Origin: Pontiellaceae bacterium
Lineage (GTDB): Bacteria > Verrucomicrobiota > Kiritimatiellia > Kiritimatiellales > Pontiellaceae
DNA length: 64,000 bases
NCBI GenBank assembly: GCA_016937945.1
Contig: JAFGVP010000102.1
Span: 20,227 to 84,226, forward strand
Reading direction: 5' to 3'
In this document: in pieces, positions 1 through 64,000 of the stretch
Layout of the letters: each line of letters starts with the position of its first letter
How positions within the stretch are numbered: the first letter of the stretch is position 1
Notes under the pieces: model-generated
What the model saw: the letters and a program-made list of their open reading frames with translations, nothing else
The model's database searches: none
What the model was told of the DNA's origin: nothing
Position numbers and translations under genes: made by a program

Positions 1-157
1 GTCCACCCGGCCTCCGAGATAGGAAACAGCCATCATCCGGATCATGTTCTCTGCTTCCGCTTTTGCTGCCGGGCTCTCGGCCAGCTGGTAATGAATCCAC
101 AGGGAATCAGCCGAAGCACCAATCAGGGGACGAAGCTGTCGGCAGAGACGAAGGAGT

Positions 158-1060
158 TCATCCGTCACGTTCGTACCAGAGATTGTGGATCAGCACCTCC
201 TTGCGTTCCACGCCCCTCGTTCCTTCCGACACCTTGGTGTTGCCGAGCGAATACTTGGTTTCGATGGATTCTATCCTGAAGTCCGAAAAAATCATCCGCA
301 CTTCCGGCGTATCGTTGAGCGACAGGATAAAACTGCCGTTGATGGTCCTGAGCGTTTCGGCCAGCGTCCTGAAATCCTTTCCGGAAAAGGACACCGCATA
401 AAAGTCGGCATTCCAGTACGGCGGGTCGATGTAAAAGAACGTCTGCGGCGAATCATATTTTCTAATGCAGTCACACGCATCGAGGTTTTCAATGGTGGTA
501 CGAGCCATCCTTTTATGGGTTTCTCGAAGCTGCTCCTCGACAGACGGCAGGTTCAGGGAACTCGGTCGGGTGGAACTGGTGCCAAAGGTTCTATTCACCA
601 CTTTGCCGCCGTAACCCATCCGTTGCAGCCGGTAGTAACGAACCGCCCGCTGAACATCGGTAAGCAGGGACGGGTCCTGTTTCGACTCCAATTGAAACTG
701 TTCCCTCGAAACGAGGGTCAGGTCGATGCAGCGAAGGAATTCCGGCAGATGGTTTTTGACGACTCTCCAGAAATTAACCAGTTCTCCATCTCTATCATTG
801 AGGATTTCAACCCTGCTTTGCGGCTTGGTGAAATAGACCCAGGCTCCGCCGCAGAAAGGTTCCACATAACAGGTATGTTCCGGAATCCGTTCGACGATTC
901 GTTTGGCCAGGCGGGATTTTCCGCCGAGGTACCCCAGCGGACTCTTCATTGGTTTATCGATGATTGCGGTGTTTTGTTCTGCCGTGGTATCGGCGTTGGC
1001 ATCGGTTGTCGGGTCAGCGTTTGTTTCATCGCTGGTTGCTTGTGTGATTGTAGTGGTCAT
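158..1060 (-). CDS. Dam-family (D12 class) N6-adenine DNA methyltransferase
   Basis: Translation shows 'SPLGYLGGKSRLAKRIV...YVEPFCGGAWVYF' (Dam motif I / F-x-GG) and 'FFYIDPPYWNADF' (DPPY motif IV). The ORF track extends to 1177; I chose the first ATG (1058-1060), which begins a Thr/Ala/Asp-rich N-terminal extension. Confidence 0.8.
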   Translation of the reverse strand: MTTTITQATSDETNADPTTDANADTTAEQNTAIIDKPMKSPLGYLGGKSRLAKRIVERIPEHTCYVEPFCGGAWVYFTKPQSRVEILNDRDGELVNFWRVVKNHLPEFLRCIDLTLVSREQFQLESKQDPSLLTDVQRAVRYYRLQRMGYGGKVVNRTFGTSSTRPSSLNLPSVEEQLRETHKRMARTTIENLDACDCIRKYDSPQTFFYIDPPYWNADFYAVSFSGKDFRTLAETLRTINGSFILSLNDTPEVRMIFSDFRIESIETKYSLGNTKVSEGTRGVERKEVLIHNLWYERDG

Positions 1061-1511
1061 TTTGAATGGGATAACGTGCGGAAGGAAAGCGGGAGCTACC
1101 CGGTTGCGGCATCCTCCGGGGCATTGCCGACAGGAACCGGCTTCTTGCCTGGTTCCGTGAAAACCCTTCCCATGCATTGAGGAAGTCGCGCATCACCTGC
1201 GTCAGGTCGCGCCAGCATTCCGTGTTTTCCCGGCGTTTAGCGCTTCTGATCCGCTCCGCCTTTTCCCGGAGCTGTGCTTCAAGGCCCATGGTTCCAAGTC
1301 CCCGGTCAATGTTCGCCCGGTCGAGCTGGAGCAGGCTGCTGTCCACCGAAAGTTCTTCGCTCAGGAGCTCCTGAAGATGTCCGGCCCGAATCCGCAACCG
1401 CTCTATGATCTGGACCGCTGCGACCTCAAGCCGGGTCTCGGTCAGTTCGGAACGACCGTTCATCATGGATTCAATGGCAGATTGTGCAGAGGATTCCGGG
1501 AATTGTTTCAT
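1026..1511 (-). CDS. hypothetical protein; its 3' end overlaps the methyltransferase start
   Basis: 161-aa ORF directly upstream of the methyltransferase on the same strand, overlapping it by ~35 nt. No recognisable motifs. Could be a controller-like small protein or spurious. Confidence 0.3.
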   Translation of the reverse strand: MKQFPESSAQSAIESMMNGRSELTETRLEVAAVQIIERLRIRAGHLQELLSEELSVDSSLLQLDRANIDRGLGTMGLEAQLREKAERIRSAKRRENTECWRDLTQVMRDFLNAWEGFSRNQARSRFLSAMPRRMPQPGSSRFPSARYPIQNDHYNHTSNQR

Positions 1512-1525
1512 GGTCGGTACCGCAT

Positions 1526-1547
1526 GTTACCCTTGGAGGGAGGTAAC
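1526..1547. promoter_or_regulatory. inverted repeat GTTACC-N10-GGTAAC in the divergent intergenic region, a candidate operator for the wHTH regulator
   Basis: GTTACCcttggagggagGTAAC seen directly. Lies between the divergent hypothetical/methyltransferase operon and the regulator gene. Confidence 0.25.
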
Positions 1548-1683
1548 GGACGTATTCACTGAAAAGTGCTCGCACTCCCTTAAAAACAAAGTGCCGGATC
1601 ACTGGGATAGGACGAGCGCAATACTGTCAACTTCCCACCGATTCGTGGGCAAACATCTGTAACCATACGACGGTTCTTCTCGC

Positions 1684-2277
1684 ATGGATCAAAAACCGAC
1701 GTCCGAAAGCCCGGTCCGGGGCAGACAACGCCAGGCAGTCTATGCGGCCTTGAAACATCCGGCGACCGGAAGGCAGATTCTTGAAGCTGCCCGGAAGACA
1801 GCGCCATCCATGAGTTATCAGGACCTTCGCCACATTCTGCGTGATTTTCAGGACAAGGGACTCGTGATCTGCCTGAACCCGGAACAACAGACAGGACGAC
1901 TGTATTCATTGGCAAACTTTTGGGAAAATTTATCCCGAAACGCGACCTTGATTTACCTCTCTTCCCGAATAAGCCGGGCAAAAACACGGCTCGCCGTTTT
2001 AAAGGAGGTGGCCAAGGAACGTTTCTTTGAATCCCGGCCATTGACTGCAACAACAATCAGGAAACTGATGAGAGAGAGCTATCCGATGGGGCTCAACCAT
2101 GTACTGGCGGCGCTGAAATTCCTGGAGGGACATGGGGTCATTGAAGTCTGCGGATACACGGATAAGCGGGAGCTTAAAATCTACCGGATCACCAATCTCG
2201 GACGGAACGTCATGGAAGGATTGCTTCAGGAAAGAACTGATTCTGTCACGGAAAGTACCCCTAACAGAATGCCTTAA
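1684..2277 (+). CDS. putative winged-helix DNA-binding transcriptional regulator
   Basis: 197-aa protein with two wHTH-like segments ('YQDLRHILRDFQDKGLVICL...GRLYSL' and 'LNHVLAALKFLEGHGVIEV...KIYRITNLG'). Convergent with the large NTPase and overlaps its 3' end by 17 nt. Confidence 0.5.
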   Translation: MDQKPTSESPVRGRQRQAVYAALKHPATGRQILEAARKTAPSMSYQDLRHILRDFQDKGLVICLNPEQQTGRLYSLANFWENLSRNATLIYLSSRISRAKTRLAVLKEVAKERFFESRPLTATTIRKLMRESYPMGLNHVLAALKFLEGHGVIEVCGYTDKRELKIYRITNLGRNVMEGLLQERTDSVTESTPNRMP

Positions 2278-5200
2278 GATCTTTTTCCGTAACATAGGGA
2301 AAAAGAACCTCTGCGCGTTTGCTGATTTCAGCACGGAAGCTGGATTTCTTTTGCTCATGACAGCCAAAGTTATCCATCAACTCGGTTTCAATGAGGTTCA
2401 ATAGGTTTCCATATGCTTTTTGTAGCTCATCTATAGAATCCTGAAGATTTTTGATGTAGTTTTCAGCATTAGCTTTGTTTCCGTCCTTGGACGAAATCGG
2501 TTCGCATCCACAAGCAACCGGAAGCAGCTCGAACAATAACTTCAAAGGATCGCGAGCATCCATAAGCGCATCCCGGACGGCCACAGTGGTTGGTGATATG
2601 CTCTTGGTCTTTTGGGAGTACGGGGGCAAGCCTGCCACCAAGATGCACAATGGGCGAACCACATCCAATAATTCGGGTTCATTCGATAACTTTAAGATAT
2701 TTAAGACAGATGCCAGGCGTTCGAACGCATCAGTTCGCAACCCAGATACATTACAGTATTGGAATTCAAAAATTTCGGGTTTTTTAGTTAAGCGAAGGAA
2801 TTCGGCACCTGTTAGTTCACTGATAAATGTCCCGTTTTCATAACAGGCGATATTTTGCTTGTTGATCGCGTAGAAAATGGCGAGCAGTAGCGGGGCTAAA
2901 CCTCCCCTTATTCCGTATGGAGCCTCGGATAGCTCTCCTAGCAGAACATCGACTGAGACGGGGTCATCTACTTCATCCTTTAGGCGCTTTTCCAAGTAGC
3001 TAAACGTTGGTCTTAAGTTGAGGATGTCCATACGTTTACTTGGAATCTCAAAATGGGCTGATTCACCAGTCGAGACATGTAGTGCACCCGCTTGAAGTAC
3101 CGACATGTACATAGACATTTCTGGAGGCTTCTTAGTTTGATCCATTCCCAAGAAAGGCTTGTCCGGAAATTCCAAAACTCCCTCAATTAGGCGCATTCTT
3201 GCCGCGGCGGCCGCTGAGCTGATATTACGACGATTGATAAGCTCATTATTTATGAGCGGAGCCTCTTCATAAAGGTCATCGCAAATATCTGACAATGCGG
3301 ATATAAGGGCCTTGCCGGAAGAAACGTTAAGGGGTTCACCTTTCCAGAAGCACTTAAGTGAAAAGCTTCTACCAGTTTGATCAAATCCAATAGCATTACT
3401 GATGGCCTCTTCCAAGGCTAGTTCTGCTGCCACCCGTTTCCTGGATACGGTTTCCCGAGCGTATTTGTCCCCATTTAGCTCTGGGGTGTTTGTGGCGATC
3501 CACTCCCACACCTGAACCTCTCGAATGAGCGGAGTCAGCCTTTGGAGTTGCCCGGGAATAATCACCAGACAATTCCTTAGATCATTGAATTCGGAGGACT
3601 GAGCTTTTTTTATGGCCTCTGCAACATCTGCTTTATTTAAGCACAAGGGTGTGAGAGCTACACCGTCAGCATCGATTTCCAGCAAGCGTGATGGATCGGA
3701 CAAATCAGAGGGTTTGCAAAATGCGATCGGAAAGTGGCGCAAGTTACCGGTTTCTATGTAATGTCGCCTTGCCACAAGATTGGTATTCTCAAGGTGGGTT
3801 TTGATGAATTCGGTTGGGCTTGTTACTGGTCCAATCATGCTTTCGGCAGACTCTTGTGCCCTCTGCAAGTCAGCGCTTATGTGAGGCCATAGGCACAAGC
3901 CTCCTGCTCTTCCACGATCAAATAAAACGCGTTTACCCTCATCCGACTGGAGGGACTGCACGGCTGCATGAACTCTTTTGTCGTCTACCCGGCCAGTGAT
4001 GCAAAGTGAAACCACCTCCGGCGTCGCTTTAAGGTCGTTGTTGTTCAATAGATTAAACACGCCAACCGTTTTAACGATCTGCGCATGGAGCGGCTGATCC
4101 GTGATATACGAGCCGACCATCGAGTCGATGGTTGTCCAATGAGTCGATGAAAAGGATGAAGCTAGGTGGTGCCCAAGGTTCGAGTGAATATAATCGTAGA
4201 AATTATGTGTTCGATAGGGTTCGTTTTCGCTGAAACCCAGAAACGATTGCAACGCATATGCTTCACTTCCAAATAAAAAGCTAAAGATCGACCTTTGGTT
4301 TTGCCCGAATCTATGGAGAACTCGGCTAAGGAGAGGCAGCACAGATGGGTCTAATGGATATATTGTATGAGCAATTTTATTCAAGCTACCCATATTTGCC
4401 CCGGCACCATACCATCCTTGCTGAACCGCCTGATCCATGGCCTTGCGTGCATTTGTGATTTGCGATGGAGTGAGGTTTTTCGCGTCAACATTCAGGGCTT
4501 CGCTGACCAATGCTGTGGTCTGTTCCATCGGATGCTGAAACACGATTTCATCATATCTACCGGCAACCTTCTCCCATTCATGTTTTGCCGTTAGTCCTAG
4601 TGCAGATGCATATGCGCCAAATCCTTGGTGCAAAATTCCGATGATGAAAAATGGCGTGTTGCCGCTTCGTGATGCTTCTTCTGCCAAGCGTTGCATTAGA
4701 AATACATCACTTTCTCCGGCTTGTGATGCCGCAAACTCAAGGGATTTCCCTAGTTCGTCAATGATAAGAAGCAGACCTGTTCCTTTCTTGTCCGCTCTCA
4801 CTTTTTCATTTACAGCGGTCAGAAGCTCCAAAACCTCGCTATCGGTTAAGGATTCATGCTTAAGAATGGATGCGATTTTATTCCGACCTTGTCCAAACCC
4901 AGCAGGATAATGGTGCCTGATGGCATCCTCGATACCACGCCTGATCGTAGCGGACAAAGGCTCTCTAGAACCGGTAACGAGAATTGGGAGAAGATTGGGC
5001 TTCTCTGCATTGAGTCTTGAATAGGCCAGCTGGGTCGATAGTTTACCGGGGAACTTTCCCGCATGCCCGGCAAACCAATGGGCAAGGAGCAGGGCGAAGC
5101 TGGATTTGCCAGAACCATAGTCGCCAATGAGTCGCCAGCTTCTCTGACTCGAATCGCGACGCAGACCACTTGAAATTCTGCGCAGGCAATCGATAGCAAC

Positions 5201-5308
5201 ATCAGTCAGGACATATGAGGTTAGTGCCTTTCGGTCATAGAAATCCCGTTCTAGATGAGTAGAGCGGAGGAAGCGCTGGGGAGGCTTAATTCGGGGTTGG
5301 CTTTTCAT
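2261..5308 (-). CDS. large P-loop NTPase, BrxC/PglY-like or KAP-family-like (candidate defence ATPase, SspC-like)
   Basis: 1015 aa. Walker A 'GDYGSGKSSFALLLAHWF' (G-x-[WY]-G-x-GKS-x-F, as in KAP/BrxC NTPases). Walker B 'LLLIIDELGKS'. Low-GC sequence compared with the flanks. Start overlaps the stop of the upstream DUF4007-like gene (operon). Confidence 0.75.
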   Translation of the reverse strand: MKSQPRIKPPQRFLRSTHLERDFYDRKALTSYVLTDVAIDCLRRISSGLRRDSSQRSWRLIGDYGSGKSSFALLLAHWFAGHAGKFPGKLSTQLAYSRLNAEKPNLLPILVTGSREPLSATIRRGIEDAIRHHYPAGFGQGRNKIASILKHESLTDSEVLELLTAVNEKVRADKKGTGLLLIIDELGKSLEFAASQAGESDVFLMQRLAEEASRSGNTPFFIIGILHQGFGAYASALGLTAKHEWEKVAGRYDEIVFQHPMEQTTALVSEALNVDAKNLTPSQITNARKAMDQAVQQGWYGAGANMGSLNKIAHTIYPLDPSVLPLLSRVLHRFGQNQRSIFSFLFGSEAYALQSFLGFSENEPYRTHNFYDYIHSNLGHHLASSFSSTHWTTIDSMVGSYITDQPLHAQIVKTVGVFNLLNNNDLKATPEVVSLCITGRVDDKRVHAAVQSLQSDEGKRVLFDRGRAGGLCLWPHISADLQRAQESAESMIGPVTSPTEFIKTHLENTNLVARRHYIETGNLRHFPIAFCKPSDLSDPSRLLEIDADGVALTPLCLNKADVAEAIKKAQSSEFNDLRNCLVIIPGQLQRLTPLIREVQVWEWIATNTPELNGDKYARETVSRKRVAAELALEEAISNAIGFDQTGRSFSLKCFWKGEPLNVSSGKALISALSDICDDLYEEAPLINNELINRRNISSAAAAARMRLIEGVLEFPDKPFLGMDQTKKPPEMSMYMSVLQAGALHVSTGESAHFEIPSKRMDILNLRPTFSYLEKRLKDEVDDPVSVDVLLGELSEAPYGIRGGLAPLLLAIFYAINKQNIACYENGTFISELTGAEFLRLTKKPEIFEFQYCNVSGLRTDAFERLASVLNILKLSNEPELLDVVRPLCILVAGLPPYSQKTKSISPTTVAVRDALMDARDPLKLLFELLPVACGCEPISSKDGNKANAENYIKNLQDSIDELQKAYGNLLNLIETELMDNFGCHEQKKSSFRAEISKRAEVLFPYVTEKDLKAFC

Positions 5309-6216
5309 TCGTAAATTTCCCGCAATAACTCAGTGAGTGCCTGATCAAAATCGTCGAATTTTCTTTCAAGTGATCGGCTCGTAGACGAATCCGTGAAAAC
5401 AAAATAATCAGAATAGTTACCCAAGTCATTGAGCCGTTCTTGGATGCCTTCCCCGGAAAGCTTTAATATTTGTCCGGGACTACCAATATCGTTGACGATT
5501 TGTTCGAACGACAGCGTCCGCTCATCTGTGGCATTGAGGCACCAGTAATCTGTCAGGCAGTAAAGAAATAGTCCGAGGCTAATCTCAGGTTTTTCGCCTC
5601 GCCGGAAGGTATAGATTGGTTCTTTCCTGCCAAAGGAACCGTCTCGATCCCCTGCATATTCAATCAAGCGAAGTTGTACCAGTGGGCAGTCGAGATTATC
5701 TTCCACCACTTTATTCTTTTTCCCACGGGTTGGTACGTATGTGTGTAAAAAGACGCTTAACATGCTATCGAGGGAGTTTTTCGATAGCTTATGACTGCCT
5801 TCCAAATCTCGAATCATCATCGGCAGAATAACCGAGCCAACCATTTCTGATTCTTGCCACCGGTTTAACAAATAGTGCCACGCAAAAAGAGGCTCAGGTG
5901 CTGTCGAGAGTCGCCAGTGCAATAACCACAACGTTTGCGAGTCCTCTAGGTACGGATCAAGTCCATCAATGGGATCCAGCAAATCTCCCCCGAAAGGAGT
6001 CACCTCATATGCCCGTCCGCCATGGGACTCTATGATTCCGAGAAGCAAAGCCCAGAATCGGATGGAGCGAACCATATTCTTTCCTACACCAAGCAGCACC
6101 ATCGCCTGGTCTTCATCGGAAAAAACATCTCCATATGCTTTTACGGCATTATATGCCTTTGGTAGCCATGCATATCTAAATGCAAACGTCTCATGCCCGG
6201 AAAACTTGAAATCCAC
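5305..6216 (-). CDS. DUF4007-like protein (SspB-like candidate)
   Basis: 303 aa. N-terminus 'MDFKFSGHETFAFRYAWLPKAY', which I recall as characteristic of DUF4007 (the SspB family of the Ssp phosphorothioation system). GTG start with a GAGGG Shine-Dalgarno 7 nt upstream. Translationally coupled to the NTPase. Confidence 0.65.
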   Translation of the reverse strand: MDFKFSGHETFAFRYAWLPKAYNAVKAYGDVFSDEDQAMVLLGVGKNMVRSIRFWALLLGIIESHGGRAYEVTPFGGDLLDPIDGLDPYLEDSQTLWLLHWRLSTAPEPLFAWHYLLNRWQESEMVGSVILPMMIRDLEGSHKLSKNSLDSMLSVFLHTYVPTRGKKNKVVEDNLDCPLVQLRLIEYAGDRDGSFGRKEPIYTFRRGEKPEISLGLFLYCLTDYWCLNATDERTLSFEQIVNDIGSPGQILKLSGEGIQERLNDLGNYSDYFVFTDSSTSRSLERKFDDFDQALTELLREIYE

Positions 6217-7005
6217 AATAACCCTCGCTTAAGCCCAAAGGAGTCTGTCTCATAAATAAATGATCTGCTATGCGAAAAGCAAACTTCTGAAAGCCTTTGT
6301 GCCACATAGTGGCCACCATCAAACGTAATGTTTGCATAAATAATGGAAAAGGTACGAGCCAAGCCGACATTCCGCAAGCCCAACCCTATGGGAAGATATT
6401 ACCCGTTAGCTGCCTCGCAACTAGGAGTTTTAGTATTTTTTACTAACGAAGGGAGTATGCCAAGGAACCGACTAGTAGGGCGAATGCTCAGCAGTCACAA
6501 GTTTCAGAAAAAGGGGCGCTTTGCCTAAATCTCTATCGTCGTGTGCCGCTACGCCAGATTTCCACACCCAGAACATCAAAAAAAGTCCTATGAAGCACAA
6601 GGTGAAGGAGCATAACTAAAACCGTCTTCAAAGGTTCGCTTTTCCACTAGACTGGTGTCCTTGTTGGATGCATTGGGGATTAGTCTACAGTGCCGATGGA
6701 CTAAAAGTTCGCATTTCCATCAAGAATAGGGACCGGTCAAGATGTTCAGGGGTGCATGAAATTCCGGGCATTGAACTCATGGTTCGCATTGCCACCAAGA
6801 AAGGTGGCCAGTCGAGATATAACAGGGGTGTAACTCCAGAGAAGGCGGAGAGCGAACGGAGAATATGCCGCGATGCGGCGGTTTTAAGTGACCAGTTTTA
6901 GGTGTTTAGCGGGGATGGAGAAAACCCGAAATACCGCATTTATTGGCAAAAATGCTCGTAAAAATCAAAAAGCGAACCTCCGAAGAAGTTCGCTGGTTGA
7001 AAAAT

Positions 7006-7083
7006 TGGTCGGAGCGACAAGATTCGAACTTGCGACCTCTACCACCCCAAGGTAGCGCTCTAGCCAGGCTGAGCTACGCCCCG
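7006..7083 (-). tRNA. tRNA-Pro (anticodon GGG)
   Basis: Reverse complement gives CGGGGCG...CTACC-TTGGGGT-GGTAG...GGTCGCAAGTTCGAATCTTGTCGCTCCGACCA. The 7-bp acceptor stem has one G-U pair, the T-arm is GTTCGAATC, and a CCA is encoded. Anticodon loop TTGGGGT gives GGG. Confidence 0.85.
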
Positions 7084-7203
7084 AATTCCGTTTTGTATCG
7101 GAATTGAAGGCGAGGAACGTATCACGAGGGACAGGATGCGTCAACGCCGTCGGCATTAAAAATCGCGCCCCTTTTTCTTTTAAATACGCATCGACACTCT
7201 ACA

Positions 7204-8940
7204 ATGTACGCCATGAACAAAATTCCTACTATTACTGACGATCAACTGGAAAAATATTCATCGGCGATCTCCCTGTCGGACATGGAGATTTTTGTATTTC
7301 CGGAACTGCTTTACAGCCTGGTGCTGGCCAACATGATGTCGCCGCGCATCTGGGAGTGGAAAAACCACGATTGGTTCCGCAAACTCGATAATATGTCGCC
7401 TTATAAAAAGATCCAGCGGCTCAAGCAGTTCATCATCGACAACTATGAATTTAATCTGGATCTGGATACCTGGGGCCTGACCACCAAGCAGTCCGAGATC
7501 GAACGTTTTTCTCCCTACATGGACGAGAAAACCATCAGCCGGAGCAATGCCCTGTTCGGTTACGAGGGAGACAAACACTATTTCTCGCTCGATATCCGCA
7601 AACACTTTGGCCTGGATAAATATACTTCCAATATTATTCCCTTCTGGAAAACGGAGACGCTGGAGGCGATGGATGCGTTTAAGTTCAAGGATGAATACCG
7701 CGTTGGAGCCGGTGAATGCGTATCGCTCTCTACACTTTATGCGGCGGCGCTGTTTATCGTATGCGACATCCCGCTGGAGGATATTTTCCTGCTGGCAACT
7801 CCACTTCATTCACAGAATTTTGTAAACGTGAATGAGGGGATTCTAACCAACAACCGGCGTCTTGTGACCAAAAACATGTGGTTTAACGGAACCGACCTAA
7901 CAGCCAAGGCACAACGCGCGCTACGTAACGAGCAGGTTACTATCGTCGCGAACAATACGGGCTATATTCACACGGTTTATCCTGAAGCCACGATTTCTCC
8001 GAAGAGCTTTGAGACGTTCCGTCAGAAACTGGATGAATTCACAACGTCGGAAATCACCTTCGAAATCATTGCCAACTTCCTGCGCGACCGGTCGGAATAC
8101 CAGAAGTGTTTCCAGATCCGTTACATGCGGCATGGAAAGGCGCAATATCTTCCCATTGAACGGGCATTTGCCTACGAACACGGCTCTCCCTATAAGGTGT
8201 CGGACGATGCAACCCGCGATAAACTGCTGGAAGAAATCGATGAATATGACTTTTACACGGAACCGATTGCCGACCGCATTCTCCTCAACAAGCTGTCGGA
8301 TTACCTGAGAAACAACCCGATCTCACACTTTGATGAAAAGAGCATGACCGAGCTGGCGGAAACCATCGACTGCACCAACGACATGAGCCGCAAGATGTCG
8401 GTCATCGAAGGTCTGATTGACTTTATTCATCTTGAGCCGGAGTTGCCGGACGTAGGCAGCAAGCAGTTTGCCGGACCAGGCCCCATTTCCATAAAGCCCG
8501 GAATGACACGAGAGGAAATTATTCACTATCTGGAGGGATTGCGTGAAACCCACATGATTGCCGATCTGGCCTTCTATGCCTACCGCGATCTGGCAGTAAC
8601 CGACTGGAAGCCCTTCCTTAAAGCCGCGCTAGAACGAAACCCCGTGATTACGGAGGCCACGAATACCCTGTCTGACAGAGAGCTTATTGAAATCCTGCAG
8701 GCTCTTCCGAACGAATCGATCTATGGCGGAAGCCGCGTTGCCCAGCCGGACGAAGTCTGGAACTTCCAGCGGGGTGATGGACTGGAACGTGCAATCGCAC
8801 TGGCCGACGCGTGGAAACAACGACATACCAACGATCCGATTCATCTAGAGTCATCAGAAGGCCGTGTCACCCTGATGATGGGCGAAACGGAAGTTGTTTT
8901 TGAGTCATTCAAAGGCCTCACAAAATCGATCGATTTATAG
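7204..8940 (+). CDS. hypothetical protein, possibly transglutaminase-like cysteine peptidase superfamily
   Basis: 578 aa. 'RVGAGECVSLSTLYAAALFIVCDIP' resembles the transglutaminase-core G-x-C-x-x-[FL]-[AS] ... G-I-P motif, followed by 'LHSQNFVNV' (candidate His). Confidence 0.55.
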   Translation: MYAMNKIPTITDDQLEKYSSAISLSDMEIFVFPELLYSLVLANMMSPRIWEWKNHDWFRKLDNMSPYKKIQRLKQFIIDNYEFNLDLDTWGLTTKQSEIERFSPYMDEKTISRSNALFGYEGDKHYFSLDIRKHFGLDKYTSNIIPFWKTETLEAMDAFKFKDEYRVGAGECVSLSTLYAAALFIVCDIPLEDIFLLATPLHSQNFVNVNEGILTNNRRLVTKNMWFNGTDLTAKAQRALRNEQVTIVANNTGYIHTVYPEATISPKSFETFRQKLDEFTTSEITFEIIANFLRDRSEYQKCFQIRYMRHGKAQYLPIERAFAYEHGSPYKVSDDATRDKLLEEIDEYDFYTEPIADRILLNKLSDYLRNNPISHFDEKSMTELAETIDCTNDMSRKMSVIEGLIDFIHLEPELPDVGSKQFAGPGPISIKPGMTREEIIHYLEGLRETHMIADLAFYAYRDLAVTDWKPFLKAALERNPVITEATNTLSDRELIEILQALPNESIYGGSRVAQPDEVWNFQRGDGLERAIALADAWKQRHTNDPIHLESSEGRVTLMMGETEVVFESFKGLTKSIDL

Positions 8941-8970
8941 GCCCGCATCAGGGCTGCGGTCGACTTCAGC

Positions 8971-9339
8971 ATGAAAAGCATAATTAAGATAGGATTGGCG
9001 GTTATTGCTATGAGTCTGCTTGGAAATCTTCTATTTCGCGGCGGCGCCGACAAAGGCACTGACATTCCTGCCCTCATTAAAGACGGAGCATTGGTCATTG
9101 ATACCCGGACAGCCGGGGAATATGCCGGAGGACACATTGAAGGGGCGGTCAATATTCCCTACGACATTATCCGAAATGTCATCTGCAAGCATGCCAAGGA
9201 TAAATCCAAATCGATCATTGTCTACTGCCAAAGCGGAAGCCGCTCGGGCATGGCTAAAAGAGCCCTTGAGCAGGCCGGCTACACCAATGTGGTGAACGGC
9301 GGCGGGTTGCATCATATGCAGCATGCTCTGCAACCCTAA
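8971..9339 (+). CDS. rhodanese-domain sulfurtransferase (secreted/periplasmic)
   Basis: 122 aa with an N-terminal signal peptide and an active-site loop 'CQSGSRSG' in a rhodanese fold ('VIDTRTAGEYAGGHIEGAVNIP'). Confidence 0.8.
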   Translation: MKSIIKIGLAVIAMSLLGNLLFRGGADKGTDIPALIKDGALVIDTRTAGEYAGGHIEGAVNIPYDIIRNVICKHAKDKSKSIIVYCQSGSRSGMAKRALEQAGYTNVVNGGGLHHMQHALQP

Positions 9340-9347
9340 GCGTTGAA

Positions 9348-10043
9348 TCAGATCCCGCCCCACCACAGAGAATCATCAGAATAAGGTGCCTCGATAACAA
9401 ACGGCTTCTTGAGCGTGGGATGAACGATTTCCAGTCGGCGGTGATGCAGTGCGATTTCCCCCGTTTGGACGTTCTGACTGGCCCCGTATTTTTCGTCACC
9501 GGCAATCGGACATCCGATCGCAGAAAGCTGGGCACGAATCTGATGATAGCGACCGGTTTCCAGATCGACCTCCATCAGAGACAACGGCCCGACTGGTTTG
9601 ATGACCCGATAACTCAAAACGGCGCGCTGAGCTCCTTTATCACCTTCCCTGCACAAATTTGCCCGATGATGTTCATGGGACAGCCAATGGATCAATTTGC
9701 CTGCTGACCGCTCCGGCGATTGCTCGACCAACGCATGATAGATTTTCCGACAGTTACGATTACGCACATCCTCGTTCAGCCGCGTAAGCGCCTTGCTGGT
9801 GCGGGCAAAAAGAACAACTCCGCTGACTCCGCGATCAATACGATGCACGGCATTAAGAAAAACAGCACCCGGCTTTCCCTTGTCCACCCGGACCCACTCC
9901 CTTGCCCAGTCTTCCAGATTCCGAAGCCCCGTGCCGCTGTCCTGCGACAACAGCCCCGCCGGTTTATTCACCGCCAGCAGATGATTATCCGCAAATAACA
10001 CCAACGGGTTAAGGCCTTCAGCTTTGTAGGTCAAATCACTCAT
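9348..10043 (-). CDS. RluA-family pseudouridine synthase
   Basis: 'HRIDRGVSGVVLFARTSKA' catalytic-Asp motif and 'RYHQIRAQL' motif typical of RluA/RluC/RluD. Confidence 0.85.
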   Translation of the reverse strand: MSDLTYKAEGLNPLVLFADNHLLAVNKPAGLLSQDSGTGLRNLEDWAREWVRVDKGKPGAVFLNAVHRIDRGVSGVVLFARTSKALTRLNEDVRNRNCRKIYHALVEQSPERSAGKLIHWLSHEHHRANLCREGDKGAQRAVLSYRVIKPVGPLSLMEVDLETGRYHQIRAQLSAIGCPIAGDEKYGASQNVQTGEIALHHRRLEIVHPTLKKPFVIEAPYSDDSLWWGGI

Positions 10044-10124
10044 TATTAAAAAAAGAAATCACCAAGGCTCTGAGGCTCAATACAACAAGAATCTTTGTAC
10101 TTCCACGACCTCTGGGACTAAATC

Positions 10125-10970
10125 CTATTCGCTGATCCAGCGGGCCCAGTTTCCGTTCGGAAGCTCCATTGCTCCCGCATCACCGGTCAGTAGCATTTCC
10201 CCGCATTCAAACCGACCGGTATCATGATACTGCTCCAGCAGGTTGCGCAGAACGATCGGAGAGAATCCCGGCGTGTGTGATGTCAGCAACACAAAGGCGG
10301 GATCATCGGACAAAACCTGATGCACCAGATCAAGCGTCTCCATAAGACTCTCTTCGATCTTGTACAATTCCCCTTTTTTACCGCGTCCGAAGGATGGAGG
10401 ATCAAGCAGGATTCCGTCATAGCGGTTATCGCGCCGGACCTCGCGCCGCAGGAACTTAATAACATCATCGACGATCCAGCGGATTGGTGCATCCTGCAGC
10501 TCATTGAGCGCCGCATTTTCACGCGCCCAGTCCACCATGCCGCGCGAGGCGTCAAGGTGGCAGCATGCGGCACCGGACTGGGCGGCCGCCAGCGTCGCGC
10601 CCCCCGAGTAAGCAAACAGATTCAGGAATTTCAGTTCCCGTTTTTTCTTATCGCCCTGCCGCGTCAAGGAGCTTCGTATCCATTGCCAGAGAGCGCGTGT
10701 TTCGGGGAACACGCCGAGATGTCCAAAATCGGTGGCAGAGAGCTTCATCACTACGCCGGCAACCTCGACATTCCAGGTATCCGGAAGCGTGCCGCGCCCC
10801 TGCCAGTTCAATCCCTGATTCCGATCAAACCGGGCATCGGCTGTATTCCAGAGTTCAGGAAACTTCGGTTTCCAGACCGCCTGCGCACAGGGACGATCGA
10901 GAATTATGTCGCCGAAACGCTCCAGTTTTTTTCCGTTTCCGCTGTCCAGCAGATTGTATTGATCGGACAT
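10125..10970 (-). CDS. class I SAM-dependent RNA methyltransferase (RlmI/RlmK-like)
   Basis: 281 aa with '[14 protein letters not shown]' (SAM motif I-like) and a '[12 protein letters not shown]' motif typical of RlmI/YccW-type rRNA methyltransferases. Confidence 0.65.
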
Positions 10971-10984
10971 GATGAACTTTCAGT

Positions 10985-12118
10985 TTAAATTTTACGGGCG
11001 CGATCCTTGAACAGGCTGCCGAAAGAGTGCGAACGGCCGCCCATTCCGGAATGCGCAATGTTTACAAGAACCCCGATCATCGCGCCGGAAACCAGCAGGC
11101 TGGATCCGCCGTAGCTGATGAACGGCAACGCGAGCCCTTTGGTCGGCACGCAGCCGGTGACAACGGCAAAGTTGATCAGGGCCTGAATGGTAATCATCAG
11201 CGTGATTCCGAATGCAACGAACCGCCCGAAATCATCTTTAGCCTTGAAGGCTATTGCGAGCCCTAGAATGAAGAGTGTCAGGTAAAGCATGATCACAATC
11301 AGGCCCGCCATCAAACCGAGCTCTTCGCCGAGAATCGGAAAGATAAAGTCGGTATGAGCCTCCGGCAGATAGTGATATTTCTGCATGCTGTTTCCATAGC
11401 CCTGCCCGCGAAACCACCCATTCTGTCCTCCGCTGGCAAAAGCACGCAAGGCATTCACTAACTGCCATGCCTCATCCTGCTCATATTTCTGCGGATCGAG
11501 AAAGGCCATGATGCGTCCCATGCGCTCATGGTTCATGGCGATCATCCAGGCAACGCCCGTCAGCCCGCTTACACCAATCACCAGCAAAGGCGCAATTCCG
11601 GAACCCCCAAGAAACATCATACAGACGGCCACGCACGAAACCAGCAGCGTCGTCCCGAAGTCCGGTTCAATAATGATCAGCACCACAAAGCAGCCAAGCA
11701 TTCCGAACGGAATCAGGATTCCTCTGACAAATTCATTGATGCGTCGCTGGTTTCTGGAGAGCCACCATGCAAACAGCAGGATCACAGAAATCTTTGCCAG
11801 CTCCGACGGCTGAAAGGTAAATCCGGCCACACTGATCCATCGATGACTTCCGTTAATCTCGGGACAGAAGGCCCGCACAATCAGCAGCAGAATCAGTGTC
11901 ACAGCGGCCAATGGAATGGCAAGTCGCTGATAGATTCTGTAATCCAGCCGCGCAGCAATAACGGCGGCACAAAAAGAGAGCGCCAGCCATATCAGCTGGC
12001 GCATGGAATAGTACGAGGCATTCTCATACTTCGTGGAGCTGGCGCTGGCGAGAATCAGAATCCCCAGCGTAACAAGGATCAATACGACAGCAATAAACAG
12101 CGATATGGCTCTACGCAT
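10985..12118 (-). CDS. ftsW: FtsW (SEDS-family peptidoglycan polymerase / lipid II flippase)
   Basis: 377-aa polytopic membrane protein with SEDS hallmarks ('PSELAKI', 'EPDFGT', 'HTDFIF', 'GLALPFISYGGSS'). Sits in dcw context. Confidence 0.9.
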   Translation of the reverse strand: MRRAISLFIAVVLILVTLGILILASASSTKYENASYYSMRQLIWLALSFCAAVIAARLDYRIYQRLAIPLAAVTLILLLIVRAFCPEINGSHRWISVAGFTFQPSELAKISVILLFAWWLSRNQRRINEFVRGILIPFGMLGCFVVLIIIEPDFGTTLLVSCVAVCMMFLGGSGIAPLLVIGVSGLTGVAWMIAMNHERMGRIMAFLDPQKYEQDEAWQLVNALRAFASGGQNGWFRGQGYGNSMQKYHYLPEAHTDFIFPILGEELGLMAGLIVIMLYLTLFILGLAIAFKAKDDFGRFVAFGITLMITIQALINFAVVTGCVPTKGLALPFISYGGSSLLVSGAMIGVLVNIAHSGMGGRSHSFGSLFKDRARKI

Positions 12119-12136
12119 TGATCCCCTGCTGCTCCC

Positions 12137-13153
12137 TTATTCAGAAATCGGAATACGGATGCGGGTACCGCTCTGAACCTGACTTTCGTCCGTGATACCG
12201 TTGAGCTTCATGATCTCTTCCTTGCTCACCATGTAGACGCGGGCTACATCGTCAAGGGTTTCTCCCGGATAGAGGACATACTCGTCGAACACATCAACCG
12301 AAGGAGCTGTAGTAACAGTACCTTCGACCGGCTCTTCGACAACAGTTTCAGCCGGAGTCGTATCTGCCACGACCGGCGGAAGGTCAAACGGTACGTCATC
12401 AGATGCTTTCTTCGTCGTGGACGTCTTGGTTGTAGTGGTCGAGGTGGCAACGCTCTTCTTTGCAGTCGCCGAGCTCTTCTTCACACTGGAAGGAACTTTC
12501 CCGCCCGCCGGAATTGCAATTTCCTGACCGGCCCAGATTTTGTCGCCTTTGATTCCATTGACTCTGCGCAGCTCATCAATGCTGACGCCGGCGGCCACCG
12601 CAATCTCGGAAAGCGTATCCCCCTTCTTGATCGTGTACATTCCGGCCTTCTGCCCGGACGGAGCGACAGACGTAGTCGCTCCCGACTTAGCGGCTGAAGA
12701 CGCGTTACCATGGCCGGCAGGCACCTGAAGTTCCTGACCGACATAGAGTGTATCCGGATTCGAAAGATTGTTCATACGAACAAGATCCGCCGTGGTGGTA
12801 TCAAAACTAACGGCCAGTTGGGAAAGCGTGTCGCCCTTCTGAATGATATAGGTTTCCGTCGTGGAAACCGGAGTCAGGTCCGGCGTCAGATCGACCGCCG
12901 TGAAGGTCGTTTCGGTTGTCTCCGGCACATAAAGCGGGCCTTCACCAATCATGCCTTCATTACCAAAATTCACGTAGGGGTTCTGTACACTGGTTGCCAC
13001 GTCATTTTCCTTGCCCTTATGCTGGTGCTTGAAAGGGGCCTTGAGACGCGGCGCAGTTGCGGTTTCAGTTCCGGTGGTCAGACAGCCCTGAGTCAGGGAA
13101 AACGCACACAGCACGGCAGCATGAGCACCAACGACACTAAATTTAATCTTCAT
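12137..13153 (-). CDS. LysM-repeat lipoprotein (three LysM domains)
   Basis: Lipoprotein signal 'AVLCAFSLTQGC'. Three LysM motifs ('YIIQKGDTLSQLAVSF', 'YTIKKGDTLSEIAVAAGVS', 'YVLYPGETLDDVARVY'). Inserted between murD and ftsW. Confidence 0.85.
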   Translation of the reverse strand: MKIKFSVVGAHAAVLCAFSLTQGCLTTGTETATAPRLKAPFKHQHKGKENDVATSVQNPYVNFGNEGMIGEGPLYVPETTETTFTAVDLTPDLTPVSTTETYIIQKGDTLSQLAVSFDTTTADLVRMNNLSNPDTLYVGQELQVPAGHGNASSAAKSGATTSVAPSGQKAGMYTIKKGDTLSEIAVAAGVSIDELRRVNGIKGDKIWAGQEIAIPAGGKVPSSVKKSSATAKKSVATSTTTTKTSTTKKASDDVPFDLPPVVADTTPAETVVEEPVEGTVTTAPSVDVFDEYVLYPGETLDDVARVYMVSKEEIMKLNGITDESQVQSGTRIRIPISE

Positions 13154-13202
13154 AATAAACTCCTACATATAGATCGCGCTCACCCGAACGGCGATTCCGG
13201 TT

Positions 13203-14507
13203 TTACAAAGCATCCTTGTCGACCTTAAGAGCACGATTAAAAAGCGCCTCGAAACAGGCACCCCGCTCCTCGAAACTGCAGAACTGGTCAAAGCTTGCAC
13301 AGCCCGGGGAAAGCAGTATGGTTTCGCCTTCAGCGGCCGCACGTTCTGCCGTGTCGAAAGCCTGTTCCAGCGTATCGCATTCCACGCAGGAACAAACCAT
13401 GTTCCACGCCTGATACATTGCCTCCGATGCTTTCCCGATAAGGTATATCCTCGTCACCTGTTCCGCCAGTATTTCTTTTACAAAAGTGTAGTCAGTTTCC
13501 TTCGCCAGTCCCCCTGCAATCAGGTGAACGCCACCACTGCAGGCCTGAATACCCGCCGCCATCGCCGCGAGGTTGGTGGCCTTTGAATCGTTGATGTAGG
13601 TCACGCCGCCGATTTCACCCAGTCGTTGAAAGCGATGAGGCAGCGGCTCCAGTTGAAGCGCCGCCCGCCGGAAGGACACGGCATCCAGCGACAACGACAC
13701 AACCAGCCCGGCGACTGCCGCGCCGGTGCAGTCTCCCAGCACCGGCGTATCAAAAAGGCACCCCGAAAGATCAAGCACTGGGGCCTGTCCGGCCAGCACC
13801 CTGCCCGACTGATAACGGAAGTCGGAAGCATGGCCGGGGCCGAAGCTTACCCAGCGACGCTCCGGGCCGACAGCATCCCGAAACAACTCCAACCACGCAT
13901 CGGGCACGAGACAGATATCGTCGGGTCCTGCGCATTCGAACAATCGGGCCTTTGTCTTCCAGTAACCCTCCATGCTGCCGTGCCGATCCAGATGGTTGGG
14001 CAGAATATTTAGCACAATGGCCGCATCCGCGCGAAAAGACTGCACCGTTTCCAACTGAAAGGAGCTGACTTCCAGCACCAGCCAGTCCAGATCCGGCGAT
14101 TCCATCACGACTTCGCAGGCGGGAATCCCGTAATTACCGCCGATGGCGGAGCGCAGCCCCATATCACACAACGCCTCATGAATCCATTTCACCGCCGTGC
14201 TCTTGCCATTCGACCCCGTTACGGCAATGGTCCGGCCGCGATGTCGTGACCATCCCAGTTCAAACTCTGAGAGCAACGGAATGCCTTGCTCACGAACAGC
14301 ACAGAGCCAGGGATGATCCAGCGCAAAACCGGGACTGACAAGGCAAACATCAAATGCGTCATCCCTAAGAGCACAGGCCAAACCATCATCCCCGCCGGAC
14401 TCCCGGCTGACAACGAGGGTGCGCGCGCCTTCGGACTGCATCAGGCGTTCGGCGGCACGACCGCTCCGGCCGGCCCCGAGAATCAATGCATTGGAATAGG
14501 TCTGCAT
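13203..14507 (-). CDS. murD: UDP-N-acetylmuramoylalanine--D-glutamate ligase
   Basis: 'ILGAGRSGRAA' N-terminal Rossmann motif and 'VTGSNGKST' Mur ligase P-loop. Start overlaps the mraY stop (ATGA). Confidence 0.9.
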   Translation of the reverse strand: MQTYSNALILGAGRSGRAAERLMQSEGARTLVVSRESGGDDGLACALRDDAFDVCLVSPGFALDHPWLCAVREQGIPLLSEFELGWSRHRGRTIAVTGSNGKSTAVKWIHEALCDMGLRSAIGGNYGIPACEVVMESPDLDWLVLEVSSFQLETVQSFRADAAIVLNILPNHLDRHGSMEGYWKTKARLFECAGPDDICLVPDAWLELFRDAVGPERRWVSFGPGHASDFRYQSGRVLAGQAPVLDLSGCLFDTPVLGDCTGAAVAGLVVSLSLDAVSFRRAALQLEPLPHRFQRLGEIGGVTYINDSKATNLAAMAAGIQACSGGVHLIAGGLAKETDYTFVKEILAEQVTRIYLIGKASEAMYQAWNMVCSCVECDTLEQAFDTAERAAAEGETILLSPGCASFDQFCSFEERGACFEALFNRALKVDKDAL

Positions 14508-15649
14508 CAGCGGATCTTCAGAGTTGCCACACCGATCAGCGCAAAAATAATGGAAAGAATCCAGAACCGGGTAACAATCACGGTTTCAACCAGTTCCGGT
14601 GGGCGGTTTTCATCCATGGCGCGCTCCTTTTCGACAAACTCAAAATGGTGATGCAACGGAGCACACTTAAAGATGCGCCGGCCCTCCCCATACCGTTTCC
14701 GGGTATACTTAAAGAATGAACTCTGAATCATGACGCTGGCGGCCTCGATCACAAAAACGCCGCCCACGATAACCAGCAACAGTTCCTGCTTGATCAGGAT
14801 CGCAATCATGGCAATGGCGCCGCCCAGCGCTAGGCTGCCGGTATCGCCCATGAAAATTTTTGCCGGATGACAGTTAAACCAGAGGAAGCCCATTCCGGCA
14901 CCGAGCAGTGCGCCACAAAATACCGTCAGTTCACCGCTGCCGGGAACGTAAGGTACAAACAGATGCTCTTCCGCAAAAATTCGATGGCCGGCCACATAGG
15001 TCAGCACCAGATAGGCCCCGGCAACGGAATTTGAACAGCCGATGGCAAGGCCATCCAGTCCATCCGTGAGATTGACGGCGTTTGACGCGCCGACCAAAAC
15101 GAAGAACAGAAAGAGAAATCCGCCAATCAACCCCATGTTCAAGACAGGATACTTTACGAACGGCACCATCAACTCCTGCACATTCTGCCGTAGCACATCA
15201 TCCTGCCACAGGAACGAAAAGATAATGGCCGCCCAGACCACCTGCGCAAGAAACTTGGCCTTCACACTCAATCCGTTCCTGCGCTTGATCTTGAGATAAT
15301 CATCCGCAAACCCGATCAATCCCATGATGCAGAAGGTCAGCAACGTCAGCACGACCTGCAGATTCATCAGTTCAGACCACAGCATCGTGGAAATCGATGC
15401 GGAGATAATAATCAGAAACCCGCCCATCGTCGGCGTCCCGACCTTCCCGCTTTTATTCAATGCACCGACGCGTTCATCCACCTTCTGCTCATCAATGTTA
15501 AACTGGCGCAGCCGGCGAATCAGGCCGGGAGCGTAGAGCAGCGAAAATATAAAAGCCGTGGCAGCCGCACATAGCGTGCGGAAGGTGATATAGCTGAAAA
15601 TGTTCAGCGGCGTAAAGTAGCGATCAAGCTCGTGCAGATAATACAGCAT
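14507..15649 (-). CDS. mraY: phospho-N-acetylmuramoyl-pentapeptide transferase
   Basis: 380-aa polytopic protein with MraY motifs ('GTPTMGG', 'NAVNLTDGLDGLA', 'MGDTGSLALGG'). Confidence 0.9.
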   Translation of the reverse strand: MLYYLHELDRYFTPLNIFSYITFRTLCAAATAFIFSLLYAPGLIRRLRQFNIDEQKVDERVGALNKSGKVGTPTMGGFLIIISASISTMLWSELMNLQVVLTLLTFCIMGLIGFADDYLKIKRRNGLSVKAKFLAQVVWAAIIFSFLWQDDVLRQNVQELMVPFVKYPVLNMGLIGGFLFLFFVLVGASNAVNLTDGLDGLAIGCSNSVAGAYLVLTYVAGHRIFAEEHLFVPYVPGSGELTVFCGALLGAGMGFLWFNCHPAKIFMGDTGSLALGGAIAMIAILIKQELLLVIVGGVFVIEAASVMIQSSFFKYTRKRYGEGRRIFKCAPLHHHFEFVEKERAMDENRPPELVETVIVTRFWILSIIFALIGVATLKIR

Positions 15650-15652
15650 GCG

Positions 15653-16981
15653 TCAGTTCTCCCTGAAAAATGTCAAAACCTGTTCCAGCCGCTCACCGCG
15701 CGATGCCTTGAGCAGCACACGATCGCCGGCGGAAAGGTGATCTTTTAAAATCTGCGCAGCCTCAGCTGCGTCATTACAATGAAATGTTTGTTCACAGCCG
15801 CCGGAAACAATCAGCCGCCCGAGCTGTCCGACCGTAATCAGTCCATCAAACTGCAGCTCATCAATGAGGCGTCCCAGCGCGGCATGTTCCTCTTCGGACG
15901 TATCACCCAGTTCGCGCATGCCGCCGACCACCGCCCACCTCTTCCCGGGAACCTGAAGGGTGGCATAGGTTTGCAGTGCGGCCTTCATCGAAAGCGGGTT
16001 TGCATTGTAGGCATCGTTAATAAATCCGACGCCGTTAATCTCCGATTCCTGCCAACGCATGGCCGCCGGCCGGAAACGGCGAAGCCCTTCGGCAATCTCG
16101 TCCGGAGCCATCCGCAATTCAAGCCCCAGCGCAATCGCCCGCAGGGCGTTGCGCATAATGTGTTCACCAGGCAACGGCATAATGTAATCGAACCCGTTCA
16201 CATTCATCACGCCGGAACCCACGCGCCGGCCCACGTAGTCACCGATTCCTTCAAACGAAATCGAAACCACATTGGCGCAGGTCAGCCGCCGCGTGACGGT
16301 ATACCACTCGCTGTCCCGATCAAGGATCACCATGCCGGATGAGGGAACCCGCTCCGCCAGCTTGGACTTTTCCCGAGCAATATCCTCGAGTGAATCAAAG
16401 TTCATCCGATGGGCGTTGCAGATATCGGTCAGGATGGCGATTTTCGGCTGCAGCAGATATGCAAGCTCACTGATTTCACCGGGATGGTTCATGCCGATTT
16501 CAAACACCCCGTAGCGGGCCGCCTGCGGCATACTCAGCATACTGAGCGGCAATCCAATATGATTGTTGTAATTGCCGGCCGTACGATGTGTCTCTCCGCT
16601 CACGGAAAGAATGGCAGCACACATTTCCTTCACGGTTGTCTTGCCGACACTGCCGGTGATTCCGATCGGAACCCCCAACCATTTTTTCCGATATCCGCGT
16701 GCCAGATCCTGCAGTCCGCGAATCGTGTCCGGCACCCGGAGAATCGGATTCGAGCTCCAACTGAAACCCTCCTCCACCAGCGCGCCGGACGCACCCTTTT
16801 CGAATGCCACGCCCACGAAGTCATGCCCGTCAAAATGTTCACCCCGAATAGCCACATAAAGGTCGCCGCGTTGCAGCTTCCGGGTATCCTGGGTCACGCC
16901 GCACACCCGCCCTTCCGGAATGCCGTTGCTCCACATGCGCGACACCCACTGCGATAACTCTCCTGAACGAAATTCCGGCAT
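15653..16981 (-). CDS. murF: UDP-MurNAc-tripeptide--D-alanyl-D-alanine ligase
   Basis: 'ITGSVGKTTVKEM' P-loop in a Mur ligase fold. Position between murE and mraY. Confidence 0.85.
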   Translation of the reverse strand: MPEFRSGELSQWVSRMWSNGIPEGRVCGVTQDTRKLQRGDLYVAIRGEHFDGHDFVGVAFEKGASGALVEEGFSWSSNPILRVPDTIRGLQDLARGYRKKWLGVPIGITGSVGKTTVKEMCAAILSVSGETHRTAGNYNNHIGLPLSMLSMPQAARYGVFEIGMNHPGEISELAYLLQPKIAILTDICNAHRMNFDSLEDIAREKSKLAERVPSSGMVILDRDSEWYTVTRRLTCANVVSISFEGIGDYVGRRVGSGVMNVNGFDYIMPLPGEHIMRNALRAIALGLELRMAPDEIAEGLRRFRPAAMRWQESEINGVGFINDAYNANPLSMKAALQTYATLQVPGKRWAVVGGMRELGDTSEEEHAALGRLIDELQFDGLITVGQLGRLIVSGGCEQTFHCNDAAEAAQILKDHLSAGDRVLLKASRGERLEQVLTFFREN

Positions 16982-18438
16982 TATCCTACAATCTCCCGTA
17001 CCACTTCCCGATCATCAAACGGCACGATTGAACCCCGGCTTTCCTGATAGGTTTCGTGTCCTTTCCCGGCCACCAGCAGCAGATCCCTGCGGTGCATAAT
17101 TTCGATTCCGCGCCGGATGGCATCCCGTCGATCGAGAATCACTTCATACTTCGCCGGATCGTCGTAACCAACCAAAATATCCGTTGCAATAAGCGCCGGC
17201 TCTTCGCTGCGCGGATTATCCGAAGTAATAATGGAATAGTCGGCCAGCTCCGAGGCCACTGCACCCATTTTTTTCCGCTTGCCCCGATCCCGGTCGCCGC
17301 CGCACCCGAACACCACAATCAGGCGGCCCTTGCAGATTTCCCGCAGGGTACTCAACACGTTTTTCAGGGCATCATCGGTATGGGCATAGTCGACAAAAAT
17401 ACGCAGGCCCCGACGATTGGGAACCAGCTCCAGCCGTCCGGGCACCGTTTTGAGCGAGGACAGGGAATGAACGATTCGATCAAAGGGAACGCCCATCAAT
17501 CCGCCGACCGCCAGCGCCGCCAGCGCATTGTGCACATTAAACCGGCCCAGCAGCTTCAGGTTCACACGCGCTTTTCCCCACGGGGAAACCACCTTGAAAA
17601 CCGTCCCGTGCACCCCCAGCTTCATCTTCAGCGCCCGCACCTGCGCCTGCTCCCCGAATCCATAGGTCACCACCGCCGATTCCGGAGCATGCGCCTCCGT
17701 GAGCCGTTGGCCCCATGGATCGTCGACATTGATCACCGCTGAATGCCCAGCCATGCGTTCCATCCAGTCAAACATGCGCGCCTTGGCTTCAAAGTATTCC
17801 TCCATGCTGTTATGGAAATCCAGATGGTCCTGCGTGAGATTGGTAAACACGCCGATCTTAAAATGAATCCCGAAGACCCGCTCCAGCGCAATGGAATGCG
17901 ACGAAACCTCCATTACCGCACTGCGACAGCCGTGATCCAGCATCTGGCGAAGGAATGAATGCAGTTCCGGCGCCTCCGGCGTCGTCCGCCACGCCGGAAT
18001 GGTACGATTTCCGATCTCATACGCCACGGTACCCAGCAGGCCGGCCTCAATCCCGTTCTCGCGCAGGATATTGCGGATCATGTAGGTCGTGGTGGTTTTC
18101 CCGTTTGTGCCGGTTACGCCGATCACATCCATCTGATCCGTAACATGCCCGAACAGCGCACACGAAAGTTCCGCCAAAGCCCGACGGGCGGATCCGACGC
18201 GTACAAACGCCGAGTCATGCCCGAGATCCAGATGCGCCTCAGAAACAACCGCCACCGCACCTTTCGACAGGGCATCGACTACAAATTCGGCACCGTCCGT
18301 GTGTACTCCGGGAACCGCCACGAACAGGAATCCCGGCTTTACCTGTCGAGAATCCTGGGTAATTCCGGCAATTTCGACACCGGTGTTCCCGTAGACTTCC
18401 AGTGTTGTTATGAATTCAAGCAGTTCCTTCAGTTTCAT
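16981..18438 (-). CDS. murE: UDP-MurNAc-L-Ala-D-Glu--2,6-diaminopimelate ligase
   Basis: 'VTGTNGKTTTTYM' P-loop, 'DNPR' motif and Mur ligase architecture. Translationally coupled to ftsI and murF. Confidence 0.85.
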   Translation of the reverse strand: MKLKELLEFITTLEVYGNTGVEIAGITQDSRQVKPGFLFVAVPGVHTDGAEFVVDALSKGAVAVVSEAHLDLGHDSAFVRVGSARRALAELSCALFGHVTDQMDVIGVTGTNGKTTTTYMIRNILRENGIEAGLLGTVAYEIGNRTIPAWRTTPEAPELHSFLRQMLDHGCRSAVMEVSSHSIALERVFGIHFKIGVFTNLTQDHLDFHNSMEEYFEAKARMFDWMERMAGHSAVINVDDPWGQRLTEAHAPESAVVTYGFGEQAQVRALKMKLGVHGTVFKVVSPWGKARVNLKLLGRFNVHNALAALAVGGLMGVPFDRIVHSLSSLKTVPGRLELVPNRRGLRIFVDYAHTDDALKNVLSTLREICKGRLIVVFGCGGDRDRGKRKKMGAVASELADYSIITSDNPRSEEPALIATDILVGYDDPAKYEVILDRRDAIRRGIEIMHRRDLLLVAGKGHETYQESRGSIVPFDDREVVREIVG

Positions 18439-20252
18439 TCGTTCGGCCTCACGACATAAATCCGCTCACCATCCGGCGCAATCCGCAGATAGCGCACCGC
18501 AAATTCAGCAATCTCCTGAAAAGCCGGACCACACACCGTTCCGCCATGCAGCCCGCGTATACGACCGTTTTCATACGTTTTCACAGGGTCGTCGGCCACC
18601 ACGATAATGCCGATTTCCGGATCTTCAGCAGGAAGAAAGCCGCCGAACGAAGACCAAAAACGCTGGCCATAATATCCTCCGCCCTCCTCCTTCGGACGAA
18701 TCTTCTGCGCCGTACCGGTTTTTCCGGCCACCGAATAACCTTCCACCTGAGCCTTAACCCCGGTGCCGCCATCTTCCGTCACGCGCATGAGGAGTTTCCG
18801 CATCTGCTTCGCCGCACGGGGAGATAGGGGCCGCCCGAGCTCTTCCGGCTTGTTTTCCAGAATAATGCTACCATCTGCCGCCACCACTTTTTTCACGACG
18901 TAGGGCTTCATCTGAACTCCGTTCAGGGCAATGGCATCGAGCATGGAAAGCATCTGCAGTGCCGTTGCGGAAACCTCCTGGCCCATGCCGATGCGCGTAA
19001 TACTGATCTTGGACCAGCGGGAAACCCGGTTCAGGATACCGCCCTCTTCCCCCGGCAGGCCGACGCCGAGCGGACTCCCGAAATGAAACGCCTTCATGCT
19101 GTCATAGGTCGCCTCGTTTCCCATCATCATGGCAATCTTGGCCGTACCGATGTTGCTGGAATATTTAACGACATCCGCCACATCCAGCTCTTCGTATTCA
19201 TGCGTATCTTCAAGCTTGGCCCCGCCGTACCGCCAGTAACCACCCTCGACATCAATCATATCGTTGGTCTGTACCACGTTGCGCTCAAGAGCGCTGGAGA
19301 TCAGCGCCGCCTTCATCACCGACCCCGGCTCATAGTTATAGCTGATCGCATTGTTCCGCATCCACTCCGGCGGCGCATGCGAATAGCGGTTCAGGTCATA
19401 AGTCGGAAACGAAGCCATCGCAAGAATCTCACCGGTGCGGACTCGCTGAACGATGGCCCAGACACCCTTTGCATTGAATTCGTGACAAGTCCGTTCAACG
19501 GCTTTTTCCACAACATACTGAAGCTGCTGATCGAGCGTGAGCATGACCGTGGCCCCGTCTTCCGGCGGAATATCCACGCGCCGGCGATTATAGATTTCGC
19601 GCCGGCGTCCATCGGTCGTGCTGATGCGAAGTCCTTCCTTACCCCGCAGAAATTCATCAAACCGTTGTTCAATGCCGGCACTGCCGACCCCCTCCAGATT
19701 AGAGAACCCGACCACGTGCGCCATCAGGGCCCCTTTGGGATAGTGCCGGATCGAAGTCTCCTCCATCTTGACCCCGCGAAGGTAAATATTGGTCGAGCCA
19801 TCCGGCAGCGGATCACGCGGCGTATAGACCGCCCCGAACGCGCGACGCTCGAAGCGCTTAAGCCGATGCTCAGGAACATATTTCTTGATGGCCACCCACT
19901 GCCGTCTGGTGTCGGACAGGTATTCGCGCATCGTCTCTTCCGGAATACTGAACTCTTCGGACAGATAATGAATCACCGCCTCGGCATCACCGCTTTCATG
20001 AATATATTTCGGATCGAGCGTTACGTGATAGGCGGTCCGGTCGATCGCGAGGATCTCTCCGTTGCAGTCGACAATCTGTCCACGTCGGCCAACCGGCTTT
20101 TCCTCAAGCGTGCGTTGCTCCTGAATCGGCTTGATAATCCATTCGTCCGGACGAAGCTGAACCAGACAGAGCCGAACGGAAATCCCGAGAAAGACGAGTA
20201 CAAGCAGGCCTGCCAGAACCCCAATTCTTCCTTTGTACCGAACTTCCGCCAT
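18435..20252 (-). CDS. ftsI: peptidoglycan D,D-transpeptidase FtsI (class B PBP)
   Basis: PBP dimerisation and transpeptidase domains ('SVMKA' = SxxK, 'SSN', 'KTGT'). The ORF track begins at a TTG at 20282; the first ATG with a GGAGGG Shine-Dalgarno is at 20252. Confidence 0.85.
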   Translation of the reverse strand: MAEVRYKGRIGVLAGLLVLVFLGISVRLCLVQLRPDEWIIKPIQEQRTLEEKPVGRRGQIVDCNGEILAIDRTAYHVTLDPKYIHESGDAEAVIHYLSEEFSIPEETMREYLSDTRRQWVAIKKYVPEHRLKRFERRAFGAVYTPRDPLPDGSTNIYLRGVKMEETSIRHYPKGALMAHVVGFSNLEGVGSAGIEQRFDEFLRGKEGLRISTTDGRRREIYNRRRVDIPPEDGATVMLTLDQQLQYVVEKAVERTCHEFNAKGVWAIVQRVRTGEILAMASFPTYDLNRYSHAPPEWMRNNAISYNYEPGSVMKAALISSALERNVVQTNDMIDVEGGYWRYGGAKLEDTHEYEELDVADVVKYSSNIGTAKIAMMMGNEATYDSMKAFHFGSPLGVGLPGEEGGILNRVSRWSKISITRIGMGQEVSATALQMLSMLDAIALNGVQMKPYVVKKVVAADGSIILENKPEELGRPLSPRAAKQMRKLLMRVTEDGGTGVKAQVEGYSVAGKTGTAQKIRPKEEGGGYYGQRFWSSFGGFLPAEDPEIGIIVVADDPVKTYENGRIRGLHGGTVCGPAFQEIAEFAVRYLRIAPDGERIYVVRPNE

Positions 20253-20284
20253 GCTCTGTGCATTCCCTCCTGATAACGACAAAA

Positions 20285-20312
20285 CCCGCCCCCTGCATGG
20301 CAGGGCGGCGGG
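20285..20312 (-). terminator. GC-rich hairpin + T-tract between ftsL and ftsI (intrinsic terminator/attenuator-like)
   Basis: On the minus strand: CCCGCCGCCCTGCCATGCAGGGGGCGGG followed by TTTTGTCGTT, then the ftsI Shine-Dalgarno GGAGGG and ATG. Confidence 0.4.
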
Positions 20313-20337
20313 AGCGCGACTTCACGCATAGTCCCGC

Positions 20338-20715
20338 CTACTGGCGCATATACGACCGTGTATCCGCCTGCGCCGTGCGACCGGAAGCGTCCCACGGACC
20401 AAGCTTTACAATCTGCGATTCGCGCGGCATCTGCATATCCAGATTAAACTTGCGAATGGCCTGACGCAGGTTGGAGGGTGAGGTCATCATCGACCAGCGT
20501 TCCTGCTCATTATTAAAACGTTTCTGGGCGGCGGCCAGTTCCGCCTCCTTGCCCTTGATCTCGCGGCCCAGCGCATCGCAACGGGCGCACAGCCACATAT
20601 AGCTCAGACCGAGAACAGCAACGAGCACCAGCACATTCGCCAGCACCACAGGGAACGGCACCTGCACCTGATTTTTCTTTTTCTTTCTGATGGTTCTCTT
20701 TTTCTTCGCTACCAT
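20338..20715 (-). CDS. ftsL: FtsL-like cell-division protein
   Basis: 125 aa with a Lys-rich N-terminus, a single TM helix ('VVLANVLVLVAVLGL') and a coiled-coil. Lies between rsmH and ftsI. Confidence 0.7.
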   Translation of the reverse strand: MVAKKKRTIRKKKKNQVQVPFPVVLANVLVLVAVLGLSYMWLCARCDALGREIKGKEAELAAAQKRFNNEQERWSMMTSPSNLRQAIRKFNLDMQMPRESQIVKLGPWDASGRTAQADTRSYMRQ

Positions 20716-20716
20716 T

Positions 20717-21733
20717 TTACACCCCCACGCGCACTGCGCGCAATTTGGCCGAACGAGATCTCGGATTTTCGGCCAATTCCTCCTCCGTCGCTGTCTTCGG
20801 TTTTTTCCAAACCCACTCTACCGGCGGTTCCTGATAAATGCGCCGGACTCCGCCCTGATGCAGCGACTCTTCGCGCGGCACATGGCGACTGAAAAACTGT
20901 TTAACCAATCGATCCTCCAGGCTGTGAAAGGTCAGTACGGCAATGCGCCCGCCTTCGACCACCCGACCGATCATTCCTTCCAATACCTGCTCAATACCCG
21001 CCAGCTCATCGTTGACCGCCATGCGAAGCGCCTGGAACGTCTGCGTTGCCGGATGGGTTTTGCGTCCCTTCCGACCGCCCTTGGCCCGTTCAACAATTCC
21101 TGCCAGCTCCAGCGTGGTTTCGATCCGCCCGTTTGCACGCGCCTCCACAATGGCCCTCGCAATACGGCGGGACATACGATCTTCACCATACCGGAAAATA
21201 ATATCCGCCAGCTCCTGCTCACCCGCTTCGTTCACCAGATCCGCCGCTGTCGGGCCGCCGCTGCGATCCATCCGCATATCGATCGGCGCATCCTGCTGAA
21301 AGCTGAAGCCGCGCTCCGCCTCGTCGAGCTGAAACGAGCTCACACCGAGATCGAGCAGAATTCCGTTAACCTTCTCAATCCCAAGCCGGTCAAGCTGAGC
21401 GGCCATGTTTGCATAGTTGTCATGAACGAGTTCCACCCGCTTTCCGGCGCCGGACCTCAGCCGTTCACCGACCCGCTGGATGGCGTCGATATCGCGATCA
21501 AACCCGACCAGCATGCCGCCCTCACCCAGTTGTTCCAGAATCTTTCCGGCATGACCGCCATTGCCCAGCGTCCCATCCACATAGATTCCGGAAGAATCAA
21601 TATTCAGGGCCTCAAGACACTCATTCAACATGACGGGAATATGCACTAGTGTTTCTGCTCCTCGTGCGTGCGTTCCATTACATCGCTCTTCTGCCGACCA
21701 AAACTCCAATGGCGCGAATCGCCATGAAGACAC
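20717..21733 (-). CDS. rsmH: 16S rRNA (cytosine1402-N4)-methyltransferase RsmH/MraW
   Basis: 'HIPVMLNE...GIYVDGTLGNGGHAG' RsmH signature. The ORF starts with GTG at 21733; the conserved N-terminus begins near the ATG at 21631 or GTG at 21643, so the true start may be there. Confidence 0.8.
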   Translation of the reverse strand: MSSWRFAPLEFWSAEERCNGTHARGAETLVHIPVMLNECLEALNIDSSGIYVDGTLGNGGHAGKILEQLGEGGMLVGFDRDIDAIQRVGERLRSGAGKRVELVHDNYANMAAQLDRLGIEKVNGILLDLGVSSFQLDEAERGFSFQQDAPIDMRMDRSGGPTAADLVNEAGEQELADIIFRYGEDRMSRRIARAIVEARANGRIETTLELAGIVERAKGGRKGRKTHPATQTFQALRMAVNDELAGIEQVLEGMIGRVVEGGRIAVLTFHSLEDRLVKQFFSRHVPREESLHQGGVRRIYQEPPVEWVWKKPKTATEEELAENPRSRSAKLRAVRVGV

Positions 21734-21872
21734 GAAAACAAATGACCTCGATCTACCATCGAAAGGTTGAAAAAGCGCTCCCCCTCAGAGGACAGGTCGA
21801 CCGATCTCGAATAACTTAAGAAACGGGCCACATCCAACATGCTCATCGCTCTCTCCTTTATTTACCCCGGGT

Positions 21873-22307
21873 TCAATACCCACCAAAAAATACATTTTCC
21901 GCCGCGGAGGAATCCTGTGGCAGTGCAAGGTCAAAATTCTCGGCACTCCACAGCTCGATCCGCGTCATGGCGCCCACCAGCACCACCTGATTCTTAACCT
22001 CAACATGCGCCAGCAGGTTTTCGCCGATGCGGACGCGCCCCTGAGCATCCCACACCAGCATTTCCGCGCCGGCAGTAATAGAGCGAACCGCCTGCTCGTC
22101 CTGCCGGTCCAGCGCGCCTCCCGAACGCAGCGCATCAAGGCGCCGCATCATCTCGGCCGCGGTATACAGGTAGAGGCACTTCTGCTCAGGATGTGGAAAT
22201 GCATAGAGCTGATTCGGCTCTCCGGCCAGGCTTCGCCAGGTGGACGGAAAGATCATACGGCGCTTGGCATCAAGGGAATGCGTAAACGATCCCACAAACA
22301 AAGCCAT
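21873..22307 (-). CDS. mraZ: transcriptional regulator MraZ
   Basis: 'MALFVGSFTHSLDAKRRMIFPSTWR' matches the MraZ N-terminal consensus (M-F-x-G...D-x-KGR). Duplicated MraZ half-domains. The ORF track extends to a TTG at 22355; I place the start at the ATG at 22307. Confidence 0.8.
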   Translation of the reverse strand: MALFVGSFTHSLDAKRRMIFPSTWRSLAGEPNQLYAFPHPEQKCLYLYTAAEMMRRLDALRSGGALDRQDEQAVRSITAGAEMLVWDAQGRVRIGENLLAHVEVKNQVVLVGAMTRIELWSAENFDLALPQDSSAAENVFFGGY

Positions 22308-22712
22308 TCTATCCAAACCAACCATTTCCATGGATATCACCCCACAATACTCCAATTAGTGGGAAGTTATGCCACCACACTCCACCAGCGTCAACCCATA
22401 TTCCCGCTTTTTTACGGACCCCGCGCCCGTCCCTATCTCCATAAATAAACGTGATTTAGGGAAAAATACCGACCCATACGAAAGCGCGCCGGAGTCGTCA
22501 GAACAAGCCATCAATCGTCGCCACCCTCCTCCACCCTTCTCCACCACCGGCCCCCACCAGGCAAAATCCGGGATAGTTGATAAAATTTGTACAATTTAGG
22601 TATTTTAATGCTGAAATAGCCGGGCGCCTGTGTTTTAAATTGCCGAAACTAAGGAAAAGCTCACAAAGAACCGCCGATCCATGTGCCGTGATCGCTTTAA
22701 GGGAGAGCATGC

Positions 22713-24527
22713 GTGAAACCGACAGACACGAGTAATCCGGAGTATTTTCACAAGGTTGTAGACTGCCAATATGCCTGTCCGGCGCACACTCCGGTTCCGG
22801 AATACATTCGCCTCATTGCCGCCGGACGCTACGCCGACGCTTATATGATCAACTGGGAGTCCAATGTATTTCCCGGCATTCTCGGCCGAACCTGCGACCG
22901 CCCCTGCGAACCCGCCTGCCGCCGCGGACGCGTGGAAGACAAGCCGGTCGCCATCTGCCGGCTCAAGCGGGTATGTGCCGACATGAAGGACGATATCCGC
23001 TCCCGTCTGCCGAAAATTCCGAAAGAAAAAAACGGACTCCGAATTGCCCTGATCGGCGCCGGCCCCTCCGCCCTGACCGTTGCACGCGACCTGATGCCGC
23101 TGGGCTATACAATTGATCTGTTTGAAGCCGCGCCCAAGGCCGGCGGCTTCATGCGCCAGCAGATTCCATCCTTCCGGCTCCCGGAAGAGGTGATCGACGA
23201 AGAAACCGGCTACATTCTCGACATGGGCGTGAATGCTCATTTCAACACCCGGATTGAAAGCATGAAGGCGCTGATTGAGGATGGATATGACGCCGTTTTC
23301 GTGGGAACTGGTGCTCCGACGGGCCGGAACCTGAAACTTCCGGGATATGAAGAGCAGACCCAGAATTCGGTATTTATCGGTGTTGAATGGCTGGCACAGG
23401 TTGCTTTCGGACATCTTACCGAAGCCCCGCGCGATGTGATTGTGATCGGCGGCGGCAATACCGCCATGGACTGCTGCCGCACTGCGCTGCGCCTCGGCGC
23501 CGAAAACGTGAAGGTGCTCATTCGCACCCCGATCGATGCCATGGTGGCTTCGCCTTGGGAAATCGAAGATACTCGGGCCGAAGGCATTCCTATTCTGGAA
23601 AATCACAGTCCGTTGGAATACATCGTCGAGAACGGCCAGCTGAAGGGAATGAGTTTTGAAATCATCGAATATTCGATGACCGAAGACGGCAAAGAGGTTT
23701 TCACGCCGACCGGACAGCTTGAAACCATTCCATGCAGCATGGTCCTGCTGGCGATCGGACAGGCAAACGCGTTCCCATGGATCGAGCGGGATCTGGGAAT
23801 CGAATTCAACGACAACGGACTGGCGAAGGTGGACGACATTACCTTCCAGTCAACCCTTCCGAAGGTCTTTTTCGGGGGCGACGCCGCATTCGGGCCTCGC
23901 AATATTATTACAGCCGTTGCACAGGGTCATGCCGCGGCGCTTTCGATCGATCTGTTCCTGAAGGGAAAGGATCTCGAAGAACGGCCGGCGCCGGGAACCA
24001 ATCTGGTCAGCCAGAAAATGGGCATTCACGACTGGAGCTACGCAAGCATGGTTACCGAGGAGCATCGCCATGCGGTTCCTCATGTCGATCTCGACAAGGC
24101 GATTCACAGTCACAAGGTCGAGGTGGAGCTTGGTTTCGATGCCAAAACCGCATTCGAGGAAGCGCAACGCTGCCTGAACTGCGACGTTGAAACCGTCTTT
24201 TCGGCCAATAAGTGCATCGAATGCGACGCCTGTATCGACATCTGCCCGGTGGACTGCCTTACCTTTACCGATAACGAAGAGGAGGCCGCACTGCGCAAAA
24301 AGCTGAATGTGCCGGCCCATAACCTTTCGCAACCGCTGTTTGTATCCACCGAAGTAGGCACCGGACGCATCATGGTAAAGGACGAGGATGTCTGCCTCCA
24401 TTGCGGACTCTGTGCGGAACGCTGCCCGACCTCCGCATGGGACATGCAGAAATTCCTCTACATTCAGACCAAGGCCTTTAACGCCGAATCAAACCAAGCC
24501 AACCCCACACAAGCTGAGATCCAATGA
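22713..24527 (+). CDS. NAD(P)H-dependent FAD oxidoreductase, GltD-like, with C-terminal 2x[4Fe-4S] ferredoxin domain (OFOR-associated)
   Basis: N-terminal Cys cluster, 'IALIGAGPSAL' and 'VIVIGGGNTAMDC' dinucleotide-binding motifs, C-terminal 'CIECDACIDICP' / 'CLHCGLCAERCP'. GTG start with a GGGAGAG Shine-Dalgarno. Stop overlaps the korA start. Confidence 0.8.
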   Translation: MKPTDTSNPEYFHKVVDCQYACPAHTPVPEYIRLIAAGRYADAYMINWESNVFPGILGRTCDRPCEPACRRGRVEDKPVAICRLKRVCADMKDDIRSRLPKIPKEKNGLRIALIGAGPSALTVARDLMPLGYTIDLFEAAPKAGGFMRQQIPSFRLPEEVIDEETGYILDMGVNAHFNTRIESMKALIEDGYDAVFVGTGAPTGRNLKLPGYEEQTQNSVFIGVEWLAQVAFGHLTEAPRDVIVIGGGNTAMDCCRTALRLGAENVKVLIRTPIDAMVASPWEIEDTRAEGIPILENHSPLEYIVENGQLKGMSFEIIEYSMTEDGKEVFTPTGQLETIPCSMVLLAIGQANAFPWIERDLGIEFNDNGLAKVDDITFQSTLPKVFFGGDAAFGPRNIITAVAQGHAAALSIDLFLKGKDLEERPAPGTNLVSQKMGIHDWSYASMVTEEHRHAVPHVDLDKAIHSHKVEVELGFDAKTAFEEAQRCLNCDVETVFSANKCIECDACIDICPVDCLTFTDNEEEAALRKKLNVPAHNLSQPLFVSTEVGTGRIMVKDEDVCLHCGLCAERCPTSAWDMQKFLYIQTKAFNAESNQANPTQAEIQ

Positions 24528-26365
24528 AACGTGACATCATTACCAACGAGTTTGTAGTCAAGTTTGCCAATGTAAACGGAACCGGCTCGGCCAGCGCCAA
24601 CAAACTCTTCAGCCGCTCCGTATTCCGCATGGGGGTTCCCATCAGCCCCAAAAACATTTTCCCCTCCAATATCCAGGGATTACCGACATGGTATGAAGTG
24701 CGCATCAACGAAAAGGGATTCCTTGCCCGACGCGGCGGAATCGACGTAATGATCGGCATGAATCCGCAGAGCATGCAGCGCGACATTGCCGAGGTCGAAA
24801 AAGGCGGCTATTTCATCTATGATTCCACCAAGCCGCTTGATCCGGGCTGGCTGAGGGACGATATTGATTTCATCGGACTGCCGCTCACCGAAAAGTGCCG
24901 CGAAATGTACGAAGATCCCCGGCAGCGCCAGCTTTTCCGCAACATCATGTATGTCGGCGCCCTCGTTGCTCTGTTTGGAATGGAGATTGATGTGGTCAAG
25001 CAATTGATCAGCGACCAGTTCAAAGGCAAGGAACAGCTGGTGGCACCGAATGTGAAGGCCCTTGAAACCGGATTCGGACTGGCACAGGATTCCTACCCCT
25101 GCCCCTTTGCCTTCCGAATCGCCCGGCGCAATAATGTCGGCAACCGCATTCTCATGGATGGCAACGAAGCCTGCGGGCTCGGAGCCGTTTATGGCGGCGG
25201 CTCCGTATGCGCCTGGTATCCGATCACTCCATCAACCTCGGTCATCGACAACTTTTCGCGCTACTGCCGCAAATTCCGCATTGATTCCGAAACCGGCGCA
25301 AAAAACTTTGCCGTGGTTCAGGCCGAAGACGAACTCGCCGCGATCGGCATGGTCATCGGCGCTTCATGGAACGGCGCCCGCGCCTTTACAGCCACCAGCG
25401 GCCCCGGCCTATCGCTGATGCAGGAATTTCTCGGACTTGCCTACTTTGCGGAAATCCCGACTGTACTGATTGATGTCCAGCGCGCCGGACCCTCCACAGG
25501 TATGCCGACCCGAACGCAGCAGTCGGACATCATAACCGCGGCTTATGCCTCGCACGGAGATACCAAGCACATCTGCCTCTATCCATCTACGCCCAGAGAG
25601 TGCTTTGAATTCACGGCGACCGCGTTTGACCTGGCGGAGCGCTTCCAGACGCCCGTTCTGGTCATGTCCGATCTCGACCTCGGCATGAACGACAACATGT
25701 CCGACCCCTTTGAATGGGACGATGCGCGCACTTATGACCGGGGCAAAGTATTCAACCGAGACGATCTGGAAAACATGCAGGAGCGTTTCGGGCGTTATCT
25801 GGATATCGACGGTGACGGCGTTCCGTACCGAACCTATCCGGGCACCCATCCGACCAAGGGATCCTTCTTCACGCGCGGCACCTCGAAGGATGAATATGCG
25901 ATCTATACGGAGGCCGGCGAAAAATATATCGGCAACATGGAACGCCTGCTCCGCAAGTGGGATACCGCCAGCGAATATGTTCCCAAACCGACTCATTGCA
26001 CCACCGATAAACCCTGCACGGTCGGCGTGATCTATTACGGCACTTCGGAAGCCGCCACTCGCGAAGCGCTGTACCACCTCAACAACCTGCACGGGATATC
26101 GCTCGACTGCCTCGGAATCAAGGCGTTTCCGTTCACCCGCGAGGTGCAGGATTTCATCGACAGCCACGAATATGTTTTTGTCGTGGAGCAGAATCGCGAT
26201 GCCCAGATGCGCTCTCTGCTGATCAATGAATTCGACTACAACCCCGACCAGCTGGTTCCGCTGCTCCACTTCGACGGCAGCCCCATTACCGCCCGCTTTA
26301 TCCGCCATGAAATCCGCGACTGGATCCTGCAGACGACCACCACCCCGCGCCGGCGCCGCAAATAA
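24524..26365 (+). CDS. korA: 2-oxoacid:ferredoxin oxidoreductase subunit alpha (fused gamma/alpha, KorA-like)
   Basis: 613 aa with POR/OFOR gamma-like N-terminus and alpha domain ('GAVYGGGSVCAWYPITPST'). Operon with the TPP-binding beta subunit. Confidence 0.8.
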   Translation: MKRDIITNEFVVKFANVNGTGSASANKLFSRSVFRMGVPISPKNIFPSNIQGLPTWYEVRINEKGFLARRGGIDVMIGMNPQSMQRDIAEVEKGGYFIYDSTKPLDPGWLRDDIDFIGLPLTEKCREMYEDPRQRQLFRNIMYVGALVALFGMEIDVVKQLISDQFKGKEQLVAPNVKALETGFGLAQDSYPCPFAFRIARRNNVGNRILMDGNEACGLGAVYGGGSVCAWYPITPSTSVIDNFSRYCRKFRIDSETGAKNFAVVQAEDELAAIGMVIGASWNGARAFTATSGPGLSLMQEFLGLAYFAEIPTVLIDVQRAGPSTGMPTRTQQSDIITAAYASHGDTKHICLYPSTPRECFEFTATAFDLAERFQTPVLVMSDLDLGMNDNMSDPFEWDDARTYDRGKVFNRDDLENMQERFGRYLDIDGDGVPYRTYPGTHPTKGSFFTRGTSKDEYAIYTEAGEKYIGNMERLLRKWDTASEYVPKPTHCTTDKPCTVGVIYYGTSEAATREALYHLNNLHGISLDCLGIKAFPFTREVQDFIDSHEYVFVVEQNRDAQMRSLLINEFDYNPDQLVPLLHFDGSPITARFIRHEIRDWILQTTTTPRRRRK

Positions 26366-26376
26366 CGGAGATCCCC

Positions 26377-27429
26377 ATGAGCTACAAAATTCCCGGCTTC
26401 CGCCACCCCAACCTTCCGAAAAACGAGCTCGGCTATACGACCAAGGATTATGAAGGGGCCGTATCCACCCTCTGCGCCGGATGCGGGCACGATTCCATCA
26501 GTGCCGCGATCATCGAGGCCTGCTTCGAAATGTCGATCCAGCCGCATCGTGTGGCCAAACTTTCCGGCATCGGCTGCTCCTCAAAAACGCCGACCTACTT
26601 TCTGGGAAACTCCCACGGATTCAATTCGGTACACGGGCGCATGCCGTCGGTCGCAACCGGCGCAAACATGGCCAACCGAAACATGCTCTATGTCGGTATT
26701 TCCGGCGATGGCGACACCGCATCGATCGGCATGGGACAGTTTGTTCACGCAGTCCGGCGCAATGTCAACATGGTCTATATCTGCGAAAACAACGGCGTTT
26801 ACGGCCTGACCAAAGGACAGGATTCGGCCACGACGGATATTGGATCGAAAAGCAAGAAGGGCGAGCCCAACGCCCTTGAACCGATCAACCTGTGCGCGAT
26901 TGCCCTGCAGCTCGGCGCCACCTTCGTGGCAAACAGTTTCTCGGGCGACAAAAGTCAGCTCGTACCGATCATCAAAGCGGCCATCGCCCATCAGGGTTTC
27001 TCGTTTATCAACGTGATATCCCCCTGCGTAACCTTCAACAACGTTGTGAGTTCCACAAAGTCATACGACTATATCCGGCAGCATATGGCATCCACCAACT
27101 CCGTGGATTATGTGCCGCCGGCCTCGGAAATCACCACCGAGTATGAGCCCGGCACGACAGAACGGGTGACCATGCATGACGGCTCCGTCATTAGCCTGCA
27201 TAAACTTGATCCCAATCTGGACATCCACAGCCGCCGCTCGGCGCTGGAAATGATCTATGAATACAGTGCGCAGGATAAAGTACTGACCGGCGTGCTGTTT
27301 ATTGATCCCGACGCCGACGAAATCCACAAGACGATGAACACGACAACCACACCGCTGAGAAACCTGACTGAAAAGGAACTTTGCCCCGGAGCGGCGGCAC
27401 TGGAAACCATCAATGAGCTGCACCGCTGA
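26377..27429 (+). CDS. korB: 2-oxoacid:ferredoxin oxidoreductase subunit beta (TPP-binding, KorB-like)
   Basis: 'GCGHDSI', 'GIGCSS', 'GDGDTASIG' TPP-binding motifs. Confidence 0.85.
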   Translation: MSYKIPGFRHPNLPKNELGYTTKDYEGAVSTLCAGCGHDSISAAIIEACFEMSIQPHRVAKLSGIGCSSKTPTYFLGNSHGFNSVHGRMPSVATGANMANRNMLYVGISGDGDTASIGMGQFVHAVRRNVNMVYICENNGVYGLTKGQDSATTDIGSKSKKGEPNALEPINLCAIALQLGATFVANSFSGDKSQLVPIIKAAIAHQGFSFINVISPCVTFNNVVSSTKSYDYIRQHMASTNSVDYVPPASEITTEYEPGTTERVTMHDGSVISLHKLDPNLDIHSRRSALEMIYEYSAQDKVLTGVLFIDPDADEIHKTMNTTTTPLRNLTEKELCPGAAALETINELHR

Positions 27430-27436
27430 CGCGGAT

Positions 27437-27739
27437 TCAGGCAGCCGACACAAACTTGTCGCCCAGCCGGCAGTGATGCCCGAACCGGCAGATGGTCTGG
27501 CAATATTGTTCGCGCCATTGACGCGCCAGACCGAAGTAGCCGTGTTCCATGAAATCGCGTTCGGCTTCCCGCCAGGAAACTTCCGATCCGCGACGCTCGG
27601 ACATATACCATTTGTTTTCATCGACGGCCTTGCAGTATTGCGTAATCTGCCACTCCTGAAGCGATCTGAATCCACTGCAGGTGATGCCCCGGTCGCTTTG
27701 ACAGTCCATTCTTCCTTCGTTGTAGTTTTCGTCTCTCAT
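27437..27739 (-). CDS. hypothetical small Cys/His-rich protein
   Basis: 100-aa ORF with ATG start and a GGAG-like Shine-Dalgarno. Several Cys/His ('CSGF', 'CQTICRFGHHC'). Convergent with korB. Confidence 0.35.
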   Translation of the reverse strand: MRDENYNEGRMDCQSDRGITCSGFRSLQEWQITQYCKAVDENKWYMSERRGSEVSWREAERDFMEHGYFGLARQWREQYCQTICRFGHHCRLGDKFVSAA

Positions 27740-28231
27740 GACTCCGTGACTCCATCAAATATTCTCTGACATATTCTATAGCATAGCCCATGCCGTTCCG
27801 GATGGGAACCGAACGAACTCGCAGCGAAACCATCCCGAATAACCTGAGTCACGGGGGGAACGGAAACACATTCCCATTCACCCTCCCGCCCATGTCGGTT
27901 CAGTTTATCCGGATCAAGGCGGAATAACCGGAAAACAGATTCCATTTTCCCGCACGGGAAAACCCATTTTTTGATGCCTGCACGACATGTTTCGCACGGA
28001 AACACAGAATCGACGAAGGTCTTACAAAAGCCCCATGAGGTTATAATTGAGATAATGGGACCAACACATATCATGTCTTCAAATCAAACACTTGAACTTG
28101 GTTTCAATTATTTGATTAGAAGTGGACAAATATATTGCGTGCATATATATGTGTATAAAATTTTCGGTCAGGGTTTGGTACCCACCGAGTGTCATCCCGG
28201 AACGAACCGGGAGCAAACGAAAGGAAAAGCT

Positions 28232-28912
28232 ATGAACCTGTTCAAACGCATGATGCGTATCACGAATGCCCGTATCGAAGCGGTTCTCTCCTCTGTTGAG
28301 GATCCTGAAACCATGTTTCCCCAGCTCGTTCGCGAAATGGAGGAACAGGTCGGCAAAGCCACCGAAGCAGAAGCTCAGGCCCTGACGGCGCTCAAGGTTG
28401 CAGAACGGAATCTGGAAGGCGCCAAAAACAACGTTGCAAAAATGCAGTCCGGCGCCGAACTTGCTGTAAAGAATAACGACGAAGCCATGGCCCGCGAAGC
28501 CATTGCTGCACAGCTTGACCACGAAAAGACACTCCAGCTGAAAGCGGATGCCTGCGACAAGGCCCGCGAAAGCTATGAACGCGCTCGCGATACCCGCCTT
28601 CAGGTCCAGGAAAAGCTGGACGAAATCCGCTCCAAGCAGGACGAGATCCTCACACGGGCCCGGATTGCAAAGAGCCAGAAGAAGATTGAGCAGACCGTCA
28701 GCTCCCCCCTGAACTCATCCGACAGCATTCTTGATGCGATCGACCGGCTTGAAGGCAAGGTTGAACAGGCGGAAGCAGAACTGGAAGTCCGGCGCGAAGT
28801 GGCCGGATCCGGCAAGCCGGCCCGCGACCTTGAAAAACGGCTCGAAAAGCTCGAAAGCGAGCAGGAAGTCGAACAGCGTCTGGCCGCCTTGAAAAATAAG
28901 CTGGCAGACTAG
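28232..28912 (+). CDS. pspA: PspA/IM30/Vipp1-family protein (ESCRT-III-like), paralog 1
   Basis: 'MNLFKRMMRITNARIEAVLSSVEDPETMFPQLVREMEEQV' closely parallels the PspA N-terminus. Coiled-coil throughout. Strong AAGGAAAAG Shine-Dalgarno. Confidence 0.85.
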   Translation: MNLFKRMMRITNARIEAVLSSVEDPETMFPQLVREMEEQVGKATEAEAQALTALKVAERNLEGAKNNVAKMQSGAELAVKNNDEAMAREAIAAQLDHEKTLQLKADACDKARESYERARDTRLQVQEKLDEIRSKQDEILTRARIAKSQKKIEQTVSSPLNSSDSILDAIDRLEGKVEQAEAELEVRREVAGSGKPARDLEKRLEKLESEQEVEQRLAALKNKLAD

Positions 28913-29004
28913 CTCCACCATGGCTCCGCAGAGCACGGAATCCGGCTTTTTTAAGTCTCCGTGCCCGCGTGTGCCCGCTTACTGAATCGAACAGGGAGCG
29001 AGTC

Positions 29005-29658
29005 ATGAATATCAGAGATCGTCTCAAAAACGTCTTCAAGGAAACCTTCCTTGATCTGTTTCACGATGAAGAACCAACACCAGACAATATGGACTCGGCA
29101 CTGGAACAGGCCCGCAGCAGTGCGGAAAAAGCCATGGACGCCCTTGCGGCGTTTACTGTATCGCATCTTCATCTTGCGGAGCAGCAGCATGCGGTCGAAG
29201 AACAGTTCAGCGCCTTGAACGCAGAGCTCGAAAGCGCCCTTGCAGAAAATGACGACAGCAGAGCCCGCAACCTGATCCGGAAGAAAAAACCGATTCAGAA
29301 CCAGTTGAATCAGCTCAATGAGCGCATGGCCGAAAGCAATGCGAGACATCAGGAGCTGAAGGCCCGGGTTGACGCCGTAAAGGGTCAGGTGCTGGATATC
29401 GAGCGGCGGAAAATGGAGCTTCAGCTTCGCGACCGGACCGCCGATGCAATGGATGAACTGGCACGGACAGAGGATGCAATCGGACAGGCCCATAACTATT
29501 CGGAGAGCATCGATGCCGAACAGACGGTCCTGCAGAAGGAAGCGGCTAATCAGGTAACAGCGGATCAGCGTAACACGATCGATGCGAAACTGAATCGGCT
29601 GATTGAAGACGACGAGGTTGAGCAGGAACTGGCCCGTCTCAAAAAAGAACGAAACTGA
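29005..29658 (+). CDS. PspA/IM30-like coiled-coil protein, paralog 2 (divergent)
   Basis: 'MNIRDRLKNVFKETFLDLFHDEEP...' PspA-like helix-0/helix-1, then coiled-coil. Directly follows paralog 1. Confidence 0.7.
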   Translation: MNIRDRLKNVFKETFLDLFHDEEPTPDNMDSALEQARSSAEKAMDALAAFTVSHLHLAEQQHAVEEQFSALNAELESALAENDDSRARNLIRKKKPIQNQLNQLNERMAESNARHQELKARVDAVKGQVLDIERRKMELQLRDRTADAMDELARTEDAIGQAHNYSESIDAEQTVLQKEAANQVTADQRNTIDAKLNRLIEDDEVEQELARLKKERN

Positions 29659-30296
29659 TGGGACTGCTTTCCAGACTTAAGGATATCAGCACCGGAAAAC
29701 TCCTCGCATTCCTTGATGAGGCGGAGCGACCGGAGCAGATTATTCCCCAGCTGCTCGACGAGCTGAGCGACCAACAGCAGGCTTTGCGTAATGCCGAGGC
29801 CAAATCGTTGTCGGCGGTCAGGAACGCACAGCGCCGGCTGGAGGAAACCATGGGGCGGTCGCTTCGCCTTGAGCGGGGAGCCGAGCTGGCCATCCGCAAA
29901 GGCGAGGATGACACCGCCCGGGAAGCGCTCAGGGAACAGCTCAAGATCGAGAACATTATTCCCCGGCAGCGCGAGCAGGTGGAGCAGGCACAGCAGATTC
30001 TGGACGATGTCCGGGAAAGAAGCCGGGCGATGGATGAGCAGATTGCCGCCGTTAAAGAAAAACGGAACACACTAAAATCGGCGCCGGACACTCCTCCCCA
30101 TTCGTCCGAACCGCTGTTGCGAAAAGTGGCGATGATGGAGGAGCGGATCATCGAAGAGGAAGCCGGACTGGAAGCACGGCGGGAAGTATACCAGCGCCGG
30201 CGCTCGCTCGATGAACGCCTGCTTGAGCTGGAACGCAACGAAGAAATAGAGAATCGCCTTAATAATATCCGAAAGGAACAAAACCATGATGGCTGA
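29658..30296 (+). CDS. PspA/IM30-like protein, paralog 3
   Basis: 'MGLLSRLKDISTGKLLAFLDEAERPEQIIPQLLDEL' PspA-type N-terminus. Start overlaps the stop of paralog 2 (TGATG). Confidence 0.75.
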   Translation: MGLLSRLKDISTGKLLAFLDEAERPEQIIPQLLDELSDQQQALRNAEAKSLSAVRNAQRRLEETMGRSLRLERGAELAIRKGEDDTAREALREQLKIENIIPRQREQVEQAQQILDDVRERSRAMDEQIAAVKEKRNTLKSAPDTPPHSSEPLLRKVAMMEERIIEEEAGLEARREVYQRRRSLDERLLELERNEEIENRLNNIRKEQNHDG

Positions 30297-30945
30297 ACTG
30301 CAGGAACTGATCCGGATCATGCTCGCAGGAATCAACCTGCCGATCACGCTTCTGTTTGCTGTTATGATCCTCTACTGGCTCAGCGTTATCTTCGGTGCGC
30401 TGGATATCGATATTCTTCAGTTTGACTTTGATGTCGATATTGAAGGCGGAGCTGACCTTGATGCTGACGCGGATGCAGATGTTCAGGGAGGCGGACCATT
30501 CCAAAGCATGCTGCTCTATTTCAATGTCGGTTCGGTGCCGGTCACGGTCTGGCTGAGTTTCCTGATTTTCACCTGCTGGTTGCTCTCCGTTCTTGAAACC
30601 TACTATTTTAATCCGGGGCTCCATTTCCTCATCGGCCTGATCTTTGTCATCCCGAACCTGATCGTAGGAATGTATGTGGCGAAGATGGCTACCGCACCGC
30701 TCAAGAAAGTGTTTGACGCCATGGCCCCGAAAAATATCACGCGCAAATCGCTCATTGGCCAGCGTGCCACGGTTTCTTCATCGACCGTCAGCAGCAGCTT
30801 CGGACAGATTGTCGTCAAAACCGATGGCGCACCGATCACTCTGAACGCCCGAAGTGCCCACGAAATCAGCAAAGGCGAAATGGTCGTAATCACACACGAA
30901 AAAGAACCGGGCGTCTTCACGGTCGAACCGTTTTCAGCAAACTAA
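30286..30945 (+). CDS. NfeD/YqiJ-like membrane protein (flotillin-associated, C-terminal OB-fold)
   Basis: 219 aa. Multiple TM helices, acidic loop 'DIEGGADLDADADADVQGGG', C-terminal beta-rich segment 'GQRATVSS...GQIVVKTDGAPITLNA...GEMVVIT' typical of the NfeD OB-fold. Precedes flotillin as in yqiJK/nfeD-floT pairs. Confidence 0.7.
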   Translation: MMAELQELIRIMLAGINLPITLLFAVMILYWLSVIFGALDIDILQFDFDVDIEGGADLDADADADVQGGGPFQSMLLYFNVGSVPVTVWLSFLIFTCWLLSVLETYYFNPGLHFLIGLIFVIPNLIVGMYVAKMATAPLKKVFDAMAPKNITRKSLIGQRATVSSSTVSSSFGQIVVKTDGAPITLNARSAHEISKGEMVVITHEKEPGVFTVEPFSAN

Positions 30946-30979
30946 ACAGGGAATCTAAAAAACAACCAGGAGAAAAATC

Positions 30980-33022
30980 ATGGGGGAACTACTAGGACTC
31001 ATCGTAATAGGCGTAGCTGCACTGCTCGTGCTCGGGCTGATCGGCGTCATTGTCAAATGCTACCGCAAGGTGGAACAGGGTACTGCGATTATCCGTACCG
31101 GGGTGGGCGGAACACGCGTTTCCTTTGAAGGCATTCTGGTCTTCCCGATTCTTCACCGCATGGAGCTGATGGAAATCTCCGTTAAGCGCATTGAGATTGA
31201 TCGTGCCGGATCGGACGGACTGATCTGTAAAGACAACCTGCGGGCCGACCTGAAGGTTGCCTTCTTCGTCCGGGTAAACAAAACGCCCGAAGATGTATTG
31301 AACGTGGCACAGTGCCTCGGATGCAAACGCGCCTCCGATCCGGTTGCCCTGGTGGACTTCTTTGACGCCAAGTTTTCCGAAGCCCTGAAGACCGTCGGTA
31401 AAAAGTTTGAGTTCGTCGAACTCTACTCAAATCGTGATACCTTCAAGGAAGAGATCATCAAGGTGATCGGAACCGATCTAAACGGATACGTGCTCGACGA
31501 CGCCGCCATCGACTATCTGGAACAGACCAAGCTCTCGCTCCTGAACCCCGACAACATTCTCGATGCCGAGGGGATCAAGAAGATTACCGAACTCACCGCC
31601 AAGCAGGCGATCCTCGCCAACGACATTGCGCGCGACAAGGAAAAGATCATCAAGAAGCAGGATGTGGAAGCACGTGAAGCCATTCTGCAGCTGGAAAAAC
31701 AGCAGGAAGAAGCCGAACAGAAACAGAAGCGCGAGATTGCTGAAATCACCGCTCGCGAAGAGGCCGAAGCCGCCAAAGTCAGGGAAGAAGAACGCAAGAA
31801 AGCCGAAAAAGCGAGGATCCAGACCGAAGAGGAAATTGCCGTCGCCAACGAAAACAAAGATCGTCAGGTTATCGTGGCCGCCAAGAACAAGGAGCGGACC
31901 GATCTGGTGGAAAGCGAGCGCATCATCAAGGATCGCGATCTTGAAGCCACCGAACGCGAACGGATTGTCACCCTCGCCCAGATCGAGAAGGAAAAGGCCG
32001 TCGAAGTCGAACGGAAGAATATTCAGGAAGTCATCCGCGAGCGGGTCATGGTTGAACGTAATGTGGTCGAGGAAGAAGAGCACATCAAGGATACCCGCGA
32101 ATTTGCCGGTGCCGACCGCGCCAAGCAGGTGGCCCTGACCAAGGCGGCGGAACAGGCCGAACAGAACCTGCTCATCGAAACCAAGGCCGCGGAAGCCCGC
32201 AAGGAAGCCATGCGCCACGAAGCCGAGCAGATGATCATCAAGGCCGACGCCGAACGCACGGCATCCGAAAAGGCGGCCGACGCCCGTAAGATCATGGCCG
32301 ACGCCCAGGCCGAAGAAGAAGCCGTCATCGGTATCGGTGAAGCCCGCGCGCTCGACGCCAAGGCCACGGCCACCGAGAAGTTCGGCATCGCCGAAGCCAA
32401 CGTGATCCAGAAGAAGGCGGAAGCCGAAGCCACCGCCATACAGAAACAGGGTGAAGCCGAAGCGATCGTGATTGGAAGCAAAGCCAGCGCCGAAGCCAAG
32501 GGCATTGACGAAAAGGCTGCCGCCATGAAGAAGTTCGATGCCGTCGGCAAGGAACACGAAGAGTTCAAGCTTAAGCTCAACAAGGATCTGGAAATCGAAC
32601 TCGCACATATCAACGTCCAGAAGGATATCGCCCGCGAACAGGCAGCGGTTATTGCCGAGGCTCTCAAGTCGGCCCGCATCGATATTGTCGGGGGCGACAG
32701 CACCTTCTTCGACAAGATTGTGGATTCCGTTACCAAAGGAAAATCCTTCGACCGCATGATCGATAACAGCACCGCGCTGACCGACATCAAGGAAACACTC
32801 TTCACCGGCGACTCCACAAACTTCACTGAACAGCTGAAGCGCTTTACTTCGCAGTTCGGCATGGATTCCGAAGACCTCAAGAACCTCACGGTTGCTGCGG
32901 CACTAGGGCAGATGATGTCCAGAGCGGACGAAGGAACCAAGGGATTCCTTCAGAGCATCATGGACACGGCAAAGAAGACCGGCATTGCCGATCAGGCCGC
33001 ATCCACCTTCCTGAACAAGTAA
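30980..33022 (+). CDS. flotillin-family SPFH-domain protein (YqiK/FloT-like)
   Basis: 680 aa. N-terminal TM, SPFH/band-7 domain, then a long E/A/K-rich coiled-coil with flotillin-type repeats ('AEAEATAIQKQGEAEAIVIG'). Confidence 0.85.
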   Translation: MGELLGLIVIGVAALLVLGLIGVIVKCYRKVEQGTAIIRTGVGGTRVSFEGILVFPILHRMELMEISVKRIEIDRAGSDGLICKDNLRADLKVAFFVRVNKTPEDVLNVAQCLGCKRASDPVALVDFFDAKFSEALKTVGKKFEFVELYSNRDTFKEEIIKVIGTDLNGYVLDDAAIDYLEQTKLSLLNPDNILDAEGIKKITELTAKQAILANDIARDKEKIIKKQDVEAREAILQLEKQQEEAEQKQKREIAEITAREEAEAAKVREEERKKAEKARIQTEEEIAVANENKDRQVIVAAKNKERTDLVESERIIKDRDLEATERERIVTLAQIEKEKAVEVERKNIQEVIRERVMVERNVVEEEEHIKDTREFAGADRAKQVALTKAAEQAEQNLLIETKAAEARKEAMRHEAEQMIIKADAERTASEKAADARKIMADAQAEEEAVIGIGEARALDAKATATEKFGIAEANVIQKKAEAEATAIQKQGEAEAIVIGSKASAEAKGIDEKAAAMKKFDAVGKEHEEFKLKLNKDLEIELAHINVQKDIAREQAAVIAEALKSARIDIVGGDSTFFDKIVDSVTKGKSFDRMIDNSTALTDIKETLFTGDSTNFTEQLKRFTSQFGMDSEDLKNLTVAAALGQMMSRADEGTKGFLQSIMDTAKKTGIADQAASTFLNK

Positions 33023-33115
33023 CCGCAAGAGAACCACGGAACACACAGAATACAATAAGGAGCTTAGATCTCCGTGTATTCGGTGTATTCCGTGGCGAAC
33101 AAAAAGGGTCTTTCC

Positions 33116-36100
33116 ATGGCAGAAGAAACCGCAGGCAAGGAACAGGAATCCCAACTCGAAAGCGGCGCCTACGAGGTTATCCGCGGCCGGCTGAATACGC
33201 ATTCGCAGGATCTCTTTTCGCGCACGGAGCAGCTGGATAAACATCGGCGAGAGGTCTTCGGATCGATTGAAACCGCGCTGCTCGCCACCGAGCGGATCAC
33301 CACTGAAAACAACTGCGTCCCGCGCGACATGGTTGAAGTCGGCAATCAGTTCCTTTTCGGCTACAACGTTCATATCGGACTGCGCTCCGAGATGCAGCTT
33401 GGTGACGTCTTCTCGGCCTATACCTTCAACGAAGACGGCGGCTTTCGCTCAGCTCCGCTGGACCTGCTCGGCAGCAGCGAATTCGAGACGCACTTCCGGG
33501 AGCTTTACAAATACTACAAAAACACCCGGTTCAGCGCATTCCGCGACGTCGGAACCTGCCTGTACATGATCTTCCGGATCAGCGATGACCCGGCCGACAT
33601 CAAGGCATTCAAATGGCAGCGCAACGACGATGGGTCCATCACCTACATCGACAATCGATCGGATCATGAAGTCAGGTTCCCGCCCCAGCACGAATTTGAA
33701 TGGACCCGCGCATCGCGCGACATGCAGCGCAACGGCGAGCACCCGCACGTATCCATTCAGGACCGCATCTTTGTCGAGACCATCGGCGGCGACCTGACCA
33801 TCAAGATCGAAGACAACACCGACACCGGAGAAGGTATCTTTGCCGAACCGGTTGATAATCCGGACCAGACGCTCGACGACGCCGAAATCTGGTACACCTG
33901 CATTGAAAGCCTGATCCTGCTGAAGATCCTTCCCTATCAGGAAAAAAACTATCGCTATATCGTATACTCCGAAAAACTGAACATCGCGCAGCGCATCGAT
34001 ACCATTGCCGACTCCTGTGTCCTGCTGCCCCGCAACCGCGGAATCATTTTCGCCAACGGATATTTCCTGCAGAACGGCGAAGTCAAAACCTTTGAGAACA
34101 GCCTCACCGATATGCGCTTCCTCCGCCGCATCGCGGCAACCAACGGCGAGGACCATCTCTACATCTTTTTCAACCGGCGCAACGGCGTATACGTCCTTCT
34201 CGCCTACAACGTCATTCAGGAAACGGTAGCCACGCCGATCACCTGCCACGGCTACAGCCTGTTTGAAAACGGCCGGCTCATCTTTTTCAAAGCCGGGAAT
34301 GAACCGCAGAAAAGTCACGCCATTCAGGTCTGGCAAACGCCGTTCACCGGGGCCGACGTGGTGCTCAGCAAGAATACCGATGACTATCTGTACAAGATCG
34401 GCAACTCCGACATCGTACGCTGCATGGCGGCCTGCAACGCGATCATCAACCTGTCACGGCGCGAAGACACCTACGCCAACCTCTATGTCGATCTGGTGCG
34501 GGAAGCACAGGATGTCATCGATACCTATTTCTGGATTGAAAAGCAGGAAGCGTATGACCTGCGTGCCCCGCTGCTTCAGATACGCGATGCGGCCAAGGCT
34601 GCTATCGACGAGTTTGAAAAAGTACGCCGGCTGCGCCAGCAGGCGTCCACGGCTCTGAAGGAAATGCGCCGGCGCGTGAAGGATGCGACCTCGGCGTCGG
34701 CCTCCAGCCGCTACGAAAAACTCGATCCATATGTAAAAGCCCTTGCCAACCTGCGCGCACTGCGCGGAGAAATTATCAGCCTGCGCGAACTGCGCTACAT
34801 GGATCTAGAGCAGGTTGAAGTCATGGAGACTTCGGTTGCGGAGCAGACGGATAAAACCGCCCGCACCTGCGTTGAATTCCTGCTCAAGCCGGAATCGCTG
34901 ACCCCCTACTCCGACGAAGTTGCAAAGGTGGCGGAATCGATCGAAACGGTTGAAAAGGTGGCCGACGCCAAAAAGATCGAGGGCGCCGTGACCGAACGCG
35001 CCGGCGAACTGGAGATGCTGACCGACACCGTAAGCAACCTGAAGATTGATGACGCCACGCAGCGGACCGACATCATCGACCGCATCTCGCAGATCTTTTC
35101 CTCCCTCAACCGGGTTCGTTCCACGCTTCGGAACCGGCTCAAGGAACTGGCCGTCCGCGAAGGATCCACCGAATTTGCATCGCAGCTCAAGCTGCTTTCT
35201 CAGGCGGTCACCAACTATCTGGATGTATGCGACTCGCCGGAAAAGTGCGATGACTATCTCGGCAAGGTCATGATTCAGATCGAGGAACTGGAAGGGCGCT
35301 TCTCCGACTTTGATGAGTTTATCGAGCAGTTGACGGAACGACGGGAAGCCATCTACCAGACCTTCGAAACGCGCAAGCAGCAGCTCATGGAAGAGCGTAA
35401 CCGGCGCGCCGATACCCTGCTGCGCAGTGCCGAACGGATTCTCAAGAGTATTGCCCCTCGCCTCAACTCAATGCAGACCGTCGAGGAAATCAACGGTTAC
35501 TTTGCGTCGGACCTCATGGTCGATAAGGTTCGAAACATCATTGAGCAGCTCACCGAAATGGATGACTCCGTCAAGGCGGGCGACATTCAGACCCGGCTGA
35601 AAACATTGAGGGAAGATGCGGTTCGTCAGTTGAAGGACCAGCAGGAGCTCTTCGTCGGCGGCGAAAATGTGATCCGCTTCGGCACGCACCATTTTGCCGT
35701 CAACACGCAGCCGCTTGAGCTCACGCTGGTCCGGCGAGAAGAGAACATGTTCATGCATCTCACCGGCACCGACTTTTTCGAAGCGGTCACCGACGAGGCG
35801 TTCCTTGAAACGCGCGCGGTCTGGGAATATGAACTGCCGTCCGAAACAAAGGATCTTTACCGCGCCGAATTTCTGGCGGTTCAGCTGTTTCGCAAAGCAC
35901 TTGCTGAAGGGCTGGCTGAATATGCGGAAGACGAACTGCTGAAATATGTTCAGGAGCATATGGCCACCCGCTACACCGAAGGCTACATCAAGGGCGTCAG
36001 CGACATCGATGCCGCCAAGCTGCTCCATGCCCTGCTCTCCATCCATCAGCGCGCCGGACTCCTGCAGTACAGTCCATCCATCCGGGCGCTGGCGATCCTC

Positions 36101-38200
36101 GGCTGGGCTCTGCATCCGGATAAGGACGAACTGTCCGATAAACTTGCGGGCTACGGCCGCGTCCGGAATGTATTCCGCAATACCGGTCGTCACGCAGCCT
36201 ATACCCGCGAACTGCAGCGGATTCTGCAGGACTTTTCCGAAAGCAATGAGCTTTTCCCTGAACACGATGCCGTTTTTGCGGCGGAATATCTTTCGGATGT
36301 GCTGACCCATGATGGAAAACATCCGATCAGTCGGGAAGCCATAGCGCTCTTCAACGGGTTTCAGCAGCGGCTGAAACGGCCGGGAGCCCAGCGCCTTTTT
36401 GATGAAGCGATGGCGCCGGTTGAAAAGCGCCCGCTGGCCCGTTTTGATCTGCTCAGGGACTGGCTGGCGGCATACATTGAAGATGAAGCATTGCCGGAAC
36501 TGTGCGATGTGATTGCTGAAACCGCGGCTCTGATGCTGACGGACAAGATGGACCCGCTCAACTCCGGCGATCTGGACACCCGCTGTGAAATCAGCGAACT
36601 GGCCGGAAGTCATGCGCGCATCACCAACGGCAAATACCTCTTTGATTATCACGACCTGCTGCGCCGGGTTCATCTGCATGAAACCGGACTTCTCCCCCAC
36701 TTCGCGGTTTTCCTCGAAAAGAAAAAGGCGCTGGTTGAACGTACGCGCGATGAAATGCGACTCGATGAATTTAAACCGCGCGTGCTGACCTCGTTTGTCC
36801 GGAACCAGCTGATCGACAAGCTTTACCTGCCGCTGATCGGTGACAATCTCGCCAAGCAGATGGGCACCGTCGGGGCAGACACACGCACCGACCGCATGGG
36901 CATGCTGCTGCTGATTTCTCCGCCGGGTTACGGGAAGACGACGCTGATGGAATATATCGCCAACCGCCTCGGGATTATCTTCATGAAGATCAACGGCCCG
37001 GCGATCGGCCATCAGGTTACTTCCATCGATCCGGCCGAAGCTCCGAATGCCGCGGCGCGGCAGGAGCTGAACAAGCTCAATCTGGCACTGGAGATGGGCG
37101 ACAACGTGATGATCTATCTCGACGACATCCAGCACTGTAATCCGGAACTGCTGCAGAAATTTATTTCGCTCTGCGATGCCCAGCGAAAGATTGAAGGCGT
37201 CTACAAGGGCCGGCCGAAAACCTATGACCTGCGAGGCAAGGCTGTCTGCGTGGTGATGGCGGGCAACCCCTACACGGAAAGCGGTGAAATGTTCAAGGTG
37301 CCGGACATGCTGGCCAACCGGGCAGACACCTATAACCTGGGTGATATGATCGGCGATTCTGCCGACGCCTTCAAACTCTCCTATATCGAGAACGCCATGA
37401 CCTCCAATCCCGTTCTGGATAAGCTGGCATCGCGTTCCCGTTCGGATATTCATGCGATGATCAGGCTCGCGGAAAATGATTCCCGCGAAGGGATCGAGTT
37501 TGAGCGCGACTATTCAGCCGACGAGATTGCCGAATTCACTTCCGTACTTCGAAAGCTGCTCCGCATCCGCGATGTCGTGCTGACCGTGAATCAGGAATAT
37601 ATTCGCTCCGCCGCGCAATCCGACGACTACCGCACGGAGCCGCCGTTTAAACTGCAGGGATCCTATCGGAATATGAACCGGTTGGCGGAAAAGGTGCAGC
37701 CGATCATGAATGATGCGGAGATCGAGGCAATCCTGATGGATCATTATACCGGCGAAGCCCAGACATTGACCACCGGTGCCGAGTCCAACCTGCTCAAATT
37801 CAAGGAACTGTTCAGCAAACAAGATGAAACCGAAGCCGCCCGCTGGACGGAGATTAAGAAAACCTTCAACCGCAACCAGCTGTTCAGTGCCGCCGGTGAC
37901 GATAAACTGGCCCCGATTATTCTTCAGCTCTCCCGCTTCAATGAACATCTTGAAGAACTGAAAAGCACCATTGCTCAGGCTGCAGAATCCCGACCAGGGC
38001 AATCGTCTGCCGAGATCAATCTGGGATTATCGACTATTGAGGCGCTTAAACCGGCATCGACCGACTTCGGTCCGCTCCAGCAGACACTGCTGGAAATTGC
38101 GGAAAAACTGCAGGAAAGCGGAATGCATCCACACAGGAGAAGTGAACTTCCGGTGCATATGCAGAAACCCTGGCCGAAGGATTCGGACGACAGCAAATAG
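33116..38200 (+). CDS. very large (~1694 aa) protein with C-terminal AAA_5 (dynein/MoxR/McrB-type) ATPase module; N-terminal ~1250 aa of unknown function with coiled-coils
   Basis: Walker A 'LLLISPPGYGKTTLMEYIA'. Walker B/sensor region 'VMIYLDDIQHCNPELLQKF...AVCVVMAGNPY' matches the AAA_5 'DEINRA' pattern. ATG at 33116 with an AAAAAGGG Shine-Dalgarno. Confidence 0.8.
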   Translation: MAEETAGKEQESQLESGAYEVIRGRLNTHSQDLFSRTEQLDKHRREVFGSIETALLATERITTENNCVPRDMVEVGNQFLFGYNVHIGLRSEMQLGDVFSAYTFNEDGGFRSAPLDLLGSSEFETHFRELYKYYKNTRFSAFRDVGTCLYMIFRISDDPADIKAFKWQRNDDGSITYIDNRSDHEVRFPPQHEFEWTRASRDMQRNGEHPHVSIQDRIFVETIGGDLTIKIEDNTDTGEGIFAEPVDNPDQTLDDAEIWYTCIESLILLKILPYQEKNYRYIVYSEKLNIAQRIDTIADSCVLLPRNRGIIFANGYFLQNGEVKTFENSLTDMRFLRRIAATNGEDHLYIFFNRRNGVYVLLAYNVIQETVATPITCHGYSLFENGRLIFFKAGNEPQKSHAIQVWQTPFTGADVVLSKNTDDYLYKIGNSDIVRCMAACNAIINLSRREDTYANLYVDLVREAQDVIDTYFWIEKQEAYDLRAPLLQIRDAAKAAIDEFEKVRRLRQQASTALKEMRRRVKDATSASASSRYEKLDPYVKALANLRALRGEIISLRELRYMDLEQVEVMETSVAEQTDKTARTCVEFLLKPESLTPYSDEVAKVAESIETVEKVADAKKIEGAVTERAGELEMLTDTVSNLKIDDATQRTDIIDRISQIFSSLNRVRSTLRNRLKELAVREGSTEFASQLKLLSQAVTNYLDVCDSPEKCDDYLGKVMIQIEELEGRFSDFDEFIEQLTERREAIYQTFETRKQQLMEERNRRADTLLRSAERILKSIAPRLNSMQTVEEINGYFASDLMVDKVRNIIEQLTEMDDSVKAGDIQTRLKTLREDAVRQLKDQQELFVGGENVIRFGTHHFAVNTQPLELTLVRREENMFMHLTGTDFFEAVTDEAFLETRAVWEYELPSETKDLYRAEFLAVQLFRKALAEGLAEYAEDELLKYVQEHMATRYTEGYIKGVSDIDAAKLLHALLSIHQRAGLLQYSPSIRALAILGWALHPDKDELSDKLAGYGRVRNVFRNTGRHAAYTRELQRILQDFSESNELFPEHDAVFAAEYLSDVLTHDGKHPISREAIALFNGFQQRLKRPGAQRLFDEAMAPVEKRPLARFDLLRDWLAAYIEDEALPELCDVIAETAALMLTDKMDPLNSGDLDTRCEISELAGSHARITNGKYLFDYHDLLRRVHLHETGLLPHFAVFLEKKKALVERTRDEMRLDEFKPRVLTSFVRNQLIDKLYLPLIGDNLAKQMGTVGADTRTDRMGMLLLISPPGYGKTTLMEYIANRLGIIFMKINGPAIGHQVTSIDPAEAPNAAARQELNKLNLALEMGDNVMIYLDDIQHCNPELLQKFISLCDAQRKIEGVYKGRPKTYDLRGKAVCVVMAGNPYTESGEMFKVPDMLANRADTYNLGDMIGDSADAFKLSYIENAMTSNPVLDKLASRSRSDIHAMIRLAENDSREGIEFERDYSADEIAEFTSVLRKLLRIRDVVLTVNQEYIRSAAQSDDYRTEPPFKLQGSYRNMNRLAEKVQPIMNDAEIEAILMDHYTGEAQTLTTGAESNLLKFKELFSKQDETEAARWTEIKKTFNRNQLFSAAGDDKLAPIILQLSRFNEHLEELKSTIAQAAESRPGQSSAEINLGLSTIEALKPASTDFGPLQQTLLEIAEKLQESGMHPHRRSELPVHMQKPWPKDSDDSK

Positions 38201-38352
38201 CCCCGGAAGCGCCAACCGATGCAGATGCGTGAACCATGGTTTGGTGCACGGGTTCGGCGCCGGACCACTTCATGAACAACTGCTGGTGAAAAGAGTTTGC
38301 GGCGGACGTGGTTGAACCGATACGTTTTTGCAAAATAATCTTGGAGTTATCT

Positions 38353-41300
38353 ATGAATCGTTTTCTATCTGCCGGACTCATCCTCCTGACACTGCTTCTT
38401 CCTGTCCTGCCGTCGCAGGCTGCTGATTTTCTATCAGCGGAGGTGATTGCGAAAAAGGCAACTGCGGCCTCTGTTGATAAATATCCCGATTCCGATGCGG
38501 TCCTGCTTGATGACTACATTCAGGTGACCTACAACGCCGACGGAACCTCCGAAATGTGGGACGACACCGCCGTTAAGATCCTGACAGAAAAGGGCAAACG
38601 CAATTATCGCACGCTATCGCTCTCCTTCAACACTTCATACGGCACCAACTACTTTACACTGGTGGAAATCATTAAACCCGACGGATCGGTGATTCCCGTG
38701 GATATTACAGCCAACAGCAAGGTGATGGCGGATCCCAGCCAGATGAGCGCGAATATATACAACCCCAACAGCAAGGTGCTCAGTCTGTCGGTCCCCGGCC
38801 TGGAAGTGGGCGACACCCTGCACTACATCTCCTACGATCTCACAACAAAAACCGTCGTTCCGGATACATGGAGCGACTATCAGGTCTTTGAAGGAGAAAC
38901 TCCGATCGAGCAGATGACCTATCAGGTGGTTGCCCCGAGCGCGCGTCCGCTGCAGAAGATCGCGCTCAAGGGAGAGATTCCCGGCAAAGTTTCCTTCAAC
39001 CAGACCGTCAGCGAAGAAGACGGATATATTATCTACACGTGGCAGGTGCGGGATGTCCCGCGTATGTTCGACGAACCCGACATGCCGAAACGCTACACCG
39101 TTGTGCAGCGCCTGCTGGTCAGCACCATCGAATCATGGGAAGATCTCTCACGCTGGTACTGGGAACTGTGCAAACCGCGGCTTGATGCCACGACGCCGGA
39201 AATGGAAGCTAAAGCCCGCGAACTGGTAGCGGGATGCGAAACGAAGGCCGAAAAAATTCAAGCGGTTTTCCAGTTTGTTTCGCAGGATATCCGCTACATG
39301 GGTATCACCCCGGAAGAAGAGGCGCCCGGTTATGAGCCGCACGATGTATGCATCACCTTCGAAAACCGTTACGGGGTCTGCCGCGACAAAGCAGCCCTGC
39401 TGGCGGCCATGCTCCGGATTGTCGACATCGAGGCGTTCCCGGTCATCATCATGGCCGGCCCCAAGAAGGATGAAGAAGTTCCACAGCCCTTCTTCAACCA
39501 TGCGGTAACCGCCGCTCTTGGTGATGACGGTGAATACATCCTGATGGATTCCACCGACGAAAACACGAAGGACATTTTTCCGGCCTACCTCCAGAACATG
39601 AGCTATCTGGTTGCCCGCCCCGAAGGAGAGACCCTGCTCACCTCTCCGGTTATTCCGGCAGAAAACAATCTCCTGCGGATTCAATCCACCGGCACACTGA
39701 ATGCCACCGGCACATTGAACATGGAGAGCGTACTGAACTTTGAAGGCGTGAACGATACGGTTTATCGCGGCTACTTTTCAAAGATCAAGCCAGAGGAACG
39801 CCGGCGCTTCTTTGAGGGCCATCTGAAACGGACGATGCCCACCGCGATATTGAACTCGCTTGAAATCCTGCCCGAAGAGCTGCGCGACACCAGTAGCCCA
39901 CTGGTCGTAAAGATGACCTTTTCCGCAGACAACCTCCTGATTGAAGGCGAAGAAAACACCATGTTCCGACCACCGCGTCTCGGAATGTCGCTTGGCTACG
40001 CAAACTTTCTCATCGGACAGACCGGCCTCGAAGAGCGTAAATATCCGCTCTACACCCAGATCACCGCCGGTATTCGTGAAACCCAGAAGCTGAAGCTTCC
40101 CGACGATCTGGGCACCATCAATGTGCCGGATTTCATGCTGATCGACACCGAAACCATTACATGGAATGCCCATGCTTCTCAGCACGACGGCGCACTCTAC
40201 TCCACCAACATCTTCATGCTCAATACCGTGGAGTTCAGCCCGGAACAGTACAGCACCCTCAAGCAGCAATTGAAGGATATTGAATACAATCTGCGCAAGA
40301 GCATTGTGGCCGATGCCCCGCCGCAGTCGGAAGACGAAGCGGATATTCGGATTCTCGACCAAGAGACCGAGATTGTGCTTTCCGGCGTCGACCGATGGAC
40401 GGAAACCCGCCGGACCAAACTGAAGGTACTGACCTATGCCGGCCAGAAGGAATATTCCGAAATCAAGCTGTTCCATAATCCGGCGTGGCAGGAAATCGGA
40501 ATAACCCACGCAACCGTGACGCTCGCCGACGGAACCGTCAAAGAGATCAGCGACGATGAAATCAACCTGATGGACGCATCCTGGGTGGCCGGTGCGCCCC
40601 GCTATCCCTCCGGACGGATTCTGGTGGGCAACCTGCCCGGCGTGGAAATCGGAAGTACCATCGAGTATGAAGTGGTCTCCCGCGTTAATGGTAAACCCTT
40701 CTTTTCCATGATCGAAACCTTTACCGGCCATGAACCGGTGGATCACAGTAGGCTGACAATCACCGTTCCAGAGAACCTTCCGCTGCAGATTCTCAACACC
40801 GGTGTGGATGAAACCATCGAAAGCAGCGAAGATTCCATTACCTACACATGGAGTGTCTCGAATAAGCCAGCCGTCAAGTTTGAGGAATCCCTGCCGGACT
40901 GGTGGACGTTCAATCCATCGGTATTCGTTTCATGCGGCGACTGGGAAATCTACAGCAAGCAGCTTCTCGAACGTCTTCGGCAGGCCTCCCGCGAACAACC
41001 GGAAGCCATCCGCATGGCACGGAAAATAACAGGAGGAATCGGAAGCCATCGCGAGCGGGTGATTGCCATCCGCAACTGGGTAGCCGAAAACATTCGCCCG
41101 GCCGGTCCTTCCCTGCCCGACCTGCCCTTCGACGCCATTTCGCCGGCCGACCGCACGCTGGCCGACCGCTACGGCAACAACACAGATCGCATGGTCGTAC
41201 TCTACACCCTACTTAAGGCTGCCGGCTTCAAACCGGAATTCATTCTGTCCGGCGGCACGCCGCACATTGCGGAGGCTGCAAAACCGATGCTCGAAGTGCC

Positions 41301-42123
41301 GATCCGAACAGCATTCAGGTCCGTACTGCTCCGCATGGACCTCGATGGAGAAACCCTCTATATTGACGGCTCATCGCAGTATGCCGAGCTGGGAGCCAGC
41401 GCATTTGATCATGAACCCATGCTGCTTCTCGCCAACGGAACCATCGGCACCGTCCGGGTAGGACCTGGCAAGGATGACCGCTCTCACCTGCTGTACGAAA
41501 TGTCCATAACGCCGGACGGCGAGATGACGCTTTCTGAGGACATTGCGGTTCAGGGAGTGCGCTTTGAATCCTTCCATAGCACCTATGCGGAAATGACCCC
41601 GGAAAACCGCCGGCGCCACTATCTCGAAATCGTTTCCGGGGTTTCCCAGTCCGCCAAAGCCATGACAGAGCTGGTAACAGATTATGACAAATATCCGGGC
41701 AGGCTGGCCTTCACGGTTAAAGCACCTCGCTTTGCGGTGAAAGACGGCGACTATCTGTATTTCACCCTCCCGGAAGATTCTCTCAGTAACCTGCTTGTGT
41801 ACCGATCCAACGAACGAACCCTCCCGCTGGCATGGAATGCACATATCGACACATTGACTGAGTTTATCATTTACCTTCCAAAGGGATACGAGCCGGCGAT
41901 TCTTCCTGAAAACTTTTCATGGCAGGCGCCGCGTGGCGCCGGACTCATTGATATGGCCGTGGAATACAGTCCTGTCGATCACTCCATCCGTATGGTCCAG
42001 ATCGCCGATCTTCGGCCGGCACTGATCCCGGCGGATCAGTTTCCGGACATTATCAACGCCGGCCGCAAACTGGCCCATCCGAAAATGCGCACCATCCTGC
42101 TGAAAAAATCGGCCGCCAAATAA
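38353..42123 (+). CDS. secreted DUF3857/transglutaminase-like large protein (~1256 aa)
   Basis: Signal peptide 'LILLTLLLPVLPSQAAD'. Transglutaminase core 'YGVCRDKAALLAAMLRIVDIEAFPV'. A second DUF3857/3858-like half follows. Shine-Dalgarno GGAG precedes the ATG at 38353. Confidence 0.75.
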   Translation: MNRFLSAGLILLTLLLPVLPSQAADFLSAEVIAKKATAASVDKYPDSDAVLLDDYIQVTYNADGTSEMWDDTAVKILTEKGKRNYRTLSLSFNTSYGTNYFTLVEIIKPDGSVIPVDITANSKVMADPSQMSANIYNPNSKVLSLSVPGLEVGDTLHYISYDLTTKTVVPDTWSDYQVFEGETPIEQMTYQVVAPSARPLQKIALKGEIPGKVSFNQTVSEEDGYIIYTWQVRDVPRMFDEPDMPKRYTVVQRLLVSTIESWEDLSRWYWELCKPRLDATTPEMEAKARELVAGCETKAEKIQAVFQFVSQDIRYMGITPEEEAPGYEPHDVCITFENRYGVCRDKAALLAAMLRIVDIEAFPVIIMAGPKKDEEVPQPFFNHAVTAALGDDGEYILMDSTDENTKDIFPAYLQNMSYLVARPEGETLLTSPVIPAENNLLRIQSTGTLNATGTLNMESVLNFEGVNDTVYRGYFSKIKPEERRRFFEGHLKRTMPTAILNSLEILPEELRDTSSPLVVKMTFSADNLLIEGEENTMFRPPRLGMSLGYANFLIGQTGLEERKYPLYTQITAGIRETQKLKLPDDLGTINVPDFMLIDTETITWNAHASQHDGALYSTNIFMLNTVEFSPEQYSTLKQQLKDIEYNLRKSIVADAPPQSEDEADIRILDQETEIVLSGVDRWTETRRTKLKVLTYAGQKEYSEIKLFHNPAWQEIGITHATVTLADGTVKEISDDEINLMDASWVAGAPRYPSGRILVGNLPGVEIGSTIEYEVVSRVNGKPFFSMIETFTGHEPVDHSRLTITVPENLPLQILNTGVDETIESSEDSITYTWSVSNKPAVKFEESLPDWWTFNPSVFVSCGDWEIYSKQLLERLRQASREQPEAIRMARKITGGIGSHRERVIAIRNWVAENIRPAGPSLPDLPFDAISPADRTLADRYGNNTDRMVVLYTLLKAAGFKPEFILSGGTPHIAEAAKPMLEVPIRTAFRSVLLRMDLDGETLYIDGSSQYAELGASAFDHEPMLLLANGTIGTVRVGPGKDDRSHLLYEMSITPDGEMTLSEDIAVQGVRFESFHSTYAEMTPENRRRHYLEIVSGVSQSAKAMTELVTDYDKYPGRLAFTVKAPRFAVKDGDYLYFTLPEDSLSNLLVYRSNERTLPLAWNAHIDTLTEFIIYLPKGYEPAILPENFSWQAPRGAGLIDMAVEYSPVDHSIRMVQIADLRPALIPADQFPDIINAGRKLAHPKMRTILLKKSAAK

Positions 42124-42809
42124 TGAAACTGCACTATCTCCAGCACGTTCCGTTTGAAGGACTGGGTTATATCGAAACCTGGGCCCGGCATAACGACATG
42201 GAAATCTCCGTCAGCCGACTCCATGCGAACGATCCGCTGCCGGCGCCCGATCTGTTTGACTGGCTGGTGATCATGGGCGGGCCCATGGGTATTTATGATC
42301 ACGATGAATATCCCTGGCTGCCTGAAGAAAAAGTCTTCATCCGCCAAGCCATAGACGCCGGGAAAACCGTGCTCGGCATCTGCCTGGGCGCCCAGCTGAT
42401 TGCCGATGTGCTTGGCGCAAAGGTCTATCCCGGACCACAGAAAGAGATCGGCTGGTTTCCGATCCGACGCGCTGATGACGCGCCCGATCTGATTCCGGAA
42501 ACCCTCACCGTTTTCCACTGGCATGGCGACACGTTCGATATTCCGGACGGCGCCGTTAAGCTCGCCTCCAGCGAGCCCGGCATCAATCAGGGCTTTGTCT
42601 ATAACGAACGAGTTGTCGCCCTGCAGTTTCATCTCGAAAGCACGCAGGCAAGCATCGAAGCCCTGCTCGAACACTGTGCCGATGAACTCGTCGACGCCCC
42701 CACCATCCAAACCGCCGAGCAGATCCGCAACGGCTTTACGCAGATCGAATATATAAATGATATCCTCACCGGCTTACTGAATCAGTTGTTTCTCCGGAAA
42801 GACACGTGA
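42123..42809 (+). CDS. class I (type 1) glutamine amidotransferase-like protein
   Basis: 'VLGICLGAQLIA' nucleophile-Cys motif and 'ALQFHLE' His/Glu. Start overlaps the stop of the upstream gene (TAATG). Confidence 0.75.
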   Translation: MKLHYLQHVPFEGLGYIETWARHNDMEISVSRLHANDPLPAPDLFDWLVIMGGPMGIYDHDEYPWLPEEKVFIRQAIDAGKTVLGICLGAQLIADVLGAKVYPGPQKEIGWFPIRRADDAPDLIPETLTVFHWHGDTFDIPDGAVKLASSEPGINQGFVYNERVVALQFHLESTQASIEALLEHCADELVDAPTIQTAEQIRNGFTQIEYINDILTGLLNQLFLRKDT

Positions 42810-42885
42810 CAGGCATTCAGGACGAAGCGTAGATCGGTTACCTTGCCACTTGCCTCCCGCCACTCCCCCCTTTACCCTCCGGTGC

Positions 42886-43818
42886 ATGTTTATCATTAAC
42901 AGCATTGCTCCGATTTTTCTGCTGATTGCGCTGGGCAAGATCCTGCGGAAAACCAGCTTTCTGCCGGAAGCGTTTTTCAAGGGGCTGAACCGCCTGGTCT
43001 TCTGGTTCGCCCTGCCGGCGTTGCTGATCAACAGCGTCAGCCAGGCGACACTGGAACTGGATACCATATCGCGTATCGTTGGTCTGCTTACAACGGCCAC
43101 CCTGCTGACCATGGCGCTGGCATGGATTTCCGGGCGCCCGCTGTCCCTTTCCGCGCCGCAGACCGGCGCATTTATTCAAGGAGCGTTCCGCGGTAATGCC
43201 GCATTCATTTCGTTACCGGTGATTGTCTATTCGATGGGCCGGCAGGAACCCGGCACCGAAGCGCTGGCCACGGTGGTCCTCGCGCCGGTGGTCATCCTCT
43301 TCAACATACTGGGCGTTATCGTCCTGACCCGCTTCAGCAGCGATCGCAAGAATCATCGGATTTCGGCGCTGAGCGTCGGCATGGAAATGCTCCGGAATCC
43401 GCTGATTCTTGCCTGCATACTCGGCATTGTCATGAATGTGATGGACTTTCACCTGCCCCGCTTTATTGCCACGACCTTCGAGGCACTGGGCCGCACGTCC
43501 CTTCCGCTGGTGCTCATGAGCATCGGTGCCACGCTGGAAATCGAACGGCTGCGCGGCGCGGCGTCGCCGTCGCTGGTGGCCTCGTTGATCAAGGTTGTAG
43601 CCGCGCCCCTCTTCGGCGTCCTGCTGTCCGGTTTGTTCCAGACCAGCCATACCGAGCTGATGATCGCCGTCTTTTTTCTGGCATCGCCTGCGGCGGCAAT
43701 GTCGTACATTATGGCGGAAGAAATGGGCAACGACGGCCCGCTGGCCGGCCGGATCGTAACGCTCAGCACCCTGTTTTCTGCCGTCACCATTCCGCTTATC
43801 ATGGCCATCGGCCTCTGA
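42886..43818 (+). CDS. AEC-family (auxin efflux carrier / malate permease-like) transporter
   Basis: ~311-aa polytopic membrane protein with AEC-type N- and C-terminal repeats. Confidence 0.7.
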   Translation: MFIINSIAPIFLLIALGKILRKTSFLPEAFFKGLNRLVFWFALPALLINSVSQATLELDTISRIVGLLTTATLLTMALAWISGRPLSLSAPQTGAFIQGAFRGNAAFISLPVIVYSMGRQEPGTEALATVVLAPVVILFNILGVIVLTRFSSDRKNHRISALSVGMEMLRNPLILACILGIVMNVMDFHLPRFIATTFEALGRTSLPLVLMSIGATLEIERLRGAASPSLVASLIKVVAAPLFGVLLSGLFQTSHTELMIAVFFLASPAAAMSYIMAEEMGNDGPLAGRIVTLSTLFSAVTIPLIMAIGL

Positions 43819-43826
43819 GGTTTCAG

Positions 43827-44477
43827 ATGAAGATTGAACTCAGCAACGTTACCCTAAACATTCAGCAACAGTGTCTGATCAACGGAGCGACCCTTCGGAT
43901 CGGCGCCGGAGAAAAGGTCGTATTGCGCGGCCCGTCAGGCTGCGGCAAAAGCTCGTTGCTGAAGTGCATAATCGGAGCCCTGCCGCTTGATTCCGGAACC
44001 ATCCGGGTTGACGATACAGAGCTATCAGCCGAAACCACCGCACTCATCCGCAAGTCGATTGCCTTCATAGGACAGGAACCGGTTCTCGGCGCGGATCGGG
44101 TAAGGGATGCCCTGCTGCTTCCCTTCACCTATAAGGCACACCGGCACCTGCAGCCCGATGAGCAGACTGTCACAAAATATCTGAAAACCTTGCACCTTTC
44201 CTCCGATATCCTCGACAAACCGTGTGCCCGAATCTCCGGGGGGGAAAAGCAGCGCATCGCCATCGCCCGAGCGCTACTGCTGGACAAAACGATTTTCCTG
44301 ACCGATGAAATAACATCGGCGCTCGATCCGGAAAGCAAGGCGGCTGTCATGCAGGAGCTCTTTGAATCGGATATCACACTATTGTCGGTCTCGCACGATT
44401 CCGATTGGATCGAACGGTGCAGCCGCGTGATCACCATGAAGGATGCTCAACTGAAGGAGGAGACTGATGCTGGTTGA
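43827..44477 (+). CDS. ABC transporter ATP-binding protein (FetA-like)
   Basis: Walker A 'GPSGCGKSS', signature 'ISGGEKQRIAIARAL', Walker B 'IFLTDE'. Confidence 0.85.
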   Translation: MKIELSNVTLNIQQQCLINGATLRIGAGEKVVLRGPSGCGKSSLLKCIIGALPLDSGTIRVDDTELSAETTALIRKSIAFIGQEPVLGADRVRDALLLPFTYKAHRHLQPDEQTVTKYLKTLHLSSDILDKPCARISGGEKQRIAIARALLLDKTIFLTDEITSALDPESKAAVMQELFESDITLLSVSHDSDWIERCSRVITMKDAQLKEETDAG

Positions 44478-45249
44478 TCTATCCATCCCGTCAACGATTT
44501 CCATATTTGCCCTGCTGCTGATTCCCGTCGGCATCTTTGTCTATCTCGGACTGGGCCTCGTACGCGAAACCCTGCTCTCCGCCGTGCGCATGGCCGTGCA
44601 GCTGATGCTGGTCGGCCTCTACCTGAAATATATTTTTCACCTGAACAATATCTGGGTCAATCTGCTGTGGGTGCTCGTTATGATGACCGCCGCCAACTCC
44701 AGCATTCTGGGAAAATCAGGACTCAAGCGCCGCCTCTTTTTCTGGCGTTCGCTCGCCGGCGTGGCTATCAGCACGCTGGTGGTCAGCGGTTGGTTTATCC
44801 TGGTCGCCATTCGGCCCGACCCGCTTTACGACGCCCGATACGTCATTCCGATCACGGGCATGATTCTCGGAAACTGCCAGCGCAGCAATGTGCTCAGTCT
44901 GGAACGTTTTTTCAGTGGAATCCGGAGGAATGAAACCGAGTTCATGACCTATCTCATGCTGGGCGCCAGCCTGCGTGAAGCAGTGCGCCCCTATCTTCGC
45001 GATTCCGTCAAAGCCGCCGTAAATCCATCGATATCCACCATGGCCACCATGGGCATTGTTTCGCTGCCCGGCATGATGACCGGCCAGATTCTCGGCGGCG
45101 CCATGCCGGTGGAAGCCATCAAATATCAGGTCGGCATCATGATCTGCATCTTCACGTCTATGGTGATTGCCGCCATCGTGAACATTCTGCTGAGCCTGCC
45201 GATTGCGTTTGACGAATATCAGCGGCTCAAAACGGACGTTTTCACATAA
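44467..45249 (+). CDS. ABC transporter permease, UPF0014/FetB (YbbM) family
   Basis: 260-aa polytopic protein overlapping the ATPase gene. Resembles FetB-type iron-export permeases. Confidence 0.7.
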   Translation: MLVDLSIPSTISIFALLLIPVGIFVYLGLGLVRETLLSAVRMAVQLMLVGLYLKYIFHLNNIWVNLLWVLVMMTAANSSILGKSGLKRRLFFWRSLAGVAISTLVVSGWFILVAIRPDPLYDARYVIPITGMILGNCQRSNVLSLERFFSGIRRNETEFMTYLMLGASLREAVRPYLRDSVKAAVNPSISTMATMGIVSLPGMMTGQILGGAMPVEAIKYQVGIMICIFTSMVIAAIVNILLSLPIAFDEYQRLKTDVFT

Positions 45250-45259
45250 ACCGGCCGGA

Positions 45260-46120
45260 TCAGAGCGACGAACCGCGCCAGTGCAGCTTCTGGGAGAGCA
45301 CAGAAAAATAGTTGTGGTTCTTCAGTTGCAGGAACCGGGCATCGTGCCGGCTGCGCCGGATTTCAAGGCATCCGCCCTTTTCAACCTGATATTCATCCTG
45401 CCCGTCGATGGACAGAATCAGTTCCTTGGCGGCATTGACGACCTCGATCTCGATCAGGCAGGCATCGGAAACCACCAGCGGACGTGATCCGAGCGTATGC
45501 GGACAGATGACATTGATCCCGAAACCGCAGATCCCCGGATGAAGGATCGGACCGCCGGAAGAGAGGGAGTGCCCGGTGCTACCGGTCGGCGTCGACACAA
45601 TCATCCCGTCACACATGAACAGACCAACGGGTTCGCCATCGATAGAGAGCTGAAAGGTAACTATGCGCGACGACGCGCCCCAGCCCAGTACGATATCATT
45701 CAGGGCCGACTCGGTGCCGACCACCGTTTCATGCTGAAAAATCCGGCATTCGGCGACCGAACGCCGGGATTCCTTGAATGAACCGGTGGCCAGCGCATTC
45801 AGGGCTTCGTGAATCTGCGTGTCGGCCACGCTGGTCAGGAATCCGAGACTTCCCAGATTAATGCCCATGATGGGAATATCTGCACCATGCAGCGCCCGGG
45901 AGGTGTAGAGTACGGTTCCATCGCCGCCCAGAGCCAGCGCGACCTCTACACAATTCCGGAATTCCGCGACCGGCAGGTATTCCGCGCGAAGGATGCGCGC
46001 CATGTCCCGATCTTCCGCATAGAGTTCAAATCCGTGCGATACCGCCTCTTTCCGCAACTGATCCAGCAGATGGGCGGCCCGGGGACGCTTCGCATTCACG
46101 ATGATGCCGATTTTCTTCAT
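45260..46120 (-). CDS. nadK: NAD+ kinase
   Basis: 'GGDGTVLYTSRAL' (GGDG motif) and 'GINLGSLGFL' (NE/D short motif). Start placed at 'MKKIGIIV'. Confidence 0.85.
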   Translation of the reverse strand: MKKIGIIVNAKRPRAAHLLDQLRKEAVSHGFELYAEDRDMARILRAEYLPVAEFRNCVEVALALGGDGTVLYTSRALHGADIPIMGINLGSLGFLTSVADTQIHEALNALATGSFKESRRSVAECRIFQHETVVGTESALNDIVLGWGASSRIVTFQLSIDGEPVGLFMCDGMIVSTPTGSTGHSLSSGGPILHPGICGFGINVICPHTLGSRPLVVSDACLIEIEVVNAAKELILSIDGQDEYQVEKGGCLEIRRSRHDARFLQLKNHNYFSVLSQKLHWRGSSL

Positions 46121-46255
46121 GGCTGGACTATAGGACGGGCTCCGGCGCATTCCAAGATCATGCACGGTCGTTTTTTACCCGTAAATCGCCGGAAGGAATC
46201 GGAAGAAATTATATCGGTCGTTGCCATATATCGACCGGATCATTAAAATGGCGAC

Positions 46256-46837
46256 ATGAATGATAAGCTATTACATGACCCGGAATCCTGGCTCGATGAA
46301 CATGGCGATTATCTGTTCCGGTATGCCTATGTCCGGCTTCGCAATCGGGCGGCGGCCGAGGATGCTGTTCAGGAAACCTTTCTGGCCGGCATCAAGGCCT
46401 ACGATCGATATGACGAAAAGACGCCGGTGCGCTACTGGCTCCGCGGGATTCTGCATCACAAGGTGGTGGACTATATCCGAAAGGCCGCCCGTGAAATCGC
46501 CGTGGATGACTCGGAAGATCATGAGATCCTCGACCGATTTAAATACAAAGCGTTCGGAATTCCTTCACAGCAGCCGGCGCCCTGGAAATTTGATCCCAAG
46601 CACGCCTATGAGCAGAAGGAATTCTGGGAAATTTTCTACCGATGCATGGCCGGTCTCAAGGAGAGCATGGGGCTGGCATTCACCATGAGGGAACTGGAAG
46701 GTCTCTCCACGGAAGAAATCTGTAAGGAACTCCGGATCAAGCCGAACAATCTGTGGGTGTTGCTCCATCGCGCACGGGCCCAGCTGAAAGAGTGTCTCGA
46801 AGCGCACTGGATCACCCCCGAAGGGACTGAACAATGA
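46256..46837 (+). CDS. ECF (sigma-70 family group 4) sigma factor
   Basis: Region 2 ('AEDAVQETFLAGIKAYDRYD') and region 4 HTH ('STEEICKELRIKPNNLWVLLHRARAQLK'). Confidence 0.85.
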   Translation: MNDKLLHDPESWLDEHGDYLFRYAYVRLRNRAAAEDAVQETFLAGIKAYDRYDEKTPVRYWLRGILHHKVVDYIRKAAREIAVDDSEDHEILDRFKYKAFGIPSQQPAPWKFDPKHAYEQKEFWEIFYRCMAGLKESMGLAFTMRELEGLSTEEICKELRIKPNNLWVLLHRARAQLKECLEAHWITPEGTEQ

Positions 46838-47094
46838 TCATGACGTGCAAACAGGTTGCCAAAGCTCTGGCAGAAAACAGGTATTATGAAATGCCGTGGA
46901 ATCGGCGTATCACCATGTTTATTCACATCAGGATATGTGCGGTTTGCGGAAGATATCACCAGCAGGTAATCGATATGCAAAAAGGGATACACGACTACCT
47001 TGAGCATGAAGATGCCGGAGACATTACCCCTACGCTGCAGCTGTCCGATGAAGCCCGACAGCGCATTGCCGAAAAACTGAAGAAAGAAAAATGA
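46834..47094 (+). CDS. zinc-binding anti-sigma factor (ZAS, zf-HC2)
   Basis: 86 aa. 'HIRICAVCGRYH' = H-x3-C-x2-C motif. Start overlaps the sigma factor stop. Confidence 0.75.
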   Translation: MIMTCKQVAKALAENRYYEMPWNRRITMFIHIRICAVCGRYHQQVIDMQKGIHDYLEHEDAGDITPTLQLSDEARQRIAEKLKKEK

Positions 47095-48035
47095 ACTCAA
47101 CAGCCGCCAGAACAGGAAATTTACATTCGAGCTTCAGCATGCCCCTGTTGTTCATGCATGCCTGTTGTGCCGGCGTCTTTTTTGTTGAGGGAGGATGGCC
47201 GGCCTGGGGCATCTTCGGTCTTATGTATGTCCTGCACGTTTTTGCGCTGACCGCCGGGTTTCATCGCTATTTTTCCCATAAGAGCTTCAAGACCAGCCGC
47301 GCATTCCAGTTTATTCTGGCGCTTGCAGGCACTACGGCTGCACAGCGAGATCCACTCTGGTGGGCCAGCCATCATCGCGTACACCACCAGAATGCCGACA
47401 CCGATGAAGATCCCCATTCCCCCCGGCAGCATGGATTCTGGTGGGCGCACATAGGCTGGGTCATGAAGCGGGAGCTCTCGGAAACCCGGTATGAACGCAT
47501 CAGGGATTTTTCAAGGTATCCGGAACTCGTCTGGCTGAACCGCCACCCCTACCTGCCGGTCGTCGGATTGGCCCTGATGCTGTTTGCAACGGGTATGCTG
47601 ATTGACATGATCCGACCGGCGTGGGGCATCACCGGTCCCCAGTTCCTATTTTACGGGTTCTTCCTCAGTACGATCGCTGTCTATCACGTCACCTTCTGCA
47701 TAAACTCCGTAGCCCACCTGATTGGGAAAAGGCCCTACGATATTGAGGATGACAGCCGCAACAACTGGCTGCTTGGACTGCTCGCGGGCGGAGAAGGATG
47801 GCACAACAATCATCACCGTTACGCGGTCTGCACGCGGCAAGGCTTTCGCTGGTGGGAGATTGATCTTACCTACCTGATGCTACGGTTGCTTCAGGTTTTC
47901 CGGATTGTCTGGGACATCCGCGAACCCCCGAGTGCGCTTTTGCAGGAGCGAATGGATGCACAAAAACTGCGTGGACTTCGCACGGCTCCCCTTCTGCACA
48001 AACAACATCATCCGGGATCGAATCCTTCGATCTGA
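47091..48035 (+). CDS. acyl-lipid/acyl-CoA fatty-acid desaturase (delta-9-type membrane desaturase)
   Basis: Three His boxes 'HRYFSH', 'HHRVHH', 'HNNHH' in a polytopic membrane protein. Confidence 0.85.
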   Translation: MNSTAARTGNLHSSFSMPLLFMHACCAGVFFVEGGWPAWGIFGLMYVLHVFALTAGFHRYFSHKSFKTSRAFQFILALAGTTAAQRDPLWWASHHRVHHQNADTDEDPHSPRQHGFWWAHIGWVMKRELSETRYERIRDFSRYPELVWLNRHPYLPVVGLALMLFATGMLIDMIRPAWGITGPQFLFYGFFLSTIAVYHVTFCINSVAHLIGKRPYDIEDDSRNNWLLGLLAGGEGWHNNHHRYAVCTRQGFRWWEIDLTYLMLRLLQVFRIVWDIREPPSALLQERMDAQKLRGLRTAPLLHKQHHPGSNPSI

Positions 48036-48064
48036 TCAACCCGCGTGGCAAAGGAGGTATTGAT

Positions 48065-49081
48065 ATGAGCCATCTCATGGAACTCGCAGAAAAGGGGTGC
48101 ATGCCCGACACGGCGATACGGGCCGGAATACGGAGGCTGTTGCGCGACCGCCTGCGTAGAGAGTGCGTAGAGACCGCTGAGCAGCAGCTGGAGAAACACT
48201 ACCGTTTCATTGAAAACATGAAAGCCGGGCCGGTGGCTGTTGCAACTGACACGGCCAATGAACAGCATTATGAGGTTCCCGCACGCTTCTTTGAGACCTT
48301 CATGGGTCCGCATATGAAATACAGCTGCGGATACTGGCCGGAAGAACAGACCACCCTGCAGCAGGCCGAAGAAGCCATGCTTGAGCTCACGGCACAGCGC
48401 GCCGGACTCAAGGATGACATGGAAATTCTGGAGCTGGGCTGCGGCTGGGGTTCCCTCTCCCTTTGGATGGCCCAACGCTTCCCGAAGGCCCGCATTACGG
48501 CGATCTCTAATTCGCAAACCCAGAAAAACTATATCGATGCAAGAGGACTTCCGAATCTGGAGATCATCACCGCCGACATGAATGACTTCAACACGAAAAA
48601 GCAGTTTGACCGCGTGGTGTCTGTTGAAATGTTTGAGCACATGCGCAACTGGCCGGAATTGTTGCGTCGGATCAGAGGCTGGCTGAAGGAAGATGGCAAA
48701 TTGTTTATCCATATCTTTGTGCACCGGGACATCAGCTACCTCTTCAATGATTCCGGCAAGGTAAACTGGATGGCGGATCACTTTTTCAAGGAGGGCATGA
48801 TGCCCTCCGAAAACCTGCCGTTCATGTTGAACGATGACCTGTTGGTGGAACGACATTGGCGGGTCAACGGTCGGCACTATGCCCGGACCCTGAGGGCATG
48901 GCTGGACAACATTGATCGGAACCATGCACCGGCCATCGCATGGCTGGACAACGGATCCACCAGCGAGGCGCTGATTCGATATGGACGATGGCGCATCTTC
49001 TTCATGGCATGCGAAGAACTTTTTGGATTCAGAGAGGGCGAAGAATGGTATGTGGCTCATTATCTTTTCAAAAAGCGCTAA
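48065..49081 (+). CDS. cyclopropane-fatty-acyl-phospholipid synthase-family SAM methyltransferase (paralog A)
   Basis: 'ILELGCGWGSLSLWMA' SAM motif, 'SVEMFEHM', and CFA-synthase-family C-terminal region. Confidence 0.8.
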   Translation: MSHLMELAEKGCMPDTAIRAGIRRLLRDRLRRECVETAEQQLEKHYRFIENMKAGPVAVATDTANEQHYEVPARFFETFMGPHMKYSCGYWPEEQTTLQQAEEAMLELTAQRAGLKDDMEILELGCGWGSLSLWMAQRFPKARITAISNSQTQKNYIDARGLPNLEIITADMNDFNTKKQFDRVVSVEMFEHMRNWPELLRRIRGWLKEDGKLFIHIFVHRDISYLFNDSGKVNWMADHFFKEGMMPSENLPFMLNDDLLVERHWRVNGRHYARTLRAWLDNIDRNHAPAIAWLDNGSTSEALIRYGRWRIFFMACEELFGFREGEEWYVAHYLFKKR

Positions 49082-49659
49082 CCCTAACCCTTATTGCAGG
49101 TGCCGGAATGTTTAACGGATGCTCAACCCGGCCGAGGAATATGGGACCCAGTCTCGAGGAGTACCGAAGGGAACTGAAGCGTGCCGAAGAAATCGCGGCG
49201 CCGGCCCCGGGCTGCGAAGTGGAAACCGAAGCCATACATCGGTTTGAAGCCTTCTATGCAGAGTATTCCGCCGAAGCGATTCGCAACGGAATCCGATCCG
49301 TCTATGCGAATGATGCCTGGTTCGGCGATCCCTATCACTCCGTGAAGGGAATAGCCGCTATTGAGAACTATTTTGTCGCCATGGCCGAACCGGTAGAGCA
49401 TTGCACTTTTACCGTTGATGCCATGCAGCGCGCCGGCAATGACTATTATGCCCGCTGGACGATGCATCTCGTATCAAAGGCCGCCGGAAAGGAGCCCATT
49501 ACGGCGATCGGAAACTCTCACCTGCGCTTTAACAAAGAGGGACAGATCATCTTCCAGCAGGATTACTGGGATACCAGTGTCCTGCTCGACCGGTTACCGG
49601 TGGTTGGATTCTGGACGCGGCTGGTAAAAGAAAAAATCATGAAAGGAATCAGTGAATGA
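49045..49659 (+). CDS. NTF2/SnoaL-like lipoprotein
   Basis: Lipoprotein-like signal 'ALTLTLIAGAGMFNGC' if started at 49045, which overlaps the upstream gene by 37 nt. The alternative ATG at 49108 would remove the signal peptide. The body 'DAWFGDPYHSVKGIAAIENYF...YYARWTM' is NTF2-like. Confidence 0.5.
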   Translation: MVCGSLSFQKALTLTLIAGAGMFNGCSTRPRNMGPSLEEYRRELKRAEEIAAPAPGCEVETEAIHRFEAFYAEYSAEAIRNGIRSVYANDAWFGDPYHSVKGIAAIENYFVAMAEPVEHCTFTVDAMQRAGNDYYARWTMHLVSKAAGKEPITAIGNSHLRFNKEGQIIFQQDYWDTSVLLDRLPVVGFWTRLVKEKIMKGISE

Positions 49660-50228
49660 AACGAACAGCAATTATGATGATTAGTTTATCCATGTTACTG
49701 AATGGTTGTATCGCCCAGAAACAGAAGGAGGTTCCAGTGACTGATTTTTACAGCATTGAAGCCAATACCATTACCGGACAATCGGTAAAGATGGGACAAT
49801 ATAAGGGAAATGTCTTGCTGATAGTAAACACCGCCAGCAAATGCGGTTTTACCGGACAGTATGCAGGCCTGCAGGAGCTGTATGAAAAATACAAAGATCA
49901 GGATTTCCTGATTCTGGGCTTTCCTTCCAACGACTTCCTCAAACAAGAGCCAGGCAGCAACGAGGAGATTGCAGCCTTCTGCACGAAGAACTATGGCGTG
50001 ACCTTCCCCATGTTTGAAAAAATTGTGGTTAAGGGAGATGGACAGCATCCCCTTTATGCCTACCTGACATCAACGCAGACCAACCCTGAATTTGAAGGGG
50101 AGATCAGTTGGAACTTTAACAAGTTTCTCATTTCGAAGGACGGGAAAATCGTGAATCGGTTTGATAGCCGGACCAAGCCGGATGACAAGGGACTGGTACA
50201 GGCACTGAAGGCTGAGCTCGTAAAATGA
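49656..50228 (+). CDS. glutathione peroxidase
   Basis: 'NTASKCGFTGQY' (active Cys), 'ILGFPSNDF', 'WNFNKFLI' GPx motifs. N-terminal signal/lipobox 'LLNGC'. Confidence 0.85.
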   Translation: MKRTAIMMISLSMLLNGCIAQKQKEVPVTDFYSIEANTITGQSVKMGQYKGNVLLIVNTASKCGFTGQYAGLQELYEKYKDQDFLILGFPSNDFLKQEPGSNEEIAAFCTKNYGVTFPMFEKIVVKGDGQHPLYAYLTSTQTNPEFEGEISWNFNKFLISKDGKIVNRFDSRTKPDDKGLVQALKAELVK

Positions 50229-50755
50229 AACAGATGATACATCTCTTTGCATGCTTCGCGATTATGCTGATTGCAGCCAGCTGTCGTTCTACGTCGGACC
50301 TGAAAGTGATATCAGGGTTTGAAGTGGATCGCTACCTGGGGACGTGGTACGAGGCGGCCCGCTTCCCGCACCGCTTTGAAAAGGACCTGGTGGCAGTCAC
50401 TGCAGACTACAGCCGCAATCCGGATGGAACCATCCGGGTGATCAACCGGGGGTATCATCCGGGAAAGAACAAATGGGAAACGGCGGAAGGAGAGGCACGC
50501 TTCAGGGATGATCCAACCGTCGGCTGGCTCGAGGTCAGTTTTTTCAAGCCGTTCTATGGAGCATATAAGATTCTCTATCTGGATAAAGAGTACACCGAAG
50601 CAATTGTAGCCGGGCCCACCTATGGATACTTCTGGATTCTCACGCGCGAACCGGAATTGCCGAAGGAGCGGCTTGGACAGTTGGTTCGCAAAGCGGCGGA
50701 CTTTGGGTTTGATACCAACCGCATTGAATTTGTTGCTCAGGAAATGAACCGGTGA
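50225..50755 (+). CDS. blc: bacterial lipocalin (Blc-like outer-membrane lipoprotein)
   Basis: Lipobox 'LIAASC'. Lipocalin SCR1 'YLGTWYEAAR'. Confidence 0.8.
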   Translation: MKQMIHLFACFAIMLIAASCRSTSDLKVISGFEVDRYLGTWYEAARFPHRFEKDLVAVTADYSRNPDGTIRVINRGYHPGKNKWETAEGEARFRDDPTVGWLEVSFFKPFYGAYKILYLDKEYTEAIVAGPTYGYFWILTREPELPKERLGQLVRKAADFGFDTNRIEFVAQEMNR

Positions 50756-52005
50756 GCAAACCGCAGCATATAGCTGTTATAGGGTCCGGCGCGGCCGGAT
50801 TGACTGCAACGCATCTTCTTCAGCGCCATCATCAGGTAACGCTGATTGAGAAGAACGATCGGATTGGCGGACATACCAACACGATCATTATTCCTGACGG
50901 ACCTGATGCCGGCACCCCGGTCGACACCGGCTTCATTGTGATGAACCACCGCAACTATCCCCTGCTCACCCACCTATTTGAACAGCTCGGCGTTGCACTG
51001 CACGACAGCAACATGTCGTTCGGCTATCATGACCTCCCGTCCGGCATGCAGTATTGCGGCGACGGGCTGAATGGATTGTTTGCCCAGAGAACCAATCTAC
51101 TGCGCCCCAGATTTATTCATATGATTCGCGATGTACTGCGCTTTTTCAAACTGGCGGAATCGGATCTCGAAGGGATGAACCTGACAGATGAAACACTGGG
51201 TGATTACCTGAAGCGAAACCGTTTTGGCCAAGCTTTTATCGACCATCATCTCATTCCCATGGGATCGGCCATCTGGTCGACCCCCTGTGAACAGATGATG
51301 GAATTTCCCGCGCGTAGCTTCCTCCAGTTTTTTCACAACCATGGACTGCTGACCCTGAACGACCGTCCGCAGTGGAAAACCGTCGTGGGAGGAAGCTGCG
51401 ACTATGTCCGGCGCATGAAGTCCGAGTGGAACAACGTCGATGTTCGCACCGGGATAAGCATCCAGCAAATTATCCGCAGTAAGGATGGTGTGCATATTGA
51501 GCTGAAAGGGGCCGGGCAGGAAACCTTTGATCAAGTCATCATCGCCACGCATGCCGACCAGGCGCTGCTGTTGCTGGGAGATCCGACGGAACGGGAGCAG
51601 GCTGCTCTGGGTTGTTGGCAATACACGCCGAGCCGCACCTACCTGCATACCGATGAGTCGGTCATGCCACCCCTGCGCAGGATCTGGAGTTCATGGAACT
51701 TCAAACGGATCGAGGGAAGCAAGACCTGCCTGACCTATCACATGAACCGCCTGCAGGGACTGCAGACTCAAAAGCAGTATTTTGTGTCACTGAACCTACC
51801 CAAACCGCCCAGAGACATCGTAAAAGAGATTGATTATGAACATCCGATGTACACCCGCGATGCCCTGGCGTCCCAAGCCCTGCTACGCCAACTCAACGGT
51901 GATAACCATACCTGGTTTGCCGGGAGTTATTTTGGAAACGGCTTTCATGAAGATGCGGTGCGCTCTGCGGTGGAGGTGGCCGAGGCATTTGGAATCAATC
52001 TATGA
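50752..52005 (+). CDS. NAD(P)/FAD-dependent oxidoreductase (amine-oxidase-like)
   Basis: 'IAVIGSGAAGLTA' Rossmann GxGxxG. Amine-oxidase family architecture. Lies in a CFA-synthase cluster. Confidence 0.75.
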   Translation: MSKPQHIAVIGSGAAGLTATHLLQRHHQVTLIEKNDRIGGHTNTIIIPDGPDAGTPVDTGFIVMNHRNYPLLTHLFEQLGVALHDSNMSFGYHDLPSGMQYCGDGLNGLFAQRTNLLRPRFIHMIRDVLRFFKLAESDLEGMNLTDETLGDYLKRNRFGQAFIDHHLIPMGSAIWSTPCEQMMEFPARSFLQFFHNHGLLTLNDRPQWKTVVGGSCDYVRRMKSEWNNVDVRTGISIQQIIRSKDGVHIELKGAGQETFDQVIIATHADQALLLLGDPTEREQAALGCWQYTPSRTYLHTDESVMPPLRRIWSSWNFKRIEGSKTCLTYHMNRLQGLQTQKQYFVSLNLPKPPRDIVKEIDYEHPMYTRDALASQALLRQLNGDNHTWFAGSYFGNGFHEDAVRSAVEVAEAFGINL

Positions 52006-52751
52006 ACAGCCTGATCTACAGCGGCAAGGTCATGCATGCCCGGCAAAGTCCATTTTATCATCGATGGGTATTTCCTTATGTTTTTTATGCCATCGATCTG
52101 GATGAACTGCCGGAGCTGGACCGCCGCGTGACAGGATTCGGATTCAACCGCTGGAACCCGGTGTCGCTGCGTGAAAAGGATTACCTGCACGGCAGCGGTC
52201 CCTTTCGCGAGCAGTTATCGGAGTTTGTGAATCTGAATGAAATCGACCGCATCATACTGATTACATCGGCCCGCTGGATCAAACGGATTTTCAATCCGGT
52301 GAGCTTTTACTATTGCCTGAAGGCGGATGGGAGTCCTGGCTGCATGGTGGCAGAGGTCAACAACACCTTTGGTGAGCGACACCTGTATGTGCTCTCCTCC
52401 GGTGATGCATTCCCGGTCCGCTGCAGCCATGACAAGCAGTTTCACGTATCCCCTTTTAACACCATGCAGGGAACGTATGACTTTACCTTTTCCGAGCCGG
52501 GGAAGGAACTTGAGATACGAATCCGGCTGACTCAGGACAACACGGTTATCATGGATGCCGCCCTGTGGGGTTCCGGCAGGCCGTTGACCACAAAAAACCT
52601 CTGGCAAACCATGTTGCGGCATCCGTTCACCGCATGGATGACCATGCCGCGCATCCTCGGGCAGGCGGCCCTGCTGTATTACCGTAAAAAACTGCCGCTT
52701 CACCGTAAGCCGGCACCATCCAGCCCCATGACCATCAAGGAGTGTGCATGA
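52002..52751 (+). CDS. DUF1365-family protein
   Basis: 'IYSGKVMHARQSPFYHRWVFPYVFYAIDLDEL' N-terminus typical of DUF1365. Always accompanies FAD oxidoreductase plus CFA synthase. Confidence 0.7.
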   Translation: MNSLIYSGKVMHARQSPFYHRWVFPYVFYAIDLDELPELDRRVTGFGFNRWNPVSLREKDYLHGSGPFREQLSEFVNLNEIDRIILITSARWIKRIFNPVSFYYCLKADGSPGCMVAEVNNTFGERHLYVLSSGDAFPVRCSHDKQFHVSPFNTMQGTYDFTFSEPGKELEIRIRLTQDNTVIMDAALWGSGRPLTTKNLWQTMLRHPFTAWMTMPRILGQAALLYYRKKLPLHRKPAPSSPMTIKECA

Positions 52752-53956
52752 TGTCTGACGCCATTCACAAAATCTGTTTTGACCTGGTTGACCGGCAACT
52801 TCAAAACATTGAAAAGGGACACCTGCAGCTGGATCTGTCTGATGGCACGCAGCGGCACTATGGCGATGACTCCGAGCCGAAAATCATCAGTGTTCATCAT
52901 GAACGGTTCTTCTCACGATTGGCCATGGGCGGCAACATCGGGATAGGAGAGAGCTGGAGTGATGGCGACTGGGACAGCCCCCACCTGACCGATGTCCTCA
53001 TGCTCTTTATTAACAATATGCAACAGTTGAAGGCCAGCGGACTGACCGCCGGACTGATCAAGCGCGTTCAACATCTGCTGCAGCATGCGCGCAATCGAAA
53101 CACGCAGGAAGGAAGCCGGCGCAATATCCATGCGCATTATGACCTGGGAAATGATTTTTACCGACTGTTCCTCGACCCCGAAACCATGATGTATTCCAGT
53201 GCCTTGTTTGACAATCCGGGTGATTCCCTGGCAGAGGCCCAGCGCAACAAGATTGCCCGACTGATCGAACTGGCGGACATCAGGCCGGAGCACCATGTCC
53301 TGGAGATCGGGTGCGGCTGGGGTGGATTTGCCATTGAAACAGCCCGCCGGACCGGTTGCCGCGTGACCGGAATCACCATCTCCGAAGAGCAGTTTGCTTT
53401 TGCCAGAGAGCGTGTCATTCAGGAAGGACTGCAAGACCGGGTACGAATCGAGTTTTGTGATTACCGGAAGATGGACGGATCCTTTGACCGAATTGTTTCC
53501 ATTGAAATGCTCGAAGCCGTCGGACATGCCTATTATGGAACTTTTTTTGAAACGTGCGACAAACTCCTCCGCCCCGGCGGTCGGATGGCGTTGCAGGTGA
53601 TTACCATTCCCGATCAGCGCTACGACAGCTATCGGCGCAACCCGGACTGGATCCAGAAGCACATCTTTCCCGGCGGCATGCTGCCGTCGTTGACCGAGTT
53701 GTCCAAAGCCATGACCCGCCACTCCCGACTTACCGTCGAACATCTTGATAACATCGGCATACACTATGCAGAAACCCTGCGGCGCTGGAGGGATGCATTT
53801 TCTGCAGAGACCGAAAGACTGGAACTGCTGGGGTATGATGAAAACTTCCGGCGAAAGTGGGTCTATTATCTCTGCTACTGTGAAGCCGGATTCCAGACCC
53901 GTTTCACCAACAACCTGCATCTTGTACTGACGAGGCCGGCGGAAATACCGAGCTAA
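52742..53956 (+). CDS. cfa: cyclopropane-fatty-acyl-phospholipid synthase (paralog B)
   Basis: 'VLEIGCGWGGFAIETA' SAM motif, 'SIEMLEAVGH', and C-terminal 'LCYCEAGF' CFA synthase hallmarks. Confidence 0.85.
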   Translation: MCMMSDAIHKICFDLVDRQLQNIEKGHLQLDLSDGTQRHYGDDSEPKIISVHHERFFSRLAMGGNIGIGESWSDGDWDSPHLTDVLMLFINNMQQLKASGLTAGLIKRVQHLLQHARNRNTQEGSRRNIHAHYDLGNDFYRLFLDPETMMYSSALFDNPGDSLAEAQRNKIARLIELADIRPEHHVLEIGCGWGGFAIETARRTGCRVTGITISEEQFAFARERVIQEGLQDRVRIEFCDYRKMDGSFDRIVSIEMLEAVGHAYYGTFFETCDKLLRPGGRMALQVITIPDQRYDSYRRNPDWIQKHIFPGGMLPSLTELSKAMTRHSRLTVEHLDNIGIHYAETLRRWRDAFSAETERLELLGYDENFRRKWVYYLCYCEAGFQTRFTNNLHLVLTRPAEIPS

Positions 53957-55266
53957 TTTGTTGCTGCGGCGGCTTTCAGAGCCGCAAGAAAGGCGGCATA
54001 GGGACTGGAGATGGAGGTGCCGGCATAGGTCTGGCCGTTAAAATTGGCAATCGCCGGCTCCCATATCTGAACAAAGTCGCCATAGTTTGAGTTTTCCCAG
54101 ACGCTGCCGTCTGGATTCAGGCCGCCTACGGCAATCACAGATTCGTATCCGGCGGGATAGATCAGCGTTCCGGTCGGTTCATTTCCGGCGGAGGCATACA
54201 ACGTCACTCCGAGCGATGCGGCATAGTTCATCGCCGTTTCCAGAAAACTACTGTCGATGTCCGATCCCCAGCTCATGCTGACGATTGAAACGTCGGAGTT
54301 GGAAGCATAATCCAACGCCCGGTAAATGATATCCGAGCTCGTCATTCCGTTTTCATCAAATGCCATGATCGAAAGAACCGGCACCCCGGAGGTAGCCGCA
54401 TCGGCGCCTTCCGGAGTGAGCGCACCGGACGCAATCAGCGAAGTGAGTGTCCCGTGGCCGGACGGATCATAGATGGAATCGGAGGGATCGACGGCATTAT
54501 AGGTGCCTCGGATAAACGGCAGGTCGGCATACTGTGGATCCAGTCCGGAATCGAGCACCGCCACCGCGGTCTCGCCCGACTGAAGATGCAGGTTGATTCC
54601 GTCGATGGTTCCGGTCAGCGGGATACTGGCGCTGTCGATACGGGAAAATGCTCGGTTCGGTTCGGCTCCGTCCACCTTATCCTGCGCCAGCGCGATGGCG
54701 ATCGCCTCTTCCACAGTCAGTCCTTCGCCGATCCGGATACGGTAGACACCCGGCGGATTAATCACCTCAATCACGGTTCCGCTAAGCTTGGCCAGCAGAG
54801 CGTTAAGATCTTTTTCCGTGGCACCCTCGGCGAATCCGACCATGATCTCTCCGCGGATATATTTAATGCCTCCGGCGCCTTCCACCACATCCAGCACCTT
54901 GCGGTCTTTCGAGAGCCGTTCGACGGACGAACGGGAGCCGTCCGAAAAAATGCGAATCGTGTCCAGCTGATCAAAATCGCCCAGCGGTCCCTTAATCCGT
55001 TTCCATTCGAGCAGATAGGTATTCGGTCCGGCGAGCTGGGCAATCACCCGTTCCATACGTGCATTTTCCCAGCTCCCGGTAACCCGGTCGAGTTCCAGCG
55101 ACGGATCGATCAGCACCTCGACCCCGCACTCTTCAAACAGGCGAAGGACTTTGACCAGTGAGGCTCCGCCTCCATCCAGCCACACACGATCGCCCTCCAT
55201 GCGGAGCGAGGCCGACCACGCAGCCAGCGGAAGCAGAAACAGGAGGATGACAGCTTTTAATCTCAT
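53953..55266 (-). CDS. secreted subtilisin-like serine peptidase (S8 family)
   Basis: Catalytic triad motifs 'VAVLDSGLD', 'SGHGTLTS', 'GTSISSPYAA'. Signal peptide from 'MRLKAVILLF'. Confidence 0.85.
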   Translation of the reverse strand: MRLKAVILLFLLPLAAWSASLRMEGDRVWLDGGGASLVKVLRLFEECGVEVLIDPSLELDRVTGSWENARMERVIAQLAGPNTYLLEWKRIKGPLGDFDQLDTIRIFSDGSRSSVERLSKDRKVLDVVEGAGGIKYIRGEIMVGFAEGATEKDLNALLAKLSGTVIEVINPPGVYRIRIGEGLTVEEAIAIALAQDKVDGAEPNRAFSRIDSASIPLTGTIDGINLHLQSGETAVAVLDSGLDPQYADLPFIRGTYNAVDPSDSIYDPSGHGTLTSLIASGALTPEGADAATSGVPVLSIMAFDENGMTSSDIIYRALDYASNSDVSIVSMSWGSDIDSSFLETAMNYAASLGVTLYASAGNEPTGTLIYPAGYESVIAVGGLNPDGSVWENSNYGDFVQIWEPAIANFNGQTYAGTSISSPYAAFLAALKAAAATN

Positions 55267-55372
55267 GGAGGGAACATAACGTCCACACCTCAAAAAACAA
55301 TGCATTCCGAATGCGATGCAATCGCCTTCGCGGTCTTGTCATGCACCGTCTTTCTGAAGTAAGGTCCGGCGC

Positions 55373-56251
55373 ATGAATTTGGACGTACGAGAAGCAAAAC
55401 AGATTACGATCATCGGCATGGTGGTTAACCTGGTGTTGTCAGCAGCAAAATTTGCACTGGGTATTCTCGGCCATTCACAGGCCGTTATTGCCGACGCCGT
55501 CCACAGCCTTTCCGACATGGCGACCGATCTGTTGGTGCTCTTCGGCATTAAGATCTGGTCGGCTCCGGCCGATGAGCGCCATCCGTACGGTCATCAGCGG
55601 ATCGAAACCATCGTCACCCTGCTGATCAGTATCCTGCTGGCCGTTGTTGCCTTTGAAATCGGGTGGAGCGCGATAGAGCGTCTCGGGGAACCCGGCAACA
55701 AACCGCCCCTGCTTTTCGCCGTGATCGGCCCGCTGGTTTCCATGATCGCCAAGGAAATCCTGTTCCGCAAAACACGCGCCGTCGGCAAACGCATTCACTC
55801 TTCCGCACTGATTGCGAATGCGTGGCACCACCGCAGCGATGCCCTCAGTTCCGTACCGGCACTGGTGACCGTGGGCATTTCAGCCGTTAATCCGGAGTGG
55901 GCCTTTCTCGATGCACTCGGCGCGGTGCTGGTCGCCGGACTCATTATCAAGGTGGCCTGGGAAATCGCGTTTCCGGCGCTCTCCGATCTCTCCGAACGCG
56001 GTGCGGATGATGACGAGGTTCGCGCCATTCGGCGGTTGACCAATTCCATCAACGGCGTCTGTTCCGTGCATCGTATCCGCACCCGCCGGCTTGGTGCCGG
56101 ATGGTTTGTTGATCTGCATGTGATGGTTGACGGGGACCTCTCCGTTCGCGAAGGTCACGACATCGCCACCGCCGTCCAGCATCTCCTGCTCGAAGAGGGC
56201 CCCGCCGTTGCCGACGTCACGGTCCATATCGAGCCGGAAGATGATCACTGA
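55373..56251 (+). CDS. cation diffusion facilitator (CDF) family metal efflux transporter
   Basis: 'HSLSDMATD' and 'HHRSDALSS' metal-binding TM motifs. C-terminal cytoplasmic domain. Confidence 0.85.
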   Translation: MNLDVREAKQITIIGMVVNLVLSAAKFALGILGHSQAVIADAVHSLSDMATDLLVLFGIKIWSAPADERHPYGHQRIETIVTLLISILLAVVAFEIGWSAIERLGEPGNKPPLLFAVIGPLVSMIAKEILFRKTRAVGKRIHSSALIANAWHHRSDALSSVPALVTVGISAVNPEWAFLDALGAVLVAGLIIKVAWEIAFPALSDLSERGADDDEVRAIRRLTNSINGVCSVHRIRTRRLGAGWFVDLHVMVDGDLSVREGHDIATAVQHLLLEEGPAVADVTVHIEPEDDH

Positions 56252-56287
56252 TCCCCGGCCACACCGGAGTTTCTTCAGACATCGGCA

Positions 56288-59200
56288 TTACCGCTTGAGC
56301 GGAAGGAAGAGCAGGTCGAGTTTTTTCCGGTCGGTTTCAGGATCTTTCTCATAGCGGAACAGCCGCCAGAGCACGGACATTTTGTAATAGCCGTCCTTGT
56401 ATGAATCGATCGTGATACCGGGGAAAATATCGGTGCTCATATCGCCGTTCAGCTTTTCGTAATGGTAGAGTCGCCAGAGGATGCGCCGGCGGAAATAGTC
56501 GTGCTCCTCATCCTTTGTCCCCTCTTCATGACGGGTGTCATACAGGATTCCGAGGAGCGAAGAGGTTTCCAGCCGATTGTCCGCCGGGGCATAGTCGCGG
56601 ACTTCATGATTCCATAGCGGGAAAAATCCCTGATCCTTGGTATACACGCTGCGCTCCAGCCGGTTTCCATCATCATCGAGTTCATAACGCCAATGTTCAT
56701 CCGACTGACCGAAAGAGAGCAGATAATGAAATCGACGGGACTCTTCGGAATATTTTTTTGAATCATCGGACCGTGACATCCATTCATATTCCGTGCGGGT
56801 CGAATCATAAATCCCCATGAACCCGTGACTTTTCCGGTTTTCCGAACGATTGTAATACCCCAGCGGGAAATAGTACCCCCTGACCGCATCGCTGGAGATA
56901 TCTTTACGGTGCCAGTAAAGCGGAAAGACCCAGCTGCCCGCTTTACCGCTGCCGGCTTCATAACGTCCGACCAGCGGCGTGGCAAAATAGCTCTTTTTCC
57001 GGTTGGTTCCATAGATCGCCGAATAAAAATATTCATCCTTCGCCCACGCATAGAAAGGCAGTACATGCGAACCCTCCACGCCGGATGCGCCGGTCCGCCA
57101 ATGGCCGATTCCGCCCAGCAGCAGGAGATCCGTGAATTCCGGCGACTCGCTCCAGCCGCTCAGTAGCAGCGGAAGCGCATGCTGCTGTCGATCGCTGGAG
57201 GTCCATGTGGAATACGGCAGGGAGAAAAAGGTGTTATTCTCCGGCGCCGCATAATAGAGCGGCAACGCATAGTGGTACGAATACGCGCCGCCTTTTCGAT
57301 AACCGGCCAGCCCCAGCGCAATGGTTGCACCGGAGCTGTCGGAATCATTGTACCAACGGCTCAGCAATGGAAGAATCATGCGATTCTTTCGATCGCCGTT
57401 GCTCCAGCTGGAATACGGAATCGAGAAGAAATTGTCCTGCTCCGGCGCCGTATAATAGAGCGGAAGCACATAGTGATATGGTTCGTCTCCGCCTGCACGG
57501 AATCCGGCAAGACCGGCAGCCAGCACTGCCCGCGTAGAATTCGTGCCGGACTGCCAGCCGCTCAGCAACGGCGGAATCACATGATTCGTCCGATCTCCGT
57601 TGGGCCACGCGCTGTATGGCAGGGATATAAAGGTATCGTTGGCCGGTGATGCATAGTAGAGCGGTGCAACATAGGAGTACGGATCCGATCCGCCAGCCCG
57701 GAAGCCGGCAAGTCCGGCGGCGATCACAGCGCGTGCCGATTCGTCATTGCGCTGCCAGCCGCTCAGCAGCGGCGGAACCATGTGGTTCTGGTTTGAACCG
57801 TGCTGCCACGTTGCGTATGGCACAGAGACGAAGCGGCCGTCTTCCGGCGCCCGGTAATAAAGTGGAAAAACATAGCTCGAGCTGCGTTCCGGATTCCAGT
57901 GCCGGGCTGCCAGACCGGCCAGATACATATTCCGGCCGGATTCTTCATTTTTCGAGCCGCCGCTCAGCAGCGGCAGTGCGATCCAGCTCTGCTCTTCACC
58001 AAGGCGCCACCGACCGCCCAGCAACGTCATAAAATGCGCGTCATATTCATCGTTCACATAGACAAAAGGAATATAACAGCGCCATGCAGGAGTCCCGTCT
58101 TCATGGAGTTTGCGTGCATAGAACGGAGTAATCATGACCGAACCGTCGGGCGACTCAGCGCCATAGTAAAACGGAAAAGAGGCCTGCCACGCCGTTCCAT
58201 CGGCATGATGTTCAGACATCCAAACCGGCGAATAGAATGCCGACGAATTGGTGCTGTATCCGTGATAATAGAACGGAATCGTGGTGTTCCAGCCGGAGCC
58301 GTCGGCCTTTTTCTGCGACATCCATGGCAAGGAGTAGAATGAGGAGACCTCATCGGAATATCCGCGGTAATACAAAGGGAACGATCCGTGCCAGACGGAG
58401 CCGTCGGACCGTGTTTTTGAAAGCCACGGAAGCGAATAAAACGCCGATTCATCCTCGCTGTAGCTTCTGTAATAGAGCGGCGCCAAAGCATGCCAGCCGG
58501 AGCCGTCCGCCCGCTTTTTCATCCACCACGGCAGGGAATAAAAAGCTGCTTTGTTTTCTCCATACCCATAGTAATAGAGAGGGAACATGGCATTGAATCC
58601 GGAACCGTCCGCCCGGGTCTTCCACCACCACGGCAGCGTGTAGAGCGCGCGCTCATCGGCATCATTCCCATAATAATAGAGAGGAAACAGGTGGTGCCGC
58701 AGTTCATTGTCAGAACGGGAAACCCCGCCCAACCCCAGCAGGTATCGAAGCTGTGATCCATAAGGATCGCGACTGCCCCAGGACAACGCAGGGAACGCGG
58801 CCCAGCCGAAGCGCTCACCCTCCCAGCTTCGATAGCAGAGCGGCAGCGCCATATCCCAGCTTTTCTCGCCGGAAACGGTACTGCGACTGAAGCTGTATGG
58901 AAGCGAGAGAAAGGTGTTGCGATCGTCGGCGTTCGCGTGGGCATACAACGGAAGTGCCCAGCTGCCCTTTGACTCCGGATCTTCGTAGGAATGGATCAGC
59001 GGCCACGCAATATACTGGCTGTATCCGGTTTCCGTATCCTTCCTGCTGTAAATCGGCCAGCAGCGCCAAGCGCTCCATGTATCATAATCGTGATGCGCAA
59101 AAAACGGCCACATCAGGTGCAGCGAATTTCCGTACGACCGGTTGATCCAGATCCAGAAAGGAAACAGCGAGTCGTATCCCGTCCCGCTGACCGGATGGCC

Positions 59201-59578
59201 TTCATGCCAATAGAGCGGAACGACATTGCAAAATTCCTCCCCCCAGTAAACCGGGAATATCCGGTAGTTCTTACCGGACGGATCAAAACGCCCGATCGGC
59301 CAGGCCACATTATAGACCGGCTGATCCGTGTCGGTTCCATAGGCGGAATAGATCGGGCGCACCGCCTGATAGCTCGGACAGAACTCCATCAGGGGCCAAA
59401 GGATCGAAAGCGCCGGCTTCCTGTAATACACCAAAGGCCACGCATTAATCCGGTTCGATGCCGGACCTTCCCTCGTTTCATACTCGCCGGAATAAAGCGG
59501 CGTCCCCTTCATCGACGAGGTCGTGCACCCCGCCAGTAACAACATTCCAGCGGCCAACGGCAGCAACCATTTTTTCAT
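56288..59578 (-). CDS. large repeat-rich lipoprotein (1096 aa) of unknown function
   Basis: Lipobox 'LLLAGC'. About six ~28-aa aromatic repeats ('FPLYYxGYSxxxxxFYSLPWWxKxRADGSGW') plus four ~50-aa repeats ('PLLSGWQ...AAGLAGFRAGG...PLYYxxPxxDxF'). Tandem repeats are visible at DNA level. Confidence 0.75.
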   Translation of the reverse strand: MKKWLLPLAAGMLLLAGCTTSSMKGTPLYSGEYETREGPASNRINAWPLVYYRKPALSILWPLMEFCPSYQAVRPIYSAYGTDTDQPVYNVAWPIGRFDPSGKNYRIFPVYWGEEFCNVVPLYWHEGHPVSGTGYDSLFPFWIWINRSYGNSLHLMWPFFAHHDYDTWSAWRCWPIYSRKDTETGYSQYIAWPLIHSYEDPESKGSWALPLYAHANADDRNTFLSLPYSFSRSTVSGEKSWDMALPLCYRSWEGERFGWAAFPALSWGSRDPYGSQLRYLLGLGGVSRSDNELRHHLFPLYYYGNDADERALYTLPWWWKTRADGSGFNAMFPLYYYGYGENKAAFYSLPWWMKKRADGSGWHALAPLYYRSYSEDESAFYSLPWLSKTRSDGSVWHGSFPLYYRGYSDEVSSFYSLPWMSQKKADGSGWNTTIPFYYHGYSTNSSAFYSPVWMSEHHADGTAWQASFPFYYGAESPDGSVMITPFYARKLHEDGTPAWRCYIPFVYVNDEYDAHFMTLLGGRWRLGEEQSWIALPLLSGGSKNEESGRNMYLAGLAARHWNPERSSSYVFPLYYRAPEDGRFVSVPYATWQHGSNQNHMVPPLLSGWQRNDESARAVIAAGLAGFRAGGSDPYSYVAPLYYASPANDTFISLPYSAWPNGDRTNHVIPPLLSGWQSGTNSTRAVLAAGLAGFRAGGDEPYHYVLPLYYTAPEQDNFFSIPYSSWSNGDRKNRMILPLLSRWYNDSDSSGATIALGLAGYRKGGAYSYHYALPLYYAAPENNTFFSLPYSTWTSSDRQQHALPLLLSGWSESPEFTDLLLLGGIGHWRTGASGVEGSHVLPFYAWAKDEYFYSAIYGTNRKKSYFATPLVGRYEAGSGKAGSWVFPLYWHRKDISSDAVRGYYFPLGYYNRSENRKSHGFMGIYDSTRTEYEWMSRSDDSKKYSEESRRFHYLLSFGQSDEHWRYELDDDGNRLERSVYTKDQGFFPLWNHEVRDYAPADNRLETSSLLGILYDTRHEEGTKDEEHDYFRRRILWRLYHYEKLNGDMSTDIFPGITIDSYKDGYYKMSVLWRLFRYEKDPETDRKKLDLLFLPLKR

Positions 59579-59723
59579 GTCATTCTCCAGTCAACGGTTA
59601 TTGCCTCCCGCTCCGCTGACTCACCCATACTATGGTCTTCACTCCGCAAGCTGGCAAATTAAAACCTCGAAGACTGAATGCGTTTGACGAGCCCCTCCGA
59701 AACCCGCAAAATCCCGCGCCTAT

Positions 59724-60509
59724 ATGAAACAGGAAACAGCAACCGTACTCGAACACGACAATTTCCAGGGCGATTACCGCATCCTCCGGCTCGCAGCGCC
59801 GACCGTTGGACCGCTGGTCGTTCCCGGACAATTCCTCCACCTTCAAATCCCGCAGCTTGGCGACCGCATCCTGCGCCGCCCCTTCAGCATCTACAAAGCG
59901 GGCGCTGAAGGCGTGAGCATTCTATATAAACCGGTCGGACGCGGAACCGAAGCGATGAAACCCCTGAAAGCGGGCGACAGCGTCGACATTATCGGACCGC
60001 TCGGCAACGGCTATCCGCAGATGACCGAAGGAAAAATTCCGGTTCTCGTTGCCGGAGGCTACGGCAACGCTGCACTTTATCTGAAAGCGCGCGATCTTCC
60101 GATCAAAGGCGTGGCGTTCTTCGGAGGGCGCACCGCTCAGGATATTCTCTGCATCGAAGAGTTCAAGGCGCTCGGCTGGGATGTCCGGCCCACCACCAAC
60201 GACGGTTCACTCGGCGTTGAAGGACTGGTGATCGATGCATTTGATCCGTGGATGAAGGATCAGAATGCCCGCGATCTGGAGCTGTTTGTGTGCGGCCCGA
60301 ATCCGATGCTCAAGGCAATGGGCGACCGCGCAATCGAACATGATTTTACGGCATGGCTGTCGCTCGACAAAAACATGGCCTGCGGCGTGGGCGCCTGCCT
60401 GACCTGCGTCATTAAGCGGAAAACGGCCGACGGCTGGGAATGGGCGCGTTGCTGCAAAGACGGCCCGATTTTTGAGTCCAGAGAGATTATCTGGGAAGAA
60501 CAGGTTTAG
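59724..60509 (+). CDS. pyrK: dihydroorotate dehydrogenase electron-transfer subunit
   Basis: FAD/NAD-binding ferredoxin-reductase fold and C-terminal [2Fe-2S] 'CGVGACLTCV...CCKDGP'. Confidence 0.85.
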   Translation: MKQETATVLEHDNFQGDYRILRLAAPTVGPLVVPGQFLHLQIPQLGDRILRRPFSIYKAGAEGVSILYKPVGRGTEAMKPLKAGDSVDIIGPLGNGYPQMTEGKIPVLVAGGYGNAALYLKARDLPIKGVAFFGGRTAQDILCIEEFKALGWDVRPTTNDGSLGVEGLVIDAFDPWMKDQNARDLELFVCGPNPMLKAMGDRAIEHDFTAWLSLDKNMACGVGACLTCVIKRKTADGWEWARCCKDGPIFESREIIWEEQV

Positions 60510-60510
60510 T

Positions 60511-61425
60511 ATGAGTGTTGATCTGAAAGTTAAAATCGGCTCGATGGAGATGAAAAATCCGGTGACGGTGGCATCGGGCACATTCGGCTACGGCCCGGAA
60601 TATGCCGACCTCGTCGATCTGAATCGTCTGGGCGCCATCACCGTCAAGGGCATCTGTCCAGAAGAACATGTGGGCAATCCGACCCCGCGCACCTTTGAAA
60701 CCCGCGGCGGCATGCTCAATGCGATCGGCCTGCCCGGCCCCGGGGCCAAAGGATTTCTGGATAAGTATGTACCGTTCCTCAAGCAGTTTGACACCCCCGT
60801 AATCGTTAACATCTGGGGCAAGGTTATGGAGGACTATGGCCGAGTTGTCGAACTGCTGGATGACTGCGAAACGGTTTCCGCCTACGAAATCAACCTCTCC
60901 TGCCCGAACGTCAAGGAGGGCGGCTCCGCCTTCGGAACCGAAGTCGCCATGTTTTCCCGCGTGATCGAACTGGTACGCGGAAAAACGCAGAAACCGATTA
61001 TTCCCAAGCTGGCCCCCAATGTTCCCAACATTGCTGCATTCGCCAAAGCGGCGGAAAACTGCGGCGCCGACGCTATCTCGATCATGAACACCATGCCGGC
61101 AATGGCCATTAACATTGAAACGCTGAAACCGGAACTGGCAAATAAGTTCGGAGGACTCAGCGGCCCGCCGATTAAACCGATCGCGATTAAGCTCGTTTTT
61201 GATGCGGCACGGGCCATCGATATTCCGATTATCGGCATGGGCGGTATTTTCGAGCCGGAAGACGCGGTGGAATTCATGGTGGCCGGCGCCTCGGCCATCG
61301 CCGTCGGAACGGCCAATTTTATTGATCCTGCGACGATTGACCGTGTGATTGACGGCATTGCAGCCTATGCAGAACGCAAGGGATACCGTTCGGCCCAGGA
61401 CATTGTCGGAACGGTTATTGCATGA
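60511..61425 (+). CDS. pyrD: dihydroorotate dehydrogenase catalytic subunit (class 1B)
   Basis: 'NPVTVASGTFGYG', 'NLSCPNVKEGG', 'IGMGGI' DHOD motifs. Starts 2 nt after the pyrK stop. Confidence 0.85.
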   Translation: MSVDLKVKIGSMEMKNPVTVASGTFGYGPEYADLVDLNRLGAITVKGICPEEHVGNPTPRTFETRGGMLNAIGLPGPGAKGFLDKYVPFLKQFDTPVIVNIWGKVMEDYGRVVELLDDCETVSAYEINLSCPNVKEGGSAFGTEVAMFSRVIELVRGKTQKPIIPKLAPNVPNIAAFAKAAENCGADAISIMNTMPAMAINIETLKPELANKFGGLSGPPIKPIAIKLVFDAARAIDIPIIGMGGIFEPEDAVEFMVAGASAIAVGTANFIDPATIDRVIDGIAAYAERKGYRSAQDIVGTVIA

Positions 61426-62003
61426 TGACGCTGCGCCGTATCGGGACCATTGCACTGGGTACGATCTTTATCGGCGCCATGGTTTATTATTCCTTTTTCC
61501 AGCGGTTTGTTCCCGGAGCGGTTTGCGATGCAATGCCGGCGGATTCCCGATGTGTCTACCGCGCCGCATCTCTGGACGAACTGCTGGAGAGCCCGGTCTG
61601 CAGCCAGCTGGATAAGGCACTCGGACAGGAATATCAACTGAAAGAATTTGCGGCGGGGAGTTCATGGTTCCGGTTTTCAACCGCATCGGAGATTGCGATT
61701 GCAGATATCCCGTTCTGCGGAACCAGCACCGGAAAAAGCTGGGCGGCGGCCAGCTGGGTTGGATGGCGCAGTCCATGGCTACGATGGAAACTGGAAAACT
61801 CATTCGATCCAAACCTCCGGTTTCTTTCCAAATATGCTGTTTGGCCGATTTGGCAGTATGATGCGCCGGACCTGCCAGAAGGAATGACCCTGACGCTCGC
61901 CCTTACAGACAATCTGATACTCGCTTGCCTTTCCGAACGTCCCGCGGATATTCTTGTCCTGCTGGAAGCCTACGATCGTTCCACTCCCGGCATAAACCCT
62001 TAA
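61422..62003 (+). CDS. hypothetical membrane-anchored protein
   Basis: 193 aa with an N-terminal TM ('IGTIALGTIFIGAMVYY') and Trp-rich 'WVGWRSPWLRWKLE'. Overlaps the pyrD stop. Confidence 0.5.
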   Translation: MMTLRRIGTIALGTIFIGAMVYYSFFQRFVPGAVCDAMPADSRCVYRAASLDELLESPVCSQLDKALGQEYQLKEFAAGSSWFRFSTASEIAIADIPFCGTSTGKSWAAASWVGWRSPWLRWKLENSFDPNLRFLSKYAVWPIWQYDAPDLPEGMTLTLALTDNLILACLSERPADILVLLEAYDRSTPGINP

Positions 62004-62018
62004 TCAAGGATCCCGATC

Positions 62019-62990
62019 ATGACCCGAAAACTGTTTGCTCTATTCACCGCCGGCGCACTGCTTGCCGGTTGCAGCACCTTCAAAAAAGACAAGGATCATG
62101 AAGCCCCCCTCAGTAAGGCTCAGATTCAGAGCGCACTGGTCAGAGCAAAGCCCCCCCAGCAGTTTGGCTTTGCGGTTTATCCTACCCAGAACGGCATTGC
62201 CATGAACGGACGCGCCCGCCTGCATCCACAGCATATAGCCGCCGTAAAATCCATATCGAATGAACTGCCGGTCATCAAGCTTCGCGGGGCGGAAGCCCGC
62301 ATGAAACTGAATGCGATTATCGACCCGGTTTCAGAATATTCCTGGATTGATTATGACACCGCCATGGAGCTCCGAGGCAGCTTTTTGGGGCTCGACGGCC
62401 GCACGCTGCCCTATAAAGGCCGCATGAATATCGGGAACATTGAAGCCTATGCGGCGGTCCTTCCCCAGCTTCGTATTGAACAGCTCTTTATCGAGAGCAT
62501 CCCCGTCTATGTCCGAATGGCAACGGGATCCATCGGCCAGCTTGACCGCGGCATAAAATCCCCGCGAGTCAACGCGCTGCTCGGCTACGACCTGCTCCGT
62601 AACTTTGAGTATATCCAGTTTGATCCGGTGTCAGGCAATATTACGTTTTCATCCACGTCCACCTACACGCCGGACGAAAATCTGCTGATCGGACGTGCCG
62701 CAATCATCAGTCAGGATGGCCTCGGTCTGGCTGTTTCCGGTGACATCGACGGTGAAGCCACCCCGATCCTGCTGGACTTTGCGGGCAATTATTATTTTGC
62801 GCGCCCCCGCGCCACCATGAACACGACCCAAAACGTCGGACTGGGCGAAGTGATTTACGTTAACGCCCCGACCCGCAATGCGCTCACAGACGACGGAATG
62901 CCGCGTGCCGGACTGCAGATGCTTATGAAATACAAGGTCACTATCTGCCCGCGAACCAGTCTGGTCTATTTTGAGCGACCGATGAAATAG
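62019..62990 (+). CDS. hypothetical lipoprotein
   Basis: Lipobox 'ALLAGCS'. 323 aa. Weak two-lobed 'DYDTA' / 'LDFAG' pattern, faintly retropepsin-like. Confidence 0.55.
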   Translation: MTRKLFALFTAGALLAGCSTFKKDKDHEAPLSKAQIQSALVRAKPPQQFGFAVYPTQNGIAMNGRARLHPQHIAAVKSISNELPVIKLRGAEARMKLNAIIDPVSEYSWIDYDTAMELRGSFLGLDGRTLPYKGRMNIGNIEAYAAVLPQLRIEQLFIESIPVYVRMATGSIGQLDRGIKSPRVNALLGYDLLRNFEYIQFDPVSGNITFSSTSTYTPDENLLIGRAAIISQDGLGLAVSGDIDGEATPILLDFAGNYYFARPRATMNTTQNVGLGEVIYVNAPTRNALTDDGMPRAGLQMLMKYKVTICPRTSLVYFERPMK

Positions 62991-63253
62991 TTCATTCGGG
63001 AGCGGATCAGATGCCGTATGGCCAGCACCGGATGAAGAAACGGCATGCGAGGACCCGCATAACGCATGATTTCCCGAATCCGCTCCCGCATCTCCGGTTT
63101 ATAACAGTGAACCGAACATCGGTTGCATACCGGCTTATCCGAACCAAACGGACATTTTTCGATACGCTGCTCCGCATATTTCAGGAGTCCGGCGCATTCC
63201 GGACAGGGGACCTGAGACGATTCATGATGCCCTCGACAATAGATGCGAACCAT
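62966..63253 (-). CDS. YgbA-like (nitrous-oxide-stimulated promoter family) Cys-rich protein
   Basis: 'MVRIYCRGHH...CPECAGLLKYAEQRIEKCPFG..KPVCNRCSVHCYKPEMRERIREIM' matches the YgbA family. In-frame GTG codons at 63271 and 63283 could extend the N-terminus. The ORF track's 63457 start lies in AT-rich promoter-like DNA. Confidence 0.65.
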   Translation of the reverse strand: MVRIYCRGHHESSQVPCPECAGLLKYAEQRIEKCPFGSDKPVCNRCSVHCYKPEMRERIREIMRYAGPRMPFLHPVLAIRHLIRSRMNYFIGRSK

Positions 63254-63487
63254 AACCCGAATTGTTTTCACCTCATTTTTCACGCCGGAGTTATCCCTTA
63301 AAATCGATATATTTCCTCTAAAAATCCGTTTTTTTCTATCCGGCCGAACTTTTATCCAAAAAAATTCATGAATTGAGTAACACCTTGGGAAAAGCCCTCG
63401 TATTACATAACGAACCCAAACAACCCAATTGAAGCAACGCAGCTCAAGTGAACCCAAACCTATTGCATAGCTTCACAACTTACTCTG

Positions 63488-63516
63488 AACCCCGTCTAAC
63501 CAGCGGGGTTTTATTT
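63488..63516 (+). terminator. hairpin + T-run (rho-independent-terminator-like) in the intergenic region upstream of the kinase gene
   Basis: ACCCCG-TCTAACCAG-CGGGGT followed by TTTATTTT on the + strand. No obvious upstream + strand CDS, so possibly the 3' end of a small RNA or leader. Confidence 0.3.
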
Positions 63517-63576
63517 TGCCCGCATCGCATCACGATGCTACGATTTAACCAACTTTTTGTGATGAGTAGATAAAGC

Positions 63577-64000
63577 ATGGACGAATCAGCCAACCAGAAG
63601 CCGAACAGGAAGCCGGCCCCGAAGTCGGGAAACCGGGAGATCAGCAACGCCAATCTGTTTGCAGATGACATCATTTTTTCCGATACGGAAAAGATTCTTT
63701 TCGAAGAAGACCTGAACGAAACCGCCACCCGGCGCGATGGACTGATGGACGGCAATCCGGCGGACCGATATACCCCTCACCAGAAACTGAATGAAGGCGG
63801 AATGAAGGCGATCTGGGAAGTGGACGATCACCGCACCGCACGTAAGGTGGCCATGGCCCTGATTCAGGATTCAAAAATCGCATCCGAAGCAGATATCGAC
63901 TCCTTCCTCTATGAAGCACGCCTGACGGCCAACCTGCAGCATCCGAATATTATTCCCATCTACGATATCGCGGTGGATGAAAACGGAAACCCCTATTTCA
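63577..64000 (+). CDS. Ser/Thr protein kinase (5' partial, runs off window)
   Basis: Kinase subdomains I-II 'LNEGGMKAIWEVDDHRTARKVAMAL' (G-x-G-x-x-G ... VA-x-K). Confidence 0.65.
   Translation, partial: MDESANQKPNRKPAPKSGNREISNANLFADDIIFSDTEKILFEEDLNETATRRDGLMDGNPADRYTPHQKLNEGGMKAIWEVDDHRTARKVAMALIQDSKIASEADIDSFLYEARLTANLQHPNIIPIYDIAVDENGNPYF

Follow-up and report, generated by a model that had tools for sequence, protein, structure and literature searches.

A predicted six-gene membrane-maintenance operon of a Pontiellaceae bacterium, encoding three PspA paralogs, a YqiJ/NfeD protein, a flotillin and a giant AAA+ ATPase

The combination of PspA with a flotillin and an AAA+ ATPase was described by Ravi et al. 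2024 (PMC11237479), who reported an operon class consisting of a CesT/Tir-PspA dyad at the head, YqiJ/YuaF, a Band-7/flotillin protein and an ATPase termed beta-propeller-AAA+, and proposed a role in membrane dynamics. In B. subtilis, pspA shares an operon with genes for membrane anchors and an SPFH protein, and this SPFH protein, YdjI of the pspA-ydjGHI (samGHI) operon, recruits PspA to the membrane, as demonstrated by experiment (Scholz et al. 2021, PMC8581546). PspA neighborhoods with Band 7/FloT and NfeD have been reported from Acidobacteriota (Popp et al. 2022, PMC9239133), and an NfeD2-type gene lies immediately upstream of SPFH2 in the SPFH2-NfeD2 pairs yqiJ-yqiK of E. coli and yuaF-floT of B. 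subtilis (Hinderhofer et al. 2009, PMC2636767). In archaea and eukaryotes, several ESCRT-III paralogs occur with the dedicated AAA+ ATPase Vps4 (e.g. CdvB/B1/B2 and CdvC), and composite polymers are the rule; bacteria are reviewed as lacking a Vps4-like ATPase, with heteropolymers possible in <10% of lineages (PMC7619361).

Analysis of a 64-kb stretch of DNA from a Pontiellaceae metagenome-assembled genome (MAG; hereafter the window) revealed six co-directional genes that, judged from their sequences, probably form a membrane-maintenance operon comprising three PspA paralogs, a YqiJ/NfeD protein, a flotillin and a giant AAA+ ATPase. The core is orthologous to that of the Bacteroidota loci of Ravi et al., with the same order of YqiJ, flotillin (~55-60% identical) and DUF3686 AAA+ ATPase, and PspA directly upstream on the same strand, as in Dokdonia donghaensis DSW-1 (ANH61663.1); we found this form again in 33 Bacteroidota loci. 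The window differs in encoding three anciently diverged PspA paralogs instead of one, all of them distant from the PspA of the Bacteroidota operons (40-60 bits or less). A CesT/Tir-like ORF was found neither in the window by phmmer nor in the public gene calls, and the host phylum, Kiritimatiellota, is unmentioned in PMC11237479. The combination of PspA, flotillin, YqiJ and AAA+ ATPase was already published in 2024, so that the locus is a lineage-specific variant rather than a new kind of system; it differs in lacking CesT/Tir and in carrying three PspA paralogs.

The other systems also differ from the window. The B. subtilis pspA-ydjGHI operon lacks an AAA+ ATPase and encodes a single PspA; its YdjI is a soluble SPFH protein in contrast to the transmembrane (TM) flotillin of the window, and membrane anchoring falls to YdjG and YdjH, a TPM-domain protein, in place of a YqiJ/NfeD protein. 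The E. coli yqiJ-yqiK locus comprises two genes only, lacking PspA and ATPase, and its YqiK is 553 aa long compared with 680 aa for the flotillin of the window. The Acidobacteriota neighborhoods, compared by their description, belong to another phylum, and that description mentions no giant ATPase and no set of three PspA genes. Together with the counts given below, these published cases indicate that an earlier note on this DNA overstated matters in regarding PspA and NfeD-flotillin as normally separate loci; the joint operon it proposed stands as a tight, co-directional and conserved block, but not as a novel combination.

Table 1. Genes and candidate regulatory elements of the six-gene block (positions in the window).
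Feature	Position	Strand	Length	Description
Promoter-like block	28022-28047	+		TTACAA-N14-TATAAT; ~185 nt upstream of pspA1
5' leader	28164-28231	+		Directly upstream of pspA1 start codon; two small hairpins predicted
pspA1	28232-28912	+	226 aa	PspA/IM30, ESCRT-III-like; Pfam PF04012
pspA1-pspA2 intercistronic region	28913-29004	+		Contains long hairpin
pspA2	29005-29658	+	217 aa	Strongly diverged PspA paralog; PF04012
pspA3	29658-30296	+	212 aa	Third PspA paralog; PF04012
yqiJ-like	30286-30945	+	219 aa	YqiJ/NfeD2-family membrane protein; profile and fold comparison
Flotillin	30980-33022	+	680 aa	YqiK/FloT type (SPFH2); Band_7 and YqiK homology
AAA+ ATPase	33074-38200	+	1708 aa	DUF3686, DUF7902, coiled-coil regions, MoxR-class AAA+ module

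The six genes are tightly packed (Table 1), and their coordinates agree with the public gene calls of an identical MAG contig (GCA_016933135.1). The widest gap among the first five genes is the 92 nt between pspA1 and pspA2. The pspA2 and pspA3 genes overlap by 1 nt (TGATG), and the 11-nt overlap of pspA3 with the yqiJ-like gene that the earlier note had described was confirmed from the ORF list and the junction sequences (8 nt when counted from the second ATG, at 30289). Flotillin follows yqiJ in the order given there, at a spacing of 34 nt rather than 35. The gap to the ATPase is 51-93 nt, depending on whether this gene starts at GTG 33074 or at ATG 33116, the latter giving a protein of 1694 aa. 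Every start in the block is preceded by a Shine-Dalgarno site, including AAGGA 9 nt upstream at the pspA3/yqiJ junction and AGGAG within the yqiJ-flotillin spacer. Terminator-like matches on the + strand within the block were not more frequent than in shuffled sequence. The ATPase gene did not figure in the earlier note because the region it described ends at 33022.

All three PspA proteins passed the PF04012 gathering score of 33.9 bits over essentially their full length (101.5, 47.5 and 71.5 bits for PspA1, PspA2 and PspA3, respectively), which bears out the earlier call of three pspA genes. PspA1 was collinear with solved PspA/Vipp1 chains over its full length (E 8e-22), PspA2 gave a weak but collinear match to Vipp1 structures (E 0.004), and PspA3 matched E. 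coli PspA (4whe, E 3e-11). Identity was ~22% for PspA2 to both PspA1 and PspA3, and 31% for PspA3 to PspA1. PspA1 was the best conserved, with orthologs in Pontiella desulfatans and in the related loci L082, L083 and L003 at 170-340 bits; orthologs of PspA2 (~250 bits) and PspA3 (270-290 bits) were found in P. desulfatans and L082. These values point to an ancient divergence of the three paralogs. N-terminal helices of the M-x-L-[FL]-x-R type are visible in the PspA sequences. PspA/IM30 proteins polymerize into rings, rods or carpets and bind membranes through an N-terminal amphipathic helix, as these three may do. Orthology to proteobacterial PspA proper was rejected, as the proteins scored 94, 17 and 78 bits against the cut-off of 243 for the NCBIfam equivalog TIGR02977, and no PspB, PspC or PspF partner was found among the neighboring genes.

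The 219-aa protein combines three TM helices with an acidic D-x-D loop and, at its C-terminus, an NfeD OB-fold barrel. Its NfeD/YqiJ-like identity was not recovered in a plain Pfam scan, where YqiJ_N (17.4 bits, cut-off 23) and NfeD (E 0.014) both fell below the cut-off, and pairwise BLAST against E. coli YqiJ was not significant. Profile comparison with E. coli YqiJ using hhalign, however, matched 199 columns with a probability of 98.6% (E 5.4e-16) and took in the N-terminal region with its several TM helices. Strands at 160-215 build the barrel of the AF2 model (pLDDT 83), and the best five Foldseek neighbors of this model in the PDB were all NfeD proteins: 8z5g, 2k14, 2k5h, 3wwv and 2exd (YbbJ, YuaF, MTH693, 1510-C and PH0471, respectively). 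A 100% identical NCBI protein carries the name 'DUF1449 family protein [Pontiellaceae bacterium]'. Profile and model together place the protein in the YqiJ/NfeD2 (DUF1449) family.

The 680-aa protein likewise had no Pfam match when scanned whole; its N-terminus scanned alone matched Band_7 at residues 30-170 (36.4 bits, cut-off 23.6, E 6.9e-9). Alignment with E. coli YqiK (31% identity over 444 aa, E 8e-49) reached beyond the SPFH domain into the coiled coil. An N-terminal TM helix (hydrophobic residues 5-25) precedes the SPFH domain, after which come a long coiled coil rich in E, A and K and a conserved domain at the C-terminus. The C-terminal 206 aa had no Pfam match, the Flot family PF15975 having been looked for, yet were strongly conserved among the homologs, which carry YqiK or flotillin annotations and share 55-65% identity across phyla. 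The flotillin identity given in the earlier note thus holds, the protein being a YqiK/FloT-type SPFH2 flotillin for which cage or microdomain formation can be predicted.

The N-terminus of the ATPase matched DUF3686 (E 1e-183), a family (PF12458) of which the papers searched made no mention. Walker A, Walker B and sensor-1 motifs are conserved and intact. The best structural neighbors of the AAA+ module, modeled as the C-terminal 528 aa only, were MoxR-class remodelers, and the AAA_5-type fold of the model and its motifs indicate a MoxR-class, MoxR/midasin-like enzyme. A Vps4-like identity was rejected on the grounds that these neighbors are of the MoxR/midasin class and that the protein has no MIT domain or Vps4 signature. 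No VWA domain that could represent a VWA/MIDAS partner was found in the ATPase or in the neighboring genes.

We then compared the neighborhoods of this flotillin subfamily across a sample of 81 related loci. A YqiJ homolog lay directly upstream of flotillin in 80 of the 81 loci and the ATPase directly downstream in 75, which makes the ATPase the gene most constantly associated with the YqiJ-flotillin pair. PspA was directly upstream in 36 loci (median gap ~35 nt), which answers the earlier proposal to look for pspA-nfeD-flotillin co-occurrence in other genomes. The other 45 loci, including most from Planctomycetota, Firmicutes and many Verrucomicrobiota, had no PspA adjoining the core; the core thus works without an adjacent PspA, and YqiJ, flotillin and ATPase are its constant part with PspA as an add-on. 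The three-PspA array is found again among relatives in Kiritimatiellota and Verrucomicrobiota: P. desulfatans, L082, L083 and L091 have the block in this order with three PspA genes, L092 and L003 with two, in each case beside different flanking genes. As the same order stands among unrelated flanks in P. desulfatans and four metagenomic relatives, the adjacency is not due to chance. The pspA/yqiJ junction is an 11-nt overlap in L082 as in the window, and a gap of 1-4 nt in L091 and L092. At least three arrangements join PspA to the core, namely CesT/Tir-PspA in Bacteroidota, the multi-PspA array in the PVC group and, in one deltaproteobacterial MAG, a weak PspA homolog that lies downstream and scores under the Pfam cut-off, with a second AAA gene.

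The unit upstream of the block ends in a terminator-like hairpin with a T-run (27945-27962). The promoter-like block that follows was kept in P. desulfatans and L082 despite diverged flanking sequence; its assignment is tentative because the 14-nt spacer is short for sigma-70. The 5' leader was near-identical in the window, P. desulfatans and L082, occurred once in the window, gave no match in Rfam and had a fold z-score of only -1.2. The conserved TATAAT box and leader are present upstream of pspA1 only. The hairpin between pspA1 and pspA2 had an MFE of -39.8 kcal/mol (z -3.0), and 0 of 200 shuffles folded equally well. At this position P. desulfatans and L082 also have a long inverted repeat, though its sequence differs, and in L091 the gap measures only 7 nt. 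The hairpin has no T-run after it, which sets it apart from a canonical terminator; it may act in mRNA stability or attenuation.

The block of pspA, yqiJ/NfeD and flotillin genes would fit one operon with a shared membrane function. We favor, with moderate confidence, one transcription unit running from pspA1 through the ATPase gene (~28.05-38.2 kb, +) and encoding an inner-membrane maintenance and remodeling module. Two features could count against a single unit: read-through might be reduced at the stable pspA1-pspA2 hairpin, and an internal promoter might lie in the gap preceding the ATPase gene. In the proposed mechanism, an array of three PspA paralogs would have been recruited in front of the YqiJ-flotillin-ATPase core in Pontiellaceae and some relatives. 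By comparison with the solved QmcA-YbbJ complex and other SPFH cages, YqiJ would serve as the anchor, its NfeD barrel binding oligomeric flotillin at the cytoplasmic face of the inner membrane. The flotillin platform would bring the PspA proteins to the membrane, by analogy with YdjI and PspA in B. subtilis. Their ancient divergence and retained gene order suggest that the paralogs may build a polymer, either mixed or assembled in sequence, for sealing or reshaping membrane under stress, and the strict synteny and intact catalytic motifs of the ATPase suggest that it may spend ATP to assemble, remodel or recycle flotillin and/or PspA assemblies. The sequences establish what the genes are, how closely they are packed and that their order is conserved; co-transcription, all of the physical interactions and the inducing signal are what we infer for this module.

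Psp and yqiJK are at separate loci in E. coli. This separation, the 45 loci with no adjoining PspA and a PspA number that varies from 0 to 3 even between close relatives would fit two independent neighboring units, a PspA stress array and an autonomous YqiJ-flotillin-ATPase module whose products do not interact. We consider this arrangement unlikely. The coding overlap in the window and L082, the 1-4 nt gaps in L091 and L092, the 36 loci with PspA closely upstream and the joining of PspA to the core in three arrangements in three lineages all speak against it, and an SPFH-PspA interaction has experimental precedent (PMC8581546). Given the many loci with no adjoining PspA, the PspA-core link may be a regulatory convenience rather than a physical complex.

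A role in anti-phage defense or abortive infection, with the giant NTPase sensing infection and flotillin, YqiJ and PspA acting as effectors or self-protection, is much less probable. The ATPase is a very large multidomain protein with weak matches to nSTAND3 (E 0.0076) and PADLOC mad8 (E 0.0023), some homologs of its AAA module carry the JGI label 'MoxR-like ATPase/TA module component', and Phage_CP76-like HTH genes adjoin the module in L002, L003 and L093. Both weak matches, however, are confined to the P-loop; no PADLOC-DB 2.0 family was significant for any of the six proteins (weak coiled-coil/P-loop matches only, E >= 1.7e-4), and a Pfam scan found no nuclease, protease or pore-forming effector domain. 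The conservation of the flotillin across phyla and the surrounding housekeeping genes are also unlike fast-evolving defense islands. That the ATPase is a DNA-repair enzyme functionally unrelated to the membrane genes can be set aside as highly improbable, since the Pfam description of DUF3686 ('ATPase involved in DNA repair') and weak RuvB_N P-loop matches, with nothing else in favor, are outweighed by its position directly 3' of flotillin in 75/81 loci, its MoxR-class structural neighbors, a RuvB similarity limited to ~45 P-loop residues and a Pfam scan that detected no DNA-binding or nuclease domain.

The preferred reading of a membrane-maintenance operon can be extended to a bacterial counterpart of ESCRT-III/Vps4, in which the three PspA paralogs would form a composite, sequential polymer on the flotillin/NfeD platform and be turned over by the MoxR-class giant ATPase. 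We regard this extension as speculative and rather doubtful. As in the archaeal and eukaryotic systems, several ESCRT-III-like paralogs accompany an AAA+ ATPase; unlike Vps4, this ATPase is of the MoxR/midasin class, so that the resemblance is an analogy at best. PspA would be a hypothetical substrate of the ATPase, and the variable PspA copy number argues against an obligatory three-subunit polymer. If the extension were true, bacteria would have arrived at ATP-driven ESCRT-III dynamics independently, given that reviews deny them a Vps4-like ATPase.

Two questions of interest for bacterial PspA/Vipp1 are how polymers are targeted to the membrane and how they disassemble without Vps4. The operon class puts PspA beside a membrane scaffold (flotillin and NfeD) and an uncharacterized, highly conserved AAA+ ATPase, and three anciently diverged PspA paralogs are a precondition for composite ESCRT-III-like polymers. 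The value of the finding is limited by the prediction of the operon class in 2024, and its study would be easier in culturable Bacteroidota or P. desulfatans than in the MAG of the window. With three PspA paralogs, a scaffold and an ATPase in one block, the locus may nonetheless be a naturally occurring system in which to test ATP-dependent PspA dynamics with multiple subunits.

Analysis of the gene layout revealed a block of six co-directional genes, pspA1 to the AAA+ ATPase gene. Between pspA1 and pspA2 lie 92 nt that include a hairpin; pspA2 and pspA3 share 1 nt, and pspA3 and yqiJ share 11 nt; flotillin begins 34 nt after yqiJ, and the ATPase gene 51-93 nt after flotillin. A Shine-Dalgarno-like site was identified at every start codon of the block. 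An earlier note had claimed that pspA3 overlaps yqiJ by 11 nt next to a gene for a 680-aa flotillin, and the ORF coordinates and junctions confirmed this; the short yqiJ-to-flotillin gap was also found, at 34 nt rather than the 35 given. The downstream ATPase gene was absent from that account. Public gene calls (GCA_016933135.1, JAFGBO010000049.1) agreed with our coordinates, and the 219-aa YqiJ-like protein there was 100% identical. On the + strand, 24 terminator-like matches fell within the block, no excess over the 19.9 ± 4.7 in shuffles; they were weak and within coding sequence. The DUF3857-transglutaminase gene that starts about 150 nt past the ATPase adjoins the module in no relative and is therefore probably no part of it.

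Features of the module, its surroundings and related loci
Sequence	Feature	Position	Strand	Product or description
Window	100-aa ORF	27437-27739	-	weak DUF4032 match
Window	terminator-like hairpin + T-run	27945-27962		ends upstream oxidoreductase unit
Window	TTACAA-N14-TATAAT block	28022-28047	+	
Window	pspA1 leader	28164-28231	+	68 nt, abuts pspA1 start
Window	pspA1	28232-28912	+	226 aa
Window	pspA1-pspA2 spacer	28913-29004	+	long hairpin
Window	pspA2	29005-29658	+	217 aa
Window	pspA3	29658-30296	+	212 aa
Window	yqiJ-like	30286-30945	+	219 aa
Window	acidic D-x-D repeat loop	30400-30480		residues 39-68 of YqiJ-like protein
Window	flotillin	30980-33022	+	680 aa
Window	AAA+ ATPase	33074 (GTG) or 33116 (ATG) to 38200	+	1708 or 1694 aa
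Window	C-terminal AAA+ module	36614-38197	+	~450 aa
Window	secreted DUF3857/transglutaminase protein	38353-42123	+	unrelated; DUF3857-transglutaminase-DUF3857, 1256 aa
L001 (P. desulfatans)	ECF-type sigma factor + large Ser/Thr kinase genes	3933-5178, 198-3797		
L001	extra ORF between yqiJ and flotillin	8743-9966		407 aa
L082	ECF-type sigma factor + large Ser/Thr kinase genes	4088-6897, 17341-20175		
L002	Phage_CP76-like HTH protein	8281-8796		
L003	Phage_CP76-like HTH protein	7430-7963		
L093	Phage_CP76-like HTH protein	5683-6171		
L084 (deltaproteobacterial MAG)	core, then PspA-like gene and AAA ATPase	17325-19789		

The PspA, NfeD/YqiJ and flotillin identities proposed in the earlier note were all upheld. 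PspA1, PspA2 and PspA3 scored above the Pfam PF04012 cut-off and aligned collinearly with solved PspA/Vipp1 structures; in an NCBIfam scan they were not equivalogs of proteobacterial PspA. PspA1 and PspA3 shared 31% identity, PspA2 shared about 22% with either, and each paralog was far closer to the protein at the same position in other genomes than to the two beside it. This positional pattern is clear for PspA1 and probable for PspA3, and for PspA2 it holds within Pontiellaceae only; the three paralogs diverged long ago. YqiJ_N and NfeD matches to the 219-aa protein were sub-threshold in plain Pfam and NCBIfam scans; its identity was established by profile-profile comparison and fold search. 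A 21-sequence profile matched E. coli YqiJ (98.6% probability, E 5e-16, 199 columns); a pairwise BLAST comparison of the 219-aa protein with it found no significant match. In the AlphaFold model of the 219-aa protein (pLDDT 83), three TM helices are accompanied by an acidic D-x-D loop, which is disordered, and the C-terminal part forms a beta-barrel. Each of the model's top five PDB neighbours was an NfeD protein (YbbJ in the QmcA-YbbJ complex, YuaF, MTH693, 1510-C and PH0471). The D-x-D loop lies between TM1 and TM2 and is variable in length yet present in all homologs, with D47, D49 and D57 nearly invariant; it could have a cation-binding or sensor role.

The whole 680-aa protein gave no Pfam match, and a PDB sequence search found none. 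When it was split before rescanning, Band_7 was recovered in the first 220 residues (36.4 bits; cut-off 23.6). It was 31% identical to E. coli YqiK over 444 residues (E 8e-49), and its homologs are annotated as YqiK or flotillin. The 219-aa and 680-aa proteins are therefore an SPFH2-NfeD2 pair as defined by Hinderhofer et al. 2009 (PMC2636767). The extra ORF between yqiJ and flotillin in Pontiella desulfatans was rejected as a module gene: it was missing from the window and other relatives, had a weak integrase-core (rve) match and probably represents an insertion element that splits the operon.

The 1708-aa protein encoded after flotillin combines DUF3686 (E 1e-183) and DUF7902 with an AAA+ module. 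Among 66 full-length homologs, conservation was at least 90% for Walker A (SPPGYGKTT), for Walker B (DDIQH) and for sensor-1 (MAGNPYTE), so this MoxR/AAA_5-type AAA+ remodeler is probably active. It is not a Vps4 homolog, and no VWA partner for a MoxR-type ATPase was present. The N-terminal DUF3686 region is a family of modest size (962 50%-identity clusters among 1.84 billion). The C-terminal AAA+ module was 58-68% identical to many shorter proteins (~500-900 aa), some with TPR or ankyrin N-termini and others stand-alone; the one that matched Pfam AAA_5 in full is a Saprospiraceae protein of 588 aa. Given such identity across proteins with differing N-termini, the module resembles a mobile ATPase cassette of high conservation that has been joined to differing adaptor domains. 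The gene context of the stand-alone 588-aa homolog was uninformative, with none conserved. Literature searches on DUF3686, PF12458, or Pontiella with flotillin found nothing.

To define the conservation of the locus, species-representative genomes were scanned with a flotillin alignment, which gave at least 600 matches, 582 of them confirmed. We compared 81 loci, the best 80 of at least 582 confirmed together with P. desulfatans. Within this set, a YqiJ homolog lay directly 5' of flotillin in 80 of 81 loci and the DUF3686 ATPase directly 3' in 75 of 81, the remainder being mostly contigs that end early. The co-occurrence of pspA, nfeD and flotillin, which the earlier note proposed as a check, was also observed: PspA immediately preceded the core, in the same orientation, in 36/81 loci (33 Bacteroidota; three Kiritimatiellota or Verrucomicrobiota), with a median PspA-to-YqiJ gap of about 35 nt. 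The Bacteroidota form has a 131-133-aa CesT_Tir_1 protein (E 7e-54) encoded 5' of PspA. The three-gene core of YqiJ, flotillin and ATPase stood alone in Planctomycetota, Firmicutes and many Verrucomicrobiota of the set. PspA-less loci had no conserved extra partner, their upstream genes being unrelated housekeeping genes (RpoD-like sigma factor, FabI-like reductase, beta-galactosidase and others). Clearly, the core works without adjacent PspA in most lineages. P. desulfatans, L082 and L091 have the three-PspA form, as does L083, which is more distant (69% flotillin identity). L092 and L003 carry two copies, L002 a single one and L093 no copy, and the genes flanking the module differed among all these relatives. 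A gene for a 183-aa protein beside the CP76-like HTH gene of L093 was considered as a hidden PspA but not supported, with no Pfam match and only a short BLAST match (E 7e-4, 65 aa). In L084, a divergent PspA-like gene (PF04012 29.5 bits, below the 33.9 cut-off) and a gene for a classical AAA ATPase of 577 aa lie downstream of the core, which would make a third, independent joining of PspA to the core.

We also examined signals around the block. The TTACAA-N14-TATAAT block and the pspA1 leader were near-identical in the window, P. desulfatans and L082, and nearby intergenic DNA had diverged. The leader motif occurred once in the window, had no Rfam match and had a predicted fold no better than shuffles; the leader may have a regulatory role as a binding site for a protein or an sRNA. 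The pspA1-pspA2 hairpin (-39.8 kcal/mol, z -3.0) had no T-run on its 3' side, and P. desulfatans and L082 carry a long inverted repeat of other sequence at this position. It could raise the PspA1 level via mRNA stabilisation or attenuation. It is not a universal feature: in L091 the spacer is 7 nt long. The 100-aa ORF falls in the long stretch that separates pspA1 from the oxidoreductase genes and is called in public annotations of two contigs. A gene for a Phage_CP76-like HTH protein (162-177 aa) adjoins the module in three relatives, co-directional and directly 5' of PspA in two and divergent in one; none was found within the 64-kb window. The HTH protein is a candidate regulator. In P. desulfatans and L082, ECF-type sigma factor and large Ser/Thr kinase genes flank the pspA array, with an FHA protein gene in addition in the former; the window has 2-oxoacid:ferredoxin oxidoreductase genes in their place. 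These flanking genes may encode lineage-specific operon regulators.

The interpretation in the earlier note is supported in part: the tight packing and conserved synteny agree with the combined membrane-microdomain and repair operon that it proposed. Its view that the two systems are normally separate loci, and the novelty this implied, did not hold: Ravi et al. 2024 (PMC11237479) described exactly this operon class (for example in Dokdonia donghaensis), with abbreviated operons lacking PspA more widespread. One HKD/PLD-like gene, in the PspA-less locus L050, also fits their description. PspA with Band 7/FloT and NfeD was reported in Acidobacteriota (Popp et al. 2022, PMC9239133), the SPFH protein YdjI of B. 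subtilis pspA-ydjGHI is required for PspA at the membrane (Scholz et al. 2021, PMC8581546), and an ancient link between ESCRT-III and SPFH has been noted (Makarova et al. 2024). In contrast to the class of Ravi et al., the PVC-group form seen in the window lacks CesT/Tir and has a conserved PspA triplet; in the texts of these four papers we found neither this form nor experimental work on the ATPase.

Gene identities, packing and synteny are direct observations, from which a mechanism can be proposed. YqiJ would anchor and bind an oligomeric flotillin assembly, as suggested by NfeD proteins in solved SPFH complexes, and the flotillin platform would recruit PspA, as in B. subtilis. PspA1-3 may form mixed or sequential polymers, and the MoxR-class ATPase would assemble or recycle flotillin and/or PspA assemblies, PspA being a putative substrate. 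Mere adjacency of the PspA array and the core is unlikely because coding sequences overlap and PspA was recruited independently more than once. A defence system is also unlikely: PADLOC gave no significant match or assignment, no effector domain was present, and the genes show high conservation and lie among housekeeping genes. A DNA-repair role for the ATPase comes only from a database label, the DUF3686 Pfam title 'ATPase involved in DNA repair', for which we found no support.

Taken together, the locus is a lineage-specific form of an operon class already described. That it represents a bacterial ESCRT-III-like machine of several subunits, driven by ATP and of independent evolutionary origin, seems rather improbable. 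According to a 2025 review (PMC7619361), bacteria are without a Vps4-like ATPase and composite filaments are possible only in PspA-duplicated lineages; the three-PspA variant is therefore a reasonable test case.

Follow-up and report, generated by a model that had tools for sequence, protein, structure and literature searches.

The association of PspA, flotillin, a YqiJ-like protein and an AAA+ ATPase was put forward as a comparative-genomic prediction by Ravi et al. (mSystems 2024, PMC11237479; bioRxiv 2020), who report that short operons of flotillin and YqiJ, with or without the ATPase, are spread more widely than those containing PspA. In this operon class a downstream gene for a PLD (HKD) hydrolase is found in some Proteobacteria only, as PLDc_2 in Pseudomonas. 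In Pseudomonas aeruginosa the genes form the 'biofilm-associated cluster' bacABCDEF (Wallart et al. 2024, PMC10948618), which begins with BacA (DUF2170, CesT/Tir-like), continues with BacB (PspA), BacC (NfeD/YqiJ-like), BacD/PaFlo3 (flotillin) and BacE, and ends with BacF (PLD-family). The genes bacA-F were found on one transcript by RT-PCR and BacB, C, D, E and F all increased 6-13-fold in a bacA mutant (PMC10948618), while PA3728-PA3732 were jointly upregulated in a separate P. aeruginosa proteome study (PMC13637947). SPFH scaffolds also pair with AAA+ machines elsewhere, for example HflK/C with FtsH.

A locus of this type was analysed in a 64,000-nucleotide stretch of Pontiellaceae DNA, referred to in its entirety as the window. 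A gene for a giant, soluble ATPase of 1694 aa (33116..38200, + strand) follows genes for PspA, a YqiJ/NfeD-like protein and a flotillin, in the same order as in the bac cluster. A sequence-only reading of the window had called the linkage striking and had matched the architecture to no characterised protein; both were published earlier by Ravi et al. 2024 (PMC11237479). Because the candidate is already in print, the contribution of the window is limited to one more ortholog and an operon variant with three PspA genes.

Genes and borders of the module in the window

The position of the giant gene on the same strand after PspA, NfeD-like and flotillin genes was confirmed, the PspA genes being three paralogs (28232-30296), all on the + strand. 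PspA paralog 1 (28232..28912, +) is contained in a longer ORF starting at TTG 27971 and matches Pfam PspA_IM30 (E 6.7e-29) over aa 89-310 of that ORF. Its start is most likely ATG 28232 (MNLFKRMM...), which gives ~226 aa; this codon has a purine-rich stretch upstream and the PspA1 ortholog of Pontiella desulfatans is 226 aa long. PspA paralog 2 (28969..29658, +; 229 aa) matches Pfam PspA_IM30 at E 2.2e-12, and at E 5.9e-63 a custom PspA profile that itself includes this protein. The start of PspA paralog 3 (29658..30296, +; 212 aa; PspA_IM30 E 1e-19, TIGR02977 E 9e-22) overlaps the stop of paralog 2.

An 11-nt overlap links paralog 3 to the YqiJ/NfeD-like gene (30286..30945, +), whose 219-aa product is predicted to have about three TM segments, by hydropathy, and a C-terminal soluble beta domain. 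Its Pfam matches to YqiJ_N (E 0.005) and NfeD (E 0.014) are both under the cutoff, and pairwise BLAST against E. coli YqiJ gave no match; a profile of 21 orthologs matched E. coli YqiJ with 94.7% probability (E 5.6e-8, hhalign). The YqiK-type flotillin that follows (30980..33022, +; 680 aa) consists of an N-terminal TM segment (within aa 1-31), an SPFH-like region and a long Glu/Ala/Lys-rich helical region. No match was obtained in Pfam or PDB sequence searches with either the single sequence or a 19-sequence profile, and homology became clear only when the protein was aligned directly to E. coli YqiK, with which it shares 31% identity over 444 aa (E 8e-49). The 19 orthologs have a mean column identity of 62%, and the conserved C-terminal part extends past the stretch aligning with E. 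coli YqiK. A search with this tail returned 23 short fragments only, two of which were inspected and found to be frameshifted flotillin pieces beside fragmented DUF3686 genes.

The flotillin stop (33022) is separated from ATG 33116 of the giant gene by 93 bp rather than the 94 bp first given, and the ORF of ~1694 aa at 33116-38200 (+) was borne out. The complete ORF spans 33074..38200 (+) and offers an alternative GTG start at 33074, 11 nt past an AAGGAG (33057-33062); we favour ATG 33116 because of the N-termini of homologs.

A terminator-like hairpin with a T-run (27945..27962, +), identified by consensus scan only, would form the 5' boundary of the module, closing the upstream 2-oxoacid:ferredoxin oxidoreductase genes that were identified with Pfam. 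From this site to PspA1 there is no ORF for a CesT/Tir-like chaperone, and a 118-aa ORF at 27413-27769 had no relevant match. A sigma-70-like match (10/12; 28047..28074, +) in the AT-rich 270-bp spacer ahead of PspA1 is only a candidate for the operon promoter; promoter and terminator matches were no more numerous than in shuffled sequence and give a weak hint at the boundary. Within the window, operon status is predicted only from the short gaps and the lack of a predicted terminator. Downstream of the giant ATPase lies a gene for a DUF3857/transglutaminase protein, with no PLD gene there; this transglutaminase-like gene was rejected as part of the module since it is not a conserved neighbour.

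Orthologs and conservation of the gene neighbourhood

By homology, the window gene belongs to the BacE/DUF3686 family and represents its Pontiella type. The protein is 82% identical to its counterpart in P. desulfatans, identity across phyla is 53-56% over 1,700 aa, and the DUF3686-type family comprises only 769 clusters at 50% identity. Alignment of the giant ATPase with a Pseudomonas ORF (43% identity, 1703 aligned positions, same Pfam architecture) showed BacE (PA14_16190/PA3728) to be the P. aeruginosa ortholog, the locus of that ORF (L046) having been tied to the bac cluster by three published PA14 bac primers that match it exactly. One published bac primer had found no match in a metagenome scan, in which a second primer succeeded, and a search for homologs that started from the Marinobacter protein had no P. 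aeruginosa entry among the best 120 matches listed. The gene recJ lies two genes downstream of bacE in P. aeruginosa.

The linkage of the giant protein to flotillin was found in a gene-neighbourhood survey to be kept across phyla. Of the 40 loci that could be evaluated, drawn from about 10 phyla, 39 have the flotillin gene directly upstream and on the same strand; the sample was assembled through peptide patterns and is biased (11/33 are Pontibacter). The linkage was seen in Kiritimatiellota, Verrucomicrobiota, Planctomycetota, Bacteroidota, Bacillota, Fibrobacterota, Gamma- and Deltaproteobacteria and Binatia, and because of this recurrence the arrangement is not due to chance. A conserved module runs from the YqiJ/NfeD-like gene through the YqiK-type flotillin to the giant ATPase as its final member, and none of the genes downstream of it is conserved among loci. 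PspA adjoins the ATPase in ~14 of the 23 lineages of the main survey and is missing beside it in ~9, including Pontibacter, Symmachiella, Anaerocolumna, Fusibacter and Binatia. The flotillin pair is therefore the constant partner and PspA a frequent add-on, which moves the emphasis of the sequence-only reading from PspA to the invariant YqiJ-like and flotillin neighbours. The predominance of flotillin-YqiJ(-ATPase) operons over PspA-containing ones agrees with Ravi et al.

This distribution bears on whether the giant ATPase could be an analogue of Vps4, though not a homolog, that is dedicated to disassembling or recycling PspA polymers, with flotillin and YqiJ serving only as a membrane platform. 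The three same-strand PspA paralogs just upstream, found in the window and also in P. desulfatans and a Spartobacteria MAG, argue for such a role, as does the adjoining PspA in the ~14 lineages, which include the CesT/Tir-PspA-YqiJ-flotillin-ATPase operons of Bacteroidota and Pseudomonas (the chaperone gene being PF22550 in Bacteroidota and DUF2170 in Pseudomonas and Hahella). BacE is moreover co-transcribed with the PspA homolog BacB, and a 2025 review reports no known Vps4-like ATPase for bacterial PspA. However, PspA is lacking nearby in ~9 of 23 lineages, flotillin almost never, and in Marinobacter and Hahella the PspA gene lies on the other strand, in a DUF2170-PspA unit of its own. At one locus (L039) PspA has a classical AAA+ partner of the CDC48/VAT-like type, with which it is translationally coupled, even though the giant gene adjoins; there the CDC48-like protein is the closer analogue of Vps4, contrary to the analogy first drawn. 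A Pfam scan of the giant protein also found no MIT-like domain, its N-terminus being a helix followed by a beta-propeller. A Vps4-like action on PspA is possible but less likely than scaffold remodelling, and as a dedicated role we hold it to be rather improbable.

Conservation also speaks to the idea that the module defends against phages or triggers abortive infection, with the ATPase as sensor or executor of a membrane response. PspA has long been known as a phage-shock protein and has reportedly been tied to CBASS in one paper, and some proteobacterial versions of the module carry a PLD-family enzyme. PADLOC nevertheless gave no meaningful match, the best being mad8 (E 0.002, 15.6 bits) in the P-loop region. 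The family is extremely conserved, unlike fast-evolving defence genes, and the gene occupies unrelated chromosomal contexts in each lineage with no recognisable defence genes in the annotated flanks. We consider a defence function very improbable. An McrBC-like or other defence role was rejected, as no known defence-system profile or McrC-type partner was matched by PADLOC.

Domain architecture and the AAA+ module

The giant ATPase is composed of a beta-propeller, a long helical region, a small beta domain, a further helical domain and a single MoxR-class AAA+ module. Its first ~1250 aa had been described as being without known function; Pfam places there DUF3686 (PF12458), which covers aa 32-472 with the full profile at E 1.4e-183, and DUF7902 (PF25472; E 1.4e-28). 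An AF2 model of aa 1-1000 (mean pLDDT 85) has a helix (aa 18-48) before the propeller (33275..34336, +; aa 54-407), followed by a long all-helical region (34385..35650, +; aa 424-845) with helices of up to ~58 residues, inside which DUF7902 lies (aa 594-677). A small conserved beta domain (35672..35785, +; aa 853-890) with the motif G..F.VN.Q...LT is flanked by loops of low pLDDT, and a second, more weakly conserved helical domain (35795..36757, +; aa 894-1214) leads into the ATPase. The AAA+ alpha/beta core (36806..37333, +; aa 1231-1406) is followed by the lid and a conserved C-terminal helical domain (37334..37939, +; aa 1407-1608), in which YRTEPPFKLQGSYRNM (37628-37675) is invariant. In the poorly conserved C-terminal tail (37940..38197, +; aa 1609-1694) conservation is down to 0.15-0.19, and pLDDT drops at the end of an AF2 model of the C-terminal part.

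Structure matches with the propeller were generic in Foldseek, for example to the clathrin terminal domain, IFT-A and prolyl oligopeptidase. The propeller with the long helical region after it has generic fold matches among membrane-coat and adaptor proteins, which speaks for the giant ATPase being a client or effector organised by a flotillin cage, as FtsH is by HflK/C. Its substrates would be membrane proteins or lipids outside the scaffold, which it would extract, insert or subject to quality control; SPFH proteins pair repeatedly with AAA+ machines. A lipid or membrane substrate is suggested by BacF, the PLD-family hydrolase that closes the Pseudomonas operon (Ravi et al., PMC11237479), and in L039 a PLDc_2 gene lies ~7 kb downstream of the giant gene, past an opposite-strand gene. 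The PLD gene is however restricted to certain lineages and absent in the window, the giant protein has, by Pfam scan, neither a protease domain nor another catalytic one, and no candidate client conserved in the neighbourhood was found. The likelihood of a client or effector role is in our judgement low.

The family carries the NCBI product name 'DNA repair ATPase'. A function in DNA repair would follow from this name and the Pfam description of DUF3686, and could be seen in a weak, P-loop-only similarity to RuvB and in the nearby recJ of P. aeruginosa. The similarity to RuvB, though, is confined to ~45 residues at Walker A, searches of the giant ATPase gave neither a DNA-binding nor a nuclease domain, and the conserved neighbours are all membrane-scaffold genes. 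The literature searched contained no paper with 'DUF3686' or tying 'DNA repair ATPase' to flotillin. The role, whose only basis is the name, was rejected as extremely unlikely.

The motifs proposed earlier for the AAA+ module are present. Walker A SPPGYGKTT (36917-36943, +; aa 1268-1276) and DDIQHC within Walker B YLDDIQHC (37115-37138, +; aa 1334-1341) are invariant across 106 aligned homologs, as are the sensor-1 Asn, the NR motif and AGNPYTESG, sensor 1 being MAGNPYTESG (37256-37285, +) and a candidate arginine finger lying in PDMLANRAD (37301-37327, +). The module matches Pfam AAA and AAA_5, the match to AAA_5 being marginal (24.6 bits against a cutoff of 22). PDB sequence searches with the single protein and with a 106-sequence family profile were rejected as a means of assigning the clade, since they matched only a ~45-residue P-loop of p97, RuvB and others, and no full match or fold of the classical clade (PF00004) was found for the giant ATPase. 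The designation as a MoxR/AAA_5-type module holds because the MoxR ATPases CbbQ and NorQ rank top in a fold search of the module (PDB 6l1q, 9qh4).

In the AF2 model of the C-terminal part, a pre-sensor-1 beta-hairpin (aa 1358-1371) is predicted between helix 3 and strand 4, its two strands being model residues 369-374 and 377-382. The span from strand 2 to helix 2 holds, in the model and the homolog alignment, a conserved loop of ~18 residues with a short helix and no strands, and the helix-2 insert usual for the MoxR type is not evident in the model. Walker B is Asp-Asp instead of the canonical Asp-Glu in 106/106 homologs, which suggests hydrolysis that is slow or stimulated by a partner. MoxR ATPases usually act together with a VWA/MIDAS partner. 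No VWA family was among the Pfam matches in the window genes or the annotated neighbourhoods.

Proposed scaffold remodelling and comparison with known systems

We hold as most likely, at about an even chance, the reading that the giant ATPase is the ATP-driven component that remodels a membrane-scaffold system of flotillin and YqiJ, together with PspA where present. The protein would then be the energy-consuming part of a scaffold on the cytoplasmic face of the membrane, its N-terminal propeller and helical region docking on the assembly of flotillin and YqiJ that is anchored in the membrane. The MoxR-type ring at the C-terminus would spend ATP on assembling, opening or disassembling the scaffold, and may also work on PspA polymers recruited to the same site in organisms that have PspA. 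The topology is in favour, with a giant ATPase of zero TM segments by hydropathy, one N-terminal TM segment in flotillin and about three in the YqiJ-like protein. Counted against it are locus L028, where the giant gene has no flotillin neighbour, the Asp-Asp Walker B, the helix-2 insert not evident in the model and the VWA partner not seen in the neighbourhoods; gene adjacency, in addition, leaves the identity of the substrate unspecified.

The BacE family is a testable candidate for one or both of two processes, the disassembly of bacterial PspA/Vipp1 polymers without Vps4 and the opening or turnover of closed SPFH/flotillin cages. It spans many phyla, is strongly conserved and near-universally tied to the flotillin pair, and is tractable as bacE of P. 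aeruginosa. If the giant ATPase, docked on flotillin and YqiJ through its propeller and helical region, did disassemble or recycle PspA, the family would be the energy source so far lacking from ESCRT-III-like membrane repair in bacteria, would be a Vps4 analogue independently invented from another AAA+ clade, and would couple SPFH cages functionally to ESCRT-III-like polymers. Experiments can be guided by a MoxR/CbbQ/NorQ-like motor and by flotillin, not PspA, as the constant partner; the label 'DNA repair ATPase' is unfounded.

Compared with known systems, the likeness to Vps4/CdvC is conceptual only and consists of an AAA+ gene beside genes of the ESCRT-III superfamily (PspA). As in the window, HflK/C-FtsH and related pairs combine an SPFH scaffold, genetically or physically, with an AAA+ machine at the membrane; FtsH is however a membrane-anchored classical AAA+ protease within its cage, whereas the giant ATPase is soluble, MoxR-type and has no protease domain. 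CbbQ and NorQ share just 12-14% sequence identity with the module and are stand-alone rings of ~260 aa with the VWA/MIDAS partners CbbO and NorD. In the giant ATPase the module is instead fused to ~1,230 N-terminal residues, no VWA partner is seen nearby, Walker B reads DD instead of DE and the helix-2 insert is not evident. The bac operon has one PspA gene and a predicted sigma-54 promoter, in comparison to which the window has three PspA paralogs and neither a CesT/Tir nor a PLD gene. With the operon class of Ravi et al. (PMC11237479) the window shares the gene set and the ATPase architecture, differing in the absent CesT/Tir partner and the triplicated PspA; that work gives no AAA+ clade, for which the fold search here points to the MoxR ATPases CbbQ and NorQ.

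Architecture and class of the giant ATPase

The giant gene lies in an open frame of 1708 codons at 33074–38200 on the forward strand in the ORF listing of the window. Its first ATG, at 33116, gives a protein of 1694 aa and was preferred as the start because it fits the N-termini of homologs; the other possible start is GTG 33074, with AAGGAG at 33057–33062 placed 11 nt upstream. The large ORF reported at 33116–38200 in the sequence-only reading was confirmed together with its motifs, Walker A (SPPGYGKTT) being located at aa 1268–1276 and Walker B (YLDDIQHC, which includes the reported DDIQHC) at aa 1334–1341. Its same-strand placement behind flotillin also held, while the gap given as 94 bp measured 93 bp, the flotillin stop ending at 33022.

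Pfam searches returned DUF3686 (aa 32–472, E 1.4e-183; family description "ATPase involved in DNA repair"), DUF7902 (aa 594–677) and weak AAA, AAA_22, AAA_5 and RuvB_N matches around aa 1253–1387. No meaningful match to NCBIfam or PADLOC profiles was obtained and, given the PADLOC result, a defence role for the module is highly improbable. More than 5,600 relatives were found in a 90%-identity database, the nearest named one being a Pontiella desulfatans protein (82% identity), which places the window in a Pontiella-like Kiritimatiellota genome; homologs from Planctomycetota, Verrucomicrobiota and Deltaproteobacteria retain 53–59% identity across ~1,700 residues. Searched exhaustively, the propeller region yielded only 769 clusters at 50% identity, with full-length members consistently of 1,600–1,900 aa, and the family evolves unusually slowly for a protein of 1,700 aa. 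One homolog, P0018, is 1950 aa long, ~250 aa longer than the giant ATPase, and carries several HEAT-repeat Pfam families beside DUF3686-DUF7902-AAA. Most relatives are labelled "DNA repair ATPase" by NCBI, a name that is without support; speculatively, it may stem from RuvB P-loop similarity or from recJ nearby in Pseudomonas.

AlphaFold2 models based on a 106-sequence alignment covered aa 1–1000 (pLDDT 85) and aa 990–1610 (pLDDT 87.5). They comprise a helix (aa 18–48), an all-beta domain (aa 54–407), very long helices spanning ~420 residues (aa 424–845), a small beta domain (aa 853–890), a helical domain to ~aa 1214, the AAA+ alpha/beta core (~aa 1231–1406) and a lid with a conserved helical C-domain to ~aa 1608; the C-terminal tail (aa 1609–1694) is poorly conserved. 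The supposed lack of a family match in the N-terminal ~1250 aa did not hold, given DUF3686 and DUF7902. In Foldseek the domain at aa 54–407 resembled generic beta-propellers (clathrin terminal domain, IFT-A, prolyl oligopeptidase), consistent with the published family description. Lacking any hydrophobic segment, the giant ATPase is expected to be cytosolic.

Sequence searches of the PDB, with the giant ATPase or a family profile, gave alignments restricted to the P-loop. Both a fold search and Foldseek ranked the MoxR-class ATPases CbbQ and NorQ at the top for the ATPase module, whose model shows a beta-hairpin ahead of sensor 1 and no clear helix-2 insert. Across the 106-sequence alignment there is no variation in Walker A, in the sensor-1 Asn of MAGNPYTESG or in the NR of PDMLANRAD. 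The earlier assignment as MoxR/AAA_5-type and not Vps4-type therefore stands. Two features are atypical for the class: Walker B is invariably Asp-Asp in the family, from which slow or partner-stimulated hydrolysis might follow, and no VWA partner gene was in view in the neighbourhoods examined. In short, the giant ATPase is a soluble AAA+ protein of the MoxR type; its nucleotide-binding motifs are intact, and its N-terminal part holds large domains of the interaction type.

Operon layout in the window

All upstream genes of the module (three PspA_IM30 genes by Pfam, a YqiJ-like gene and a flotillin gene) share the strand of the giant gene, and the spacings along PspA1-PspA2-PspA3-YqiJ-like-flotillin-giant are 56, −1, −11, 34 and 93 nt. 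A terminator scan found no terminator-like site on the + strand between flotillin and the giant gene. PspA paralog 1 (28232–28912, +) was listed as a longer ORF at 27971–28912 (TTG start, 313 aa) in which the PspA domain begins only at residue 89; a purine-rich stretch precedes ATG 28232 (MNLFKRMM...), and this ATG rather than TTG 27971 is most likely the start. The 270 bp before this gene are AT-rich and hold a promoter-like site (28047–28074, +), and a terminator-like hairpin (27945–27962, +) ends the unrelated upstream oxidoreductase genes.

The YqiJ-like protein (219 aa) has ~3 TM segments by hydropathy and weak YqiJ_N and NfeD matches in Pfam; in a profile comparison (hhalign, 94.7%) it fell with E. 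coli YqiJ. The 680-aa flotillin, with a single N-terminal TM, had no match by sequence in Pfam or the PDB but is clearly a homolog of YqiK, the flotillin of E. coli (31% identity across 444 aa, E 8e-49). The PspA, NfeD-like and flotillin genes described previously are accordingly all present.

At 38308–42123(+), 107 bp past the giant gene, lies a gene whose product (1271 aa) combines a hydrophobic segment at the N-terminus with two DUF3857 and two transglutaminase-core stretches; the stop of this gene is overlapped by a glutamine amidotransferase gene (42123–42809, +). Neither is kept beside the giant gene in other genomes, and the former was rejected as a module member on that account; in P. 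desulfatans an isocitrate dehydrogenase gene holds the downstream position. Separately, GC is ~0.47 at 2001–8000 versus 0.52–0.58 elsewhere in the window, and this segment could be a foreign island.

Neighbourhoods in other genomes

Scanning a single genome for each species gave 33 loci, whose ORFs were searched with the window proteins. Of these loci, 29 extended far enough upstream, and in 28 of them YqiJ-like, flotillin and giant genes followed one another on the same strand; the exception was L028. The pair was also upstream in all seven further Pfam-annotated neighbourhoods (Hahella, Symmachiella, P. desulfatans, a Deltaproteobacteria MAG, Binatia, a 12.7-Mb genome and Kiritimatiellota B12222), in two Pseudomonas loci and in two fragmented Verrucomicrobia loci. 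The flotillin linkage noticed in the window thus recurs across phyla (39/40 evaluable loci). Clustering of all neighbours revealed no other gene conserved across lineages and nothing conserved downstream. Genetic coupling to the membrane-anchored flotillin and the YqiJ/NfeD-like protein is near-obligate, and to PspA frequent.

Some loci are interrupted. The giant gene is split into at least two ORFs in Marinobacter salarius R9SW1 (L032 10001–15007, CP007152.1), Fusibacter (L027 9989–15003), L010 (506–5389), L056 and L057, the last two with a broken flotillin gene as well; these are either pseudogenes or assembly frameshift errors. In P. desulfatans (L036 6588–7811) the yqiJ-like and flotillin genes are separated by an ORF of 407 aa that weakly matches an integrase core (rve); it is absent from the window and looks like a mobile-element insertion within the module.

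PspA is a less constant neighbour than the YqiJ-like/flotillin pair, so that of the proposed linkage to PspA and flotillin only the flotillin half held generally. With an iterated PspA profile, PspA adjoined the module in ~14 lineages: as three paralogs in the window, P. desulfatans and one Spartobacteria MAG, with CesT_Tir_1 in several Bacteroidota, as a divergent DUF2170-PspA unit in Marinobacter and Hahella, and in L039 on the downstream side of the giant gene. It was non-adjacent in ~9 lineages, including Pontibacter (11 genomes), Victivallales, Chitinispirillaceae, Anaerocolumna, Fusibacter, Symmachiella and Binatia. In L039 (13115–15579; Deltaproteobacteria MAG JAFGXQ010000144.1) PspA directly follows the giant gene and is translationally coupled, its stop overlapping the next start, to a gene for a classical AAA+ protein of 577 aa, which has Cdc48, VAT and p97 as best PDB relatives (E 1e-30). 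This pair is a separate PspA-ATPase unit, its ATPase noted in the literature, adjoining the flotillin-giant module, and its AAA+ is a closer Vps4 analogue than the giant ATPase. That PspA is the true substrate of the giant ATPase, making the latter the Vps4 analogue, accords with the adjoining lineages and is, with PspA elsewhere non-adjacent, rather unlikely.

Proposed function and comparison with known operons

Operons pairing CesT/Tir-PspA with three further genes have been described, with PLD added in some Proteobacteria and abbreviated flotillin-YqiJ(-ATPase) operons being more widespread; ATP-dependent membrane remodelling was proposed for them (Ravi et al. mSystems 2024, PMC11237479; bioRxiv 2020). 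The PspA/flotillin-ATPase association is therefore not new: the gene and linkage observation of the sequence-only reading stood, and its interpretation was partly supported and already in print as a prediction. A 2025 review states that a Vps4-like ATPase appears absent from bacteria. Our literature search found no paper with "DUF3686" or biochemical work on the giant ATPase or BacE.

In P. aeruginosa, bacABCDEF forms one operon by RT-PCR, and BacB-F rise 6–13-fold in a bacA mutant, PA14_16190 (BacE) 8.9-fold (Wallart et al. 2024, PMC10948618); PA3728-PA3732 were upregulated together in another study (PMC13637947), and PA3728 appears as "ATPase" in a published list of recurrently mutated CF genes. 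Pseudomonas contigs (~67% GC) were retrieved by a metagenome scan with one published primer. One of these, the P. aeruginosa-like contig L046, exactly matches three published PA14 bac primers, which bracket a gene for a 1746-aa DUF3686 + DUF7902 + AAA_5 protein with 43% full-length identity to the giant ATPase; after this gene come BacF, a PLDc_2 gene, and then recJ. By this similarity BacE is assigned to the giant-ATPase family, whose operon is thus co-transcribed and co-regulated in one species. In L046, recJ (866–2581, −) is the second gene past BacE and has the same orientation. A related contig, L054, carries the first five bac genes by Pfam or homology and a 235-aa ORF in BacF's position.

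We propose that the propeller and helical region dock onto the cytoplasmic face of a flotillin/YqiJ assembly and that the ATPase ring would remodel this scaffold, possibly along with PspA polymers recruited to it. By analogy with HflKC-FtsH, flotillin might instead merely organise the ATPase to act on other membrane clients, perhaps with PLD, an alternative that we likewise consider rather unlikely. The function of the family is experimentally tractable.

Compared with known systems, the window has the DUF3857/transglutaminase gene where the P. aeruginosa bac operon and L046 have PLDc_2 (BacF). The published CesT/Tir-PspA operons carry CesT/Tir, whereas the window contributes an ortholog within a CesT-less operon variant with three PspA genes.

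Follow-up and report, generated by a model that had tools for sequence, protein, structure and literature searches.

As seen in Table 1, ten co-oriented genes occupy positions 46256-53956 on the forward strand of the window, the 64,000-nt stretch of DNA analysed here, which comes from an anaerobic marine member of the Pontiellaceae (Kiritimatiellota). The first-pass annotation had described ten mostly overlapping genes, and all of these open reading frames were recovered, each with the domain that had been named for it (Pfam or NCBIfam matches). Seven of the 9 gene junctions are 4-nt stop/start overlaps (ATGA or GTGA) or slightly longer ones, and the remaining 2 consist of a 37-nt overlap and a 29-nt gap. 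It can be seen that the cluster is a single operon, translationally coupled over most of its length, in which a regulator is joined to a lipid-modification pathway. The gene order was found again in about 14 Pontiellaceae genomes or metagenome contigs at 50-84% protein identity, far more than expected by chance. All complete loci keep a core of genes for the sigma factor, the zinc anti-sigma factor (ZAS), the desaturase and the FufM-like, UfaD-like, UfaO-like and UfaM-like enzymes; the three lipoprotein genes (GPx, Blc, NTF2-like) are dispensable, as illustrated by locus L015. In 15 loci the ZAS and desaturase genes overlap by ATGA, and in most Pontiellaceae loci a DUF1295 gene is followed by the gene for the 338-aa CMAS.

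Table 1. Features at the locus and its borders (window coordinates)
Feature	Position	Strand	Remarks
NAD kinase	45260-46165	opposite	bounds the operon on one side
Conserved candidate promoter	46221-46249	+	TTGCCA (46221-46226), 17-nt spacer, TAAAAT (46244-46249)
ECF (group IV) sigma factor, 193 aa	46256-46837	+	Pfam Sigma70_r2 E 4.9e-15, Sigma70_r4_2 E 1.5e-11
Soluble ZAS, 86 aa	46834-47094	+	predicted zinc ligands C5, H31, C35, C38 (MseR/RsrA-type C-H-C-C)
SCD-type integral-membrane O2-dependent acyl desaturase (predicted)	47091-48035	+	Pfam FA_desaturase E 5.4e-21
338-aa SAM methyltransferase, CMAS	48065-49081	+	coclaurine-N-methyltransferase / LIME / FufM-like branch
NTF2/SnoaL-like lipoprotein	49045-49659	+	Pfam SnoaL_2 E 1.5e-11; accessory, absent in L015
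Cys-type glutathione peroxidase (GPx, BtuE-like), lipoprotein	49656-50228	+	Pfam GSHPx E 2e-40; NCBIfam PRK10606 188.5 bits
Blc-like bacterial lipocalin, lipoprotein	50225-50755	+	Pfam Lipocalin_2 E 1.9e-41; NCBIfam Blc 176.7 bits
FAD amine-oxidase-like fatty-acyl desaturase, UfaD-type	50752-52005	+	Pfam Amino_oxidase E 1.4e-26
DUF1365 protein, UfaO-type	52002-52751	+	Pfam DUF1365 240.6 bits, full length
~400-aa (404-aa) CMAS, UfaM position	52742-53956	+	Pfam CMAS 280 bits
S8 peptidase	53953-55305	opposite	bounds the operon on the other side

The sigma factor scores 154.7 bits against NCBIfam TIGR02943 (cut-off 162.2). In BLASTP comparisons with sigma factors that partner ChrR, E was 0.13 for Azospirillum and 7.6e-4, over 66 aa only, for Shinella, and a PDB search that took in hits at E <= 10 returned no sigmaE-ChrR entry. 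An ECF11-type identity was rejected, no significant similarity to ECF11 sigma factors being found. The ZAS gene, which begins in a 4-nt overlap with the end of the sigma gene, encodes the motif H31-x3-C35-x2-C38 plus C5. The protein has no match in Pfam and matches the NCBIfam model NF052368 'antisigmaE' at E 1.3e-8 (34.5 bits, under the curated cut-off of 50). Its four predicted ligands are unchanged in 22 close relatives and 104 distant ones; NF052368 is matched by 104/104 of the latter, Pfam zf-HC2 by 43 and the RsrA model TIGR03988 by 19. The ZAS gene lies directly 3' of an ECF sigma gene in all 6 distant genomic contexts examined, and the partner always comes from one sigma family, with 49-60% identity to the window sigma across five distant lineages. 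These findings bear out the earlier reading of the HxxxCxxC motif, and on sequence grounds the prediction that the 86-aa protein is an anti-sigma factor is sound. An AF2 model of the protein has four helices (pLDDT 78.8); a profile search of PDB sequences returned no anti-sigma domain, and a fold search gave nothing significant.

The shortness of the ZAS had been singled out as notable. However, about 85 aa is the usual length in its family, which comprises 404 clusters at 50% identity, and the size alone is therefore unremarkable. The notion of a ChrR that lacks its cupin was rejected, as the protein belongs to this large family in the MseR register. Comparable stand-alone regulators of about 67-105 aa without a membrane segment are MseR of Neisseria meningitidis (sigmaE), HrsE of Haemophilus influenzae (RpoE2) and RsrA of Streptomyces (sigmaR) (PMC2893595, PMC7907618); the likeness to MseR and HrsE is one of ligand register and description. 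The register of MseR is C4/H30/C34/C37, and its anti-sigma activity needs Cys4, Cys34 and Cys37 (PMC2893595). The regulons of MseR, HrsE and RsrA concern protein repair or thiols (msrAB, thioredoxin), whereas the Pontiellaceae cargo concerns lipid modification. The distant sigma/ZAS pairs stand alone among neighbours without lipid genes, so the linkage to lipid cargo is confined to a single family.

At the head of the cargo, the desaturase aligns with mouse/human SCD1 (4ymk; 133 bits, E 8e-38), including the His boxes HRYFSH, HHRVHH and HNNHH. Two methyltransferases of the CFA-synthase family had been proposed; both proteins do belong to the CMAS family, but the 338-aa one is FufM/coclaurine-N-methyltransferase-like. 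Its best PDB match is coclaurine N-methyltransferase at 234 bits, compared with 99 bits for E. coli Cfa, and its assignment as a canonical CFA synthase was rejected on these scores. Over 333 aa it shares 47% identity with the Shinella CMAS encoded behind sigma-ChrR-DUF1295, and FufM is reported to be 38% identical to Arabidopsis LIME1 (PMC10940516). The 338-aa protein is proposed to be a furan-ring methylase. The 404-aa CMAS, for which the gene caller picks ATG 52748 as the start, scores 183 bits against E. coli Cfa and is 42-50% identical to the CMAS that follows DUF1365 in a ChrR-linked Azospirillum cluster. Its bicarbonate-ligand positions carry C139->S and H266->Q, substitutions that 8-9 of 9 orthologues share, and E239, I268 and Y317 are retained. 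Both substitutions also occur in plant CPS and not in canonical bacterial Cfa (PMC3132707).

The UfaD-type enzyme matches its ChrR-linked counterpart in Azospirillum at 46% identity over 406 aa and that of Shinella at 44%, and the DUF1365 protein is 33-34% identical to those of ChrR-linked clusters. In the characterised system UfaD is RSP1091 and UfaO, which contains DUF1365, is RSP1090 (PMC7380195); by homology to UfaO, the DUF1365 protein is predicted to carry out O2-dependent furan-ring formation. All three lipoproteins have conserved lipoboxes, that of the SnoaL-like orthologues being ...TGC|TSKSK and that of the lipocalin L(L/A)SGC. The most likely start of the SnoaL-like gene lies near 49045, giving 204 aa, and not at 48940; its product is 23% identical (E 1.5e-7) to a member of the NTF2 family encoded in the ChrR-linked Azospirillum cluster. 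The GPx is proposed to be a periplasmic lipid-hydroperoxide reductase; a periplasmic GPx that depends on RpoE2-ChrR, PgpD, is known from Shewanella (PMC4336711).

The cargo had been likened both to the RpoE-ChrR core regulon and to the furan fatty acid (FuFA) set, and both likenesses were upheld. Genes 8, 9 and 10 are 46%, 34% and 42-50% identical to those of the ChrR-linked Azospirillum cluster, and the succession amine oxidase, DUF1365 and ~400-aa CMAS reproduces the order ufaD-ufaO-ufaM. The core RpoE-ChrR regulon and the FuFA gene set are the same genes. Judged from sequence, the cargo and the sigmaE-ChrR/FuFA cluster of Proteobacteria are orthologous, the comparison having been made through ChrR-linked Azospirillum and Shinella homologues. 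FuFA biochemistry is established for UfaM, UfaD, UfaO and FufM and requires O2 (PMC7380195). From the homologies we infer both the regiochemistry of the modification and which lipid is made. The substrate would be membrane phospholipids, fully saturated as reported in cultured Pontiella, into which the SCD-type desaturase would introduce a cis double bond with O2. The ~400-aa CMAS would then methylate at this bond, the UfaD-type enzyme would add a second double bond, the UfaO-type enzyme would close the furan ring with O2, and the FufM-like methyltransferase would add a second methyl group. On the periplasmic side, the exported GPx, Blc lipocalin and NTF2-like protein may handle lipids that have been oxidised. 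Only saturated and iso fatty acids are reported for three obligately anaerobic Pontiella species (PMC7356697, PMC10880615); furan, methyl-branched or unsaturated fatty acids do not appear in the Pontiella literature, in which anoxic cultures only were analysed. Since these lipids are saturated, the desaturase would supply the alkene substrate, which accounts for its presence in the operon.

The product could instead be a cyclopropane, cyclopropene or mid-chain methyl-branched fatty acid, with the UfaD and UfaO homologues performing other chemistry in a membrane-rigidifying stress response. This is unlikely. It would agree with the best NCBIfam models of gene 10, which are cyclopropane fatty acid synthases (all below cut-off), with its retained E239, I268 and Y317 combined with C139S/H266Q as in the cyclopropane-making CPS of cotton (PMC3132707), and with R. 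sphaeroides RSP1089, a CMAS in the equivalent position without which FuFA are still made (PMC7380195); DUF1365 biochemistry, too, has been little characterised. However, all four FuFA enzyme types occur together in the cluster, the UfaD/UfaO pair is kept in all complete loci, and the sole characterised relative of the FufM-like methylase acts on the furan ring, not on 18:1 (PMC7380195). Moreover, ufaD-ufaO-ufaM are consecutive in R. palustris and Halomonas, where the clustered CMAS has UfaM activity (PMC7380195, PMC12089945).

As for expression, a search for promoter motifs upstream of 46256 and within the cluster, as had been suggested, yielded one conserved site, which is sigma-70-like and has no second copy. 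TTGCCA-N17-TAAAAT aligns in 14 Pontiellaceae loci, always at 6 nt from the sigma ATG, a spacing that implies a leaderless mRNA; no Shine-Dalgarno-like sequence precedes this ATG, whereas many other window genes have one. Each locus has a single copy of the motif, with no other in 322 kb, and a PWM scan of about 560 kb of related sequence revealed no second copy. It is the best sigma-70-like site within 45900-54300 (10/12 consensus matches), and the promoter must lie in this stretch because a terminator hairpin stands directly upstream in several relatives. The site contains no AAC/CGT-type ECF elements, and the ChrR-type promoter TGATCC-N16-CGTA was not found at the locus by a scan that detected three per control locus. 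The operon had been called sigma-controlled: an ECF sigma/ZAS pair does head it, but its conserved promoter is sigma-70-like and not of the ChrR type.

As the sole conserved promoter is sigma-70-like and lacks ECF elements, the housekeeping sigma factor could transcribe the operon. Transcription would then be constitutive, the O2 substrate would gate the pathway, and the ECF sigma factor would regulate genes elsewhere. The lack of a second motif copy in the PWM scan, sigma-70-like sequences before the sigma gene in other lineages (such as TTGCAA-N16-TAGATT in locus L025), the absence of lipid genes beside the distant sigma/ZAS pairs and the very limited autoregulation of the related RpoE2 of H. 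influenzae (PMC7907618) fit this scheme, which nevertheless appears rather improbable. Sigma, ZAS and desaturase genes are translationally coupled in 15/15 loci, and three lineages whose neighbouring genes are unrelated share a C as the fourth base of the -35 element (TTGCC) before genes of this sigma family. Additionally, Proteobacteria have independently placed sigmaE-ChrR at the head of a homologous DUF1295-CMAS operon, where a proven ECF11 motif abuts the sigma start, and Neisseria sigmaE-MseR is autoregulated (PMC2893595). Control of the operon by its own sigma factor is consistent with this layout. The small cytoplasmic C-H-C-C ZAS would keep the sigma factor inactive until its zinc-binding cysteines were oxidised by oxygen intrusion, peroxide or thiol oxidants, and the freed sigma factor would act at the leaderless promoter to increase transcription of the operon that encodes it. 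The complete scheme, a ZAS-gated ECF sigma operon for O2-dependent FuFA synthesis and lipoproteins, is given a slightly better than even chance.

A photo-oxidative trigger had been suggested earlier. It is unlikely because the hosts are obligate anaerobes that live by fermentation in sediments (PMC7356697, PMC10880615), which makes oxygen or thiol oxidation the more plausible signal; in Neisseria, however, the oxidants tested elicited no response from MseR-controlled sigmaE (PMC2893595). A true sigmaE-ChrR singlet-oxygen response of the Rhodobacter kind, governed by a truncated ChrR, is very improbable. The ChrR core regulon is orthologous to the cargo, and motif positions 31/35/38 of the ZAS are those of ChrR (PMC6852236). 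However, the 1O2 response needs the cupin that the ZAS lacks (PMC6852236), the first zinc ligand is Cys and not His, neither sigma factor nor ZAS has significant similarity to ECF11 sigma factors or ChrR, the ChrR-type promoter is missing, no photolyase gene is in the cluster, and the hosts are non-phototrophic obligate anaerobes of dark sediments (PMC7356697).

A FuFA enzyme set linked to a sigma/anti-sigma pair is already known in Proteobacteria. This locus differs in having an MseR-type pair and its own predicted O2-dependent desaturase within one FuFA-type operon. The UfaM-UfaD-UfaO(-FufM) genes of R. (Cereibacter) sphaeroides and Rhodopseudomonas palustris, which form the core sigmaE-ChrR regulon (PMC7380195, PMC6852236), share with it the ~400-aa CMAS, FAD amine-oxidase-like desaturase, DUF1365 oxygenase and FufM/CNMT-like methylase families, the D-O-M gene order, the ECF sigma/ZAS linkage and accessory NTF2-like and DUF1295 genes. 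Unlike these, the Pontiellaceae operon has a regulator without cupin, ECF11 similarity or TGATCC-N16-CGTA promoter, adds the cargo-heading desaturase, GPx and Blc, lacks SDR, DUF3833 and photolyase genes, and resides in an obligately anaerobic host with saturated lipids. In Shewanella oneidensis, RpoE2-ChrR likewise controls a CMAS lipid cluster (cfa operon SO_3386-3374) and the exported PgpD under oxidative stress, but from separate loci with TGATCC-N16-CGTAAT promoters, compared with one operon and another regulator here (PMC4336711). Plasmid p1 of Shinella sp. H4-D48 carries, according to its RefSeq annotation, sigma - ChrR - DUF1295 - CMAS - hypothetical, with a 217-aa cupin ChrR, an ECF11 sigma factor, a divergent UfaD-type gene, a separate DUF1365 gene and no desaturase, GPx or Blc. 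Even so, a sigma/anti-sigma pair heads its lipid-modification genes, the promoter runs up to the start codon of the sigma gene, and DUF1295 precedes a 338-aa CMAS, with 47% identity for the CMAS and 37% for the DUF1295 protein of Pontiellaceae relatives.

As listed in the table, ten co-oriented open reading frames on the forward strand are present in the operon, as the first-pass annotation had proposed, and every one of its domain calls is upheld by Pfam and NCBIfam. The genes had been described as mostly overlapping, and stop/start overlaps of a few nucleotides are found at 7 of the 9 junctions; of the remaining two junctions, one is an overlap of 37 nt and the other leaves 29 nt between the genes. 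Opposite-strand genes border the operon, one for an NAD kinase on its upstream side and one for an S8 peptidase on its downstream side. Genes 8 and 9 (Amino_oxidase and DUF1365) lie side by side and share 4 nt. The operon represents a variant of a known system: the cargo of the furan fatty acid (FuFA) genes and the ChrR regulon stands behind a sigma/anti-sigma pair of the MseR type and brings its own desaturase, in an anaerobic lineage of Kiritimatiellota.

Coordinates and matches of the operon genes and of other features (positions in the window unless a related or control locus is named)
Feature	Position	Strand	Match or description
Gene 1, ECF sigma	46256-46837	+	Sigma70_r2 + r4_2 (Pfam); TIGR02943, 154.7 bits vs cut-off 162
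Gene 2, zinc-binding anti-sigma (ZAS)	46834-47094	+	86 aa; no Pfam match; NCBIfam NF052368 'antisigmaE'
Gene 3, desaturase	47091-48035	+	FA_desaturase
Gene 4, CMAS338	48065-49081	+	CMAS, 338 aa
Gene 5, SnoaL/NTF2-like	~49045-49659	+	SnoaL_2
Gene 6, GPx	49656-50228	+	GSHPx
Gene 7, Blc lipocalin	50225-50755	+	Lipocalin_2/Blc
Gene 8, FAD amine-oxidase-like	50752-52005	+	Amino_oxidase
Gene 9, DUF1365	52002-52751	+	DUF1365, 240 bits
Gene 10, CMAS404	52742-53956	+	CMAS, 404 aa, 280 bits
S8/fervidolysin-like secreted peptidase	53953-55305	-	converges on gene 10
DUF1295 position	48036-48064		gap in the window
Chalcone-isomerase-like position	50755		gap in the window
DUF1295 position, related locus L005	11121-11927
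Chalcone-isomerase-like position, related locus L005	14646-15206
Spacer inverted repeat, related locus L016	3668-3686
ECF11 promoter, control locus L031	4365	-
ECF11 promoter, control locus L032	6832	+
Hsp33 gene, distant locus L030	10595-11170
Repeat protein	56288-59578	-	1096 aa
Large ATPase and neighbours	30980-42123	+	DUF3686/DUF7902/AAA
SspC and SspB	2261-6216	-	PADLOC 1153 bits; DUF4007, 320 bits
tRNA-Pro(ggg)	7006-7083

Two contigs with an exact copy of the operon region were found in Logan. Fifteen GTDB loci were retrieved with the anti-sigma alignment, one of them (L009) from P. sulfatireligans F21, a cultured strain. The majority bear the name Pontiella or Pontiellaceae; the others are listed under Kiritimatiellales or Verrucomicrobia. 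On the tblastn map the gene order is identical in every sufficiently long locus, with 50-84% identity. An extra DUF1295 gene lies between the desaturase and CMAS338 genes in most relatives, the window and one related locus (L003) being without it, and a chalcone-isomerase-like gene stands ahead of the FAD enzyme in some. Another locus (L015) is devoid of the SnoaL, GPx and Blc genes. According to these differences in gene content, the invariant core consists of the sigma, ZAS, desaturase, CMAS338, FAD enzyme, DUF1365 and CMAS404 genes. The ZAS stop codon overlaps an ATG (ATGA) in 15 of 15 loci, and the downstream peptide is conserved; therefore, the desaturase start is placed at 47091, and the desaturase is coupled in translation to the two regulators. 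A promoter at the ZAS-desaturase junction was rejected as well, because the overlap at every locus leaves no room for it. The S8 peptidase gene, which shares 4 nt with gene 10 at their 3' ends, is syntenic at 49-75% identity in most Pontiellaceae loci reaching past the last operon gene; it was not found in one of them (L009).

The cargo had been likened to the core of the RpoE-ChrR regulon, and this likeness was borne out against two control loci, on plasmids of Azospirillum thermophilum and Shinella, where a 'ChrR family anti-sigma-E factor' is annotated beside a DUF1365 cluster. Identity to the control proteins is 46% and 44% over about 410 aa for the FAD oxidoreductase (gene 8), 34% and 33% for DUF1365 (gene 9), and 42-50% between gene 10 and the Azospirillum CMAS next after DUF1365. 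Gene 5 is 23% identical to the NTF2-family protein of the control cluster (E 1.5e-7), and the DUF1295 of the relatives is 37% identical to that of Shinella. As judged by these alignments, the cargo genes are orthologues of those in the ChrR/FuFA set. The R. sphaeroides members of these families are UfaD (RSP1091) and UfaO (RSP1090, DUF1365) (PMC7380195), and R. palustris and Halomonas have ufaD, ufaO and ufaM in a row (PMC7380195, PMC12089945). The proposed likeness to the furan fatty acid set therefore stands, in that a UfaD-type/UfaO-type pair orthologous to the ChrR-linked pairs is adjacent here, the typing of genes 8 and 9 being made through those pairs.

The two methyltransferases had both been assigned to the CFA-synthase family. 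Both do carry a CMAS domain, but gene 4 is not one of the canonical CFA synthases. Among proteins of solved structure, it scores best against plant coclaurine N-methyltransferases (234 bits, vs 99 bits for E. coli Cfa), a branch which we take to include Arabidopsis LIME1, and it shares 47% identity with the CMAS of a Shinella sigma-ChrR-DUF1295-CMAS operon. For FufM (Q6NBA4), the methylase of the FuFA ring, 38% identity to LIME1 has been reported (PMC10940516); the putative FufM-likeness of gene 4 is drawn through this branch and the Shinella CMAS. Gene 10 occupies the position of UfaM (PMC7380195, PMC12089945), the CMAS-family methylase that makes 11Me-12t-18:1 (PMC7380195). It retains the E. 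coli Cfa residues E239, I268 and Y317 and is substituted at two bicarbonate ligands, C139 to S and H266 to Q, in 8-9 of 9 orthologues. Plant cyclopropane synthases bear the same S/Q signature (PMC3132707), and its use as a discriminator of Cfa from UfaM was dropped for this reason. At these aligned positions, gene 10 is set apart from canonical bacterial Cfa, with no prediction of its product. The product may be a cyclopropane or methyl-branched fatty acid with no furan, an alternative with which the plant signature is compatible; the adjacent UfaD-type/UfaO-type pair points to a furan.

CMAS enzymes require an alkene. Three Pontiella species are described as obligate anaerobes, and the fatty acids reported for them, from anoxic cultures only, are without exception saturated and iso-branched (PMC7356697, PMC10880615). 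Therefore, the desaturase within the operon is a logical entry step of the pathway. It matches mammalian stearoyl-CoA desaturase at 133 bits with all His boxes present, and it is thus predicted to be an O2-dependent membrane di-iron enzyme. Oxygen would be needed by two steps of the predicted pathway, those of the desaturase and UfaO. Genes 5, 6 and 7 bear lipoprotein signal peptides that are conserved among orthologues. A periplasmic glutathione peroxidase is also included in the ChrR-type regulon of Shewanella (PMC4336711).

The regulators belong to another family than those of the control loci. BLASTP revealed no significant similarity of the window sigma to the Azospirillum ChrR-partner sigma (E 0.13-0.19) and a weak partial match to that of Shinella (E 7.6e-4 over 66 aa), and sigmaE-ChrR chains are absent from its PDB matches at E <= 10. 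The ZAS has no BLASTP match to ChrR of the control loci. The ECF11 promoter is TGATCC-N16-CGTA (PMC4336711); with one regular expression, 3 sites were found in each control locus, upstream of sigma and lipid genes, and TGATCC-N16-CGTA(AT) was not found in or before the Pontiellaceae clusters. By BLASTP, PDB and promoter comparison, the window regulators are not an ECF11/ChrR system. A true singlet-oxygen response of the ChrR type, as the shared cargo could imply, is thus unlikely. The Shinella operon sigma-ChrR-DUF1295-CMAS has the same layout as the Pontiellaceae operon with a non-homologous regulator pair; therefore, a sigma/anti-sigma pair heading DUF1295 and CMAS338 is already known in Proteobacteria. 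In the two proteobacterial control loci (L031 and L032) the ECF11 promoter ends only about 8-10 nt before an ATG that coincides with the sigma start or lies close to it. The sigma mRNAs of these loci may thus be leaderless or near-leaderless, paralleling Pontiellaceae.

The motif of zinc-binding anti-sigma factors is H-x3-C-x2-C, preceded at a distance of 23-26 residues by a fourth ligand, Cys or His (PMC7907618, PMC2893595). The call of a ZAS with HxxxCxxC proved correct, the predicted ligands being arranged as C5-x25-H31-x3-C35-x2-C38. All four residues are invariant in 22 close homologues of 84-86 aa, and the four ligand positions are the sole invariant ones in an alignment of 104 distant relatives. 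A search of 1.84 billion representative proteins with the ZAS profile returned 404 clusters at E <= 1e-3, nearly all of 80-110 aa, and H-x3-C-x2-C is present in 145 of 150 among the matches listed. The window ZAS matches the whole 48-position model NF052368 (E 1.3e-8) at 34.5 bits, under the curated cut-off of 50, and has no Pfam zf-HC2 match; yet NF052368 is matched by all 104 relatives at E <= 1e-3, the best of them at 8.3e-21, which makes the window protein a divergent, marginal member of the family. Among the same 104 relatives, zf-HC2 matches 43 and the RsrA model 19. The ligand register C-x25-H-x3-C-x2-C is common to the window ZAS, RsrA and Neisseria MseR (PMC2893595), in which the residues are C4/H30/C34/C37 and the cysteines are needed for anti-sigma activity (PMC2893595). 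HrsE of H. influenzae, with 67 aa, is likewise a small stand-alone ('peptide') anti-sigma factor (PMC7907618). The short ZAS without the cupin domain of ChrR had been considered notable. Its shortness is real, a C-terminal cupin-like domain being absent from the 86-aa protein and from a family of 80-110 aa throughout, but the ZAS is one of a large family of small proteins with the MseR/RsrA register and is therefore not a truncated ChrR.

The pairing of the two regulators is constant. The ZAS gene overlaps the sigma stop codon by 4 nt, and the adjacency is kept in all Pontiellaceae loci. Distant ZAS genes lie directly 3' of a gene for an ECF sigma of about 190 aa in 6 of 6 readable contexts, a count confined to long contigs, several other distant relatives being on contigs shorter than 2 kb; these partner sigmas share 49-60% identity with the window sigma. 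The AF2 model of the ZAS contains four helices (pLDDT 78.8). Its Foldseek matches in the PDB include RskA (4nqw_B, rank 2) and RslA (3hug_J, rank 5) at E 3.9/6.6 and TM 0.40-0.49, which are not significant, and the fold evidence was left unused for this reason. A comparison of the ZAS alignment profile with PDB sequences yielded chance matches only and no anti-sigma domain. Modelled structural support for an anti-sigma fold is weak. In one distant lineage (L030), an Hsp33 gene follows a stand-alone sigma/short-ZAS pair. Hsp33 is a redox-activated chaperone, and this neighbour, at one locus only, hints that the small-ZAS family senses oxidative stress.

A search for promoter motifs upstream of 46256 and within the cluster had been suggested. 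It yielded a conserved TTGCCA/TAAAAT element, but not the ECF11 sequence. Upstream of the sigma gene, 14 loci align only at TTGCCA(T) and TAAA(A/C)T; the hexamers are 16-17 nt apart, and the second is always 6 nt from the sigma ATG. Directly before the TTGCCA stretch, the terminator hairpin of the preceding gene is found in several loci. Because this hairpin immediately precedes it, the element must be the promoter and the sigma mRNA must be leaderless. A Shine-Dalgarno-like sequence is present before most other window genes and absent before the sigma gene. An ECF-type promoter (GGAAC...CGT) was also sought by eye, and a GGAAT...CGTT pair with a 19-nt spacer upstream of 46221 was rejected, since it is not conserved in relatives, where the terminator hairpin fills that space.

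Each locus has a single copy of the element, with no other in 322 kb, and a PWM scan for further regulon members found no more copies in about 560 kb. In two distant lineages, where the neighbouring genes are unrelated, TTGCC(A/C)-N17-TA also stands ahead of the sigma gene. At the same time, the element is the best sigma-70-like site of the region, with 10 of 12 consensus matches, and the operon may be constitutive through sigma-70, the pathway being gated by oxygen as its substrate. As far as the sequence goes, the promoter could be read by the ECF sigma or by the housekeeping sigma, and this is the point at which the proposal of sigma control is weakest. In five loci (L011, L015, L016, L017 and L019) the spacer between TTGCCA and TAAACT contains an inverted repeat, ATTTCC-N7-GGAAAT or ATTCC-N8-GGAAT, of which the window is free. 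The repeat could be a repressor operator.

The locus had been read as a self-contained, sigma-controlled membrane-lipid remodelling response to oxidative or photo-oxidative stress; the finding is real and the reading largely right. In the mechanism proposed here, oxidation of the C-H-C-C zinc site of the ZAS would free the sigma, which would raise transcription of its own operon. The desaturase, the UfaM-, UfaD- and UfaO-like enzymes and the FufM-like methylase would then convert saturated phospholipid chains into mono- and dimethyl FuFA, and the three lipoproteins would deal with oxidised periplasmic lipids. Tentatively, and with rather low confidence, the membrane of these Pontiellaceae can be pictured as fully saturated under anoxia until intruding oxygen acts on an MseR-type thiol zinc switch, which would have taken the place of ChrR in evolution at the front of the operon homologous to that of Proteobacteria, and the operon starts de novo FuFA synthesis out of saturated acyl chains with two O2-consuming steps.

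Furan fatty acids scavenge radicals and singlet oxygen. To our knowledge, their bacterial pathway was solved only in 2014-2020, in only two alpha-proteobacteria, where the genes are under sigmaE-ChrR at a distance. No paper linking furan fatty acids with the phyla concerned was found in the literature searched. The present locus is a probable complete FuFA pathway, including the alkene-making step, behind a different and much simpler anti-sigma of the redox type. The locus offers a natural experiment on replacement of the regulator, with the same cargo and position under a non-homologous sigma/anti-sigma pair, and one branch of the large, mostly uncharacterised family of ZAS proteins of about 85 aa gains a candidate regulon. 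A concrete hypothesis is offered for the handling of transient oxygen by strict anaerobes with saturated membranes; the phylum has cultured strains, and the compact gene set suits heterologous testing. If the reading is true, this would be the first FuFA system with a defined regulator outside Proteobacteria and eukaryotes and the first to bring its own desaturase. Its positional isomers would probably be other than 9M5/9D5, and the FuFA response would have come under two different ROS sensors on separate occasions.

Several other features of the window were observed. The 1096-aa protein has a lipoprotein-like N-terminus (LLAGC) and many degenerate 'FPLYY...SLPW...DGS' repeats, and no Pfam family was assigned to it. 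A 1708-aa ATPase lies between a 680-aa ORF without a Pfam match and a 1271-aa protein with transglutaminase and DUF3857 domains; PADLOC matched none of the proteins of this region. SspC (1015 aa) and SspB (303 aa) belong to Ssp, a defence system of single-strand DNA phosphorothioation. Their genes lie in a stretch of low GC (0.47 vs about 0.55) beside tRNA-Pro(ggg), and on account of the low GC and the tRNA neighbour the region is probably a defence island.
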